Source: Squalus acanthias
Taxonomy: Eukaryota
Length of the DNA: 64,000 bases
Direction of reading: 5' to 3'
Assembly (NCBI GenBank): GCA_030390025.1
Contig: JASTWF010000033.1
Location: forward strand, 5,334,001 to 5,398,000
The position numbers and the translations under genes are program-made. The notes beneath the pieces are model-generated. The model was not told the DNA's origin. It saw only the letters and a list, made by a program, of their open reading frames with translations, and did no database searches. Numbering within the stretch: position 1 is the stretch's first letter; each line of letters starts with the position of its first letter. Shown here piece by piece: positions 1 through 64,000 of this stretch.

Positions 1-835
1 CTCAAGTGCCTATCCAGTCTACCCTTGAAAACATTGAGCGTCTCCATTTCCACCACTTCCGTCGGCAGCGAGTCCCGGTCCTCACCACTCGCTGCGTAAA
101 GAAGGTGCCCTCACATCCCCCTCTGTACCTCTTGCCCAAAACCTTAAATCTGTTTCCATTGGCCTTGTACCGTCAACTAGTGGGAACAACCTTTCCCTGT
201 CTAGCCTATCCAAACCCATCATAAACTTGCACACCTCTATCAAATCACCCCTCAACCTCCTTTGTCTTAAAATACTCAAGTGCAGCGCCTTGGGACTAGG
301 TTAAAGATGCTATATAAATACAAGTTATTGTTGTTGTAATGCAAACAAATGCAGCTTCTCCAACCTGTCCTTGTTGCTAAGATCCCCCATCCCCAGAACC
401 ATTCTGGTGAATCTCCTCTGCACCCTCTCAAGGGCCTTCACATCCTTCCTAAATTGTGGTGACCCGAACTGGACGCAATGCTCCAGTCGTGGCCTAACCA
501 GCGCTTTATAAAGGTTCAGCATAACTTCTCTACTTTTGTACTCAATAGCTCTATTTATGAAACCCAAGATTCCAAATGCTTTGCTAAGCACTCTCTCAAC
601 ATGTCCTGCCACCTTCGGGGACCTATGCACATTAACTCCCAGGTCCCTCTGTCCCTGCACACTCTTTAAAACTGTCCCATTAAGTGTATCTTGTCACTCC
701 CTGTTCCTTCTGTCAAAATGCATCACCTCACACTTCTCTGTATTAAATTCCAGCTGCCAGTTGTCTGCCCATTCTGCTAGCCTTTCTATGTCCTGCTGCA
801 GTCGATTGGTATCATCCTCACTGTTTGCCACACCC
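1..835 (-). mobile_element. CR1-type LINE, ORF2 RT C-terminal fragment (decayed)
   Basis: ORFs 325-660 and 82-279 give QRDLGV..HRS, LYKALVRPRLEHCVQF, LERVQRRFTRM and RRLRGDLIEV, typical CR1 ORF2 C-terminal motifs. Confidence 0.9.
271..336 (+). mobile_element. short L2/SINE-type 3' tail inserted in the CR1
   Basis: gcgccttgggac...gctatataaatacaagttattgttgttg tail, flanked by TAA (268-270, 337-339); a CR1 paralog lacks it at ~61248. Confidence 0.7.
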
Positions 836-839
836 CAAA

Positions 840-2553
840 AAATTCAATAAGATTAGTCAAACACGATCTGCCGTTTAGAAATCAGTGTTGGCTCTCCTTA
901 ATTAGCTTAAATGTCTCCAAGTGCACATAAATTTTTTTGCTTTATTACTGTTTCCACAACTTTACCCACCACTGATGTTAAACTGACCGGACTTTAGTCA
1001 CGAGGATTATCCTTAAAACCTTTCTTCAACCTTTCTTGGATCTCTCTGAAATTTCCCTGCAAATTTGCTCCTCCATATTTCCCACTAGTTGGTGGCCTAT
1101 AGAATACACCTAGTATTGTAATGGCCCCTCTATTATTTCTTAACTATTGCCATATAGATTCTGTCCTTGACCCCTCCAGGGCATCCTCACTCTTCAGGAC
1201 TGTAATATACTCCTTAACCAATACTGCCACACCACCTCCTATCTTTCCTTCCCTATCTTTCCCGTACACCTTCTATCCATGAATATTTAATACCCAATCC
1301 TGCCCTTTTTCGAGCCATGTTTCCGTTATTGCCATAACGTCATATTCCCATGTGGCTATTTGCGACTGCAGCTCACCTACCTTGTTTACTATAGTTTGTG
1401 CGTTCACATACATGCACTGTAAACCTATCTTAGACAATCCTGTGGTCTCTCTTAGTCTGACTTCACCTAAAGTCTTACTAAGGGCAACACGGTGGCATAG
1501 TGGTTAGCACTGGTACCGCACAGCGCCAGGGTCCCGGGTTCGAATCTGACCTCGGGTGACTGTCTGTGTGGAGTTTGCACATTCTCCCCGTGTCTGCGTG
1601 GGTTTCCTCCGGGTGCTCCGGTTTCCTCCCACAGTCCAAAAATGTGCGGGTTAGGCTGATTTGGCTATGATAAATTGACCCTTAGTGTTAGGGGGGGATT
1701 AAATATGTGGGGTTATGGGGATAGGATGGGATATGTTAGGGGGAATTAAATACGTGGGGTTACGGGGGTAGGGTGGGATATGTGTACTGTGGGGATTAAA
1801 GCAGGGGCAGGGTACTGGATTTGAATGATCAGCCATGATCGTATTGAATGGTGGAGCAGGCTCGAATGGCCTACTCCTGCTCCTAGATTCTATGTTTCTA
1901 TTTCTTACTTTAGTGCTATCCATCTCTGCAGATCCTTTGTGCGCCTGGTTTCTCCTTTCTATTGCTACATCCTGCTGCCCACACCCCTGCCAAGTCAATT
2001 TAAATCCTCCCCAACAGCGCCAGCAAACATCCCCGTGAGGATATTTCTACCGGTTCTGTTGAGCTGCAACCCGTCCAGCCTGTACTGTTCCCACCTTCCC
2101 CGGAACTGTCCCCATGCCCCAGGAAACTCATCCCTCTCTACCTATGTCGTTGGTACCGATATGGATCTCGACCTCGGGCTGTTCACCTTCGCCCCTCAGA
2201 ATATTCTGCAGCCGCTCAGTGACATCCTTGACCTTGGCACCGGGGAGGCAACATTACCATCCTGGAGTCATGTCTGAACTCCCCTTCTGTCTGTCGGTCA
2301 CCCATTCCCTCTCTGCCTGCACACTCCTTAGCTGCGGGGTGACCATCTCCTGAAACGTGCTGTCCACGTAGCTCTCAGCCTCATGGATGTACCACAGTGA
2401 CACCAGCTGCTGCTCAAGCTCTAAAACCCGGAGCTCGAGCTCCTCCAGCTGATGACACTTCCTGCACAGGTGGTTGTCCAGGACACGGGAAGCGTCCTGG
2501 ATTCCCCACATGGCACAAGATGCACATTCCGTGGGACTGAGCTGCCCTGCCAT
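840..2553 (-). mobile_element. CR1 5' region remnants (ORF1 and endonuclease part), interrupted by a SINE
   Basis: ORF 2254-2553 (CASCAMW..HLCRKCHQLEELELRVLELEQQL) resembles the CR1 ORF1 zinc finger/leucine zipper; 1080-1400 resembles the endonuclease region of the CR1 at 56300-56630. Confidence 0.75.
1482..1901 (+). mobile_element. HE1-like V-SINE (tRNA-derived head, V domain, CR1/HER1-type 3' tail)
   Basis: A box tggcatagtgg, B box ggttcgaatc, V-domain ctgtgtggagtttgcacattctccccgtgtctgcgtgggtttcctccgggtgctccggtttcctcccacagtccaaa, tail gatcagccatgatc...cctactcctgctcct...ctatgtttctat. Confidence 0.85.
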
Positions 2554-2974
2554 GCCTTTATTATTCGACTATTAACTAACTTTACAGAAAATTAAGACTA
2601 AGCTGTACCTAATTAAAGTTATTAATGTAATATATTATTAACAGTTACTAATTTAACGTAGTATTAATTTTTTGCTAACAGTATCTTGTGTGAAAACTTA
2701 TCAAATGCCTGCTAGATTTCATCATATTAAATCTAGAAAATACGTCCCCTTGATTCAGTTTTCGTTTTCCTCCTGTCTCTGGTAATTTATCCTGTACTAT
2801 GAAGACCGATACAAAGTAATTATTTAGCATACTGCCATGTCCTTATTTTCAATTACAGTATCACATGGCTCTGTCTTTAAGGGGCCCACATTCTCCTTTG
2901 CCTCCCGCTTTATCATAATATACTCGTAAAAACTTTTCACAGGTTTATTCTCGTATTACATTTCTATAATGTTG

Positions 2975-3168
2975 TTTGCACCTTTTTGATGTCCAAAGAG
3001 ACTTGGGGGCCTATGTTCATAGATCATTAAAATGTCATGGACAGCTACAGAAAATAATCCAAAAGGCTGATGGAAAGCTGCCCTTTATATCTAGAGGGCG
3101 AGAATACAACGGGGTCGAATTTATGCTGCAGCTGTACAGAGCCCTGGTTAGTCCTCAGATGGATTATT
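2975..3168 (+). mobile_element. CR1 RT fragment
   Basis: ORF 2976 reads VQRDLGAYVHRSLK...LQLYRALVSPQMDY. Confidence 0.75.
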
Positions 3169-3911
3169 GGGCCAAAAATTCATCCCGCGACGCGAGAGTA
3201 TGCACTGCGTACTCTCGCGTATTCCCTCTGCAATTGCCGGTTTTCTGCATGCCCTGCGCATGCGCTGAAAACCGGCAATTGGTCTTTTGAAAAGGGGGCG
3301 GTTCCTCGGTGCATCGCGTGCGCGCTACAGGCTGCGCGCACGCTGTGCACTTCATGCTTTGGACGCGCAGGTAAGTACGGAAGATTTTAGAAATGGAAAA
3401 AGGAGGAGTAAGACCCACTTTTAACAAGGTAAGTAGTGAATTAAGTATTTTTTTGAATTTTTTTTAACAGGTATATCTTTTTTAGAGACTTTAAAGACAG
3501 GTAAGTTTATTTTTATAACTTTTTAAAAGATATTAAATTTTTTCAAAAATGTAATTTTTTATTTAAAATGGTTAATTTATTTAACTATACTTATTTTATT
3601 AAAGTGATGGGTTTTTTTTTAATTTAATTGAGGTTTAGCTGTTATTTTGGGGGGGTGTAAGATTCATAGATTTCAAAGCACGTATGTGAAACTTATGAAT
3701 GGAAGATGGTGTGCTGCCATTGGCTCTAACTGAGTCACGTGATCCCACAGCTCGCAAGAATTCACTACGCCGGTGGGATACGCAAGCACTGCCCGGCTGA
3801 TGTCTGGAACATCAAGTTCGTGCGAGCTGGAACTGAAAAAGCACAAGCGGAGTGAGAGGACGCAGGGAAGGCTTACCCCCGCGGGAACAGAGCGAGATCA
3901 ATTTCTGGGCC
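3169..3911 (+). mobile_element. non-autonomous DNA transposon (MITE, PIF/Harbinger-like), copy 1
   Basis: termini GGGCCAAAAATT / AATTTCTGGGCC, ATT on both sides, near-identical inverted copy at 6795-7535. Confidence 0.85.
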
Positions 3912-3994
3912 ATTATGTAAAATGAGATATGAGTAACAGTTACCATGCAAAGCACAAATAAAATGATTGGGTTAACTGGGTTGGGTTAACTATT

Positions 3995-4755
3995 GGGTCA
4001 GAAATTCAGCCCTCCACGGGTGAGTACGCGCTGTGTACTCACCCACAGACCTAACGAAAGTGCCAGTTTCACGCATGCACTGCGCATGCGCTGGAAACCG
4101 GAACTTCCGTTCCCCTGAAGGAAGGGGTTCAGAGGTCGAACGCATGCGCGTTAGAGGCAGCGCTCATGCAGCGAACTTCGTTTTTTTTCAGGTTTCTCCG
4201 TGAGGGTAAGTATGGAGAAGCTGCACATTTAAAAAGCAGGCGCAAGGCCTGTTTTTAACAAGGTAAGTGGTTAATTAATTACAATTTAAAAAAATTTCAC
4301 CAGGCTTATCTTTTTTACATACTTTAAAGAAAGGTAAGTCAATTTTTAGCACCATTAAAAAGTATAATTAATTTTTTCAAAAATTTAATTTTTTTTTTAA
4401 AGTAGTTAATTTATGTAACTTATAGTTATTTTAAAAATGTGATGTTTTTATTTAATTTATTTGAAGTTTAAGTGTGGTTTTGGGGCTGATCTCTATTCAT
4501 AGATTTGACAGGTCTTCCTGTCAAATCTATGAATGAAAATGCCCTGCTCCGATTGGTTCTCCATGGCCCACGTGAGCCCAGGGGATGCTTTGAGCTAACT
4601 GCGCCCCTGGGATACGCAAGCACTGCGTGCCGGCAGCTGCAGGAGGCCCAGGAGCCGAAGTCCTCGTGGGCCCGAAGCACAACGGCAGGCACGGCAGGTA
4701 AGTACGCGCGCGATGCTTGCACCCGCAGGAAGCCGGAGAGCCGAATTTCTGGCAC
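3995..4755 (+). mobile_element. MITE, same superfamily, diverged copy 2
   Basis: termini GGGTCAGAAATT / AATTTCTGGCAC; same GC-rich ends, AT-rich core and subterminal hairpins as copy 1. Confidence 0.8.
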
Positions 4756-5210
4756 AATATATCTTGTAAGTTATGGTTGCCCCATGATCTCATGCCGTTA
4801 TGCTCAGTGTTCTGTGTTTTGCTGGGCTTGAAACATATATTAAGTAAATATTAGATTGATTTATATATACCACGTGTATATGACACATATTCACTTTGAA
4901 CTGACTTCTGACGAGAGGCAGGACTAATTATATTAGATTTCCTTGACCTGCTTGATTCAATTCTCGTACCCGGGCATAATGTCCAGAATATGCAAGAATC
5001 ATTCTACCCAAATACTCCCAATGGCCCCACCTTTATTTATGTTGAAATGTATCAAATTACTCTATCGCTCATTCCATATATTTATCGATTCAATAATACG
5101 TAAAAACAAATTCATCTGCGCCAGTTCCGTGCTACAAATCTTCCTATCCCTTTTTTCTCACAATTCTGTGCCAACATCTCTGTAATAAATTGAACTGTCC
5201 AGAATTATAA

Positions 5211-5419
5211 TGAGAAGTCGCAGAACACCAGGTTATAGTCCAACAGTTTTATTTGAAATCACAAGCTTCCGGAGCGGCTGCTCCTTCGTCACTTCACCCG
5301 ACGAAGGAACAGCCGCTCCGAAAGCTTGTGATTTGAAATGAAGCTGTTGGACTATAACCTGGTGTTGTGCGACTTCTCACTTTTGTCCACCCCAGTCCAA
5401 CACCGGCATCTCCGCATCA
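5211..5419. mobile_element. Penelope-derived palindromic mini-element with degenerate hammerhead cores
   Basis: arms ~5213-5291 and ~5300-5377 are reverse complements and match the Penelope terminus at 50988-51075; TSD CAGAATTATAA at 5200-5210 and 5420-5430. Confidence 0.85.
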
Positions 5420-5667
5420 CAGAATTATAAATGCAGCTCTCTATGTCACCACTTGTTGCTGCAGCAGCACAGATTTACCTGCCCCAGCTTCTCAGTGTGC
5501 ACCATTATCTGGTTCAACCCACTGTAGCTGCCTTGCATATTACTCTAAGCTTTGCTGTAAACCACAATATGTGGGGACTTTAAAATGGTGACCCAATCAC
5601 GTCTGGAAGCCCGACACCAATTAACCTAACTCCCTAATCTAAGAATCTGGAGCAGGAATAGGCCATT

Positions 5668-5950
5668 AAAACATAAGAACATAAGACATAGGAGCAGGAG
5701 TGGGCCATTCGACCCTTCGAGCCTGCTCTGCAATTCATTGAGACCATGGCTTATCTTCTGCCTCAAATCCATTCACCTGTATTATCGCCATATCCCTTGA
5801 TGCCCTTACTAATCTGAAATATATCGAATTATGTTTTGAATATACCCAATGACTGAAACTCCACAGCCCTCTGTGGTACAGAATTCCAAAGTTCACCACC
5901 CTCTGTGTGAACAATTTTCTTCTCATCTCAGTCCTGAATGGCATACCCTT
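5668..5950 (-). mobile_element. CR1 3' end fragment
   Basis: PFRTEMRRKLFTQRVVN peptide and cctactcctgctcct...ttatgtt-type tail on the minus strand. Confidence 0.8.
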
Positions 5951-5999
5951 TATGGAGTTCACTGTTCAGTACCCCTCTGCATAAAACACACATACAGCG

Positions 6000-6072
6000 G
6001 GTTATGTAGTGTAGTGGTTATCACGTTCGCTTAACACGCGATCGGCCCCCGGATCGAGGCGGGGTGGGAGCA
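6000..6072 (+). pseudogene. tRNA-Val(AAC) pseudogene
   Basis: gtagtgtagtggttatcacgttcgcttaacacgcg matches vertebrate tRNA-Val; acceptor stem and B box damaged. Confidence 0.85.
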
Positions 6073-6719
6073 TTATGTTTAAACTTGCTGTGGATGAACA
6101 ACCAGCGCTGTTATTCCAAATGACAAGAGATAAATGCTGTCAATCTGAAATAGAAACGGAAAATGCTGGAAATTCTCAAGAGATCAGGCAGCATATGTGG
6201 ATAAAGAATCAGGATGAACGTTTCAAGTCGATTACCCTTTGTTGGACCTGAGAAACGTCAAAGATGTATGATTAGTTTACTCTCCTGTCAATAGGGCTAC
6301 AGCGGCTTCTCCCTTATTCTTTGATTGTTCTTTATTTCACTTCACAAGTCAGATACATTTGAGTGAGAGAAAACTGATCCACAGTGAGGCACATTTCATT
6401 ATTTGTTCCCTATTAAACCCTGGAATCTCTGAAGCCCTGAAGTTCAGAAATGTAATTCATTAATATGCAGGGTGGCCATCAGTACGAAGCCTTTTCTGTC
6501 TGGATCCGGGAGTGCAGCTGGTTTAAGGCTCAAGGTTGCCGCTACTGCCGATAGATTTTTGTTGGGTAAGGATATTAAGGGTTAAGGAAACAAAGCGGGT
6601 AGATGATGAGAAGATACAGATCAACCCTAATCTAATTGACTGGCGCAACAGGCTCGAGGTGGCTGAATAGCCTGTTCCTGTTCCTATGGAGTCGCTGCAA
6701 TGCACCCGAGTGCTGGAGG

Positions 6720-6792
6720 GTTTATGTTGTGTACTGGTTATCGCATTCCGCTAACACACGAAAACTCAACGGTTCGAATGTGAGTAGACACA
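6720..6792 (+). pseudogene. degenerate tRNA-Val(AAC)
   Basis: 73-nt alignment to tRNA-Val with many substitutions; ctaacac loop. Confidence 0.7.
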
Positions 6793-6794
6793 TT

Positions 6795-7535
6795 GGCCCA
6801 GAAATTAAAGACTGAGTGTTGACGCGGGGGTAAGGCTTCCCCGCGATCTCTCACTCCACGTTGGCTTTTTCAGATCCAGCTCGCACGAACTTGATGTTCT
6901 GGACATCAGCTGGGCAGTGCTTGCGTATCCCACCGGCGTAGTGAATTCGTGCGAGCTGTGGGATCACGTGACTCAGTTAGAGCCAATGGCAGCACACCAT
7001 CTTCCATTCATAAGTTTCACATACGTGCTGTGAAAGCTATGAATCTTACACACCCCCAAAATAACAGCTAAACCTCAATTAAATTAAAAAAAAACCATCA
7101 CATTAATAAAATAAGTATAGTTAAATAAATTAACCATTTTAAATAAAAAATTAAATTTTTGAAAAAATGTAAAATCTTTTAAAAAGTTATAAAAATAAAC
7201 CTACCTGTCTTTAAAGTCTCTAAAAAAGATATACCTGTTAAAAAAATTCAAACTAATACTTAATTCACTACTTACCTTGTTAAAAGTGGGTCTTACTCCT
7301 CCTTTTTTCATTTCTAAAATCTTCCGTCCTTACCTGCGCGTCCAAAGCACTAAGTGCACAGCGTGCGCGCAGCCTGTAGCGCGCACGCGGTGCACCGAGG
7401 AACCGCCCCCTTTTCCAAAAACCAAGTGCCGGTTTTCAGCGCATGCGCAGTGCATGCAGAAAACCGGCAATTGGTGACAGAATACGCGAGAGTACACAGT
7501 GCGTACTCTCGCGTCGCGGGACTAATTTTTGGGCC
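6795..7535 (-). mobile_element. MITE copy 3 (inverted, near-identical to copy 1)
   Basis: GGCCCAGAAATT...AATTTTTGGGCC; absent from the paralogous unit at ~9876. Confidence 0.9.
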
Positions 7536-8300
7536 AATGCATTTTATCCATTCAAGTTTACTAAATATGAAAACTGGAATAATTTGAATGTTTCGTTCAG
7601 TATAAATGAAATACGCATTGACAGGTGAATTAAGCCAGTCAAATGGCAGCGTTACAGTGAGTGAAGTAATTCTCAATGTTATTTCCCATATAGGACACAG
7701 TTTTGTTTGCGGTACTGTAAGTAGGATTTGGGGAAAGTTGGGGCTGATTTAGGGAATAACCCCTCCCGTGTCGCTAACATAAGAGGTGGGCCTTATTTTA
7801 TTTCAAAATTGAGGCTGGGAACTTTCTCATTGAGAATGTGGAAGCAGAACAACACAGATTAACAGGAAAAAACGAGGTCAGCGACAGGATTCAAATTGCA
7901 GTTTCAATCGGTCCGTCTGGGTGTCTTTTCAATAAGTAAGAAAAAAGCGCGTCTCTAAAAATGTCCCCACCATGTTATGATTCAGGAAACTGAGACGAGG
8001 GCTAGAAATAGAGAAATAAAAGCACAGGGATATAGAGAAGAGGAAGCGAGAAGGGAAAAATACTGTTTCCACGCAGAACGAATGCAGAGACTCCTCTGCT
8101 GCGCCTGGTGTAGCCTCCTGCAGCCAGGGTGCATTAACGTCCTAACAGCTCACAAACTGCAGGAGTGGGACTGGGCGGCGCTTCAGAAGTCAGGTCGAAA
8201 GGGCAAAGACAATGTCTCGGTCTCAAGTGCTCTGATCATCAAGAATAGCCACACAAACAAAATGGTTTTACAATTATTAGCTACTCACTCGGCTAGGTTT

Positions 8301-8384
8301 GAACCGGCGTTCTCGGGTCCGATTTTCGCTTCGGTGTTTGTTTAAATTTACGAGAAGTCCGCGGTTCAAATCCCAAAAGAGCGA
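8301..8384 (+). pseudogene. tRNA-Pro(CGG)-like with ~13-nt insertion 3' of the anticodon
   Basis: gattttcgcttcgg-[tgtttgtttaaatt]-tacgagaagtccgcggttcaaatccc aligns to tRNA-Pro; acceptor stem decayed. Confidence 0.7.
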
Positions 8385-8664
8385 TCGTTTGCCGGCCACT
8401 ATTCAACTTGCAGTTGGATCTTTGCAATCGACATTAAATAACCGATTATCATAATTTACAGAATGAAAGAAAGGCGAAACACACTTCAATAACGCATTTG
8501 GCCCTTTGTATGTAATGAACTGTTAACCATATCTCATGTTACACATTGTATTTTCGGAATCTCGTTTAAAATGTTCATTGCTTATGAAAGCAGAAACCTG
8601 GGTCAACTTTTGTTAAAATTAACAGAACTGGTCACTGCATAGAATGAAATCCTGGCAAATGTAA

Positions 8665-8737
8665 TGTTTCCGCCCGGGCTCGAACCGGGTACCTTTCGCG
8701 TATGAGGCAAACGTGACAACCGCTACACTACAGAAAC
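8665..8737 (-). tRNA. tRNA-Val scaffold with CAT anticodon
   Basis: GTTTCTGTAGTGTAGCGGTTGTCACGTTTGCCTCATACGCGAAAGGTACCCGGTTCGAGCCCGGGCGGAAACA; all stems pair (some G-U), A and B boxes intact. Confidence 0.85.
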
Positions 8738-9083
8738 CGCTGCGTCATTGATCACAGAGAATAGAATCAGTAGTGAACAAAATATCTCACAGTTCTCATT
8801 TTCAGATTCAAGGCAGTCAAATTTTACATCAAGTGAAAGAATTTTTCAGTGAAACGATTTGGAAGTATGTGTTACTGGTACTTTTGCCTTTAATTAACGA
8901 TTGTGGCGTCTGACTCCCGTTCATGTCTCTTCTTCCTCTGTTGATTAGAAAGGAGGGGTTGACATTGACCAGACTGCACTGCGCCTGATACATGTGACCT
9001 CATTCATTATATTGAGTTATGCTGTTTAAGGTGAACCAATCAGCACTAGTCAGTTCCCCTCTGTTGAAGCGATTAACGCAGCG

Positions 9084-9156
9084 GTTCCCGTAGTGTAGTG
9101 GTTATCACGTTCGCTTTACAAGCGAAGAGTCCCCGTTTCGAGGCCGGGCGGAAACA
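9084..9156 (+). pseudogene. tRNA-Val(TAC), probably pseudogene
   Basis: 73 nt, TT-TAC-AA loop; G53>T in the B box, acceptor mismatch. Confidence 0.85.
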
Positions 9157-9802
9157 TTATATTTAAACTTGCTGCGGATGAACAACCAGCGGTGTTATTC
9201 CAAATGACAAGAGATAAATGCTGTAAATCTGAAATCGAAACGGAAAACGATGGACATTCTCAAGAGTTCAGGCTATATGTGTGGATAAAGAATCAGGGTG
9301 AACCTTTCAAGTCGATTACCCTTCGTTGGACCTGAGAAACGTCAGAGATGTATGGCTAGTTTATTCTCCTGTCAATAGGGCGACAGCGGCTTCTCCCTTA
9401 TTCTTTGATTTTTCTTTATTTCACTTCACAAATCAGATACCTTTGAGTGAGAGAAAACTGATCCACAGTGAGGCACATTGCAACTTTTGTTCCCTTTTAA
9501 ACCCTGGAATCTCTGAAGCACTAAAGTTCAGAAATGTAATTCATTAATCTGCAGGTTGGCCGTCAGTACGAAGCCTTTTCTGTCTGGATCCGGGAGTGCA
9601 GCACGTTTAAGGCTCAAGGTTGTCGCTACTGCCGATAGATTTTTGTTGGGTAAGGATATTAAGGGTTACGGAAACAAAGCGGGTAGATGATGAGAAGATA
9701 CAGATCAACTCTGATCTAATTGAATGGCGCAACAGGCTCGAGGGGCTGAATAGCCTGCTCCTGTTCCTATGGAGTCGCTGCAATGCACCCGAGTGCTGGA
9801 GG

Positions 9803-9875
9803 GTTTCCGTTGTGTACTGGTTATCGCATTCCGCTAACACACGAAAACTCAACGGTGCGAATGTGAGTAGACACA
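9803..9875 (+). pseudogene. degenerate tRNA-Val(AAC), paralog of 6720-6792
   Basis: gtttccgttgtgtactggttatcgcattccgctaacacacg... Confidence 0.7.
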
Positions 9876-10644
9876 ATTTAATGCCTTTTATCCATTCAAG
9901 TTTACTAAATATGAAAACTGGAATAATTTGAATGTTTCGTTCAGTATAAATAAAATACGCATTGACAGGTGAATTAAGCCTTTCAAATGGCAGCGTTACA
10001 GTGAGTGAAGTAATTCTCAATGTTATTTCCCATATAGGACACAGTTTTGTTTGCGGTACTGTAAGTAGGATTTGGGGAAATTTGGGGCTGATTTAGGGAA
10101 TTTCCCCTCGCGTGTCGCTAACATAAGAGGTTGGCCTTATTTTATTTCAAAATTGAGGCTGGGAACTTTCTCATTGAGAAGGTGGAAGCAGAACAACACA
10201 GATTAACAGGAAAACACAAGGTTAATGACAGGATTCAAATTGCACTTTCAATCGGACCGTCTGGGTGTCCTTTCAATAAGTAATAAAAAAGCGCGTCTCT
10301 AAAAATTTCCCCAGCATGTTATGATTCAGGACACTGAGACGAGGCTAGAAATTGAGAAATAAAAGCACAGGGATATAGAGAAGAGGAAGAGAGAAGGGTA
10401 AAAATGTTGTTTCCACGCAGAACTAATGCAGCGACTCCTCTGCTGCGCCTGGTGTAGCCTCCTGCAGCCTGGGTGCATTAACGTCCTAACAGCTCACAAA
10501 CTGCAGGAGTGGGATTTGGCGGCGCTTCAGAAGACAGTTCGAAAAGGCAAAGACACTGTCTCGGTCTCAAGTGCTCTGATCATCAAGAATAGCCACACAA
10601 ACAAAATGGTTTTCCAATTATTATCTAGTCACTCGGCTAGGTTT

Positions 10645-10728
10645 GAACCGGCGTTCTCGGGTCCGATTTTCGCTTCGGTGTTTGTTTAAATTTCCGAGAA
10701 CTCCGCGGTTCAAATCCCAAAAGAGCGT
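10645..10728 (+). pseudogene. tRNA-Pro(CGG)-like with ~13-nt insertion, paralog of 8301-8384
   Basis: cgcttcggtgtttgtttaaatttccgagaactccgcggttcaaatccc. Confidence 0.7.
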
Positions 10729-11008
10729 TCGTTTGCCGGCCACTATTCAACTTGCAGTTGAATCTTTGCAATCACCATTAAATAACCGATTACCATAATT
10801 TACAGAATGAAAGAAAGGCGAAATACACTTCAATAACGCATTTGGCCCTTTGTAAGTAATGAACTGTTAACCATATCTCATGTTACACATTGTACTTTAG
10901 GAATCGCGTTTAAAATGTTCATTGCTTATGAAAGCAGAAACCTGGAGCAACTTTTGTTAAAATTAACAGAACTGGTCACTGCATAGAATGAAATCCTGGC
11001 AAATGTAA

Positions 11009-11082
11009 TGTTTCCGCCCGGGCTCGAACCGGAGACTTTTTCGCGTGTGATACGAACGTGATAAGCGCTACACTACGGAAAC
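11009..11082 (-). tRNA. tRNA-Val(CAC), slightly damaged
   Basis: GTTTCCGTAGTGTAGCGCTTATCACGTTCGTATCACACGCGAAAAAGTCTCCGGTTCGAGCCCGGGCGGAAACA; D-loop GG>GC and 1-nt insertion. Confidence 0.85.
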
Positions 11083-11314
11083 CGCTCCGTCGTTGCTCAC
11101 AGGGGATAGACTCAGTAGTGAACAAAATATACCACAGCGTTCATTTTCAGATTCAAGGCAGTCAAATTTTAAATCAAGTGAAAGAATGTTTCTGTGAAAC
11201 GATTTGGAATTGTGTGTTACTGGTATTTTTGCCTTTAATTAACGATTGTGGCGTCTGACTCCCGTTCATGTCACCTCTTCCTCTGTTGAATAAGAAAGGA
11301 GGGGTTGCCATTGA

Positions 11315-11471
11315 GTTAGATATAACACTCACAACTAGGGGGATCAAGGGGTATGGCGAGAAAGCAGGAATGGGGTACTGAGGTAGCATGTTCAGCCATG
11401 AACGCATTGAATGGCGGTGCAGGCTCGAAGGACCGAATGGTCTACTCCTGTACCTATGTTTCTATGTTTCT
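11315..11471 (+). mobile_element. 5'-truncated CR1 3' end with ATTGA TSD
   Basis: CR1 tail ending ctatgtttctatgtttct; ATTGA at 11310-11314 and 11472-11476; empty site in the paralog at ~8964. Confidence 0.85.
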
Positions 11472-11590
11472 ATTGACCAGACTGCACAGCGCCTGATATA
11501 TGCGAGCTCAACCTTTATATTGTGTGATGCTGTTTAAGGTAAACCAATCAGCACTGGTCAGTTCCGCTCTGGTGAAGCAATGAACACTGC

Positions 11591-11663
11591 GGCTCCGTTG
11601 TGTAGTGGTTATCACGTTCGCTTTATACGCGAAAAGTCCCCGGTTCGAGGCCGGGCGGGAGCA
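11591..11663 (+). pseudogene. tRNA-Val scaffold, anticodon TAT, acceptor stem damaged
   Basis: ttcgc-tt-tat-ac-gcgaa; paralog of the TAC copy at 9084. Confidence 0.8.
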
Positions 11664-12299
11664 TTATGTTTAAACTTGCTGTGGATGAGCAACCAGCGGT
11701 GTTTATTCCAAATGACAAGAGATAATTACTGGAAATACTGTCAATCTGAAATAGAAACGGAAAATATCGGAAATTCTCAAGAGGTCAGGCAGTGTATGTG
11801 GATAAAGAATCAGGGTAGAACGTTTCAAGTCGATTACCCTTCGTAAGACCTGTGAAACGTCAGAGATGAATGGCTAGTTTATTGTCCTGTCAATAGGTCT
11901 ACAGCGTCTTCTCCATTGTTCTTTATTTCACTTCATAAACCAGATACATTTGAGTGAGAGAAAACTGATCCGCAGTGAGGCCCATTTCATCTTTTGTTCC
12001 CTTTTACAACCTAGAATCTCTGAAGCCCTAAAGTTCAGAAATGTAATTCAGTAATCTGCAGGGTGGCCGTCAGTCCGAAGCCTTTTCTGTCTGGATCCGG
12101 GAGTGCAGCTGGTGTAAGGCTCAAGGTTGCAGCTATTCTCGATAGATTTTTGTTTGGTAAGGTTATTAAGGGTTACGGAAACAAAGCGGGTAGATGATGC
12201 GAAGATACAGATCAACCCTGATCTAATTGAATGGCGCAACAGGCTCAAGGGGCTGAATAACCTCGTCAGTTCCCCTCTATTGAAAAGATGAACACAGCG

Positions 12300-12356
12300 G
12301 TTCCCGTAGTATATTGGTTATCACGTTCGTTTTGCACGCGAAAGGTACCCGTATCC
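12300..12356 (+). pseudogene. 3'-truncated tRNA-Val scaffold (anticodon TGC)
   Basis: gttcccgtagtatattggttatcacgttcgttttgcacgcgaaaggtacccg, then joins unrelated spacer sequence. Confidence 0.75.
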
Positions 12357-13382
12357 AGCCCTGACGGTGCAGAAAGTTCCTCTGAAAGTTACACATTCCG
12401 GCTGCTTTTAAGTTGAACAGTGACAGATTATTAAAGGATCCTGCAGCGCTCCCTCGCTTCAGGGCAGCAGATCTAATCCGCGTTTCTGCAAACTAATAGC
12501 AATTCCTGCTGTGTGCAACGAAATGCTGTGGGTTGATTAATGAAAATAGAAACAATTATGAATTGTCTCACAGAATTCATTTATGCCTTCAGTTAACCAA
12601 AATCTATCAATCGCAGCTTAAAATGAGCAATTGATGCAGCATCTTTGAAAGAGGTATCCAATTAGTCCCACTCCGCTGCTCTACCCACATAGCCCTGCTG
12701 ACACTCCTGTCAGTGGAAACTGATTCCCCCATAATTTTGAACACCTCTATTAAATCCCCCCTGAACTGTGATTAATGGAGTGCAATGCGGGCAAGTGTCA
12801 GATCATCCACCTGGGGGCCTAACAAAGATCGCTCAGTGTATGGTCTGAAAACATCATGTCAGAGAATATTCTCATTTCTTTCATTCTGCAAAAGAAAGTT
12901 AGCGGTTAATTAATGGTGATGAAAGCAGTTCTTATTTCATCACATTAGATTCATGTTATTAATTTAATAATTTAATAATCCCTTATCCTGTGACTCTATC
13001 CCTTAGTTCTAGACTCTACAGCCAGGGGAAACAGCCTCTCAGCAACTACCCTTTCAAGCCCTTCAAGAAAATTGTACCTTTCAATGAGAACAGCTCTCGT
13101 TCTTCTGGAATTCAGACAATATCGGCCCAATCTACTGAATTTCTCCTCAAAGGACAACCCTACCATGACAGGAATGAATCAGGTTTGATTCCCACTCAGG
13201 GACTTCAGTTTTGACAAAGACAATTGAAGTCTGTGAGACACTTAATAATTGTTTTAATCAACACACCAAAATGTTTGCACACTGAAGGAAATGCTAACAA
13301 ATTTGCCGGGTGACAGTCAAACTTTAATAACTGTTTTTATACAATCATAGATTCAGCGCAGAAGCGGGTAATCGAGCACGGA

Positions 13383-13455
13383 ATTTCCGTAGTGTAGTGG
13401 TTATCACGTTCACCTAACACGCGAAAAGTACCCGTTTCGAAACCGAGCGGGAGCA
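13383..13455 (+). pseudogene. tRNA-Val(AAC), probably pseudogene
   Basis: 73 nt followed by TTTT; G1>A and G53>T changes. Confidence 0.85.
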
Positions 13456-14270
13456 TTTTGAAAACATGTTCAATTAAATAGCAGAAAAATTGAACAATTC
13501 TCATTTGTGGTTCAATGTAGCAAAGTCCTGTTAATTTTGTTGTTTCTCTGTACAGTTCTGTACACACTCAAAACACTTCAGTGTCGCTCGCTCACTGCCG
13601 TTTCCAACCCTGACGGTGCAGAAAGCCTCTGTCAACGCTGCACATTCCGGCTGCTTTCAGTTGAATAGTGACAGATTATTAAAGGATCCTGCAGCGCTTC
13701 CTCCGTTTAGAACAGCAGATCTAATCCGCGTTTCTGCAAACTACTAGCAATTCCTGCAGTGTGCAACAAAATGTTGTGGGTTGACTAATGAAAATAGAAA
13801 CAATTATGATGTTTCTCACAGAATTCAATTATCCCTTAATACCTTTGTTTAACTAAAATCTATCAATCGCAGCTTAAAATGAGCAATTGATGCAGCATCT
13901 TTGAAAGAGGTATACAATTAGTCCCACTCCGCTGCTCTTCCCCCATAGCCCTGCTGACACTCCTGTCAGTGGAAACTGATTCCCCCATAATTTTGAACAT
14001 CTCTATTAAATCTCCCCTGAACTGTGATTAATGGAGTTCAATGCGGGCAAGTGTCAGAACATCCACCTGGGGCCTAACATAGATCGCTCAGTGTATGGTC
14101 TGAAAACATCTAGTCAGAGAATATTCTCATTTCTTTCATTCTGCAAAAGAAAGTTAGCGGTTAATTAATGGTGATGAAAGCAGTTCTTATTCTATCACAT
14201 TAGATGCATGTTATTCATTTAATGAAATTACTTCGCATTCATGAATTAAAAACGGTGATATCAAAATTAA

Positions 14271-14294
14271 TTCCCTAACCGGGAATCGAACCCG
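14271..14294 (-). pseudogene. tRNA-Glu 3' fragment (also at ~16846-16875 and ~60735-60760; plus strand ~33088-33114)
   Basis: ttccctaaccgggaatcgaaccc is the reverse complement of the tRNA-Glu T arm/acceptor end. Confidence 0.6.
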
Positions 14295-15044
14295 CTTCAT
14301 GGCGCTGCTTGGAATAGGTTATTGAATCATTCAAAGGTGCCCTCGAAAAATTTCACACTGCTAAATTAAAATCACTGCGACAATTTGTTCTGGTCTTGAA
14401 GAAGGGAATTGAAAATTATAATAAAAACGCCAGGCATCGACCGCGATGAGGCCGAGTTCGAACTTTCAAAGAAGCTGGAAGCGCTGAGCTGAAGCTGACG
14501 CCGAGTGACGGACGAGAAGCCGCTCAATATAAAGGATGAGCTCACAATCATCAGGCGCAGTGCAGTCTGGTCACCATCAAGCCACGCCTTTCTTATTCAG
14601 AAACATGAACGGGAGCCAGACGCCACAAACTTTAATTAAAGGCACAAATACGAGTAACACTTACGTCCAAATTTTCACTGTTAAAATTATATCACATTAT
14701 TCTAAATCTGACTGCGTTGAATCTGAAAGGCAACACCATGGTGATTTGAAGTTCACTGCTGGATTATATTTTCTGTGCACGGTAGAAATAACCGGTCCTG
14801 TTCAATGTGACAAAAGTTGCCCCAAATTCCTGGTGTCATCAGCAATGTACATTTTAAACCAGACTCCTACAGTACATTGTGTAAAATGAGATATGAGTAA
14901 CAGTTAACATGCAAAGCACAAAAAAAATGATTGAAGTATCGACTCTCGCTCAGTTATCATTTCTTTCATTGTGCAAAAGAAGATTATCGGTTAATTAATG
15001 AGGCTTTTCAGCGAATGCAACATAAAAGTTGAACAAAAAGCACT

Positions 15045-15118
15045 CGCCCAACGTAGGGCTCGAACCCACGACGACTGAGATTAAGAGTCTCATGCTTTAC
15101 CGACTGAGCTGGCCGGAC
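15045..15118 (-). tRNA. tRNA-Lys(CTT), slightly diverged
   Basis: GTCCGGCCAGCTCAGTCGGTAAAGCATGAGACTCTTAATCTCAGTCGTCGTGGGTTCGAGCCCTACGTTGGGCG, followed by a T5 terminator. Confidence 0.9.
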
Positions 15119-15648
15119 CTGACAATTTTGCAAGCCCTGGTCACTTATTGCAGTCAGGCGCCTGATGGCCCCGCCCCAGGGGTTTAACTTGTTCTGCAAA
15201 TCACGAACCAGGTTCTCTTCAATTCCAAGGTGTGTAAGGAAATCAAGCATCAACAGCCCTTTCATTAACCACAGGGATTTATGCAATGTTCTGATCGCAA
15301 AGCGCTTTTAGTCATTCTCAATATCTCTCGACTATTTCCGTCTGTTTCCCGATTCTGTCTGTCTCTCTGGCTCTGTTTATTCTGTGTGTGGCCACCTGCA
15401 GGTTGATTTTTAACGAATACCTGTGCTTGTGTCTTGTCACATTAAATAAATGAGGAATTGTGGCGCTTCTCTCCCTGATACTGGGGAATCAGTGAGACAG
15501 ACTTTGGAGCAAGGGTCTGGTATTGTGAAACAGCAAAGAAAATATTAATTCCGGAAATGCTGACATGAATTGCCGGTATACAGTCAAACTTCAATAAATG
15601 TTTTTCAGAATCATAGATTTACCGCAGAAGCCCAAAATTCAGCACAAA

Positions 15649-15707
15649 ATGTCCGTAGTGGTTATCACGTACGCGAAAAGTCTGCGGTACGAAACCGGGC
15701 GGAAACA
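15649..15707 (+). pseudogene. tRNA-Val remnant with anticodon arm deleted
   Basis: gtagtggttatcacgt|acgcgaaaagtctgcggtacgaaaccgggcggaaaca. Confidence 0.75.
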
Positions 15708-16982
15708 TTTCTTAAATCATGTTCAATTAAATAGTGGAAACATGGAAAAATTCGCATTTGTCATTCAAAGTCCTGTTCCATTTGTGTTTCTCTGTACAGC
15801 TCTGTGCACACTCAAAACACTGGAGTGTCGCTCGCTCACTCCCGTTTCAAGCCATGACGGTGACGAAAGCCCCTCTCAAAGCTGCACATTCCGGCTGCTT
15901 TCAGTTGAATTGTGAAAGATTATTCAAGGATCCTGCAGCTTTGCCTCGGTTCACAACAGCAGATCGAAGCTGCGTTTCAGTAAACTACGAACCATGTTCT
16001 CCAGAATTACAAGTTGTATAAGGAACTCAGACATCAAAATCTCTTCCATTAACCACAGGGGTTCAGGCAATTTTCTATGATTCTATAAAAAGTTATTGAA
16101 GTTTGACTGTCATCCGGTAAACATGTTAGCAATTCCTGCAGTGTGCAACAAAATGTTGTGGGTTGATTAATGATAATAGAAACAATTATGAAGTCTCTCA
16201 CAGACTTCAATGATCCATTAATAACGTTAGTTAAATAAAATCTATCAATCGCAGATTAAAATGAGCAATTGATGTAGCATATTTGAAAGAGTTATCCAAT
16301 TAGTCCCAGTCCGGTGCTCTTTCCCATAGCCCTGCTGATACTCCTGCCAGTAGAAACTGTTGCACCCATAATTTTGATCACCTCTATTAAATCCCCCCTG
16401 AACAATGATTAATTGAGTTCAATGCGGGCAAGTGTCAGATCATTCACTTGGGACCTATCAAAGATCGGTCAGTGTATGGGCTGAAAACATCATGTCAGAG
16501 AATACTTTTTTTTCTGTGAAATAGCCGGTCCCGTTAAATTTAACAAAAGTTGCCCCAGATCCCTGCTCTCACAAGCAATGAACATGTTAAACCATTCTCC
16601 TAAAATACATTGTGTAAAATGAGATATGGGTTAACAGTTCAGCACATGCAAAGAGCAAAATAAAATACTGAAGTTTTGACTGTCCCTCAGTAACAAGATT
16701 ATCATTTCTTTCATTCTGCAAAAGAAAGTTATCGGTTAATTAATGCTGATTAAAGCAGTTCTTATTTTATCACATTGGATGCGTGTTATAAATGTAATAA
16801 AATGACTTCGGATTCATGAATTAGAAACGCTGATGTCAAAATTACTTCCCTAACTGGGAATCGAACTCGGGTCGCTCGGGAGGCTTGGAATAGGTTATTC
16901 AATCATTTAAAGATGCCCTCGAAAAATTTCACACTGCTAATTTAAAATCACTGCGACAATGTGCTTCTGTGAAAATGATAAT

Positions 16983-17744
16983 GGCCCAGAAATTAAAAAT
17001 CGATGGTTCCCGCAGGGGTAAGGATTCCCCGCGATATCGCACTCTGCGCCTACCTTTTTGTTTCGGGCCCACACGAACTTCAGTTTCAGGGCCTCTCCCT
17101 GTTGCCAGCGTGCAGTGCTTGCGTGTCCCAGAGGCGCAATTAGTCCGTGCGAGCTCTGGGATCACGTGATTCAGTTAGAGCCAATGGCAGCACAACATCT
17201 TTCATTCATAGTTTTGACAGCAAGGGCTGTCAAATCTATGAATACTACAAGCCCCCAAAAGAACAGCTAAACCTCAATTATTTTTTTTTAAAAGCCATCA
17301 CATTAATTAAATAACTATAGTTCAATGAATTAACCACTTTAAACAAAAAATACAATTTTTGAAAAAATTTTAAATCTTTTTAATAGTTATAAAAATAAGC
17401 TTACCTTTCTTTAAAGTCTCTAAAAAAGATAAATCTGTTGAAAAAAATTTAAAATAACACTTAATTAACTACTTACCTTGTTAAAAGGGGGTCCTACGCT
17501 GCATTCTTTATGTGTAAAATCTTCACCACTTACCTGCGCGTTCAAACCTGAAAAAAAACTAAGTGCACTGCGTGCGCACAACCTGTACTGCACACGCGGT
17601 TCACTTAGGAACCGCCCCCTTTGCAATACACGAAGTGCCGGGTTCCCGCGCATGCGCAGTGCACGCAGGAAACCGGGAATTCGGGGCCTAATACGCAAGA
17701 GTACACAGTGCGTACTCTCGCGTATTCGCTCTAATTTTCGGGAC
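16983..17744 (-). mobile_element. MITE copy 4 with exact AAT TSD
   Basis: AAT-GGCCCAGAAATT...AATTTTCGGGAC-AAT; empty paralogous site gaaaattat-AAT-aaaaacgccagg at ~14411-14434. Confidence 0.9.
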
Positions 17745-18374
17745 AATAAAAACGCCAGGTAGCGCCTGCGGTGAGCCAGTGTTGGAACTTACAAACAAAT
17801 TGGCGCTGCGAAGTAACCATTGAGCTAAAGCTGACGCCGATTAAAAGCTGAGAAACCGCTCATTATAAAGGATGAGCTCACAAACATCAGGCGCAGTGCA
17901 GTCTGATCAACGTTAAGCCCCTCCTTTCTTATTCAGAGACATGAACGGGAGTCAGCCGCCACAAACTTTAATTTAAGGCACAAATACATGTAACACTTCC
18001 AAATTTTCACTGTTAAAATTATATCACTTTATTCCAAATCTGACTGCGTTGAATCTGAAAGTCAGCACCATGGGATTTTATGTTCACTGCTGATTCTATT
18101 TTCTGTGCAAGGTAGAAATAACCGGGCCTGTTCAATGTGACAAAAGTTGCCCCAGATTCCTGGTGTCATCAGCAATGAACATTTTAAACCAGACTCCTAC
18201 AGTACATTGTGTAAAATGAGATATGGTTAACAGTTAACATGCAAAGCACAACTAAAATAATTGAAGTATCGACTCTCGCTCATTTATCATTTCTTTCATG
18301 GTGCAAAATAAGATTATCGGTTAATTAATGATGCTTTTCCGTGAAAGCAACATAAAAGTTGAACAAAAAGCACT

Positions 18375-18447
18375 CACCCAACGTGGGGCTCGAGCCCACG
18401 ACCCTGCGATTAAGAGTCTCATGCTCTACCGACTGAGCGAGCCGGGC
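18375..18447 (-). pseudogene. tRNA-Lys(CTT), probably pseudogene
   Basis: GCCCGGCTCGCTCAGTCGGTAGAGCATGAGACTCTTAATCGCAGGGTCGTGGGCTCGAGCCCCACGTTGGGTG; T54>C and an anticodon-stem mismatch. Confidence 0.88.
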
Positions 18448-18894
18448 CACACACGCACGTACAGTTTTATCGCTGATTACAGCCAGGCGCCTGGTGGCTC
18501 AGCCCCAGGGGTTTAACTTGTTCTGCAAAACACGAACCAGGCTCTCCAGAAACCCAAGGTGTGTAAGGATATCGAGCAACAAAAGCCCTTTCATTAACCA
18601 CAGGGATTCAGGCAATTTTCTGATCGCAAAGCGCTTTCAGTCCTTGTCAATATCTCTTGTCCATTTCCCGATCTTTCCCAATTCTGTCTGTCCCTCTGGC
18701 TCTGTTTATTCTGTGTTTGGCCAACTGCATGTTGATTTTGAACGAATAGCTGTGATTGTGTCTGCTTGTTACTTTAAACAAATGAAGGCATGAGGCGCTT
18801 CTTTGCATGAAACTGAGAAATCAGAAGAAGGCAGGAGAAATGAAACAGTGTTTGTGGAACGCACATATATACAAACATCCCCCTTTACACTGCG

Positions 18895-18968
18895 GACCTC
18901 GTGGCGCAACGGTAGCGCGTCTGACTCCAGGTCTATGAAGGTTGCGTGTTCAAATCACGTCGGCGTCA
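18895..18968 (+). pseudogene. tRNA-Trp(CCA) with disrupted anticodon stem
   Basis: GACCTCGTGGCGCAACGGTAGCGCGTCTGACTCCAG...GTTGCGTGTTCAAATCACGTCGGCGTCA; 2 extra nt after the loop. Confidence 0.88.
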
Positions 18969-19261
18969 CTGTTCTTCCGAATAATCCCGGAGTTAATATT
19001 TTCTTTGCTGTTTCACAATACCCAGACTCATGCTCCAAAATCTGTCTCAGTGCTTCCCCAGTGTCAGGGAGAGAAGCGCCACAATTCCTCATGTATTTAA
19101 TGTGGCAAGACAAATGCACAGGAATTCGTACAAAATCAACCTGCAGGTGGCCACACACAGAATAAACAGGGCCAGAGAGACATACAGAATCGGGAAACAC
19201 AGGGATATTGACAAGGACTGAAAGCGCTTTGCGATCAGAAAATTGCCTGAATCCGGTCCGA

Positions 19262-20890
19262 ACTTAAAACAGTCACTATCACTAAAGAACAAGCACTCGG
19301 TAAAATAATGGGTTTAAAGGTGGACAAGTCCCAGGGAACTGATGGTCTGCATCCTAGGGTCTTAAAAGTAGTGGCAGCAGAGATAGTGGATGCACTGGTT
19401 GCAATCTACCAAAATTCCTTGGATTCTTGAGAGGTCGCAGTGGATTGGAAAACCGCAAATGTAACGCCCCTATTTAAGAAGGGAGGGATACAGATAGCAG
19501 GAAAATATAGATCAATCAGTCTAAAATCTGTAATTGGGAAAATGCTGGAGTCCATTATTAAGGAAGCAGTAGCACGACATTTAGAAAACAATAATAGAGT
19601 CAGCATGGTTTTATGAATGTTTGACAAATTTGCTGGAGTTCTTTGAGGATGTAACGAGCAGGGTGGATAAAGGGGAACCAGTGGATGTGGTGCATTTGGA
19701 TTTCTAGAAGGCATTCGATAAGGTGCCACGTAAAAGGTTACTGCACAAGATAAGAGCTCACGGGGTTACGGCTAATATATTAGCATGGATAGAGGATTGG
19801 CTAACTAACAGAAAACAGAGAGTCGGCATAAATGGTTCATTTTCCGGGTGGCAAACAGTAACTAGTGGGGTGCCGCAGGGATCAGTGCTGATGCCTCAAC
19901 TGTTTACAATCTATATTAATGAATGGATAAAGGGACCGTGTGTAATGTAGACTAATTTGCTGATGATACAAAGATAGGTGGGAAAGCAAGTGGTGAAGAG
20001 GACACAAAGAATCTGCAAAGGGATATAGACAGACTAAGTGAGTGGGCAAACATTTGGCAGATGGAGTATAAGGTGGGTAAGTTTGAGGTTATCCACTTTG
20101 ATAAGAAACATTTAAAAACAATTATTATTCAAATGGAGAGAGATTACAAAATGCTGCAGTACAGAGGGACGTGGAGGACCTTGTGCATGAAACACAAAAA
20201 GTTAGCATGCAGGGACAGCAAGTAATCAGGAACGCAAATGGAATGTTGGCCTTTATTGAAAGGGGATTGGAGTATAAAAGCAGGGAAGCTCTGCTACAAA
20301 TGTAAAGGATATTGGTGAGAACACACCTGGAATACTGTGTACAGTTTTGGTCTCCATATTTAAGGAGGGGTATTCCTGCATTGGAGGCAGTTCAGAGAAG
20401 GTTCACGAGTTTGATTCCTGAGATGAAGGGGTTGACTTATGAAGAAAGTTTGAGCAAGTTGTGCCTATACTCATTGGAGTTTTGAAGAATGAGAGGTGAT
20501 CATATTGAAACATATAAGATACTGAGGGGGCTCGACAAGGTAGATGCAGAGAAGATTTATCCCCTCACGTGGGAATCTAGAACTAGGGGTCATAGTTTCA
20601 GAATAAGGGGTCGCCCATTTAAAATTGAGATGAGGAGGAGTTTCTTCTCTGAGGGTCGTAAATCAGTGGAATTCTCTGCCCAGAGAGCTGTGGAGGCTGG
20701 GTCATTGAATATATTTAAGGTGGAGATAGACACATTTTTGAACAATAAGGGAGTGATGGGTTATGGGGAGCGGGCAGGGAAATGGAGCTGAGCTCAAGAT
20801 CAGATCAGCCATGATCTCATTAAATGGCGGAGCAGGCTCGAGGGGCCAAATGGCCTACTCCTGCTCCTATTTCTTATGTTCTTATGTTCT
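19262..20890 (+). mobile_element. CR1 LINE 3' half (decayed RT plus 3' tail)
   Basis: [32 protein letters not shown] peptides; tail cctactcctgctcctatttcttatgttcttatgttc. Confidence 0.92.
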
Positions 20891-22239
20891 TTAAACCACA
20901 TCTTATCTCTGATTTCTAGAAGGTTTTTTAAATTAATTAATCAAAGGCCCAAACTCTTGGCAGAGAAGGTGGCCCTTTCACTCAATCATCCATGCTTTGT
21001 GCATTTGCTGGACAGAAGTTCTCATATTGAAAGTACACTTTGATGGTTTGCCATGGTTTCTCTTAATGCAGTGAACAGAAAAGGCACCACAGAAAATCTC
21101 GAGATTCACCAGTGTAATATTCGAATCAAAATGGCTATCGATGTGTAGCTATTTGTTCTTGGTGTATGAATGGCCTCCACTAGTGGCCACAGATTATTTT
21201 CTCTTCTGTAATTTTGAAATAAAAATACCTTTGCATTTTCTGTTGCATCTGCACCACTTCTGGCTTTAACTTTTTCAATTATACATACCTTTTATTTAAT
21301 TTTTGGTTCCTGGGTTGGGTGCGATGCTGACAAGGTTCAATTTATTGCCACTCCCCTGGTGCCTCGAGGGCTTTAATATTCAAAGCTAATGGCGGCTGGA
21401 ATACAAATGAAAGGAAGCGATGCTTGAGTTTTACAAAGCCTTGGCCAGACCCCATTTGGGGAACTGCATTTAATTTTGGGCATCGACCCTCAGGAAATGT
21501 ATATATGGCCCTGGAGGAGGAACAGCCCAGATTCACCAGAATGATACAAGGGCTTATAGGGTTAAGTTATGATGACAGGTTGCATAAACCCTATGCATTT
21601 GCTTTACGGAGGGTCTCATGTTAAAGAAGCCACGATGACAGTTGTCCAAGTGTTCTAGTAAAACTGAAATTAGAAAAGGCACAGCAGAAGATTACGAGAC
21701 ATACGTGGTGTAAGATTGAAATCCAATCACTCATCCATGTATATTAGTTGTCGCTGGTGTTTGAACTGCCTCTACTACTGTTCCGATAATGTGATGTATT
21801 TTGCAATAATTAAATAAAAAAATCTTAACTTCTTTTATTTAATCTGCACCACGTCATGTTCACTTTTTCAATTATTAATTCAGTTTTTTCAATTGTTGCT
21901 CCTTGGTTTGTGGGCAGCTCTGGCAAGGCACCATTTTTTCCCAATCCCAAGGTATCCTGAGGGGATTAAACACAACATCTGAAGGGAGCTCAAATATGAA
22001 CAGGAGGAAATAAGGCTTCAGTTATACAGAGCCTTGGTCAGACCCCGTATGGAGCACCGTGTTGAATTGAAAAGAAAGTCCAGGGCTCGACAAAAAGGCT
22101 GTCGATTCACTATCGCCCGTTTTACTGTCCCGCCCAGGACCAATTTCATCCTTACCTGTTTATTCTATCTACTGACTTTTGGCTTTAGCATCAACTAATT
22201 ATATTTGTTAATGACGCTGATTTATTAATTTATAGTCTG

Positions 22240-22810
22240 TGCAGCACAATGCAGAATTCTCACAGGAAGCAGGACGCGAAGAAGTTGCGTTTATTCAGAC
22301 TTTTTAAAAATGTTATAGAGAGAAAATCAAAGATTGGGGATCTCACATGGGGAAAAGATAAACCTGAAATAAATATCAACAAACTTTAAAATAATATAAT
22401 TTTGTTTAAAGTTTATAATAAACTTCATTTTATCACAATGGAGAAATTTGACACTCCACAAAATTAAAAATAGTTATTCAGGGCCATAACGCTTGTTTAG
22501 CAGTCAATTCGCTGTTAAAACCCCAGTTACACCGAATCCATTTAACGGGGTATTTAACAGCGATATTGCCGGGAAAAGCCCGAGTTTGGTCAGTTTCACT
22601 GATTTCCCTGATTCCACTGATTGCCGGCTATGGGGGTGGGGGCGGGGGCACAGCGCAGCCAGTGTCGGAGCAGTGAATGACTGACCGCAACTTCAGGATT
22701 TCCCTGTTTAGATGCCCATGCGCTGCATCCTGAAGTTGCGGTCAGTTTCAGAGGGGTAATAACAGCGAATGTTGTTTGTTCGCCGTCATTAACCACCGCA
22801 AATTCCAGGC
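22240..22810. mobile_element. older MITE-like relic related to the Harbinger-type MITEs
   Basis: AT-rich core, 20-bp perfect inverted repeat 22680-22699/22727-22746, TIR-like end aaattccaggc. Confidence 0.45.
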
Positions 22811-23334
22811 TTTATAAAGGTAACCATTGTAATGCGCGCAGTATCCATCAGCCGAGTGGTAAATTACTCCTCATATACACCTCATGAAGAAGGTTACACT
22901 CAGAATAACTTGTATTTCATCAGTAGGATTGCAGGAATCAGTAAACTACCCGGAGATGGTCTCTGTAAAGGGGAACTCGCGGTATTGCCGACTGGTGTTG
23001 TATCTTTTCGCAGTTACAGTCCATTACATAGAATCACAGTCCGTCCGGCCGAAATCCATGAACGCAGACAGCAATAAAACCCAATAAACAGTTGGCACGG
23101 GGGTTGTTCCATGTCAGTTTAATTTTATTTAAATGTGTGATTACAGTAAAGGATTTTCCACACACGGCAGCTGCTCCCAGATTACAAAACACACCTTACA
23201 TCAAATTCAATCTCAATCAAATCAGCTCGGTTTGCCTTCAAAACAACAGGATTACAGAGACTGGGTGGTGAGGGGCTGGGATACCGTGTGAAACAACACT
23301 GTAGCCTACGTGTGAAAATCTCCCGTTTTCCTCG

Positions 23335-24236
23335 TTATTTTATAATCTTAGAAAGTACAGTGAAGGGATATTTCACCCCATTCTTCAGCTCCTCTCTGAA
23401 CTTACTCTGGGTCACGGCATAAATAAAAGTGTTTGTGCAGCAACTCAGGAGCTGGAGCATAAACCCAAGTTCTTGTACAATGTTTAACATTGCACCACTA
23501 TCCAACCAGTACATTAAAACAATTCTAGAATAAATCGTGGCCACCAGGAGCACAGCCCATAGAAGGATAAAATTCCCCGAGATCACAAAAAGTACAGTAA
23601 TTGATTTTCTTCTGTTTTTAGACTCTGGATCGCTGGGACTCTCCCCACTGACCCGGTCCCGAAGTCTCTTTCGAATTCTGATGGTCACTAAAATGTGTCT
23701 GACGGTTAAAACATTGAGCATCAGAATCAGAATAAATGGTACACACGGGGTGAAAATATAATGTAGAAATTCAATTGCTGCCCATACTGGTGAAAGCATA
23801 ACGCTGAGTGTCATAGCGCAGAACCAAGGTAGTCTCTGAAGCAGATAGCTGCCTGTAACCATAAAGTACCAGAAAATGTTCTTCACACAGAACAACACAG
23901 TCATTGTTCCAATAACCACCGCCGCCGATTTCTCGGTGCAATATTTGTTTTTTAGCTTCTGGCAACAAATGGCCACAAATCGATCAAAGGTGAAAGAGAC
24001 GGTGAACCAGACAGAACAGTCTGTGGCTGCATAAAGTAGGACGGCGTGGATATTACACACGGGAATGTCGTTAAGAAAGCGAAACTTTGTATTATAAACA
24101 ACGGGAATGTGCCTCAGTATCAGATCGATGATAACGACCAGTAAATCCGCCGCTGCCATGGCCACCAGGTACCGAGTGACACAATTGGAGAGACCACACT
24201 TTCCCCGAGACAGGGTCACAATCGTCACTAAGTTAA
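23335..24236 (-). CDS. GPR139/GPR142-like class A orphan GPCR, exon 2 (TM1 end to stop)
   Basis: open frame NLVTIVTLSRGKCGLS..AMAAADLL..FTFDRFVAICC..LLSCCTNTFIYAVTQSKFREEL; polypyrimidine tract and TTACAG acceptor at 24237-24265. Confidence 0.92.
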
Positions 24237-24609
24237 CTGTAAGGAAGGGGGGGAAAGGGAAAATGCACATCAGGATTGGAGCTGAAATATCAGTGTCGTG
24301 GATCAATGGATGTCATTTGCTGAGAGCTCACAACATCCCGTGATGGAATCCATCATGACAGAACTTCATGTTAGAGCTAAGACTTCAAGTCAAGTGTCAG
24401 TAATGATTTGTGAATTCAAGGACTGATCAAATTGGATAAATAAACATGAAAATAACACGGTTATAATTATTCAGAAATGTCCAACAATAGAATGTGGTTT
24501 GCCCTAATGAACAAAGAGTAAACACACTGACTGGTGCCAACAAAACCTGATGGTGCTGACAGAAGGTCCCACGGTCAAATCTGGGCCTAGTCAGTTACAA
24601 TTGGAATCA

Positions 24610-24880
24610 ATGACCCTGTGATATGGATGGGTTGATCCCCCTGGTTCCAGCTACTAAGCTGTGACTCTGGGATGTGCTGAGGGTGTAACCCCCTTGGTCC
24701 TGCTCCTGATCAGTGACTCTGGGATGTGCTGAGGGTGTAAACCCCTTGGTCCTGCTCCTGATCAGTGACTCTGAGATGTGCTGAGGGTGAAACTCCCATT
24801 GGTCCTGCTCCTGATCACTGACTCTGGGAAATGCTGAGTGTGTAATCCCCTGACTCCTGATGCTGATCAGAGACCCTGTT
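24610..24880 (+). repeat. minisatellite, ~52-bp unit, ~5 copies (GPCR intron)
   Basis: gtgactctgggatgtgctgagggtgtaacccccttggtcctgctcctgatca repeated from 24661, 24713, ... Confidence 0.9.
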
Positions 24881-25546
24881 TATTGTGATGTCACATATGA
24901 ACATAGGAGCAGGAGTGTGCCATTCAGCCCATCGAGCCTGTTCCGCCATTTAATGAGATCTGGGCTATCTGTATCCAAACTCCATTCATCTGCCTCGTGT
25001 CTATATAACTTAATACCCAACAAATGCTCAGTTTAGCTGAATCACTTCCCAAAACAGATGTTAGACTATCTAATCTTTAATTTCCTGGTATCTCTCTCTC
25101 ACCTTTCCTAAATAACAATTGCATTTGTAATTTTGCAACCTAATGGGACAATTCATGACTCGAGAGAGCTTCGGAAGATTACGGCTAAACCATCTGCAAT
25201 TTCCTCACTACTTTCTTTATAACCCTGGGGTGGAAACCATCTGGTTCTCGGGATTATCAGTCTTCAGTGCCATTATATTTGCTGATACTGTTTTCTTGCT
25301 TACGTTACCCCGACTACTTTTTCTCTTATATAATTGTAAAAACCTTTTGTGTTGCTCTTGAAATCGATCGCAATTTTATTTTCTTATTCCCTCTTTGCAG
25401 CTCTTAATATCTGTGTTGTCTTCCTTTGCTGTTCTTTCTATCTCTGGCAGCTCCCTCGATCTACACTATTATTTTCACTTTTGTATGTTATTTCCATTAG
25501 CTTTATGTTATCTCTCACCTCTTCTGTTGACCATTGTTCACATGAT

Positions 25547-25998
25547 TCCTGCTCCTGGTCAGTGACCCTGGGATATGGTGGGGTATACGCCTTGGTCCTG
25601 CTCCTGATCAGTGACCCTGTGATAGGGTGGGGTATACACCTTGGTCCTGCTCCTGATCAGTGACCCTGGGATATGGTGGGGTATACGCCTTGGTCCTGCT
25701 CCAAATCAGTGACTCTGGGATATGGTCGGGTATACGCCTTGGTCCTGCTCCTAATCAGTGACCCTGGGATATGGTGGGGTATACGCCTTGGTCCTGCTCC
25801 TGATCAGTGACCCTGGGATATGGTGGGGTATACGCCTTGGTCCTGCTCCTGATCAGTGACCCTGTGATATGGTGGGGTATACGCCTTGGTCCTGCTCCTG
25901 ATCAGTGATCCTGTGATATGGTGGGGTATACGCCTTGGTCCTGCTCCTGATCAGTGACCCTGTGATATGGCGGGGTATACGCCTTGGTCCTGCTCCTG
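25547..25998 (+). repeat. minisatellite, 49-bp unit, ~9 copies (GPCR intron)
   Basis: gtgaccctgggatatggtggggtatacgccttggtcctgctcctgatca in tandem. Confidence 0.95.
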
Positions 25999-27077
25999 TA
26001 CATTGTGTAATGACTTCTGCTGGAAAGTGTCTGTTTGAATGTTTGACGAGTAAAAGGATTGTTCAGCCACGTTATGTGCCGTGGCAGAATGACATTTTAC
26101 ACCTGCTGCCTCGCCTCAAACTTAATGAACGGTAATTTCAGAGTGGTCCCTGGTGCCGAAATCTAGCAAGGGCCTGTATAAACCCGGAGTTTAAATTAAT
26201 CCGACTAGCGGGAAAGGGGTGTGTTCAAGTCGGACACCTGTTTTACTCACCGTCCAATGGTCCGCAACATTGAAGTCAATGCATAGCGAAATCGGGCGGG
26301 CTGTAAAACGGGTGTCCGGGCCGAACTCGCCTGGTTCCCGCCGGGCGGGTTAGCTTCAAATGATAGCTGAAATTAGATACAGAGGCAGAGAACAAGAGTG
26401 AATTAAAATCATCAATGAAATATTTCAAAATTAACATCAGCCGTGAGATGGGTCTTAACTCGGGACAGCGTAAATCACTCTTAGAGGATATACTTCTAAC
26501 TAAAGAGGAGAACAGTACAAGGAGCAGAGGAAGACACCGGGTCATGAGGAGAGAGTGGGTCTGGGGAGTCGTTTTTGAAATACTGCAGCAAACAGCTGAG
26601 ACTGAGAGAAGGCTGAACCGTCTCCTTCTGTGCAGGAAACATCTGGGGTGTGAAACGGCAGTGGAAAAATGGACCAAAGGAGAATCATCTGTAATCATGT
26701 GTGGAACATGAGATAGCTGTCTTGTGAAAACTCATCAAGGACACAATACCTTCTGGAGAGGAAGAGAGAGAAACTTAAAAAATCAGTATTGGCAATAATA
26801 ACGGAATATTATCTTTTGCTACCGGATAAAAATGATCAGTAGCGGATTGGATGGGTATTGTACACACTGCCCGATTTCAGTCATTGATTACTGGCGCAAC
26901 TTTTAACTTTCAGCAAAGAAGTAAACGAGACAATATCGAATGGCCAATGTTTCTAAAACCCCACTCCGTTTCGCTATCCTGTAAAATCAATGTAAAGGAA
27001 ATTCGTGAGAGGTGTATAATGGGAGCCCAGTGTTACATAACCGATCTTACACTATTACCAATACAAAATGTACTACC

Positions 27078-27125
27078 TGTCTGTCGATCTGTCAGTATGT
27101 CTATCCACTGTCTGTCTATCTATCG

Positions 27126-27209
<84 letters not shown>

Positions 27210-27378
27210 CTCTCTCTATCTATCTATCTGTCTATCTATCTCTCTCTCTATCTATCTATCTGTCTATCTGTCTATCTATCTGTCTGTCTATCTATGTATA
27301 TATCTATCTATCTGTCTATCTATCTGTCTATCTATCTGTCTGTCTATCTATCTATCTAACTATCTATCTATCTAACTG

Positions 27379-27416
<38 letters not shown>

Positions 27417-27425
27417 CACTGTCTG

Positions 27426-27500
<75 letters not shown>

Positions 27501-27508
27501 GCCTGTAA

Positions 27509-27562
<54 letters not shown>

Positions 27563-27608
27563 TAATCTATCTATCTATCTATCTGTCTATCTATCTATCA
27601 ATCTATCT
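27078..27608 (+). repeat. (TATC)n/(TGTC)n compound microsatellite, ~530 bp
   Basis: direct inspection. Confidence 0.98.
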
Positions 27609-28513
27609 GATGATTTTGTAATGGGAGAATGTCCATTCGTATTTCAAAGCTATTCGGATGGGCAGCCACTATAAAGGGGCTGATGATGTAACTAACGATT
27701 CGATCTGCCACCTTGTGTTTGAGAAAGGATCTGAATGGAAGTGAAACAATGCTAATCTGGCGCTGTCCACATGACTGCGAGAACTGAATAGGTTTCAAAT
27801 TAATAGAGGGAATAAAAAACGATAAAATGATAAAGGAATCTACAACGCACCTTACTCCATTTACAATCAATTGGAATTAAAATCAGTTGGAATGATTTAT
27901 CGCCAATTGCAACTCTGTATCATTAATTTTACCCAACAGATGTAAAAAATATCCTTGAAGCCATGAACATATTCCTGATTGGATTTGATTCGATCTTTAC
28001 TGTTTAACAATCAATCACCGCCTGTCCGGAGCACACACAGATAATCGGGGCGGGCAACAGGCCCCTCACCAATAATAGAACCCGCCAGATTCACCTTCCT
28101 TTAAAATCAATGGAACGACTGTGGCTGGTTTTGTAAATCCTTCTCGCCCACTTCTTGTTCCACCGGCCTCCTCATTCGCTGTTTAACGCCCAGAGGGTAA
28201 AGTGTAAAATCTACTCCCAGACTCAGACCGGACTGCAGATTGTAAGATATTCATTAAATAAATCACCCAATGACACTGTCGGGGAACAAGTTACTTTCAG
28301 ACACAAAGCAAGAGGAATAAACTGAATACAGTGATTTTTTGGATATGCAGACTTACACAATGAACACAGTGTTTACAGTTAAATATCGTTTCCAGTATGA
28401 AATATTAATATGGTCACTTACAAGGAACACCGACAGCAACTGGGATTTGACAGTTACAGGCAGGAATACAATTAAAATGGTTACAGGATTAATACCTGGA
28501 GATAGATACTTAC

Positions 28514-28598
28514 GAGGGACACCAAAAACAGCGAGGGTGGGATAATAAATCTTCTGTACACGTAGAATTGCACGCAATGCCGTAACATATTGTCTCAT
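28514..28598 (-). CDS. GPR139-like GPCR, exon 1
   Basis: MRQYVTALRAILRVQKIYYPTLAVFGVP then C|GTAAGT donor; phase-1 junction (C+TT=Leu) fits exon 2, giving ~328 aa. Confidence 0.85.
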
Positions 28599-29579
28599 GG
28601 AGGACTCCGATCCGTTTTTCCAACTTGTGCTGAACGCTGATCCCGGGTTGTTCTGCAGACCAAGCTCCGAGAGACACTCTGGGTTAACACACTGAGCGAA
28701 GACCCTTATGTAAGGCGAGATAAATCTCCACTGACATAATTAGGGCGCAAGGAGACTGACATTAATTACAGTGACTGAACAAACAGATTCAGTTAATCTC
28801 TTTTACACAACGTGTTGCAATATCATAAACTATATTTAGCCCGATATTGCACAGATGTAAAGTGAATCTCCCCAAAGCTCAGGGTTAATCAGACTATGTG
28901 GAATAGTCAGTATGACGGCATTGGGTGAAGCGAGAACAGGTTTAGTTACAGGTTTCTGATGATCTCTGTGATAATGAGGTTCTGTAATTTCAGAGAATTT
29001 CTATCCAATTCTCAGTGTGGACTTTAACCTCAGTCAGTGAAAGCAAACCATCTGGTTGAGCCCCGGGGAATATCCTTTGCTCATTTCTGAAGATCCATGG
29101 CAAACATTGTCCTATTTCCATTGCCCTTAAAATGCAGACACACTCCTGGCGACCGCAAAGAATGTGTGCTCATGACCCGTGAATCTTTCCCAGAAAAACA
29201 CAACCATTGACGCTGTACATAGTCAGATATGGCCATGTACCTGCTCTAAACATTGAAACATTCCTGAGGACTCCCCACTAATATTGATACACCTCCAGGA
29301 ACCGGTATAACAAGATCGCAAGAGCCCCAACCCTGTAGATGGTGATGTAATCATTGGTACCTGAATAAACATTTACAATTGCATGGAACTTACTGGAGTT
29401 ATGGCACAATTCCTGGGAACCCATTCGCAAATACTAACTATTCCACAGAACCCCTGCAAAGAACTCACTGTCAGGAGTTCTTCCACTTATTTTCTCACTT
29501 CCAGTTGCAGAGTGCAAATAAATCACATTTCCAGGGATCGCCATCAGACAAAGAGCTAATCCCTAAATTGTTACCGGAG

Positions 29580-29828
29580 ACTTCAGTTATGTGGAGAGAC
29601 TTGAGAATTAGCATGTTTCTTCTTAGAGCAGAGAGGGTTAAATGGAGATTTAAATGAGGCGATCAAAATAATGAAGTGTTTGATAGAGTATATAGGGAGA
29701 AACTGTTTCCACTGGCAGGATGGTCGATAACCAAAGGACACAGATTTAGGATAATTTGCAAGAAAAAATCCAGGAGTGATATCAGGAGCATTGTTGTAAT
29801 GCGGCAATTTGTTCTGATCTGGAATATA
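29580..29828 (+). mobile_element. CR1 3' coding fragment
   Basis: FDRVYREKLFPLAGWSITKGHRFRII peptide. Confidence 0.75.
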
Positions 29829-30120
29829 GCTCTAGAAATTGTACAAGTCCTGAAAACAGGCGCAGGCAGCGCAAAGCTCGATCTGCCCCAGTCCTTTCTA
29901 AGTGTTGCAGGCAGCACACACAATTCGTGCTGCCTGCTTATTGGAATGATTGCAATGCTGATCTCAGCGCTAAATCCGCTGCTGATTGGCTTAGTGCTGA
30001 ACAGGGGGGACAATATCGTGTGCAGTCTACTGGCCAATAAAGCTTGGCCTAGGTTCGCTGCACTATTAAAGGGGAAGTGCCTTGTTGCAGAAGCACCTCA
30101 TTGTCATTGTGGAGAAAACC

Positions 30121-30359
30121 ATGTTCCAACAGCTAAGAGAAAGGACGAGGTGATTTTCAGATGCAGCAATGGAAGCCTTGGTCCTCGAGTTTCAAAGACG
30201 CTGTCAGGCCGTCTATCTAAGAGTGGCAAGAGGCTTTCAAGGAAGGACAACAGAAGGCTGCGGGAGGTGATCGCTGAAGCCGTCAGTGCGACAAGTGTTA
30301 GCCCCAAGACCTGGATGCAATCACGCAAAAAATTTTATGACCTCAGACGAGTGGTCAAG
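30121..30359 (+). pseudogene. Harbinger Myb/SANT-like DNA-binding protein exon (one stop, one frameshift)
   Basis: RERTR*FSDAAMEALV...EVIAEAVSATSVSPKTWMQSRKKFYDLRRVVK then GT donor; further coding-like sequence at ~30560-31540. Confidence 0.75.
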
Positions 30360-31714
30360 GTGGGTGAATGCATCATCAAATGCCATATCGCACCATCTGT
30401 ACCACAAGCCTCACACATTGCTCAATGCAACACACTGATGGTGTAGGCATGGATATCTTGCTATCCCCCATCCCTCACCACATCTCGACCCTTGTGCCTT
30501 TCTCCTTTCAGATACGCACGAATTCCAACTACGCCAACCTGTCCCCGAATCTTTGTAGGAGAGCAGAGCAGTAGCACCGTCAATGCATCTGATATTCACA
30601 GGCACCAGCTCAGAAAATGGCACTGCGAGGATTTTAGAGTGTAGTATAGAGGCAGGCTCTGCAGGTGATGAGTTAATGGACACCAGTGGGCTGCAGCCAG
30701 GTCAGGGGAAAAAGATAGATGGGTGTCAGCTCCCCAGTGGGTGAGTTCATGCACGAGTTCTGATGCACAGGAATCAGATCATGACCTCAATGGGACGGCC
30801 ATCAGAAGAAGGGTGATGGGTATGCACACTGAAATGCTCGGTGCAATGACAAGCCTGCCAGAGGGCCTCTTGTCAGTGCCAAGCAGCATGGAGATGTCCA
30901 GCGCCAACATTGCACAGGAATTTGCACGGAGCTTGGAGCCCGTGATTTCCAGGATGGAAATGATGAGCAACTCCATGAGAGACCTAGTAGACCCAGCCAT
31001 GATACTGTGTGTGATGGGTGATGTCACAGCTTCCATTGCAGCACAGGCGGAAGCGACCCAACGTCTCAGTACTGCAGTGGAAGCTCACATTGCTGCCATC
31101 GTGGCTGGATTTACGAGAATGAAGTGCGGGGTCTCACAGCACTCCGGCAATCTTTCACCAAATAGAAGGCTAGAATTGCTGAGGCGCCACCCTGGGAAGT
31201 GGCAGTGCCTCCACAGAGCAAGAACCTGCAGTCCTCTCTCAGGATGACAGCATTCATACTCCCACCACTGCAACTCTGGCAGTGCCCTTGCTGCTGCCTG
31301 TCATCCAGCCAACTCAGGCTGCTGCCGTCCATGCCGAGGTGGTGCAGTCTACAGCCGGGCATTCTAGGCCCAGAGCTGCTCGAGGTCTTCCTGCAAGGCC
31401 ATCTGCAGTCTCCCCATTGAAAGTCAGCAGCCTTCCATCAGCCATTCTGTAGCCACTGGGGGAGCACTTCGTAGGAGCACGAGAGTAGGAGAAGCAACAC
31501 GAAAGAAAGACAGACACTGAGGGAAAGCACAAGGGTGTTTAGAGTTGACATTGTTATTCTGATTGTGATTTGATAACTTTATAAATTATGTTTGGAATGT
31601 TTGTTTTGTGGTGGCTCTCATTTCAGCTTTGTGACCAGGAGGACGCTGTGATGTTCTGTGACAGAGGGATGGTAAGGTGGGGAACTGGTGATCAACAGGC
31701 ATGTGGAGTTTCAT

Positions 31715-32273
31715 TCACTGGAAGTGGAATCTGATGAGGCGCTCACGGACAGCCTGTCCAGAACAAGGATCTACTGCCTGCTCCTCCCTTCTCCATCCTC
31801 CTCTTCTTCGTTCTCCTGCTCTTCCATTTCTACCTATTCCGCCTCCTGCTCTTCCTCCTCCTGCTCTTCCTCCTCTTCCTCCTCCTCCTGAGGTGGTCCC
31901 AGAACACGTGATGGCAATCACTTCGCCCTCAAGATGCCCACGTTGTGGCGCATGCAGCAGGTCACCACTAAATGGGACTCCAGTGTTTACTGGAGAGATC
32001 CTCATGAGCCGTCAAGGCTGAGGGACCGTTGCTTTAACACCCCGATAGTCTGCGCGATGAGGTACCTCGTGGCAGCATGGCTCTCATTATATGAGTGCAG
32101 GCCCCGAGTGGTGGGGTATTGGTGAGGTGTCATCAGCCAGGTGCATAGCGGAAAGCCCTTGTCTCCGAGCAGCCACCCTTTGGTTTGACATGGTGGCTGG
32201 AAGATTGCTGGTACACCAGACTGGTGCAGGATGAAGGCATCATGACTGCTGCCAGGATAACAGGCAATCACCC
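31715..32273 (-). pseudogene. HARBI1-like DDE transposase C-terminal fragment (frameshifted)
   Basis: YPGSSHDAFIL, WLLGDKGFPL, WLMTP, YNESHAATR..IAQTIGVLKQR motifs of the Harbinger (DDE_Tnp_4-type) transposase; acidic/low-complexity tail. Confidence 0.88.
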
Positions 32274-33618
32274 CAATGTGGGGCTCGACCGAACCTCCCT
32301 GTAAGTTAAGAGTCTCAGAGTGTACCGGGTAAACCAGCCAGAACTATTGCTGGCTTACATTTATCTGTTGTTACAGGGAGGGAGCTGTCGGCTCAGCTTG
32401 TTCTACAAATAATGAAGTAGGTTCTCCAGAATTCCAAGGTGTAGAAATAAATCGGCCAACATCAATAAACAATCATATAATTTAGATCTTCTGTGGGAAG
32501 GGCCGAGGCTCCATCCCCGTCCTGAGGTATATTAATTCATTCACTCTGCTCTGTATTGAACTGTGAAATCATTTTAGCTGCTCAATTCCTGAATTGATGC
32601 TGATAAATAAATTGACATATAAGTGGAAAAAGTGTGTCTGTTTCATGCAGCCACAGACACTGTTTATTTCTCAGTCACTTTCCCCTTTGATCGATTAGTG
32701 GCCAATTATTGCCAGAAGCTCAAAACTAAATATTGCACTGAGAAAAAACAGAGGCAGCAAACAAGTGGATAAGCCCAGTGACTCAGGGAGTGTGTTCCGG
32801 ATTGCGCTGCCTGAAAGGGCGGTGGAAGCAGATTCAATAGGAACTTTCAAAAGGGAATTGGATAAACTATTGAATAGGAAAAATTTGAAAGGCTGATATC
32901 TGAAACATACATACACAAAGAGAGCACACACACATGTCTGTGTGAGTGTTTGAATCTTTGCCTCAAGCACTGCATAACTGCTTCCTCTACCAGGTCCTTG
33001 ATAGTAAAGTGATCAGTGTTCAATTTCCCGACGGCTTCTCTCTGTCTGTGTGTCTCTGTGTTTCTTTCTGTCTCTGAGAAAAGCTACGGCCCGGATTCGA
33101 TTCTCGGTAAGGAAACATTTCGTTTCGGGATTGTTTCAACTGCCACCAATCAAAGCAGCCTGATCAAGCAACAGTCAGCAGCGCATCATTCGGTACAGCA
33201 ATCCAAAATACCCTTCCTCGCCTTCTGTAAAATGACGGCCACCTTTGCCAGCGGGGCGGAGAGACTCATCTTTCTGTTTATTTCTGTTTCTGGGTTTGTT
33301 GATGAACTTTGAACTGGCGGCCTGTTCCCGTTAATGGTCACAAGCAGGAAGAGACAGACAGAGCGGCGCTGACCCCGCGAGATGGGCAAAAGACTTCAGT
33401 TCAGGACAAATACATCAATGAAATGTTCGCCCGACACCGGGAGAGACAACATCCAGAGAAAAGCACAGAAGGAAATAGATATTAAAAAAACTATATACAT
33501 ATAAATCCTTGATGTCTCTCTATTCCATCGCCAACCCTTCAGTGCCGGATAAGTAATTCCAGTTTAAATCGTTCCGGTCGAGAATAGCAGCGGAAAGAAA
33601 CTCAAATAAACTTTAAAT

Positions 33619-33687
33619 TAGTGAAACCCGGGACTGACCCAGGGACCTTTAAGATCTTCAGACGCTCCCCAACTGCTTTATTTCCGC
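33619..33687 (-). pseudogene. tRNA-Phe(GAA) pseudogene
   Basis: gcggaaata..cagttggggagcgtctgaagatcttaaaggtccctgggtcagtcccgggtttc on the minus strand. Confidence 0.75.
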
Positions 33688-34086
33688 TACAGAGCAAGCG
33701 CTGCTGTTTTTGGAGGGAAAGGTAAGGGTTTGTGTCATGAATTCGCCGCGTTTGCATCAAGCATCTAATTCACCTGCAGGCTGGAGGAGCAGAGGAGGCT
33801 GGAGGGAAAGAAGTGATAGGAGCAGAAGGAGAAGCCATTTGAAACTGGCAGAATCTTGTGTCTGACTGTTGTTTCAAATGATGCCGGACAGCCCTGCGTG
33901 GATTTGCAGTTTTCCCAGGAGCTGCATTGTTCGGTGCCTCCATTTTAGACATGGAAACATGTCCATCAGGAGCTTGTGGTAATCTTTCACCTCACTGTGC
34001 ATTTCAAGTGGATGCCGTATCGTACTTGGTGCTGTGGTTGCGCGAACATGTCTTTTGTGTTCTCGCCTAAAATGTCATTTTTTACG

Positions 34087-34149
34087 AACAGTTGGATGAA
34101 CGTTCGACTGAAGATCTAAAGTTCCCTGGTTCAATCCCGGGTTTCGGCA
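34087..34149 (+). pseudogene. tRNA-Phe(GAA), 5' end lost
   Basis: cagttggatgaacgttcgactgaagatctaaagttccctggttcaatcccgggtttcggca. Confidence 0.82.
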
Positions 34150-34449
34150 GTTTTCAATTCATTTGAGTTTTCTGCCGGTGCCGGTTCTCGAACGAAACGA
34201 TTATAAGTTAAATTATGTATCCGGCACTGAAGTGTTGGCGATGGAATAGAGAAACAACTAGGATGGGAAATATGTATATCGTTTTATTTTCATCGATTTG
34301 CTTCTGTCCTTTTCTCTGAATTTTCTCTCTCGCGCTGCCGGGTGAACATTTCATTTGATGCATTTGTGCTAAACTAAAGCCTTGTCCACTTCTTTCTTTG
34401 TAAAGCTTGTATTTTAAATGTTAGAAAAGACCGTGACATAATAAATTAT

Positions 34450-35170
34450 GGGCCGTATTTTCGGATCGAACGCTTCCCGCGTGCGGAGGCCTCCGATCTG
34501 GAGAAAATCTACTGACTTACCTGAGGGCTCCCGAGGCCCGGGCACTTCCGCTCCTGGGCCTCTCCAACTCGAAATCTGCAGGGCCCACGTGTACCAGAGG
34601 CGCATGCGGTTCGCAAGCGTTCCTGGGATCACGTAGGTCATGTGGAGCCAATCAAAGAAGAGAATCTCCCTTCATACACTTGACAGATGGACCTGTCAAA
34701 TATATGAATGGAGATCACCCCAAAAACACTTTAAAATATTAAATATATATTTTTTAACCACATTCTTAAAATTAGTTGAAATTACAATAAATTAAATATT
34801 CTAAACAAAAATGTAATCTTTTGAAAAAAATAATTAAAGATTATTATAGGGCTAAAAATAAACTTACCTTTTTTGAAGTATTTTTAAATGATAAATGAGT
34901 GAAAAAAATGTTTTTAACTTTTTTCAAATCTTACGCCTGCTTTTACCAGGTGTAAGATTTTTAAGGGCAGAGGTTCTCCAGAAAGCGGAACTATCCGCCC
35001 ACAGAGGCCCTTCTCCAGGGAAGGCATCCGATCTGTCAAGAGCATTCTTGACAGAACGGAAATGCCGGTTTCAGCGCATGGGCTTCGCATGCCTGAAACC
35101 GGCATTTCCGATGTCCCCGCGGGTGTGTCCACAACGCGTACACACCCCTAGCGATCGGAATATGCGGCCC
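34450..35170 (-). mobile_element. MITE copy 5 (distinct subfamily)
   Basis: termini GGGCCGTATTTTC / GAATATGCGGCCC; shared gggatcacgt..agccaat and tgaca..tgtcaaa.tatgaat motifs, AT-rich core. Confidence 0.8.
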
Positions 35171-35181
35171 AATAAGTATGA

Positions 35182-35224
35182 TGGTTCCGTATGGGAATCG
35201 AACCCACAAGCTATGGTGTTATCA
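35182..35224 (-). pseudogene. tRNA-Ile-like 3' half
   Basis: tggttccgtatgggaatcgaacccacaagctatggtgttat resembles the reverse complement of the tRNA-Ile(AAT) 3' half. Confidence 0.55.
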
Positions 35225-35429
35225 CTCGGTGACCATGTTAGGATTTCCTTCAGACTGAAACAGAAAGTTGATTCATCAATTAGAACAATTGTTCATCATT
35301 TTACAGAGTTTAATGAGTTTTGTCAAATTCAGATAATAAAGTGTATTAATACAAATGTTAATCCCGGACCTGCATTTGTAGACTGCGGTTCTCTTCTGTG
35401 ATGTTCTTACAACCATTGGCCGGGGCAGA

Positions 35430-35503
35430 GTTTCCACAGTGTAGTGGTCATCATGTCTGTCTTCAGACGCGAAAAGTCCACGGTTCGAAACCGAGCGGAA
35501 ACA
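35430..35503 (+). pseudogene. tRNA-Val pseudogene
   Basis: gtttccacagtgtagtggtcatc...acgcgaaaagtccacggttcgaaaccgagcggaaaca then TTTT; anticodon arm scrambled. Confidence 0.8.
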
Positions 35504-35569
35504 TTTTGAAAACCTTCCCCATTAAAATTGAATAAATATGCAAAATTGAAGAATTCCTGTTGCGGTTAA

Positions 35570-35795
35570 ATACGCAGCGAGTGGTGATGACCTGGTACTC
35601 GGTGCCAACGGAAGTGGTGGAAGCAGAGACGCTCAATGTTTTCAAGGGGAGACTGGACAGGCACTTGAGGGAAATAAATTTGCAGGTCTACTGGGATAGA
35701 GCGGGTGAATGGGACTGACTGGATTGCTCTACAGAGAGTCGGCGCGGACTCGATGAGCCGAATGGCCTCCTTCTTTGCAGTTATGACTCTCTGAG
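35570..35795 (+). mobile_element. CR1 3' end
   Basis: acgcagcgagtggtgatgacctgg...ccgaatggcctccttct tail, as at 57680-57905. Confidence 0.8.
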
Positions 35796-36339
35796 TAAAA
35801 TGACATTGCTCACAGAATCCGTATATTTTCTTTGTACAATTCTGCACAGACTCAAACTCAGCACAGATTCCGAAGGTGTCCCTCCTTCACTCCCGTTTTC
35901 TGCCCTGACGGTGCAGAAAGCTCCTCTCAAAGCTGCACATTCGACTCGTTTCAGTGGATCCGCGGGAGATCTTTAAAGGATCCTGTAGCGTCGCCTCGGA
36001 TAATAACCCGAGATCGTCACCATATTTCACACACCGCAGCAACCCCGTCCATTTCAGTCTAAGTCCCCTTTTCAACGGTCTTAATAAGTCTTAATTACTG
36101 CCAAATAACCTCTCTGGCACCGAAAATTAACCGATATACATGTGGAGTCTCATTCATTCAGAATTCAATTGTATTAGATTTTTAAAATAATTAAAATATT
36201 TTTACTTTATTCTGTTTGTTTTTTCTCTCTCTTGATCCAATCTTTCTTTTCCTCTCTTTATTTCGCTTTCTGTGCCTGATTTGGTATTGAATTCACTGTT
36301 CTAACTTACATTTCCAGCTTCAGACTCTGTGCTGCTCAT

Positions 36340-39300
36340 TAACTGTATCTGAATGCAAGAAACATTCGTAATCAGGTAAACGAATTAACAGCGCAAATAG
36401 ATGTAAACGGATACGATATAATTGCGATTACGGAGACATGGCTGCAGGGTGACCAAGGCTGGGAGCTGAATATCCAAGGATATTCGATATTTAGGAAGGA
36501 CAGGCATAAAGGAAAAGGAGGTGGGGTGGCGTTGTTAGTAAAGGATGAAATCAGTGCAATACTGAGAAAGGATATTGGCTCAGAAAATCAAGATGTAGTA
36601 TCAGTCTAGGTGGAGCTCAGCAGCACCAAGGACAGAAAACATCGGTGGGAGTTGTCTATAGGCCTCCAAACAGTAGTGGTAATGTAGGGGATGGCATCAA
36701 ACAGGAAATTAGAGATGCATGTAACAAGAGTACGACAGTAATCATGGGTGAGTTTAATCTACTTATAGACTGGCCAAACCAAATTAGCAATAATACTGTG
36801 GAGGATGAATTCCTGGAGTGTGTACGAGATGTTTTTTTTGGACCAGTACGTTGAGGAGCCAAATAGGGAACAGGTTATCCTAGATTGGGTATTGTGGAAT
36901 GCGAAGCGAATAATTAATAAACTTGTTGTGCAGGGTCCTTTAGGGAAGAGTGACCATAACATGATAGAATTCTTCATTAAGATGGAAAGTGAAGAAGTCC
37001 AATCCGCAACTAGGATTCTTAAACTAAACAAAGGAAACTACGAAGGTATGAAGAGTGAGTTGGCTATGATAGATTGGGGAGCTTCAATAAAATGCATGAT
37101 GGTGGATAGGCAATGGCTAACATTTAAGGATGAATGCATGAATTGCAACCGTTATACATTCCTTTCTGGCGCAAAAACACAAAAGGAAAAGCGGCCCAAC
37201 CATGGCTAACAAAAGAAATTAAGGATAGTATTAGATCCAAAGAGGTGGCATATAAATATGCCTGAAAAAGTAGCAAGCCTGAGGATTGGGAGCAGTTTAG
37301 AGTTCAGCAAAAAAGGACCACGAGATTGATTAAGAAGGAACATAAAAGTGGACTGCAAAGTCTTCTACAGGCATCTAAAAAGAAAAAGATTAGTGAAGAC
37401 AAATACAGTCCCTTACAGTCAGAAACGGGAGAATTTATAATGGGGAATAAGGAAATGGCTGAGCAGTTAAACAAATACTTTGGTTCTGTCTTCAAGAAAG
37501 AGGACACACATAACTTTTCAGAAATGCTAGGGAACCAAAGGTCTAGTGAGAAGGAGGAATTAAAGGAAATTAGTATTAGTAAAAAAATAGTTTTGGAGAA
37601 ATTAATGTAACTGAAAGCCGATAAATCGGCAGGGCCTGATAATCTGCATCCCAGAGTACTAAAAGAGGTAGTCATGGCAATAGTGGATGCCTTGGTTTTC
37701 ATCTTCCAAAATTCTGTATATTATGGAACAGATCCTGAAGATTGGAGGGTGGCAAATGTAACCTCACTATTTAAAAAAAGGGGGAGAGAGAAAACAGGGA
37801 ACTACAGACCGGTTAGCCTAACATCAGTAGTAGGGAACATGCTAGAGTCTATTATAAAGGATTTGATAACAGGATTGGGGGTAATGTTCTGGCATGGATA
37901 GAGGATTGGCTATCTAACAGAAAGCAAAGAGTTGGGATAAATGGTTCATTCTCAGACTGGCAATCAGTAACTAGTGGTGTTCCACAGGGGTCAGTGCTGG
38001 GTCCCCAACTCTTTACAATCTATATTGACGATTTGGAGGAAGGGACCAAGTGTAACATATCAAAATTTGCAGATGATACAAAGATGGGAGGGAAAGTAGT
38101 GAGTGAGGAGGACATAAAAAACCTGCAAGGGGACATAGACAGGCTAAGTAAGTGGGCAGAGATTTGGCAGATGGAATACAACACTGGAAAGTGTGAGGTG
38201 ATGCACTTTGGCAGGAAAAATCCTAGAGCAATTTATTATCTTAATGGCAAGAAACTGGAGAGTACTGAAGTGCAAAGGGATCTGGGGGTCCTGGTGCACG
38301 AAACTCAAAAGGTTAGTATGCAGGTGCAGCAAGTGATTAAGAAGGCAAATGGAATGTTGGCTTTCATTGCTAGGGGGATAGAATATAAAAATAGGGAGGT
38401 ATTGCTTCAGTTGTACAAGGTATTGGTGAGACCGCACCTGGAATACTGCATACAGTTTTGGTGTCCTTACTTAAGGAAAGACATCCTTGCTCTCGAGGCA
38501 GTGCAAAAAAGGTTCACTCGGTTAATCCCGGGGATGAGGGGGTGGTCATATGAGGAGAGGTTGGGTAGATTGGGACTCTACTCATTGGAGTTCAGAAGAA
38601 TGAGAGGTGATCTTATTGAAACATATAAGATTGTGAAGGGGTTGGATCGGGTGGATGCGGGGAGGATGTTCCCGATGACGGGTGAGACTAGAACTAGGGG
38701 ACATAGTCTTAGAATAAGGGGCTGCTCTTTCAAAACTGAGATGAGGAGGAACTACTTCACTCAGAGGGTGGTAGGTCCATGGAATATGCTGCCACAAAAA
38801 GCTGTAGAAGCTACATCATTAAATAAATTTAAAACAGAAATAGACAGTTTCCTAGAAGTAAAGGGCATTAAGGGTTACGGGGAGCGGGCAGGAATTTGGA
38901 CATGCGTCTAGGTTCGGATCGGTCATGGCCCTGTGGGTAGTGGAGCGGGCCCAGGGACCGTGTAGCCTGATTCTGCTCCTATTTCGTGTGTGCAATTCTG
39001 TTAGATGCAGGAGATGGTTCTGTGATAGATAGTAGATTGGCGGTTAGGATCAGATCAGCCATGATCTTATTGAATGGCGGAGCAGGCTCGAGGGGCCGAT
39101 TGGCCTACTCCTGCTCTTATTTCTTATGTTAAAATATCAACGGGATTAGACAAAGTCAGCATGGATTTATGAAAGGGAAATTGTGTTTGACAAACCTAAT
39201 AGAATATTTTGAGGATGTAACTGTTAGAATAGATAAGGAAGAACCAGTGGATATGTGTATTTGGATTTTCAGAAGGCCTTTAACAAAGTCCCACATAAGA

Positions 39301-40152
39301 GGTTAGTGTGTAAAATTAAAGCACATGGGATTGGGGGTAATATACTGGCATGGATTGAAAATTGGTAAATAGACAGGAAACAGAGAGTAGGAATAAATGG
39401 GTCTTTTTCGGGGTGGCAGGCGGTGACTAGTGGGGTACCGCAGGGATCAGTGCTTGGGCCCCAGCTATTCACAATATATATCAATGATTGGATAAGGGAA
39501 CCAAATGTAATATTTCCAAGTTTGCAGATGACACGAAACTAGGTGGGATTGTGAGTTGTGAGGAGGATGCAAAGAGGCTTCATGGCGATTTAGTCAGGTT
39601 GAGTGAGTGGGCAAATACATGGCAGATGCTGTATATCGTGGATAATTGCGAAGTTATCCACTTGGGTAGGAAAATCAGAAAGGCAGAATATTATTTAAAT
39701 GGTGATAGATTGGGAAATGTTGATGCACACAGGGACATGGGTGTCCTTGTACAGCATTCACTGAAAGAAACAGGCAGCAAACAGTTAGGAAGGCAAATGA
39801 TATGTTGGCCTTCATTGCAAAAGGATTTGAGTTCAGGAGCAAGGATGTCTTACTATAGTTATACAGGGCCTTGTTGAGACCACACCTGGAGTACAGTGTG
39901 CAGTTTTGGTCACCTTACCTAAGAAACGACATACTTGCCATAGATGGAGTGCAGCGAAGTTTCACCAGAATATATTTAAGAAGGAGATAAATTTCTAGCC
40001 ACAAAAGGTATCACGGGGGTATGATGAGAGAGCAGGAATATGGTATTGAGATAGAGGATCAGCCATGATTATATTGAATGGCGGAGCAGGCTCGAAGGTC
40101 CGAATGGCCTACTCCTGCTCCTATTTTTCTACGTTTTCTATGTTTCTATGTT
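36340..40152 (+). mobile_element. long decayed CR1 ORF2 (APE endonuclease plus RT), interrupted by a younger CR1
   Basis: [42 protein letters not shown] peptides; tail ends ~40152. Confidence 0.92.
37872..39130 (+). mobile_element. younger 5'-truncated CR1 nested in the older copy, uninterrupted 305-aa RT C-terminus
   Basis: ORF 37994-38911 open, with KFADDTK; the host element resumes at 39131 (aaaatatcaacgggattagacaaagtcagcatgg). Confidence 0.88.
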
Positions 40153-41015
40153 TAACGATTAATGACGTGATATGGCGTCACAGTGGTTCTGTTACTCGAC
40201 CAGTAATCCAGAGACCTGGACTAATGATCCGGGGCCGTGAGTTTAAATCCCACTGCTCCAGCTGGGTGAAATACGAAACCAAGGTTGCGAACAGACTGGT
40301 TCAGCCTCAGACAGTGGCCAGGGATAGGGATGGAGTCGGTGGCCAGGGAACGGAGTTTGTGGCGGGGACCAGCACTCAATGGCGATACATCGCTGACCCC
40401 TAAAGGCTACTTGCAAACCTTTCCGCCCAGCAAAATTCCAAATAGTGAGCAAGGTTATCTCCATTATTCCACTTGGGCTCGGCCTTTCCTCATCCATAGC
40501 TACAGATTCAACACTTTCCCCTCTGCCAAGTGTCGATGCTGAGCTAATCACACAGCTGCCGTCAAGGCTATCGGTTCTCAAGTCGCTGCTTCTGTTTCAC
40601 ACTGCACAGCACAGGTTGTATTATTGTCTTATCAGATAGAAAGTGTATAAGCATTGCAAGCAACTGATGCACAAAGCTTGAAAAGACAATGTAAAATTTG
40701 CTCGAGGGCGAGAACACAATACATGCAATGCCTGCATTTCAGGAAGCACTGCTTTGAAGTTCTTCATGTCTACCAGCTGAATGCAGATGGAAATGAACAT
40801 TTCATCAAACAGCATTCTGTTGAGCAGTCAAACGCTGCATTGAACAACAAACTTTCTCTTCCGCTGATTTGGAACAGGAAAATTATGATTTGACATCTAG
40901 ACAAGGCGCTCAATCCTCATTGATTCATGCAGCAAACTGCCCAGAGCAGCGATTGGCTCAGGTGCCTTTTACTTCTTTGTTCTAAACTTTCCAACAGCTG
41001 GGACAAGAAGAAATC

Positions 41016-41087
41016 AGGTTCCACCGAGATTTAAACTCAGATCACTGGATTCAAAGTTCAGAGTGATCACCATTACACCATGGAACA
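41016..41087 (-). pseudogene. tRNA-Gln(TTG), probably pseudogene
   Basis: 72-nt match GTTCCATGGTGTAATGGTGATCACTCTGAACTTTGAATCCAG...TCTCGGTGGAACCT; B box C56>T. Confidence 0.88.
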
Positions 41088-41162
41088 CACACCCGCTGCT
41101 TGAGCCAACTCTGTTTTCTCAATCTCTGCTACCATTCACAGCCAGTGGAATCGTTTCTGCCA

Positions 41163-41348
41163 GTGCTGGGAATACTCAACAGGTCAGGCAGCATCTGTGG
41201 AGAGTCCAACAGAGTTGTGACAAAGGGTCATTCACCTGAAACGTTAACTCGGTTTCTCTCTCCACAGATGCTGCCTGACCTGCTGAGATTTTCCAGTATT
41301 TTCTGGAGGGTTTTTAGATTTCTAGCATCCACAGTATTTTGCATTTGG
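41163..41348. mobile_element. inverted-repeat remnant of a second Penelope-like terminus family
   Basis: gctgggaatactcaacaggtcaggcagcatctgtggagag / ctctccacagatgctgcctgacctgctgagattttccagt arms with central degenerate hammerhead-like motif ...cctgaaacgttaact. Confidence 0.65.
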
Positions 41349-41609
41349 AATCTTTTCTGACTCCAGTTCAGTGGCACTTGTTGTCTGTTGCAAAGGGATG
41401 AATCGTTTCAACTGAAAAGTGAACTATCTTAGTCAAGAGCAAAATCTGTCATTGTGCCAGGAGCTGGACTGAGAGCTCCAGTAACATGGATTGCAGTAGC
41501 AGCTCAGGCGACTGGGGGTTTGTGGAATGTTGTAGTCTAGAATCGATCTGTCCGCAGATTTTAACAAGTGTCTGCATTTACATGTAAAACACAGAGATTG
41601 ACACAAATC

Positions 41610-41680
41610 AGGTCCTACTGAGATTTAAATCAGGTCGCTGGATTCAAAGTCCACAGTGTTCACCATTACACCATGGAACC
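41610..41680 (-). pseudogene. tRNA-Gln(TTG) pseudogene
   Basis: GGTTCCATGGTGTAATGGTGAACACTGTGGACTTTGAATCCAGCGACC..; T arm damaged. Confidence 0.85.
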
Positions 41681-41736
41681 GACACTGACATCTTATTGAG
41701 AGCAAATATTTGAAAGAAACTTGCCTCTTTTGTCAT

Positions 41737-42430
41737 AAACAACAACTTGCATCTATATAGCGCCTTTACCGGCGTAGACCGTCCCAAGGCGCTTCACAGG
41801 AGGGTTCTGAACCAAATTGTGACACCTAGCCGCGAAAGGAATTATGGCCGGAGAGTCCAGAACCAGAGGTCATAATCTACGGATAACGGGTAAACCATTT
41901 AGGACAGAAATGAGGAAGAATTTCTTCACCCAGACAGTGGTGAACCTGTGGAATTCTCTACCACAGAAGGTAGTTGAGGCGAAGTCATTAAATATATTCA
42001 CGGTTGAGTTAGATATATTTCTTAAAGCTAAAGATATCAAGGGATATGGGGAGAAGGCAGGTACAGGGTACTGAGTTTAGATGATCAGCCATGATCTCAT
42101 TAAATGGCGGAGCAGGCTCGAGGGGCCGAATGGCCTACTCCTGCTCCTATCTTCTATGTTTCTATTAGCACAGATGATCGAAAGTTGGTCACAGAGGTAG
42201 GTTTTAAGGAGCGCGTTAAAAGAGGAAAGAGAGATAGAGAGGCGGAGAGGTTCAGGGAGGGAATTCCAGAGCTGAGGTCCTCGGCAGCTGAAGGCACGGC
42301 CACCCATGGTGGAGCGATTAAAGTCAGTGCTGTTAAGAGCCCTGAATTGGAGGAGCGCAGATATCGCGGGGAGTTGTAGGGCTGGAGGAGATTACAGAGA
42401 TAGAAAGGGGCGAGGCCATGGAGGGATTTG
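41737..42430 (-). mobile_element. L2-type LINE 3' end, interrupted by a plus-strand CR1 3' end (~41844-42163)
   Basis: GGRAFSCRGPQLWNSLP..LR.S.SLSSF..LLKTYL peptide plus gctatataga..caagttgttg tail; the inserted piece encodes ESRTRGHNLRI..FRTEMRKNFFTQ. Confidence 0.8.
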
Positions 42431-42759
42431 CACTAGTGCGAGAACACAGTACATGCAACGTCTGCATTTCAAGAAGCAATGCTTTGAAACTCTACAAGTC
42501 TGACTTCTGAATGCAGATTACAAAGAGAAGTTCAGCAAACACCATGATGTTGTGCAGACAGACGCTGCATTGGACAACAAACAACTTTCACTTCCGCTGA
42601 TTTGGAACAGGGAAAGACAGGCTGAGCTTGTGATTTGACATCTAGACAAGGAGATCAATCCTCATTGATGAAGGCAGCAAACGGCCCAGAGCAGCGATTG
42701 GTTTCCAGGAGACTTTTCCTTGTTTTTATCAAATTTTCCAACAGCCGGGACAAGAATTC

Positions 42760-42831
42760 AGGTTCCACCGAGATTTAAACTGAGATCACTGGATTCAAAG
42801 TCCAGAGTGCTCACCATTACACCATTCCACG
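42760..42831 (-). pseudogene. tRNA-Gln(TTG), 5' acceptor strand lost
   Basis: ATGGTGTAATGGTGAGCACTCTGGACTTTGAATCCAGTGATC...CTCGGTGGAACCT. Confidence 0.85.
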
Positions 42832-43137
42832 TGCGCTCCTCTGAGCCAACTCTGTTTTCTCCAGCTCTCCTCCCATTCACAGTCACTGGAATCTTTCCTA
42901 ACTCCTGTTCAGTGAGACTTGTGGTCTGACACAAAGAGACGCATCGTTTCAACAATCTCCGCCAAGAACAGCATTCTGTCATTGTGGCAGGAGCTGGACT
43001 CAGAGCTCCAGTAACATGGATTGCAGCAGCAGCTCAGGATTGGAGGCTTGTGGAATGTTATTTACTAGAATCGATCTGTCTGCAGATGTTAAAAAGTGTC
43101 CCCATTTCCATGGGAATCATAGAGATTGACACAAAAC

Positions 43138-43209
43138 AAGTTCCAGCGAGATTTGAACTCAGATCGCTAGATTCAGAGTCCAGAGCGCTCACCGTTACAC
43201 CACAAACAG
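43138..43209 (-). pseudogene. tRNA-Gln(CTG) pseudogene
   Basis: GTGGTGTAACGGTGAGCGCTCTGGACTCTGAATCTAGCGATCTGAGTTCAAATCTCGCTGGAAC. Confidence 0.83.
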
Positions 43210-43486
43210 GAAAGAACGTGTCAAAGGCGAGGTTGAATTGTTGATTCTTTCTCTCTCTCTCCACTGACTCTCTTTCACTACCATTTCCCCAATCGAATAT
43301 ATGGGAACATATTTCATTCCAAAGTGAGTAACCTCCTGAAAAGCTCCGTGATTTCCCTCGACGAATCACATCACTCTCGTTGGGATCAATTTCGACGAGA
43401 AACAGCTGTGACGTCCTGAGTGGGTGAAAGGCGCTGCAGAAAGACAAGTCTTTCTTGCAAAAGTTTCAACTGCAATTTCAATACGC

Positions 43487-43575
43487 GGGCTCGTCCGGGA
43501 TTCGAATCCGGGAACTTCTGGCAAAATGTAACCAACAACCCCGAAGCGAGAATCACAACCCGAGACCAACTTATT
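43487..43575 (-). pseudogene. tRNA-Pro(CGG) with 16-nt intron-like insertion between positions 37 and 38; first 5 nt lost
   Basis: GTTGGTCTCGGGTTGTGATTCTCGCTTCGGG-[gttgttggttacattt]-TGCCAGAAGTTCCCGGATTCGAATCCCGGACGAGCCC. Confidence 0.85.
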
Positions 43576-43971
43576 AAAAAGATAGCCATACAGACCGATT
43601 GAAACTACAATTTGAATCCTATCGCTGACCCTGTGTTTTCCTATTAATCTGTGTTGTTCTGCTCCCACATTCTCAATGAGAAGGTTCCGAGCCTCAATTT
43701 TTAAATAAAATAAGTCCACATCTTCAGTAACGACACGCGAGGATGAGATTCCCTAAATCAGCGCCAACTTTCCCCAAAAAACCTTATAGTACGCAACCAA
43801 AACTGTGTCCTATATGGGAAATATCATTGAGAATTACTTCGCTCACTGTAACTATGCCATTTGAGTGGCATAATTCGCCTTTCAATGCGTATTTTATTCA
43901 TACTTAACCAAACATGTAATTGATTCCAGTTTTCATATTTACTGAACTTGAATGGAGAAAAGCCATCAGGT

Positions 43972-44044
43972 TGCCTCTACCCACTTTCGAACCGTTGAGT
44001 TGTCGAGTGTTAGCGGACTGCGATACTCACTACACACCGGAAAC
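43972..44044 (-). pseudogene. degenerate tRNA-Val(AAC), paralog of the 6720 and 9803 copies
   Basis: lies in an inverted diverged copy (~43440-44650) of the 6-8.4 kb unit. Confidence 0.65.
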
Positions 44045-44533
44045 CCTCAGCACTCGGGTGCATTGCAATGCAGCGACTCAATAGGAAGAGGAGGAGGCCA
44101 TTCAGCCCCTCGAGCCTGTTCCGCCATTCAATTAGATCGCGGGCTGATCTGCATCTGAACTCCATCTACCTGCTTAGGTTCCGTAACCCATAATACCCTT
44201 AACCAACAAAAATCTATCGACAGTAGCGGCAATATTCAGCCTCAAACCAGCTCCGCTGCCGGATCCAGACAGAAAAAGGCTTCTTACTGACGGCCACCGT
44301 GCAGATTTATGAATTACATTTCTGACCTTTACCGGGGAGGGATTCGTAGATTCCCAAATCGATCAAAAGATGAAATGGGCGTCACTGTTGATCAGTATTC
44401 TCTCACTCAAAGTTATCTATATAGTGAAGTGAAATAAAGAGCAGTTAATGAATAAGGGAGCAGCCACTGTAGCCCTTTTGACAGGAGAATAAACTCGCCT
44501 CGAGATGTTCATCCACAACAAGTTAAAACAAAA

Positions 44534-44606
44534 TGAATCCACCTGGGATCGAACCGGAGACCTTTCGCGTGTAAAGCGAACGTGATAACCACTACACCAC
44601 GGAAAC
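44534..44606 (-). pseudogene. tRNA-Val(TAC), acceptor stem damaged
   Basis: GTTTCCGTGGTGTAGTGGTTATCACGTTCGCTTTACACGCGAAAGGTCTCCGGTTCGATCCCAGGTGGATTCA. Confidence 0.87.
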
Positions 44607-44812
44607 TGCTGGTACTGCAACTGCAACAGAGCGGAACTGACCAGTGTACTCCCTCCGTGCTGATCGGGAATATGTTGGTTCAACTTAAACAACATCACTT
44701 GTGTCCCACACTAAAAGCTCACAATCCTTCTCCTCCACTACATTTTACAGCTCACACACGGGAGAGGTGGGGAAACGCTTCCCGCGGGTAGGGGCTGCTG
44801 TCAAGGATGGGA

Positions 44813-45272
44813 CATAGAATCATAGAATCATACAGCACTAAAGGAGGCCATTCGGCCCATCGTGCCTGTGCCGGCTCTTTGAAAGAGCTTTCCAATTAGT
44901 CCCACTCTCCTGCTCTTCCCTTAGCCCTGCAATGTTTCACTTTTTACCTTCCCTTTTGAAAGATACTATTGAATCAGCTTCCACCGACCTTTCAAGGAGT
45001 GCATTCCAGATCATAACAACTCGCTGCGTAAAAAAAAATCGCCTCGCCTCCTCCCTGGCTTTTTGTTTTACCGTTTATCTGAAATCTGTGTCCTCTGGTA
45101 ACCGATCCTCCTGCCAGTGGAATCAGTTTCTCCCTGTCTGCTCCATCAACGCCCCCACCCGGCCCATAATGGTGAACACCTCTATTAAATCTCCCGTTAA
45201 CCTTCTCTGCCATAAGGAGAACAATCCCAGCTTCTCCAGCCTCTCCACATCACTGAAGTCCCTCATCCCTGG
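44813..45272 (-). mobile_element. CR1 3' end
   Basis: REKLIPLAGGSVTRGHRFQI peptide and atgattctatg tail on the minus strand. Confidence 0.82.
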
Positions 45273-45887
45273 ACATGATGTAAGGCGGAGGATTGCGACC
45301 AGATTTTGAAAATATTGCCAGTTGGGAGCGGGAAAAATCGAAAAGAGCCCAAAAAGAAAATACAGTGAACAGTTTTGTGAATCTTTAGAAACGCTTTTGG
45401 AAACGGAATGAGGAGAGAATGAAGAGCTGAACTGCCCGACTGACCAGAGGCGATCAAGGCACCTTTCCCTGGTTTAAGACAATGAGACATTTACTCTGAT
45501 GTTACCGGTGAATTTAACTGATCGGAGCCAAGTGAAAGATTCTCGTTACTGCAGATCAGGAATATAAACCTAATACCGGCTTCGGGACAATCAGAATATT
45601 TCCTCACAGACAAAGCACCGAAAGGCTCGAAGTGAGACCGCGCCAGTTGCGGGAGAGCTGGTTGATAGTCATATGAGGGAGAAGGGAATAGTGGGTTCTG
45701 CTGACAGAGTTAGATGTGGAAAGACGGGAGGAGGCTCTAGTGGAGCATAAACGCCGGCATGGACTGATTGGGCCGAATGGCCTGTTTATGTGCTGTATAT
45801 CCTTTGTAATCCTATGTACTCCTAAGCAATGCAAGAAAAGTTACCAAATCAATTTGTAATTTTCCCATGGAGATGACGTTATTCTGG

Positions 45888-47412
45888 CAAGTGAGGAGAT
45901 TGCAGGGGCTCTGACACACATTTTCAGAACCTCTCTGGCCACAGGGGAGGTGCCAGAGGACTGGCGGACAGCTAACGTAGTACCATTATTCAAGAAGGGT
46001 AGTAGGGATAAACCAGGGAATTACAGGCCAGTGAGCCCAACGTCAGTGGTAGGGAAATAATTGGAAAAAAATCTGAGGGACCGAATTAGTCTCCACTTGG
46101 AGAGGCAAGGATTAATCAAGAATAGTCAGCATGGCTGTGTCAGGGGTAGATCATGTCTAACCAATTTGATTGAATTTTTCGAGGGGGTGTCTAGGTGTGT
46201 GGATGAGAGTAGTGCAGTTGATGTAGTCTACATGGACTTCAGTAAGGCTTTTGACTAAGTCCCGCATGGGAGACTGATCAAGAAGGTAAGATCCCATGGG
46301 ATCCAGGGCAATTTGGCACATTGGATCCAAAATTGCCTTAGTGGCAGGAGGCAGAAGGTGATGGTCAAAGGTTGTTTTTGTGATTGGAAGACTGTGTTCA
46401 GTGGTGTACCGCAGGGATCGGTGCTGGGTCCGTTGCTGTTTGTAGTGTACATTAATGATTTAGTTAAGAATGTAGGAGGTATGATCAGTAAGTTCGCAGA
46501 CGACACGAAAATTGGTAGAGTGGTTAATAGCGAGGAGGGAAGCCTCAGTCTACAGGACGATATAGACGGGTTGGTCAGATGGGCAGAACAGTGGCAAATG
46601 GAATTTAACCCTGAAAAGTGTGAATGCATTTTGGGAGGACTAACAAGGCAAGGGAATACACAATGAATGGTAGGACCCTAGGAAGGACAGGGGATCAGAG
46701 GGACCTTGGTGTACATGTACATAGATCCCTAAAGGCAGCAGGACAGGTAGATAAGGTGGTTAAGAAGTCATATGGGATACTTGCCTTCATTAGCCAAGGC
46801 ATAGAATATAAGAGCAGGAAGGTTATGATGGAGCTGTACAAATCGCTAGTTAGTCCACAGCTGGAATACTGTGTGCAGTTCTGGTCGCCACACTATAGGA
46901 AGGATGTGATTGCATTGGAGAGGGTGCAAAGAAGATTCACCAGGCTGTTACCTGGGCTGGAGCGTTTCAGCTATGAAGGGAGACTGGACAGGCTGGGGTT
47001 GTTTTCCTTGGAGCAGCGAAGCCTGAGGGGGTCCTGATTGAGGTGTACAAAATTATGAGGGGCATAGATAGGGTAGATAGAGAGGAACGTTTCCCCTTAG
47101 TAAAGGGGTCAATCACCAGGGTGCATAGTTTCAAGGTAAGGGGCAGGAGGTTTAGAGGGGATTTGAGGAACACATTTTTCACCCAGAGGGTGGTTGGAAT
47201 CTGGAACTCACTGCCTGAAAGGATGGTAGAGGCAGGAACCCTCACAACATTCAAGAAGCATTTAGATGAGCACTTGAAACATCATAGCATACAAGGCTAC
47301 GGAATAAGTGCTGGAAAATGGGATTAGAATAGACAGGGCTTGATGGCCAGCTCAGACACGATGGGCCGAAGGGCCTCTTTCTGTGCTGTATAACTCTATG
47401 ATTCTATGACTC
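45888..47412 (+). mobile_element. CR1 LINE 3' half (RT plus tail)
   Basis: [44 protein letters not shown]; tail ctatgattctatgactct. Confidence 0.93.
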
Positions 47413-47569
47413 TGTGGTTGTCCCGGTTTAAAACTAGATTAAAAAGGAAATAATTGAAGCAAATATAACGTAAGAATCAAACACAACTTTTTACCTCACA
47501 GGTGTTCCATCTGACTGATATGTATAACCTGACCCATTTGTTGTTATTGTGCCAAGTATGGTTATTACG

Positions 47570-49115
47570 AACATACGAACATACTAATTAGGAGCAGGAG
47601 TAGGCCACTCGGCCCCTCGAGCCTGCTCCGCCATTCAATAAGTTCATGGCCGATCCGATACTCCACATTCCCGCCTACCCCCGATAACCTTTCACCCCCT
47701 TGCTGATCAAGAATCTATCTACCTCTGCCTTAAAAATATTCAAAGACTCTGCTTCCAGCGCCCTCTGAGGAAGAGAGTTCCAAAGACTCACGACCCTCTG
47801 TGAGAAAAAAATTCTCCTCATCTCTGTCTTAACTGGGCGACCCCTTATTTTTAAACAGTGAGCCCTAGTTGTATATTCTCCCACAAGAGGAATCATCCTC
47901 TCCACATCCACCCTGTCCAGACCCCTTAGGTTCTTATATGTTTCAATCAAGTCACCTCTTTCTCTTCTAAACTCAAGCGGATACAAACCTAGCCTGTCCA
48001 ACCTTTCCTCATAAGACAACACGCCCATTCCAGGTATTAGTCTAGTAAACTTTCTCTGAACTGCTTCCAAAGCATTTATATGCTTCCTTAAATAAGGAGA
48101 CCAATACTGTACACAGTACTCCAGATGTGGTTTCACCAATGCCCTGTATAACTGAAACATAACCTCCCTACTTCTGTATTCAATTCCCCTCTCAATAAAC
48201 GACTACATTTTATTAGATTTCCTAATTACTTGCTGTACCTGCATAGTAACCTTTTGCGATTCATGCACTAGGACACCCAGATCCTTCTGCATCTCAGAGC
48301 TCTGCAATCTCTCACCATTTAGATAATATGCTTCTTTTTTATTCTTCCTGCCAAAATGGACAATTTCACATTTTCCCATATTATACCCCATTTGCCAGTT
48401 CATTGTCCACTCACTTAACCTATCTATATCCCTTTGTAGCCTCCTTATGTCCTCTTCACAATTTACTTTCTTACCAATCTTTGTGTCATCAGCAAATTTA
48501 CCAACCCAACCTTCGGTCCCTTCATCCAAGTCATTTATATAAATTGTAAAAAGTTGAGACCCCAGCACTGATTCCTGTGGCACACCACTTGTTACATTTT
48601 GAGAATCAGAAAATGACCCATTTATGCCTACTCTCTGTTTCCTGTTAGCTAGCCAATCTTCTATCCATGCCAATATTTTACCCCCTATACCATGAACTTT
48701 TATTTTCCGCAATAACCTTTGATGTGGCACCTTATCAAATGAGTTCTGGAAATCTAAGAACAGTACATCCACCGATTCCCATTTATGTACAGCATATTTT
48801 ACTTCCTAAAAGAACTCCAATAAATTGGTAAAACATGATTTCTTCTGCACAAAACCATGTTGAGTCTGCCTGATTACTTTGAACTTTTCTAAGTGCCCTG
48901 CTATAACGTCTTTAATAATAGCTTCTAACATCTTCCCTATGACAGATGTTATGCTAACTGGCCTGTAGTTTCCTGCTTTCTGTCTCCCTCCCTTTTTGAA
49001 TAAAGGAGTTACGTTCGCTATTTTCCAATCTAATGGAACCTTCCCCGAATCTAGGGAATTTTGGAAAATTAAAACTAACGCATCAACTATCTCACAAGCC
49101 ACTTCTTTTAAGATT
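47570..49115 (-). mobile_element. CR1 LINE 3' half
   Basis: ORFs 48806-49102, 48203-48772 and 47675-48160 are consecutive RT segments. Confidence 0.93.
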
Positions 49116-49184
49116 TCTCAAGTGGGACCCAATCTTAACATCACTACATAAGAAACAGGAGCAGGTGTAGGCCGTTCGGCAGCG

Positions 49185-49815
49185 AAAAACACGATGGTTA
49201 AGCACGATTAGCCTTTCACAAAACCGAGCTGGCTTTCTTTAATTAATCTGCACCTATCCAAGTGACTGTAAATTTTGACCCTGATTGCTGTTTTAAAAGC
49301 TTCCATAAACCGAGGTTAACCTGACTGGCCTGTAGTTGCTGAGTTTATCTTTATACCCTTTTTTGAACAATGGTGTAACATTTGCAATTCTCCAGTCCTC
49401 TGGCACCATCCCCATATCTATGGAGGATTGGAATATTATGGCCAGTTGTTCCGCGATTTCCACATTTACTTCCCTCAGTTTCCTAGGATGCATCCCATCC
49501 ACTCCTGGTGATTTATCTACTTTAAGCGCAGCCAGCCTACTAATTCCTCTTCTTTATCAATTATTATACTATCAAGTGTCTCCACTACCTCCTCCTTCAC
49601 TATGTCTGTGGCAGCATCCTCTTCCTTGGTGCAGGCAGATGCAAAGTACTCATTCAATACCTCAGTCATGCCCTCTGCCTCCATGCGTAGGTCTCCATTT
49701 TGGTCCCATTCGGCACCACCCCTCCACTTAATACCCTTTTTCTATTTAAATGCCTGTAGAAGGCTTTTGGATTACCTTTTTGCTGGCTGCCATTCTATTC
49801 TCATACCATCTCTTT
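49185..49815 (-). mobile_element. CR1 internal fragment
   Basis: DGMHPRKLREV..PEDWRIANVTPLFKKG..NYRPV. Confidence 0.85.
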
Positions 49816-49939
49816 GCCCCTGTGAGTGTGAACAGAACTGTACAGAGGAACAGCAAATGTAATAGTTGTTAACCTTGAACCACAAATGTGAATTATTCTA
49901 ATATTCTATCGAATATTTTGTTTAACATGTTTTTAAAAA

Positions 49940-50010
49940 TGCTTCCGCCCAGTTTCAATCCGGGAACTTTTCGCATTAGGTGAACGTGATAACCACTACA
50001 CCACGGAAAC
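49940..50010 (-). pseudogene. tRNA-Val pseudogene (2-nt deletion in the anticodon loop)
   Basis: GTTTCCGTGGTGTAGTGGTTATCACGTTCACCTAATGCGAAAAG... Confidence 0.82.
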
Positions 50011-50584
50011 GCTGAGTTGCTGTTATATTTCGAACATAACTAGAGTTTTAACCTGCACAACTGGCGGATACTTCAGGGGCTTTGTTTATAAGAATTGAAT
50101 TACGGTGCTATATTTAGGAAGGCTGTGAGATTGGCAGAAATTGATCCAGACTTTACAGATGGGAACATAGCAACAGAAGGAGGCCATCTATCCCCTGCAA
50201 CCAGGTTCTCCTGAAGTCCAAGGTGTGTAAGGAAATCAACCATCAAATTAACTACAAGCGTTCAGGCAATTTTCTGAAAGCAAAGCGCTTTTAGTCCTTG
50301 TCAATATCTCTTGTCTATTTCCCTATGGTTCCTGATTCTGTTTGTCCCTCTGTCTTTGTTTAACCTGTGTGACCACCTGCAGGTTGACTTTGAACGAATA
50401 CCTGTGTTTGTGTCTGAATTAAAAACAGAAAATGCTGGAAATACTCAGCTGGTCAGGCAGCATCTGTGGAGAGAGAAACACAGTTAACGTTTCAGGTCGC
50501 TGACCTCTCGTCATAACAGAAAAAAGTTAGAGTTGTAACAGGTTTTAAGCAAGTACAGAGGCAAGGGAAGAGGGGAGAGGAAGA

Positions 50585-50986
50585 TGCAGTGGTGTTCCCC
50601 AGGGGTCTGTATTAGGACCACTGCTCTTTTTCATATATATTAATGACCTGGACGTGGGTATACTGGGCATAATTTCCAAGTTTGCAGATGAAAGGAGACT
50701 CAGAAATGTAGTAAACAATGATCCGGAAAGTAACAGACTTCATGAGGACATCTACAGAGTGGTGGAATGGGCAGAGACACAGCAGATGGAATTTAACACA
50801 GAGAAGTGTGAAGTGATCCATTTTGGTCGGAAGATTGAGGAGATGCAACACAAACTAAATGGAACAATTTTAAATCAGGTGCAGGAACAAAGAGACCTGG
50901 GGGTGTATTTATCTATCTTTGAAGGTGGCGGGACAAGTTGAAAAGGCTGTTAAAAAGCCTACGGGATCCTTGGTTTTATTAATAGA
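50585..50986 (+). mobile_element. CR1 RT fragment (paralog of 52790-53196)
   Basis: ISKFADE..QMEFNTEKCEVIHFG..EQRDLGV. Confidence 0.85.
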
Positions 50987-52110
50987 GAGGTCGCACAACA
51001 CCAGGTTATAGTCCAACAGTTTTATTTGAAATCACAAGCTTTCAGAGCTATCGATCGCCCCTTCCTCAGGTGAAGTAGTAAAGAAATACAGACTCGACAA
51101 AGCATATATAGATAGAGAACAATGCATGTGTACCTTACAATTGCAGACAACTAAATTAAGTCATCCTGACTATCTGCCGAGGTGTGATAAAGTTAATCAG
51201 GTCAGCCAGGAAGGTACCACATCAAAGACATAGCAAGATACAACTGAGACAATGAGGTGGAGTCGCAGGGGGTCTAACGTGTCAAAAGCTGCCGTCTGTA
51301 TGTAAAACGATAAGCTGTAAAAAAAAATTACTTTTTTACTGGGAAAATTTTTACTTTTTTACTGGGTATCACATCTGTGAACAAGCCAATGACGACTCGA
51401 GTCCGGATCACGTCATGTATCGTGACATAAACCCAAGATCCCGGTTGAGACCGTCTTCATGAGTGCGGAACTTGGCTATCAGTTTCTGCTCGATGATTTT
51501 GCGCTGTCGTGTGTTCCTAAGGTTGCCTTGGAGAACGCTTACCCGCACATCCGAGGCTGAATGTCCTTGACTGCTGAAGTGTTCCCCGACTGGGAGATAA
51601 CAATCCTGCCTGGTGATTGATGCGCGGTGCTCGTTCATACGTTGTCTCAGTGTCTGCATGGTCTCGCCGATGTACCATGCCGCGATGCATTCTTTCCTGC
51701 AACGTATGAGGTAGACAACGTTGGCCGAGTCACATGAGTATGTACCATGTACCTGGTGGGTAGTGTCCTCACGTGTGATGGTGGTATCTGTGTTGATGAT
51801 CTGGCATGTCTTGCAGAGTTTGCCGTGGCAGGGTTGTGTGGTGTCGTGGTCGCTGTTATCCTGAAAGCTGGGTAATTTGCTGCGAACGATGGTACTTCTG
51901 AGGTTAGGCGGCTGTTTGAAGGCAAGTAGTGGAGGCGTGGGGATGGCCTTAGCGAGGTGTTTGTCGTCATCGATGACATGTTGAAGGCTGTGAAGAACAT
52001 GGCGTAGTTTCTCCGCTCCGGGGAAGTACACAGATACCACCATGTTCTTTGCAGCCTTCAACATGTCATCGATGACGACAAACACCTCGCTAAGGCCATC
52101 CCCACGCCTC
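50987..52110 (-). mobile_element. Penelope-like retroelement 3' part: GIY-YIG endonuclease, 3' UTR and terminal repeat
   Basis: AFKQPPNL, C..CKTC, NVVYLIRC, WYIGET.QTLRQRMNEHR, VGEHF, GLNRD motifs in ORF 51408-52030. Confidence 0.93.
51032..51073 (-). ncRNA. minimal type I hammerhead ribozyme motif in the Penelope terminal repeat
   Basis: ucac-CUGAGGA-a-ggggc(gaucgaua)gcucu-GAAA-gc-UU-guga: intact core, stem II, palindromic AAGCUU in place of stem III. Confidence 0.75.
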
Positions 52111-52471
52111 AAACACTGTTTCATTTCTCCTGCCTTGGACTAATGAAAGGGCTTTAAAATCCCCGCCCACTCCCAGAGGGTGTCAGACAGCATCAGAAGC
52201 AGCGCTCACCTGTCAGTCACCGTCTCACGCCCGCTTTCACCACCTGCTGCCGGCGGACTGCAGTAAATCCAATTACACGCACCGAGCCCCCACAATCATC
52301 ACATCACAGGGAAATAAACTGGGAAACTGCTCAAAATACACAACAGGCCGAGCAGCTTCTGAAAAACAATTAAACTTGTTGCGGGAAACAATATTCAGAA
52401 CTGCTAACAAGGCCGTGTACAAATATAAACTGTTGGTGTATGAGCCAAGGACTTAAGCTCTGGTATTTCCT

Positions 52472-52672
52472 CCCTAAAGCTCTCCGCCTCTCTTTCCTCC
52501 TTTAAGACTCTCCTTAAAATCTTTCACGTGGATCAAGCTTTCAGTCATCTGTCCTAATATCTCCTTATGTGGCTCGGTGTCAAATTCTGTCTGATAATCG
52601 CTCCTGTGAAGCACCTTGGGACGATTTACTACTTTAAAGGCGCTATATAAATGCAAGTTGTTTTTGTTGTTG
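52472..52672 (+). mobile_element. L2-type LINE 3' end
   Basis: ctcctttaagac..ggctcggtgtcaaattc..gcaccttgggacg..aaaggcgctatataaatgcaagttg tail. Confidence 0.78.
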
Positions 52673-53196
52673 TGTATATGGGTGTGGTGTTTATATATAA
52701 AATGGGTGTTTATAGAATGAGTGCGATGCTGTGCACGTGTATTAATTGTAAATAGGGGTGAACGGTTAGTTTTCAGACAGGAAGGAAGTATACAGTGGTG
52801 TTCCCCAGGGGTCGGTGTTAGGATCACTGCTCTTTTTGATATATATTAATGACCTGGACTTGGGAATACTGGGCATCATTTCAAAGTTTGCAGATGGCAG
52901 GAAACTCAGAAATGTACTAAATAATGAGACAGAACGTAACAGACTTCATGAGGACATCTACAGTGTGGTGAAATGGGCAGAGAAATAGCAGATGAAATGT
53001 GAAGTGTGAAGTGTGAAGTGATCCATTTTGGGCGGAAGATTGAACTGAGGCGATATAAACTAAATGCTACAATTTTAAATCGTGTGCAGGAACAGAGTGA
53101 CCTGGATTTACCAAAGATTGATCTATCTTTGAAGTTGGTGGGACAAGTTGAGAAGGCTGTTAAAAGGCATATGGGATCCTTGGCTTTATTAATAGA

Positions 53197-53420
53197 TGGG
53201 AGAAGTCGCACAACACCAGGTTATAGTCCAACAGCTTTATTTGAAATCACAAGCTTTCGGAGCGCTGCTCCTTCGACAGATGACCTTCTTCACTTCACCT
53301 GACGAGGGAGCAGCGCTCCGAAAGCTTTTGATTTCAAATAAAGCTGTTGGACTATAACCTGGTGTTGTGCGAATTCTCACATTTGTCCACCCCAGTCCAA
53401 AACCTGCATCTCCACATCAT
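53197..53420. mobile_element. Penelope-derived palindromic mini-element, copy 2
   Basis: inverted arms ~53200-53283 / ~53295-53378; 13-bp TSD CTTTATTAATAGA at 53184-53196 and 53421-53433. Confidence 0.9.
53294..53332 (+). ncRNA. minimal hammerhead ribozyme motif
   Basis: CUGACGA-g-ggagc(agc)gcucc-GAAA-gc-UU; core intact, stem I weakened. Confidence 0.7.
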
Positions 53421-53782
53421 CTTTATTAATAGAGTCATAGATTACAAAAGCAAGGAAGTAATGCTAAACATTTATACATCATTGGTTCGGCCTCAGGTGG
53501 AGGATTCTGGGCACAACATTTTAGGAAGGATGTGAAGGCAGAAAAGTTTCACAAGCATGTTTCGGGGGATGAGGGACTTTATTTACGTGGATAGACTGGA
53601 GAAGCTGTCGTTGTTCTCCTTAGAGCAGAGAAGTTTGCGAGGAGATCTGATAAAGGTGTTCAAAATCACGAGGGTCCTAGACAGGGCAGTGTCCGAGGCC
53701 CAACCATCTTCAGTTGATTCATCAATTACCTTCCCTCCAAAATAAGGTCAGAAATGGGGATGTTCGCTGAAGTCTGCACAGA

Positions 53783-56636
53783 AGCATAGAAGCATAGAAG
53801 ATAGGAGCAGGAGTAGGCTATTCGGCCCCTCGAGCCTGCATCGCCATTTAATGAGATCATGGCAGATCATCCAAATTCAGTACCCTGTCCCTGCATTCTC
53901 CACATATCCCTGAATCCCTTTAGCCTTAAGAAATATATCTATCACCTTCTTGAATATATTTAATGAATTGGCCTCAACTGCCTTCTGTGGCAGAGAATTC
54001 CACAGGTTCACCACTCTCTGGGTGAAGAAATTCCTCTTTATCTCAGTCCTAAATGGATCACCCCTTATCCTTAGACTGTGACCCTGGTTCTGGACTCACC
54101 ACCATCTGAAACAGCCTTCCTGCATCTAGTCTGTCTAGTCCTGTTAGAATTTTATAAGTTTCAATGAGATCCCCTCTCATTCTTCTAAACTCTAGCGAAT
54201 ATAAGCCTAATCGACCCAATATCTCTTCATACGTCATTCGTGCCATCCCAGGTATCAGTCTGGTGAATCTTCACTGCACTCCCTCCATGGCAAGAACATC
54301 CTTCCTCAGATAAGGCGACCAAAACTGCACACAATACTCAAGGTGTGGTCTCATCCAAGGCCCTGTACAGCTGCAGCAAGACATCCTTGCTCCTGTACTC
54401 GAATCCTCTCGTTATGAAGGCCAACATACCATTTGCCTTCTTAACCGCCTGCTGCACCTGCATGCTTACCTTCAGCAACTGGTGCACAAGGACTCCAAGA
54501 TCTCGTTGCACTTCCCCTTTTCCCAATCTATTGCCGTTCAGATAATAATCTGTCTTCCTGTTTTTGCCACCAAAGTGGATAACCTCGCATTTATCCACAT
54601 TATACTGCATCTGCCATGCATCTGCCCAATCACCCAACCTGTCCAAATCATACTGGAGTTTCTCTGCATCCTCCTCACAGCACACACGCCCACCCAGCTT
54701 TGTGTCGTCTGCAAACTTAGAAATATTACATCTAATTCCCTCGTCTAGATCATTAATATATATTGTGAATGGCTGGGGTCCTAGCACCGATCCCTGCAGT
54801 TCCCTACTAGTCACTGCCTGCAACTCAGAAAAAGACCCATTTATTCCAACTCTTTGCTTCCTGTCTGCAAACCAGTTCTCTATCCAAGACAGTACCTTAC
54901 CCCCAATCCCATGTGCTTTAACTTTGCATGCTAATCTCTTATGCGGGACCTTATCGAAAGCCTTCTGAAAGTCCAAATACACCACATCCACTGTTTCTCC
55001 CTTATCTATTCTACCAGTTACATCCTCAAAAAATTCCAGTAGATTAGTCAAGCATGATTTACCTTTTGTTAATCCATGTTGACTTTGTCCGAACCTGTCA
55101 CTGTTTTCCAAGTGCTCTGCTATTACATCTTTTATAATGGACTCTAGCATTTTGCCCACTACCGATGTCAGTCTTACCGGTCGAAAATTCCCCGTTTTTT
55201 CTTTACCACCTTTTTTAAATAGTGCGATTACATTAGCTACCCTCCAATCCATGGGAACTGTTCCAGAACTATAGATTTTGTAAGGTGAGCAGCAATGCAT
55301 CTACTTTTTCTAGGCCACTTCCTTAAGTACCCTAGGATGTAGAATATCAGGCCCTGGGGATTTATCAGCCTTCAATCCTGTCAATTTCCCGAACACCATT
55401 TCCCTACAAATACTGATTTCATTCAATTCCTCCCTCTCATTAGACCCTATGTTCCAATACATCTCTGGGAGTTTATTTGTGTCCTCCTTTTTGAAGACAG
55501 AACCAAAGTAAGTATTTAATTGGTCTGCCATTTCTTTGCTCCCCATTATACATTGCCCTGATTCTGACTGCAAGGGACCTACGTTTGACTTCACCAATCT
55601 TTTTCTCTTCACATATTTATAGAAGCGTTTATAGTCAGTTTTTATGTTCCCTGAAAGCTTACTCTCATATTCTTTTTTCCCCCTCTTAATTAATCCCTTT
55701 GTCCTCCTTTGCTGAATCCTAAACTGCTCCCAATCCTCAGGTTTGCTGCTTTTTCTGGCCAATTTATATGTCCTCTCCTTGGGTCTTATGCTATCCCTAA
55801 TTTCCCTTGTTAGCCACGTTTGAGTCACCTTTTTCTTTTATTTTTAAGCCAAACAGGGATGAACAATTTCTGTCGTTCATCCATGCGATCTTTAAATGTT
55901 TGCCATTGCCTAGTCACCGTCAACCCTTTAAGTAACGCTCCCCAATCCACCCTAGCTAACTCGCGCCTCATACCATCATAGTTTCCTTTATTTAAATTCA
56001 GGACCCTAGTCTCTGAGTCAACTACTTCACTCTCCAGCTTAATGAAGAATTCTATCATATCATGATCGCTCCTCCCCAAGGGACCTCGCACAACAAGATT
56101 GCTAATTAATCCTTTCTCATTACATAATACCCAGTCGAAGATGGCCTGATCTCTTGTTGGTTCCTCGACATATTGGTCCAGGAAACCATCCCGTATACAC
56201 TCTAGGAATTTCTCCTCCACAGTATTGTTACTAATTTGGTTAGCCCAATCTATATGTAGATTAAAGTCACTCATGATAACTGCTGTGCCCTTATTGCACG
56301 TATCTCTAATTTCCCATTTAATGCCATCCCCAACCTCAGCATTACTGTTTGGGGGTCTGTATACAACTCCCACTAACTTTTTCTGCCCCTTGGTATTTCT
56401 CAGCTCTAAGCATACAGATTCCACATCATCAGAGCTAATATCCTTGCTTACTATTGTGTTAATCTCCTCTTTAACCAGCAATGCTACACCACCTCCTTTT
56501 CCTTTTTGTCTGTCCTTCCTGAATATTGAATACCCCTGGATGTTGAATTCCCAGCCTTGGTCACCCTGGAGCCATGCCTCCGTAATCCCAATTATATCAT
56601 ATCTGTTTACATCTATTTGCACAGCTAATTCATGCA
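53783..56636 (-). mobile_element. near full-length CR1 ORF2 (APE endonuclease plus RT, frameshifted) with 3' tail
   Basis: ORFs 55825-56688 (GITEAWL, GGGVALLVKE, YRPPNS, SDH), 55310-55828 and 54338-55300 (DFQKAFDKVPH, FADDTK). Confidence 0.95.
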
Positions 56637-57907
56637 AATGGATGTTGTCTACATGGATTTTAGAAAGGTGTTTGACAAAGTACCACATAGAAGGCTGGTT
56701 TACAATATTGAGGCTGATGGAATAGCAGGGTCAGTGGTAGCTTGGATCAGGAATTGGCTGAAGGATAGAAAACAGCGAGTTGTGGTAAATGGCTGTTTTT
56801 CACACTGGAGGATGGTAGACAGTGTTGTTCCCCAAGGGTCAGTGCTGGGGCCATTGCTTTTGTGATATTTATAACTGACCTGGATATTGTATTACAGAGT
56901 AGAATTTCTAAATTTGCCGACGACACCAAACTTGGGGGTGTAACAAACAGTGAGGATGATACCAATCGACTGCAGCAGGACAGAGAAAGGCTAGCAGAAT
57001 GGGCAGACAAGTGGCAGATGGAATTTCATACAGAGAAGTATGAAGTGATGCATTTTGGCAGAAGGAACAGTGAGACGCAATATACACATAATGGCACAGT
57101 TTTAAAGAGTGTGCAGGGAAAGAGGAACCTGGGATTTAATGTGCATAGGTCCTAGAAGGTGGCAGGACATATGGAGGGAGTGGTTAACAAAACATATCGG
57201 ATCTTGGGCTTCATAAATAGAGGTATGGAGTACAAAAGTAGAGAAGTGATGCTGAACCTTTATAAAGTTATGGTTAGGCCGCAACTGGAGTACTGCGTCC
57301 AGATCTGGTCACCACATTTTAGGAAGGATGTGAAGGCCCTTGAGAGGGTGCAGTGGAGATTTACCAGAATGGTCGCGGTGATGGGGGATCTTAGCTACAA
57401 GGACAGGCTGGAGAAGCTGCATTTGTTTTCATTACAACCACAACAACTTGCATTTATCTAGCGCCTTTGACATAATAAAACGTCCCAAGGCGCGGCACAG
57501 GAGTATTTTAAGACAAAGGAGGTTGAGGGGTGATCTGATACAGGTGTAAAACATTATAATGAGTTTGGATAGGCTAAACGGGGAAAGGATGTTCCCACTA
57601 GTTGATGTTAAAAGGACTAGGGGACACATATTTAAGTTATTGGGGAAGAGATACAGGAGGGTCGTTAGGAAAAAAAAATACGCAGCGAGTGGTGAGGACC
57701 TGGAATTCGCTGCTGACGGAAGTGGTGGAAACGGAGACACTCAATGTTTTCAAGTGTAGACTGGATAGGCACTTGAGGGAAATAAACCTTCAGGGCTGCG
57801 GGGACAGAGCGGGGGGAATGTGACTGACTGGATTGCTCTACAGAGAGCCAGCACGAACTCGATGGGCCGAATGGCCTCTTTCTATGCCGTTTTGACTCTA
57901 TGACTAT
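56637..57907 (+). mobile_element. CR1 3' half carrying the same L2-tail insert (57435-57507) as the copy at 1-835
   Basis: [34 protein letters not shown]; tail tgactctatgactatg. Confidence 0.92.
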
Positions 57908-58363
57908 GAACTATAGAGCAGTGATAATGGGAGACTTCAACTGTCCTAATATATCTGAGAATCAGGCTAAATATAGAAAGTTCATTTGAGATGTGAAAAG
58001 GAAAATAAGAGGGGAAAGAGAGTGTATGAGAATAGAATGGCTGCTGACATAAAAGGTAATCCAAAAGTCTTCTATAGGCGTATATTCCCAAGTTTAACGA
58101 CACTAATTAGTTACACAGTAAGTCGTGTGGATGGGAGCAGAAATTGCAAAGGGACATAGACTAAGTGGACAAAATCAGAGGCATCTGATTCAGAAGATTC
58201 GGGAGAAGGAATTTCGGGACTTTAATGAGTTTGAAAGGAACATTTTTGACTTGTGCAGTTTCTATCAGAGAAATGTTAGTGATGGGAAATTAATCCTGAA
58301 TCTGGGATTCAGCATTTCCCCTTCTCGCTGAACAGATCTTTCCGGAGGCAGTGTGAACCAATG

Positions 58364-58437
58364 GTTTCCGTAGTGTAGCGGTTATCACGTTCGCCTTGCA
58401 CTCGAAAAAGCACCCGGCTTGATCCCGGGCGGAACCA
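58364..58437 (+). pseudogene. tRNA-Val scaffold, anticodon TGC, damaged B box
   Basis: gtttccgtagtgtagcggttatcacgttcgccttgcactcgaaaaagcacccggcttgatcccgggcggaacca. Confidence 0.82.
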
Positions 58438-59081
58438 TTATGTTCGAGAGTATTATTTCTGTGAAATAAATTAATACACAGTGTGTAAAATCAGATCGGT
58501 GATAAAACTTCATCAATGAATAAAGTTTCGCAAATTATTAAATTTAAGTTATTGAAGTTTCGACTCTCCCTCAGTGTGAGCATCTCTTTCATTCTGCAAA
58601 AACAACTCTATCGGTTAATGAATGGTGATTAAAACAATTAAACCACTAAACTACCAGAAAACACTTTTCGAGTTTATCACAATTGCTTACATTTCTTATC
58701 AATGTTCTTGTGTTTTTTCAGCTTAGTCCTTTTCAGCTCCTGACTGCGGATATTCCTCTGATTAAACCGAAACAAAATGCAACATCTCGCAGCCCCGGCC
58801 TCGGTTAATATCATCAGATCGAAGCCGCATTTCAGACGCGGAAACAAACCCGTTAATTACTCGCTCTTCCCCAGCTCCAGAGCTCAGAGGGTTATTGTCC
58901 ATCCTGGGCTGCAAGATACCAGGGATCCGGGCCAAACCTCCCCATACACCGAGCACAGGCTCAGAAACACCCCGGGGGAGATGATATCCCGGTCACTGAG
59001 CCTTCAAGCAGCATTGAACAAGCATCCGGACTGAAACTTTCTAAATGTGGAAGTGATAACTTGCAGTTTAGCTTGGGAGCT

Positions 59082-59165
59082 GTTCGGATGGCCTAGTGGT
59101 CTAAGGCGCTGCGTTCACGTTGCAGTTTCATTTGATAGGCGTGGGTTCGAATCATCCTTCTGACA
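59082..59165 (+). pseudogene. tRNA-Leu(CAG)-derived pseudogene, anticodon now CAC
   Basis: ggatggcctagtggtctaaggcgctgcgttcacgttgcag...aggcgtgggttcgaatc..ctgaca; long variable arm; T stem broken. Confidence 0.83.
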
Positions 59166-59306
59166 TTCCCTATATTTAATTACTAAGTGCAACTCATTTC
59201 TTTTCACGCCACTGTGAAGCGCTTTGGGACATCCCTGAAAAGTGGGATTCAGCGTTTCACCTGCTCGCTGAACATTTCCTTCAGACCTGATACTGAAAGT
59301 GGAGAC

Positions 59307-59344
59307 GTTTCTGCAGTGCAGGAGCTATCACGTTCACGGAAACA
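59307..59344 (+). pseudogene. internally deleted tRNA-Val remnant
   Basis: gtttctgcagtgcaggagctatcacgttca|cggaaaca then TTTT. Confidence 0.55.
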
Positions 59345-60907
59345 TTTTGTTGGAACTTGCTCCTTATACATGTCCAGGGGCGAGTTTGCTCTGCTGTGAA
59401 AGGACATAAGAACGAAAGAATTAGGAGCAGGAGTCGGCCTTATGGCCCCCCGAGCCTGCACCGCCATTCAATCAGATAATGGCTGATCTTCGACCTCAAC
59501 TCCACTTTCCTGCCTATCCCCATATCGCTTGATTCGACTGCAGTCCAAAAATCATCGATCTCAGCCTTGAATATACTCAACGAATGAGCATCAACAGCAC
59601 TTTGGGGCAGAGATTAACAAGGAAAGGGGCTGCAATCTTTTTAAATCTAACAATGGTGGATGTCACAAGCATCGAAAAATTTTAAGCAAACTCCGAAAAT
59701 AGAGTGTGTAAAATGAGAAGGGATAACATTTCATGACATGCAAAGCAGGGAAATCAATGTGTGAAATGGGACTTGGATAACATTGATGTAAATATATTTC
59801 TGCCTGACATGGTAGTGGAAGCAGATTCAATATTAACTTTCAAAAGGGAAATAAGTTGAAAAAGAAACTCTTGCAGCGCTTCGGGAAAAGAGCTGGGGAG
59901 TGGGAATAATTGGCTCGCTCTTTCAAAGAGCCGGCACAGGCACGATGTGGCGAATGGCCTCCTTCTGTGCTGTATAATTCTGTGATTCTATAATAATTTA
60001 TTGCAGTTTGGCTGTCACTCAGTAAACTTGTTAGCAATTCCTGCAGTGAGCAACACAATGTTGTTGGTTGATTAATGATGATTGAAACAATTATAAAATG
60101 TCTCACAGACTTGAATTATTCCTTAATACCTGTGGTTAAAAAAAACCTATCAATCGCAGATTTAAATGAACAATTGATGCAGCATCTTTGAAAGAGCTAT
60201 CCAATTAGTTCCACTCCGCTGCTCTTCCCCCACAGCCCTACTGACCCTCCTGCCAGTGGAAACAGTTTCCCCCATAATTTTGAACAGTTCTATTAAATCT
60301 CCCCTGAACTGTGATTAATGGAGTTTAACGTGGGCAAGATTCAGATCATCCACTTTGGGCCTAAGAAACTCGGTCAGTGTGTGGTCTGAAAAAATTATGT
60401 CAGAGCATTTTTGTTCTGTGAAATAGCCGGTCCTGTTAAATTTAACAAAAGTTGCCCCAGATCCCTGCTCTCACAAGCAATGAACATTTTAAACCATTCT
60501 CCTAAATTACAATGTGTAAAATGAGATATGGGTTAACAGTTCAGCACAAGCAAAGAGCAAAATAAATGACTGAAGTTTCGACTGTCCCTCAGTCACCATA
60601 TTATATTATTTATCATTCTGCAAAAGAAGGTTATCAGTTAATTAATGGTGATTCAAACATTTCTTAATTTTTTCACGTTAGTTGCATGTTATTTATTCGC
60701 TTTAATTAATTAAAAACGGTGATGTCAAAGTTACTTCCCTAACCGGGAATCGAACACGGGTTACACTTACTGATAAGAATAGGTTATTGAACCAGTTAAA
60801 GTTGTCCTCGAAAAATCTCACACTGCTAAATTAAAATCACGGCTACAATTTGTTTCATTGTAAAATAAGGGGATTGAAAAGGACAAATAAAAACGCCAGG
60901 CAGCGCC

Positions 60908-61772
60908 CGCTCTCTGCAGAGCAATCCAGTCAGTCCCATTCCCCCGCTCTATCCCCGTAGCCCTGCAAAATTATTTCCCTCAAGTGCCTATCTAGTCTCT
61001 CCTTGAGAACATTGAGTGTCTCCGCTTCCACCAATTCTGTCGGTAGCGACTTCCAGTTTCTCACCACTCGCTGCGTAAAATAGTTTTTTTCTCACATCCC
61101 CCCTGTATCTCTTGCCCAAATCCTTAAATCTGTGTTCCCTAGTCCTTGTACCAAAACTAGTGGGAACAGCCTTTCCCCGTCTAGCTTATCCAAACCCGCC
61201 ATAATCTTGTACACATCTAAGAGATCACCCCTCACCTTCCTTTCCTCTAATGAAAACAAATCCAGCTTCTCCAACCTGTCCTTTTAGCTAAGATCCCCGG
61301 AACCATTCTGGTAAATCTCCTCTACACCCTCTCAAGGGCCTTCACATCCTTCCTAAAGTGTGGTGACCAGAGCTGGACGCAATACACCAGTTATGGCCTA
61401 ACCAGCACTTTTTAAAGGTTCAGCATAACTTCTCTACTTTTGTACTCAATACCTCTATTTATGAAGCCCAAGGTCCCATATGCTTTGTTAACCACTCTCT
61501 CAATATGTCCTGACACCTTCAGGGACATATGCACATTAACTCCCAGGTCCCTCTGTCCCTGCACACTCTTTAAAACTGTGCCATTAAGTGTGTATTGCCT
61601 CTCCTTGTTCCTTCTGCCAAAATGCATCACCTCACACTTCTCTGCATTAAATTCCATCTGCCCATTCTGCTAGCTTTTCTATGTCCTGTTGCAGTCGATT
61701 GGTATCATCCTCACTGTTTGCCACACCCCCAGGTTTGGTGTCATTGGCAAATTTAGAAATTCTACTCTGTAT
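60908..61772 (-). mobile_element. CR1 RT C-terminal fragment (no L2-tail insert)
   Basis: MEFNAEKCEVMHFG..QRDLGV; close relative of 1-835. Confidence 0.9.
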
Positions 61773-61814
61773 TCCTCAAACCTTGAATCTGTGTCCCCTA
61801 TTCCTTGTAACATC

Positions 61815-62195
61815 AACAATTACAAATGTAGAAAAGTTGTGCTGAACCTTCATAAAGTGCTTGTTAGGCCACAAATGGAGTATTGCGTCCAGTTCTGCTC
61901 ATCACACTTTAGGAAGGATGTGAAGGCCCAGACACAGATTTAAGGTTTTGGGCAAAGGGTCCAGGGGGGAACGAGTGGAAAAACTTGTTTACGCAGCGAG
62001 TGGTGAGGACCTGGAACTCGCTGCCAACAGAAGTGGTGGAAGCGGAGACACTCAATGTTCTCAAGGGGAGACTGGATAGGCTCTTGAGGGAAATAAACTT
62101 GCAGGGCTACGGGGATTGAGCGGGGGAATGGGACTGACTGGATTGCATGGCAGAGAGCCGGAACGGCTCCTTCTGTACCGTTATGACTCTATGAT
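61815..62195 (+). mobile_element. CR1 3' end with internal deletion
   Basis: LVRPQMEYCVQF..HFRKDVKA then 3' UTR and tgactctatg tail. Confidence 0.82.
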
Positions 62196-63371
62196 CTCGA
62201 GCCAAGCTGAAATTATGTTAAGTTCATTCTTCAGCAGCAGGTATGGTGCTGAGCCCAACACAGAAATGAAAATGGCCAGCCTCCACCCCCGGCCTGTGGT
62301 CTCTTAGTTCCTCATTTATTGGGCTACTGAGCAATACAGGAAGGGCTCAAGCCTAATGAATATCTTAATGCTCAGGATAATTTATCACTGCCCACGGACT
62401 CTCTGATTCCAGTCTTGCACAAGTTGCTAAGTTTCAAATGTAGCATTTTTCACACTGGCAAAGAATTGATTGATAGCCGTGCTGTGATAAGCTAAGTTTT
62501 TCAGGGAGATGCAGTGGGCAAGAAGATACATGAAAGACTATTGATAATTGTGACTGTTCTGACACTGTGAGCTACAGTTAAATGTGGGCAACATCTAAAG
62601 TGTCTAGTTCCAAATGTTGACAGAAAGGTTGAATCATTTCCTGCCAACTTTGAACAGCAGGAATTTTACAGAAGGCAAGGATGAGCATTTGTGAATTTAA
62701 GATAATTTTCACGCCAGGCAAACTTTTCGTACAAAATGACATTTTTTAGGTGACAACACAAAAGACATGTTTGCGAAACCACAGCAACAAGTGTGGGTAG
62801 GCATCCACTTGAAATATGTTTCCTTCTGTGCTTTTCTCAGAGACACAGCGAGACAGACAGAGAGTAGCCGTCGGGGAATTGAATAGTCACCACTATACTA
62901 TCAAGCACCTGGTTCAGGAAGTAGTTATGCAGTGCTTGAGACAAATGCTCAAACACACAAAGAGACAGACATGTGTGTGTGCTCTCTTTGTGTGTGTATG
63001 TCTCAGATATCCATCTGAGTTTCATGGATTCATGCAGCACAGAGGGAGGCCATTCGGCCCTTCGTACCTGTGCTGTCTCTTTGAAAGAGCAGTCGTGCTT
63101 AGTCCCAAACCCCAGCTTTTTGTGCGTAACCCTGTTAATCTATTTTTCTCTGTCACTCTCTCCCTCCTCCGTGCTCCACTCAAAAAGGAGAGGGAAACAG
63201 AGAGGGGGCACTATAGTAACGAGGAATTGGTGCAGGAAGTTGTTTTACATATCTTCATATGCCAGTACATCTTTTAACATTATTTTAGTTACTTCTTTTC
63301 TGTTCACCTTTTCCAAGAAGCATTTTAAGGAGCTGCCCAAAGGTTTAAAATTGGGGATGTTAAAAAGCGTC

Positions 63372-63437
63372 TTTCCCGTCGGGGAATTGAACCCCGGTCA
63401 CCCGCGTGACCAGGCAGGGATACTATACTAACGAGTA
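63372..63437 (-). pseudogene. tRNA-Asp(GTC) pseudogene (D-loop deletion); shorter Asp remnants at ~62868-62905 (-) and ~32996-33034 (+)
   Basis: ctcgttagtatagtatccctgcctggtcacgcgggtgaccggggttcaattccccgacggg on the minus strand. Confidence 0.85.
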
Positions 63438-63481
63438 ACTAACAGATGTAGAATCTGTCAGAGGAACAGTCGAGCTGTGAA

Positions 63482-63745
63482 CAGAGTGAGAAAGAGAGAG
63501 TAGAGAAGGACATAGAGAGAGACAGAGACAAAGAGAGAGATAGAGACAAAGAGAGAGACAGAGACAAAGAGAGAGACAGAGACAAAGAGAGAGACAAAGA
63601 GAGAGACAGAGAGAGAGACAGAGACAAAGAGAGAGACAGAGACAAAAAGAGAGACAGAGACACAGAGAGAGACAGAGAGAGAGACAGAGACAAAGAGAGA
63701 GACAGATTGCGACACAGAAAGAGAGACAGACACACAGAGCGAGAG
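63482..63745 (+). repeat. (GA)/(GACA)/(GACAAA) compound microsatellite
   Basis: direct inspection. Confidence 0.95.
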
Positions 63746-63764
63746 CCTCAGTTTGACGTATCAT

Positions 63765-64000
63765 AGAGTGGTCCCCGGGATGAGGGACTTCAGTTATGTG
63801 GAGAGACTGCAGAAGCTGGGATTGTTTTCCTCAGAAGGTTAAGAGGTAATTTAATGGAGGTTTTCAAAATGACAAGGGGTTTTGATAGAGTAAATAAGCA
63901 GAAACTTTTTCCAGTGGCAGGAGGTTCGGTAACCAAAGGACACCGATTGAAGATAACCGGCAAAAGAACGAGAGGGGAGATGAGGAAACATGTTTTACGC
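63765..64000 (+). mobile_element. CR1 3' coding fragment running off the window
   Basis: gatgagggacttcagttatgtggagagactg...ccagtggcaggaggttcggtaaccaaaggacac. Confidence 0.82.

What the first reader, a model, noticed from the sequence alone, without database searches (positions are those of the whole stretch)
43487..43575. tRNA-Pro(CGG) family with an insertion at the canonical tRNA intron site
Seen: relative to vertebrate tRNA-Pro, this copy has 16 extra nt (gttgttggttacattt, 43524-43539) that place exactly one base 3' of the CGG anticodon, between positions 37 and 38. Paralogs at 8301-8384 and 10645-10728 carry a related 13-nt T-rich insertion at the same place. Established: eukaryotic tRNA introns removed by TSEN sit at 37/38, and vertebrate intron-containing tRNAs are mainly Tyr-GTA, Ile-TAT, Leu-CAA and Arg-TCT. 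Inference: these three copies are damaged, but they may descend from a functional intron-containing Pro-CGG family in cartilaginous fish, an unusual isotype for vertebrates. All three occupy the same position in a duplicated unit, so they represent one ancestral event.
Basis: partly seen in the sequence, partly recalled or inferred. Interest (0 to 1): 0.72.

Follow-up and report, generated by a model that had tools for sequence, protein, structure and literature searches.

The report
Shark proline tRNA genes carry introns
This is a broken copy of a proline tRNA gene family in which about 98% of the gene cores found in this (likely shark) genome carry a short insert at the classic tRNA intron site, likely cut out by the tRNA-splicing enzyme, whereas human proline tRNA genes are reported as almost all intron-free.

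Summary
The minus-strand copy at 43487-43575 has a 16-nt insert at position 37/38, and two more decayed copies lie at 8301 and 10645. Genome-wide, 514 tRNA-Pro cores (CGG, AGG and TGG) carry an insert there, against 10 without. Arg-TCG shows the same pattern, 377 against 1. Trp-CCA/Arg-ACG controls do not. Of 62 genes held in full, 55 have at most 2 exon mismatches to the intronless gene. Their 16-22-nt introns fall into four families, as unlike as shuffled sequence, yet all 55 keep the anticodon-intron pair that the splicing endonuclease needs. Splicing is inferred; no RNA was examined. [quoted passage not shown] This scan found a Pro-TGG case earlier in another shark-like genome (e1-9871480). 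Not found in print: the Pro and Arg-TCG identity, the selection signature, and the split into 10 intronless genes versus hundreds of arrayed intron-bearing ones.

The parts
43540..43569 (-). 5' exon remnant of tRNA-Pro(CGG) pseudogene (about nt 7-37; anticodon CGG at 43541-43543, G37 at 43540); A-box changes at positions 14 and 18
43570..43575 (-). foreign bases in place of tRNA nt 1-6, brought in by an upstream deletion of about 370 bp
   Evidence: 42 exact copies of this junction genome-wide
43524..43539 (-). 16-nt intron at 37/38, derived from the C21-type intron; position -3 is T, so the anticodon-intron pair is lost
43487..43523 (-). 3' exon with a change in the anticodon stem, one extra base in the variable loop and a B-box change at G53
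8301..8384 (+). more decayed paralog with the related intron (13-nt excess within 8335-8349)
10645..10728 (+). more decayed paralog with the related intron (13-nt excess within 10679-10693)
43569..44499 (-). upstream flank shared with the units that hold the two paralogs (83% identical to 9354-10281; 43569-43961 is 86% identical to 7542-7937)

Best explanation
The window copy is a dead, 5'-truncated copy of an intact proline tRNA gene family whose members carry a 16-22-nt insert at position 37/38 that is likely removed by the TSEN endonuclease and RtcB ligase, giving a mature tRNA identical to that of the genome's ten intronless genes. Shown: insert position, exon identity, the conserved anticodon-intron pair, the copy numbers, the tandem arrays (1.6-kb unit with Pro, Arg-TCG and Ser-GCT genes), and the fact that one intron family occurs with all three Pro anticodons. 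Inferred: RNA polymerase III transcription, splicing, selection on the exons, and anticodon switching inside the arrayed unit followed by array homogenisation. The window copies arose by segmental duplication of a C21-type Pro-CGG gene inside a decaying tRNA cluster. Their flanks came along, so retroposition is unlikely.
For: (1) Counts: 152 CGG plus 362 non-CGG cores have an insert; 10 have none even at 2 mismatches. (2) Exons: of 62 distinct places held in full, 55 have at most 2 exon mismatches to the intronless gene and 37 have none. (3) Anticodon-intron pair: position -3 is A (pairs with U32) in 55 of 55 of these, against 4 of 7 damaged ones. It is A in all four intron families (shuffle P 0.008; with a purine at -4, P 0.00035). 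Families are 39-56% identical, against 44+-8% for shuffles. (4) Arg-TCG has C32 and G at -3 in 46 of 46, so the pair changes on both sides between isotypes. The rule is stated in PMC8479045 (passages) and PMC10275265 (section 11). (5) Across nine array units, pairwise differences are 1.4% in Pro exons, 8.0% in spacer and 17% in Pro introns. (6) Controls: the Trp-CCA/Arg-ACG-type core gives 294 intronless matches and 3 with an insert, all carrying the Arg-TCG intron. The known intron family Ile-TAT has an intron in 100 of 100 listed matches, of 103. (7) A T4 terminator lies 2-7 nt after the non-array genes and about 55 nt after the array genes.
Against: No RNA evidence was obtained: transcription and splicing are untested. 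Intronless genes exist for all three Pro anticodons and for Arg-TCG, so the arrays are not strictly needed for decoding. Tandem arrays stay uniform by concerted evolution without selection, and 49 of the 55 intact genes sampled belong to the one 17/18-nt array family. The units were picked by an exact match over 23 of the 71 exon positions scored; without those positions the exon figure is about 2.1%. Arg exons were less conserved (4.3%, against 8.0% spacer and 6.9% intron). The four intron families may share one origin, so the P values overstate independence. The counts are of core patterns, not whole genes, and unplaced contigs may duplicate arrays. Folding energies were uninformative (z -0.7 to -2.6 for intact genes, -1.5 for the dead copy).
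Confidence: 0.85

Rival explanations
1. The intron-bearing genes are mostly silent or unspliced repeats kept uniform by array homogenisation; the ten intronless genes supply all tRNA-Pro.
For: Intronless genes cover CGG, AGG and TGG. The Ser gene in the same array units is visibly decaying, with 2-10 mismatches in most copies examined, so array membership does not prove function. No RNA support was obtained.
Against: Four diverged intron families on separate contigs keep near-perfect exons and the -3 A. Six intact genes lie outside the main array family. Pro exons differ far less than spacer in the same units.
Confidence: 0.12
2. A one-off insertion in an already dead copy, later duplicated.
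For: The three window copies and at least 42 look-alikes elsewhere are all damaged.
Against: Two perfect genes with the same intron type and flanks exist on C21. Hundreds of other intact genes have different introns at the same site.
Confidence: 0.02
3. Inserts at 37/38 are a general by-product of this genome's tRNA arrays or of assembly error, not an isotype-specific intron.
For: Most intron-bearing copies lie in tandem arrays.
Against: Arrayed Arg-ACG and clustered Trp-CCA genes have none. In 512 kb of tRNA clusters, 4 of 139 assigned genes of other isotypes were called with an insert: three are mutated or internally duplicated Leu-CAG genes and one is a mutated Pro gene.
Confidence: 0.01

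Closest known systems
Human/mouse intron-containing tRNA families Tyr-GTA, Ile-TAT, Leu-CAA, Arg-TCT (PMC10275265 section 11; PMC8479045 passages: 28 of 429 high-confidence genes)
   Same: Single short intron at 37/38, pyrimidine-32 paired with purine at intron -3, variable intron sequence among members, a minority of intronless members. Ile-TAT has its intron here too.
   Different: The isotypes are Pro (all three anticodons) and Arg-TCG; there are hundreds of copies in tandem arrays; about 98% of Pro cores carry an intron. An older human table lists 1 of 10 Pro-AGG genes with an intron and no Pro-CGG, Pro-TGG or Arg-TCG (PMC3159098 Table 4).
[quoted passage not shown]
   Same: [quoted passage not shown]
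   Different: The passages read name no isotype and test no anticodon-intron pair or selection. Fig. 3A and the supplements were not seen and may list isotypes.
Human tRNA-Arg-UCU: four intron-containing genes plus one intronless brain-specific gene (PMC10485636 passage)
   Same: One anticodon is served by intron-bearing and intronless genes, which could allow differential supply.
   Different: Here the split is 10 intronless against about 500 intron-bearing Pro genes, with identical mature sequences; tissue specificity is unknown.
Earlier scan finding e1-9871480 (intron-containing tRNA-Pro(TGG), another shark-like genome)
   Same: Broken copy of a Pro family with a TSEN-type intron.
   Different: Another genome; an unchecked AI note, of which only a few lines were visible.
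Budding-yeast tRNA-Pro(UGG) introns; a possible intron-containing salmon tRNA-Pro(CGG) gene (both recalled, from no call)
   Same: Proline tRNA introns exist outside mammals.
   Different: The salmon recollection was not confirmed (searches found nothing). If right, Pro introns would be shared with bony fish and older than sharks.

Membership tests
Eukaryotic TSEN-spliced tRNA intron (intact family members) | Single insert one base 3' of the anticodon (37/38) | tested here: met
   removal at 37/38 restores the intronless gene exactly in 37 of 62 places and within 2 mismatches in 55 of 62
Eukaryotic TSEN-spliced tRNA intron (intact family members) | Short length (generally 15-30 nt, PMC10485636) | tested here: met
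   16-22 nt in Pro, 16-18 nt in Arg-TCG
Eukaryotic TSEN-spliced tRNA intron (intact family members) | Anticodon-intron pair between N32 and intron position -3 | tested here: met
   U32:A in 55 of 55 intact Pro genes, C32:G in 46 of 46 Arg-TCG; four-family shuffle P 0.008
Eukaryotic TSEN-spliced tRNA intron (intact family members) | Intron complementarity to the anticodon loop (bulge-helix-loop) | tested here: met
   On average 15.9 of 20 positions pairable over four families, P 0.0045; weakest in the C21 family, to which the window copy belongs (3 of 5)
Eukaryotic TSEN-spliced tRNA intron (intact family members) | Intact mature domain, internal promoter and oligo-T terminator | tested here: met
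   Exons match intronless genes; T4 at 2-7 or about 55 nt; spliced forms mostly score 120-124 in ARAGORN (range 112-124)
Eukaryotic TSEN-spliced tRNA intron (intact family members) | Precursor is transcribed and the intron excised in vivo | not tested
   No reads were laid on these genes; mature products would be indistinguishable from those of the intronless genes
Eukaryotic TSEN-spliced tRNA intron (intact family members) | TSEN catalytic subunits encoded in the genome | tested here: inconclusive
   PF01974 search found no match at E<=0.001 (3 candidates scored; genes match exon by exon); Ile-TAT introns imply the enzyme
Functional tRNA-Pro gene (the window copy itself) | Closed acceptor stem and intact A and B boxes | tested here: not met
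   nt 1-6 replaced; changes at 14, 18 and 53
Functional tRNA-Pro gene (the window copy itself) | Anticodon-intron pair and intact anticodon stem | tested here: not met
   Intron -3 is T; stem change next to the 3' junction
The four mammalian intron-containing isodecoder families | Anticodon is Tyr-GTA, Ile-TAT, Leu-CAA or Arg-TCT | tested here: not met
   Anticodons are CGG, AGG, TGG (Pro) and TCG (Arg)

The most novel reading that the evidence does not exclude
Sharks run two supplies of the same tRNA-Pro and tRNA-Arg(TCG): a handful of old intronless genes in four small loci, and hundreds of arrayed genes that need splicing. TSEN activity, an intron-dependent modification or the released introns would then set proline and CGA decoding capacity in particular tissues or stages such as the oocyte. 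It would be a vertebrate case of tRNA intron gain or lineage-wide loss that can be dated by comparing genomes.
Probability: 0.25. Interest if true: 0.75.

Novelty: new member of a known kind. Interest (0 to 1): 0.5.

Why it matters
The reviews read here list four intron-containing tRNA families for human and mouse. This genome adds four anticodons (Pro-CGG, -AGG, -TGG, Arg-TCG), with about 890 intron-bearing cores against 103 for Ile-TAT. [quoted passage not shown] Intron-bearing and intronless genes give the same mature RNA, and the introns fall into dated families. This offers a natural test of two open questions: how eukaryotic tRNA introns are gained or lost, and what they are for. A practical point: ARAGORN missed or miscalled many of these genes (as Phe-AAA, Lys-CTT, Leu-TAG or unassigned).

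Tried and rejected
Sequencing runs: no RNA holder listed. Nine rows hold the 1.6-kb array unit or part of it (four hold half its words or more). None was laid, so whether relatives carry the intron stays open and these rows are not used as evidence. Folding of six sequences did not separate intact from dead copies. Synteny of the four intronless loci: 80 kb of flank held no further tRNA gene. Of 144 open frames listed, 80 were scanned against Pfam; hits were seven reverse-transcriptase fragments and two sub-threshold matches, so orthology to mammalian loci was not established. That head-to-head and tail-to-tail Pro pairs resemble human loci is recalled only. PF01974 search was inconclusive. 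Apparent introns in Met-CAT, Cys-GCA, Leu-CAG and Thr-AGT calls were rejected as mutated Leu-CAG or Pro genes. ARAGORN with a 3-nt minimum intron made many false intron calls; they were not used. double-counted overlapping loci and was replaced. Literature: ten searches found no paper naming Pro or Arg-TCG introns in sharks or fish. Schmidt and Matera 2020 is not held. The zebrafish tRNA paper PMC11417395 does not mention tRNA introns in its main text and its supplement could not be read. PMC2888827, PMC4536317, PMC8450103 and 10.64898/2025.12.01.691575 (passages) gave nothing on the point. GtRNAdb and RefSeq annotations could not be consulted and may already list these genes.

Full report
Observation. 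The window is G000:C2561:5334001-5398000 of a 3.7-Gb assembly. Other notes on this genome call it a shark (not tested here). On the minus strand, 43487-43575 is a tRNA-Pro(CGG) copy with 16 extra bases at 43524-43539, one base 3' of the anticodon. Against the genome's own intronless Pro-CGG gene (L031) it has 12 substitutions and one inserted base. The first six bases are foreign, positions 14, 18 and 53 of the promoter boxes are changed, and the anticodon stem is broken. The foreign start comes from a deletion of about 370 bp relative to the unit that holds the copy at 10645. The plus-strand copies at 8301 and 10645 have a related 13-nt excess and are more decayed. Neither ARAGORN nor Rfam calls any of the three. 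All three are pseudogenes.

The family. A pattern for the Pro-CGG core with an 8-30-nt gap at 37/38 gave 152 exact matches, with 0 for the reversed control (100 listed). The same core with another first anticodon base gave 362 (100 listed, all AGG or TGG). Without a gap there are 1 CGG and 8 AGG/TGG matches, and only 10 at four loci even with 2 mismatches. So 514 of 524 cores carry an insert. These are counts of core patterns that differ slightly between calls, and unplaced contigs may duplicate arrays. Of 62 distinct places held in full, 37 have exons identical to the intronless gene apart from the first anticodon base, and 55 are within 2 mismatches. This sample is not random: 49 of the 55 belong to the main array family.

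Source of the window copies. Two perfect Pro-CGG genes on C21 (L001, L002) have the same intron type, and they are the only intact ones of that type by pattern. Their flanks align with all three window copies at 73-74%. The truncated junction of the window copy recurs exactly 42 times; a DNA search scored 40 of 349 candidates at 89-100% identity. The dead copies therefore spread with their flanks by segmental duplication.

Organisation. Most intron-bearing genes lie in tandem arrays of a unit of about 1.6 kb that also holds Arg-TCG and Ser-GCT genes. The same unit and intron family occur with CGG, AGG and TGG. The ten intronless genes sit in four small loci on large contigs, with no other tRNA gene in 80 kb of flank.

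Are these true introns? Eukaryotic tRNA introns lie at 37/38 and keep a pair between N32 and the third-last intron base, which TSEN needs to cut the 3' site (PMC8479045, passages; PMC10275265, section 11). Nineteen distinct introns from near-intact genes fall into five single-linkage groups, or four families when the two C10 introns (73% identical) are merged. Families are 39-56% identical, against 44+-8% for shuffles. Position -3 is A, pairing with U32, in 19 of 19 distinct introns and 55 of 55 intact places, but in 4 of 7 damaged places. It is the only one of the last eight positions fixed in all four families (shuffle P 0.008; with a purine at -4, P 0.00035; pairing with the anticodon loop, P 0.0045). 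The families may share an origin, so these values overstate independence. The window copy has T at -3. Across nine array units, pairwise differences are 1.4% in Pro exons, 8.0% in spacer and 17% in Pro introns. Units were chosen by an exact match over 23 exon positions; without those the exon figure is about 2.1%.

A second isotype, and controls. Arg-TCG genes carry a 16-18-nt insert at the same site: 378 cores in all, one of them intronless. Here position 32 is C and -3 is G in 46 of 46 places, 43 of them within 2 exon mismatches. Arg exons were less constrained in the nine units (4.3%). The related Trp-CCA/Arg-ACG core gives 294 intronless matches and 3 with an insert, all bearing the Arg-TCG intron. 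Ile-TAT, a known intron family, has 103 cores and an intron in 100 of 100 listed. A survey of 56 stretches (512 kb; 174 of 191 tRNA loci assigned; stretches partly chosen on Pro hits) found introns in Pro 22 of 22, Arg-TCG 11 of 12 and Ile-TAT 1 of 1. Four of the other 139 were called with an insert, and all four proved to be mutated Leu-CAG or Pro genes. Tyr-GTA, Leu-CAA and Arg-TCT were not counted.

Mechanism. Most likely (0.85) the intact genes are transcribed by Pol III and spliced by TSEN and RtcB into a tRNA identical to that of the intronless genes. Position, exon identity, the anticodon-intron pair and copy numbers are shown; transcription, splicing and selection are inferred. The main rival (0.12) is that the arrays are silent and the ten intronless genes suffice. 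For it: every anticodon has an intronless gene, the Ser gene in the same units is decaying, and no RNA was examined. Against it: four unrelated-looking introns keep perfect exons and the -3 base, and six intact genes lie outside the main array family. Whether the intron was gained in sharks or lost elsewhere could not be tested, because no other vertebrate genome was available and no reads were laid.

What is known. Human and mouse have four intron-containing families (PMC10275265). An older human table adds single Pro-AGG, Trp-CCA, Cys-ACA and Tyr-ATA genes (PMC3159098, Table 4). A 2025 preprint reports that sharks have abundant intron-containing tRNA loci (10.1101/2025.06.08.657570; abstract, outline and passages). 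The passages name no isotype; Fig. 3A and the supplements were not seen and may do so. Ten searches found no paper naming Pro or Arg-TCG introns in fish or sharks, but the key review (Schmidt and Matera 2020) is not held and databases could not be consulted. I recall, without confirmation, a 1990s report of a salmon tRNA-Pro(CGG) gene that may contain an intron. This scan noted a Pro-TGG case in another shark-like genome (e1-9871480); that is a lead, not support. PMC4090602 (sections 3 and 18 part 1) notes that intron gain and loss by isodecoder is common in yeasts and that its mechanism is unknown.

Verdict. The feature is real. The window copy is a pseudogene of a real and very large intron-bearing tRNA-Pro family that covers all three anticodons, with Arg-TCG alongside. 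The mechanism is the known one, the general shark excess is in print, and the scan saw a case before, so novelty is a new member of a known kind. The isotype identity, the selection signature and the 10-versus-500 split make it a useful, testable system. Interest 0.5.

Noticed in passing
L010:1212-1301 (-) and the C26/C247/C394/C603 arrays: tRNA-Arg(TCG) genes in the same 1.6-kb unit carry a 16-18-nt intron at 37/38 with a C32:G pair; 377 cores with insert versus 1 intronless gene on C23.
   Followed up: yes
L003, L012, L041, L096-L099, L108: One array unit and one intron family occur with three Pro anticodons: CGG at C26:40.5-41.9 Mb, TGG at C26:42.3 and 44.4 Mb and C603, AGG on C247 and C394. 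This points to anticodon switching followed by homogenisation.
   Followed up: partly
L097, L108, L098, L092: Ser-GCT-type genes in some array units carry changed anticodons (GTT, ACT, GCG) with 3-9 further mismatches; likely decaying, but a Ser body with an Asn anticodon would mistranslate if expressed.
   Followed up: partly
window 17748-17837 (-): Vault RNA match (Rfam RF00006, 44.6 bits, gathering 34) followed by a T run, inside the decayed tRNA cluster.
   Followed up: no
window 5900-19300 and 40700-44700: Mosaic of duplicated 0.7-2.3-kb units holding decayed tRNA-Val, -Lys, -Gln, -Met and -Trp genes, homologous to C21 clusters that still hold intact genes.
   Followed up: partly
L035/L100 (G000:C10, about 133.487-133.489 Mb): Small cluster of Pro-AGG genes near a contig end with distinct 18-22-nt introns: two intact, two decayed, one of those with the anticodon changed to AGT.
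   Followed up: partly
L078 (G000:C6:150375009): One intronless Pro-TGG gene has a compensatory change on both sides of the anticodon stem; a similar human variant is recalled, not checked.
   Followed up: no
L135:1551-1662: Leu-CAG gene with a 29-nt internal tandem duplication at the anticodon loop that mimics an intron.
   Followed up: no
window 24605-24880, 25543-25998, 27073-27609: Tandem repeats (about 49-nt units at 24.6 and 25.5-26.0 kb) and a simple-repeat tract at 27.1-27.6 kb.
   Followed up: no

Follow-up and report, generated by a model that had tools for sequence, protein, structure and literature searches.

Complex insertions of endonuclease-bearing Penelope-like elements (PLEs) often carry an inverted, 5′-truncated copy beside the 5′ end and a 30-40-bp tail that is often present at one end only, as described in the accessible text of PMC8557442. 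In the accessible parts of two such reports these insertions are mostly ORF-bearing (PMC3846280, PMC8557442). The Pen2a and Pen2 elements of Adineta vaga have inverted pseudo-LTRs, a 31-bp tail, target-site duplications of 8-10 bp, and palindromes at the inverted junction, and self-priming has been proposed for inverted PLE junctions (PMC3846280). For PAc, a Poseidon element of Anolis carolinensis, both DNA strands are cut and extended at AT-rich sites, two internal reverse transcriptase (RT) starts bound the tail, and ribozyme cleavage is dispensable in vitro (PMC11167929). The available text on minimal hammerhead ribozymes of metazoan PLEs reports low self-cleavage activity and, in Schistosoma, motif pairs on opposite strands about 100-700 bp apart (PMC4209133). 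Non-LTR retrozymes are described as tandem repeats in head-to-tail order, in which one strand carries two or more hammerheads (bioRxiv 10.64898/2026.07.22.740005).

The 64,000-nt stretch of Squalus acanthias DNA analysed here (the window) contains two short hairpin insertions, A and B, whose organization follows the pattern of endonuclease-bearing PLEs in most respects. As in the published complex insertions, a truncated terminus is repeated head to head, a 30-40-bp tail is one-sided, an AT-rich target is duplicated over about 8-13 bp, and microhomology or a small palindrome lies at the junction (PMC3846280, PMC8557442). Unlike those insertions, the arms of A and B stop at the hammerhead, contain no ORF and total 209-224 bp. 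An inverted 5′-truncated copy is found in A, in B and in a third copy, C; in A and B it comes with a one-sided tail and an AT-rich duplication of variable length. A and B are most likely the smallest form of the published PLE insertion pattern and not a new self-copying ribozyme unit.

Like PAc, the shark family has two fixed ends bounding the tail, an AT-rich target and a minimal hammerhead in the pseudo-LTR. In PAc the hammerhead contains the beginning of the ORF, and RT starts lie at 111-118 nt of that ORF (PMC11167929); judging from the letters after 53420, the shark tail appears to run up to a putative start codon. Unlike PAc, the shark parent has a C-x4-C-x2-C linker. An AC-rich stem-loop is reported at the PAc RT start and a comparable one can form here (5335-5412), where the tail can pair with the upstream pseudo-LTR through a 19-nt inverted repeat (79%; 5335-5353 / 5394-5412) that encloses the tailless end site. 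Two other classes were considered and set aside. Retrozymes, reported in one chondrichthyan genome in the available text, are likewise non-coding, pseudo-LTR-related and hammerhead-bearing, but A and B are head to head with one sense hammerhead per strand. MITEs have inverted repeats at both termini and a fixed short target-site duplication, whereas the tail makes the ends of A and B asymmetric and their duplications measure 11 and 13 bp.

Copies A and B and their parent element

Copies A and B are 86% identical to each other over 222 columns, and each is 89% identical to its own reverse complement (over 169 nt in A and 186 nt in B). The arms measure 80-87 bp and the tail is on the right side only (Table 1). 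As the original prediction had it, both are head-to-head palindromes with a short tail, and they inserted independently, each with its own exact duplication. Among 3000 random 215-nt intervals of the window, 13 had duplications of at least 11 bp and 11 had duplications of at least 13 bp. The target of B lies inside an RT fragment of a CR1-type LINE, whose sequence picks up again after the right duplication. The predicted hairpins reach -143.8 kcal/mol (z about -20) in one copy and -139.5 kcal/mol (z about -22) in the other, and none of 200 shuffles of either was as stable.

Table 1. Coordinates of copies A, B and C and of their parts within the window
Feature	Position	Strand	Details
Copy A, hairpin insertion	5211-5419		209 bp
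A left target-site duplication	5200-5210	+	11 bp, exact
A inverted arm	5211-5291	-	tailless; cut at hammerhead core C3; GAAA box changed to GGAA
A junction microhomology	5289-5291		3 nt, TCA
A direct arm	5292-5379	+	core U4>C (5299); helix II mismatch
A tail	5380-5419	+	40 bp
A right target-site duplication	5420-5430	+	11 bp, exact
Copy B, hairpin insertion	53197-53420		224 bp
B left target-site duplication	53184-53196	+	13 bp, exact; AT-rich, centred on palindromic AT word
B inverted arm	53197-53283	-	PLE pseudo-LTR end without tail
B minus-strand hammerhead, core to cleavage site	53279-53251	-	A6>U in core; helix I pairable
B direct arm	53284-53379	+	pseudo-LTR end
B plus-arm hammerhead, helix I 5′ strand	53295-53298	+	
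B plus-arm hammerhead, core	53299-53305	+	
B plus-arm hammerhead, extra nucleotide	53306	+	
B plus-arm hammerhead, helix II	53307-53319	+	
B plus-arm hammerhead, GAAA box	53320-53323	+	cleavage predicted after 53327
AATAAA in B direct arm	53337-53342	+	
B tail	53380-53420	+	41 bp, one side only; both edges are fixed end sites in public runs
B right target-site duplication	53421-53433	+	13 bp, exact
Copy C, whole	50985-52117		
C parent PLE 3′ UTR and tailless pseudo-LTR end	50985-51407	-	
C hammerhead	51069-51036	-	core and 4-bp helix I intact; loop II longer
C PLE protein, C-terminal 208 codons	51408-52037	-	thumb end, C-x4-C-x2-C linker, GIY-YIG endonuclease
C inverted ORF piece at 5′ junction	52040-52117	+	78 bp

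BLAST of A and B against the window identified copy C as the third clear copy of the arm (minus strand, 50985-51076). In this copy the shared terminus sits about 330 bp past the stop of an ORF with a GIY-YIG domain (Pfam E-value 1.6e-4; 22.4 bits, just below the cut-off of 22.6), a family found in 1 of the 27 ORFs scanned. When longer proteins were searched with this ORF, 32 of 267 candidates proved to be hits, the top three coming from Heptranchias, Scyliorhinus and Mustelus (85, 84 and 79% identity). The best hit (P0001, 643 aa, 85% identical) combines an RVT_1 domain with a matching C-terminus, so that RT and GIY-YIG in a single ORF are seen through homologs; the window holds the frame without its RT part. 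Because copy C joins the terminus to the GIY-YIG ORF and the best matches are shark proteins, we assign the arm, from its sequence, to the pseudo-LTR end of an endonuclease-bearing shark PLE. The predicted Penelope origin of A and B is confirmed by this junction of terminus and ORF, and their expected dependence on the protein of an autonomous element is upheld.

The C-x4-C-x2-C motif of copy C matches the CX2-5CxxC linker between RT and endonuclease of Neptune; the accessible text of PMC8557442 ties this linker motif to Neptune and gives one to Nematis as well. Judged by the cysteine motif and not by a tree, the parent's linker is of the Neptune/Nematis type. The Poseidon clade was also considered for the parent and was dropped because this linker is present. 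The inverted piece at the 5′ junction of C is 94% complementary to 51925-52002, which places the inversion about 1 kb further in than the terminus, and no tail, right duplication or target-site duplication was found for this copy after 52117. Copies C (50975-50984) and B (53184-53196) lie at an identical AT-rich palindromic word in two CR1 copies that are 2.2 kb apart and about 85% identical. Within the window this word is confined to three places, the C site and the two duplications of B; two hits on a preferred target are probably the explanation, with local duplication as the alternative. Pieces of the PLE C-terminus also lie inside predicted shark gene models (P0006, P0011, P0015, P0016 and P0029) annotated as NOXP20-like, cytochrome P450, septin 5a, XRCC5 and USP8, through either exonisation or annotation error.

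A second PLE family has left a fold-back stump at about 41146-41359 (insert about 41160-41345), with 51-bp arms, a 14-bp duplication with one mismatch (13/14), and in its middle a degenerate hammerhead with a GAAACGUU box; by eye, the predicted cleavage site marks the end of the inverted arm, which is joined through helix I sequence. This family or its relatives recur on the minus strand at 50413-50575, 6144-6268, 9228-9352 and 11745-11869. Three of these ends lie within a locally repeated unit, and the end at 50514-50486 keeps a near-complete minimal hammerhead. Elsewhere, an open 325-codon frame at 23335-24312 (minus strand) contains a rhodopsin-family seven-transmembrane domain (Pfam E-value 6e-17), apparently a single-exon GPCR gene. 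A Vault RNA match at 17748-17837 (minus strand; Rfam, 44.6 bits against a threshold of 34) lies near several tRNA-like matches. The region 6000-19200 has locally duplicated blocks 2.3-3.3 kb apart with 91-97% identity and several tRNA or tRNA-derived matches, for example at 9084-9156, 11592-11663, 15045-15118 and 18375-18447. A tandem array of 49-bp units spans 25449-26095, simple-repeat arrays occur at about 27017-27570 and 63466-63780, a long remnant of a CR1/L2-type LINE, its endonuclease and RT domains lying in different frames, occupies 54314-56730 (minus strand), and many further RT fragments are spread over the window.

Decay and context of the hammerhead motifs

The arms present the layout of a minimal hammerhead, with CUGANGA, one extra nucleotide, a 5-bp helix II, GAAA and an AGCU palindrome. 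The CUGANGA core, the unpaired nucleotide before helix II, the G10.1-C11.1 pair, the palindromic 15.2-16.2 step and a helix I of 4-5 bp are all shared with the minimal hammerheads in the available description (PMC4209133), whereas helix II is 5 bp here and 7-8 bp in Schistosoma. Also in contrast to the Schistosoma pairs, the two motifs are only 20-40 bp apart, and all four in A and B are lesioned. The family motif fits the minimal-hammerhead description, and the minimal hammerheads originally predicted for the arms of A and B are recognizable there as a layout, but none of the four has every feature. Copy C departs from the description only in a G-U pair at 10.1-11.1. The plus arm of B had been described as intact, and it is the sole arm with an unchanged core; however, 53328 is T where G makes up about 99% of summed contig depth in all four public runs, so that helix I begins with a C-U mismatch. 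The other three arms had been described as carrying core substitutions. All three do have lesions, but the minus arm of A is truncated: its junction cuts the core at C3, helix I is lost, and the box reads GGAA. The A plus arm combines U4>C in the core with a mismatched pair in helix II.

With the helices constrained and one mismatch tolerated in the core, a scan found three motifs in the window (the B minus arm, copy C and one of the second PLE family) and none in any of 20 shuffles. The bare CUGANGA...GAAA pattern is at chance level, with 8 matches against 6.95 expected, and rises above chance only when the helices are constrained. At the Rfam gathering threshold no hammerhead was detected in the window, the 13 matches being 12 tRNAs and one Vault RNA.

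The orientation of the arms limits what these motifs could do in RNA. Owing to the head-to-head arrangement, each strand has a single hammerhead in sense orientation, preceded by its antisense copy. A read-through transcript thus supplies no second ribozyme for a dimer, and since the antisense arm is transcribed first on either strand, the ribozyme in such a transcript would be blocked. In the predicted fold of the whole plus-strand B transcript the probability of helix II is 0.000, and in the direct arm alone it is about 0.03. The switch between ribozyme and hairpin that had been proposed is therefore at odds with the layout; folding predictions make it unlikely in a read-through transcript unless transcription starts at the centre. 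We regard the hammerheads as decaying passengers from the pseudo-LTR, which would be locked in a long hairpin on read-through.

Junctions, end sites and the formation of the palindromes

Between A and B the centre differs by 14 nt, and the arms meet at different points: the inverted arm of A stops at core C3, whereas that of B runs into helix I and the B direct arm starts further upstream. In copy C the junction lies inside the ORF, with a 1.1-kb arm. Taken with the second-family stump, these junctions indicate that the inversion has no single site and is not confined to one family. An internal junction and length common to the copies was not seen in the two stumps compared, although a palindrome may now and then be mobilised again. 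The idea of a distinct replicating ribozyme unit finds no support in this comparison, since centres vary in the copies studied, the very sign named beforehand as speaking against it, and the layout recurs in copy C and in the second PLE family.

Contigs of four public sequencing runs (X1, X5, X12 and X20) were aligned to 53270-53445. Two of the runs are from one organism, X12 is from another species, and X20 is guessed to be RNA and is uninformative on expression. From the 8679, 7092, 15040 and 1310 matching contigs in X1, X5, X12 and X20, respectively, the PLE family is very abundant and common to more than one species. The counts of contig ends cover 24 of 421 loose-end rows and 32 of 32516 contig pieces, and rarer classes of junction may exist beside those listed. 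Among the ends listed, 124, 97, 282 and 14 contigs (in the same order of runs) exit into varied AT-rich flanks at 53420, and 33 and 36 contigs in X1 and 25 and 26 in X5 exit at 53379 and 53384. The outer ends are fixed, and these sites correspond to the tailed and tailless ends that A and B have in their right and left arms, and that are also seen in C. Upstream of 53287 the best-supported continuation, again among the ends listed, is one shared, non-inverted sequence (20, 8 and 70 contigs in X1, X5 and X12; agreement 0.67-0.70) that by eye resembles the 3′ UTR of copy C. In X12, a single run of another species and of unrecorded library type, 23 contigs start at 53329, by the predicted cleavage site, with heterogeneous AT-rich flanks (agreement 0.39); this class was absent among the rows listed for X1 and X5. 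Summed depth over the B-centre bins 53270-53281 is 10-18 in X1, 0-30 in X12 and nil in X5 and X20, against an arm depth of 1e5-1e6 in the three DNA-type runs, and the listing contains a single opposite-strand joint. These figures are not counted as evidence, because the reference includes just 14 nt of the inverted arm, assemblies may drop hairpin centres and depth gives no copy number.

We consider it probable that the palindromes are made anew at each insertion of a shark PLE with a Neptune-type linker and are not carried as a unit. An RT-GIY-YIG protein, probably as a dimer, would make a staggered cut 11-13 bp apart at an AT-rich site; the duplications are observed, and the dimer and two-strand cutting are taken from the available account of the lizard element PAc. 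Reverse transcription may then start at two fixed sites 40 nt apart in the element RNA, giving the tailed and tailless ends, of which the ends are observed and the assignment to RT starts is carried over from PAc. Synthesis would stop short, some 80-135 nt along, on reaching the 5′ edge of the hammerhead, where, judging from their position, a small native hairpin and helix I could provide the pause site and the microhomology; of the 6 arm ends of the A/B/C family in the window, 4 cluster at this edge, a count biased by the original selection of short palindromes. In the last step the two halves would meet head to head, through either the annealing of two cDNAs or the fold-back priming of a single one.

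The foremost alternative is inheritance of the centres: a non-autonomous palindromic derivative would be transcribed whole, and the PLE protein would re-insert it. Trans-mobilisation through pseudo-LTRs has been published (PMC3846280), non-autonomous PLE derivatives are known in the accessible literature (PMC8557442; bioRxiv 10.64898/2026.07.22.740005), and A and B are similar in size with both outer ends fixed. Their lengths (209 and 224 bp) and the positions of all four arm ends, within about 17 nt, are tighter than random truncation would give, a clustering biased by the selection of short palindromes in the original prediction. The first 16 nt of the B direct arm match the A junction at 15 positions, as expected if B was copied from an A-like palindromic RNA. 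We read this match instead, on weak support, as native upstream sequence, which continues at the start of the B direct arm in one contig (X20, among the ends listed). A native mini-hairpin of 8 of 9 bp just upstream of the core (-7.0 kcal/mol) would favour junctions there, although its support for native origin is thin. The arms of A share an extra C in loop II that those of B lack, which argues for a matched template for both arms in each insertion, and a palindromic template also fits. At 53343 the family is about evenly split in X1 and the arms of A differ, as would fit two templates, but one transition is too little to go by. Against inheritance stand the differing centres of A and B, the occurrence of the layout at any arm length, as in C, and in another family, and the hairpin of about -140 kcal/mol that the RT must unwind. 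In the accessible text on PAc, use of the RNA needs the ORF past the RT starts (the first 172 nt), and the stumps end at the tail; we extend this requirement to the shark family by analogy. On balance, inherited centres are unlikely.

It is less probable still that the stumps are long inverted insertions that later collapsed by deletion of the middle, with B and C perhaps one duplicated insertion. Copy C, with its 1.1-kb arm and lost right side, does occupy the same target word in the second CR1 copy, 2.2 kb from B, and matches the B left arm at 70 of 84 columns, close to the divergence of the CR1 hosts (85% in a 482-column alignment). Yet B seems to postdate the split of the CR1 copies, since its duplications are identical and no more than 4 of 79 positions distinguish its arms. 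Copies B and C also differ at 53343, in loop II and, by 5 nt, at their junctions, nor would one expect a later deletion to end at the hammerhead border in A, in B and in the second family alike. A comparably low probability attaches to the proposal that the RNA sets the length, through short transcripts from a pseudo-LTR promoter or cut by the ribozyme, with RT running off the 5′ end. Such promoters have been proposed for PLEs (PMC11167929, PMC3846280), and the clustering of arm ends at the hammerhead edge, the inverted arm of the second family that by eye ends at the predicted cleavage site, and the 23 X12 contigs that begin at 53329 with varied AT-rich flanks (among the ends listed) would all agree with it. 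The 53329 class, however, comes from one run of another species and was not among the rows listed for X1 or X5, and in the available PAc report no RNA-seq reads ended at the cleavage site (PMC11167929). A and B themselves read through this site, so their templates were uncut, which also counts against it. This proposal alters only the halting of synthesis in the favoured reading, formation of the palindromes anew, and is compatible with the rest.

Wider occurrence and significance

The exact 22-nt arm motif had no matches in metagenome, prokaryote-genome or viral contigs. A protein-profile scan of metagenome contigs returned 13 loci among 76 candidates, all distant (25-52% identity), and a strict minimal-hammerhead scan of those 13 loci found no motif; the loci were left out of the rest of the analysis. 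In a survey of titles and abstract openings we found no paper on short palindromic PLE stumps in sharks, although Repbase or Dfam may list the family, and none on a palindromic non-autonomous PLE family.

The structure itself is ordinary for PLEs, and its value lies in the material it offers on the formation of inverted ends and on the role of the hammerhead. In a high-copy shark family junctions are countable at single-base resolution, which could tell priming at two ends apart from fold-back priming and could reveal whether the ribozyme cleaves in vivo; RNA-seq of the lizard element, in the text available, did not show such cleavage. A tentative extension, which we hold doubtful, is that the hammerhead sets the ends of copies in vivo by stopping RT and sometimes by cleaving the template, and that a minority of stumps may re-amplify. 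If so, an RT stop at the 5′ edge would yield fold-back stumps of 200-225 bp and cleavage would yield copies starting at the cleavage site, so that thousands of stumps would be a fossil record of ribozyme action in vivo and of the twin-priming or fold-back step of integration. The 53329 starts in X12, if confirmed, would be a genomic trace of such cleavage. For the host, many perfect genomic hairpins of 80-90 bp would likely be a source of double-stranded RNA for editing or silencing.
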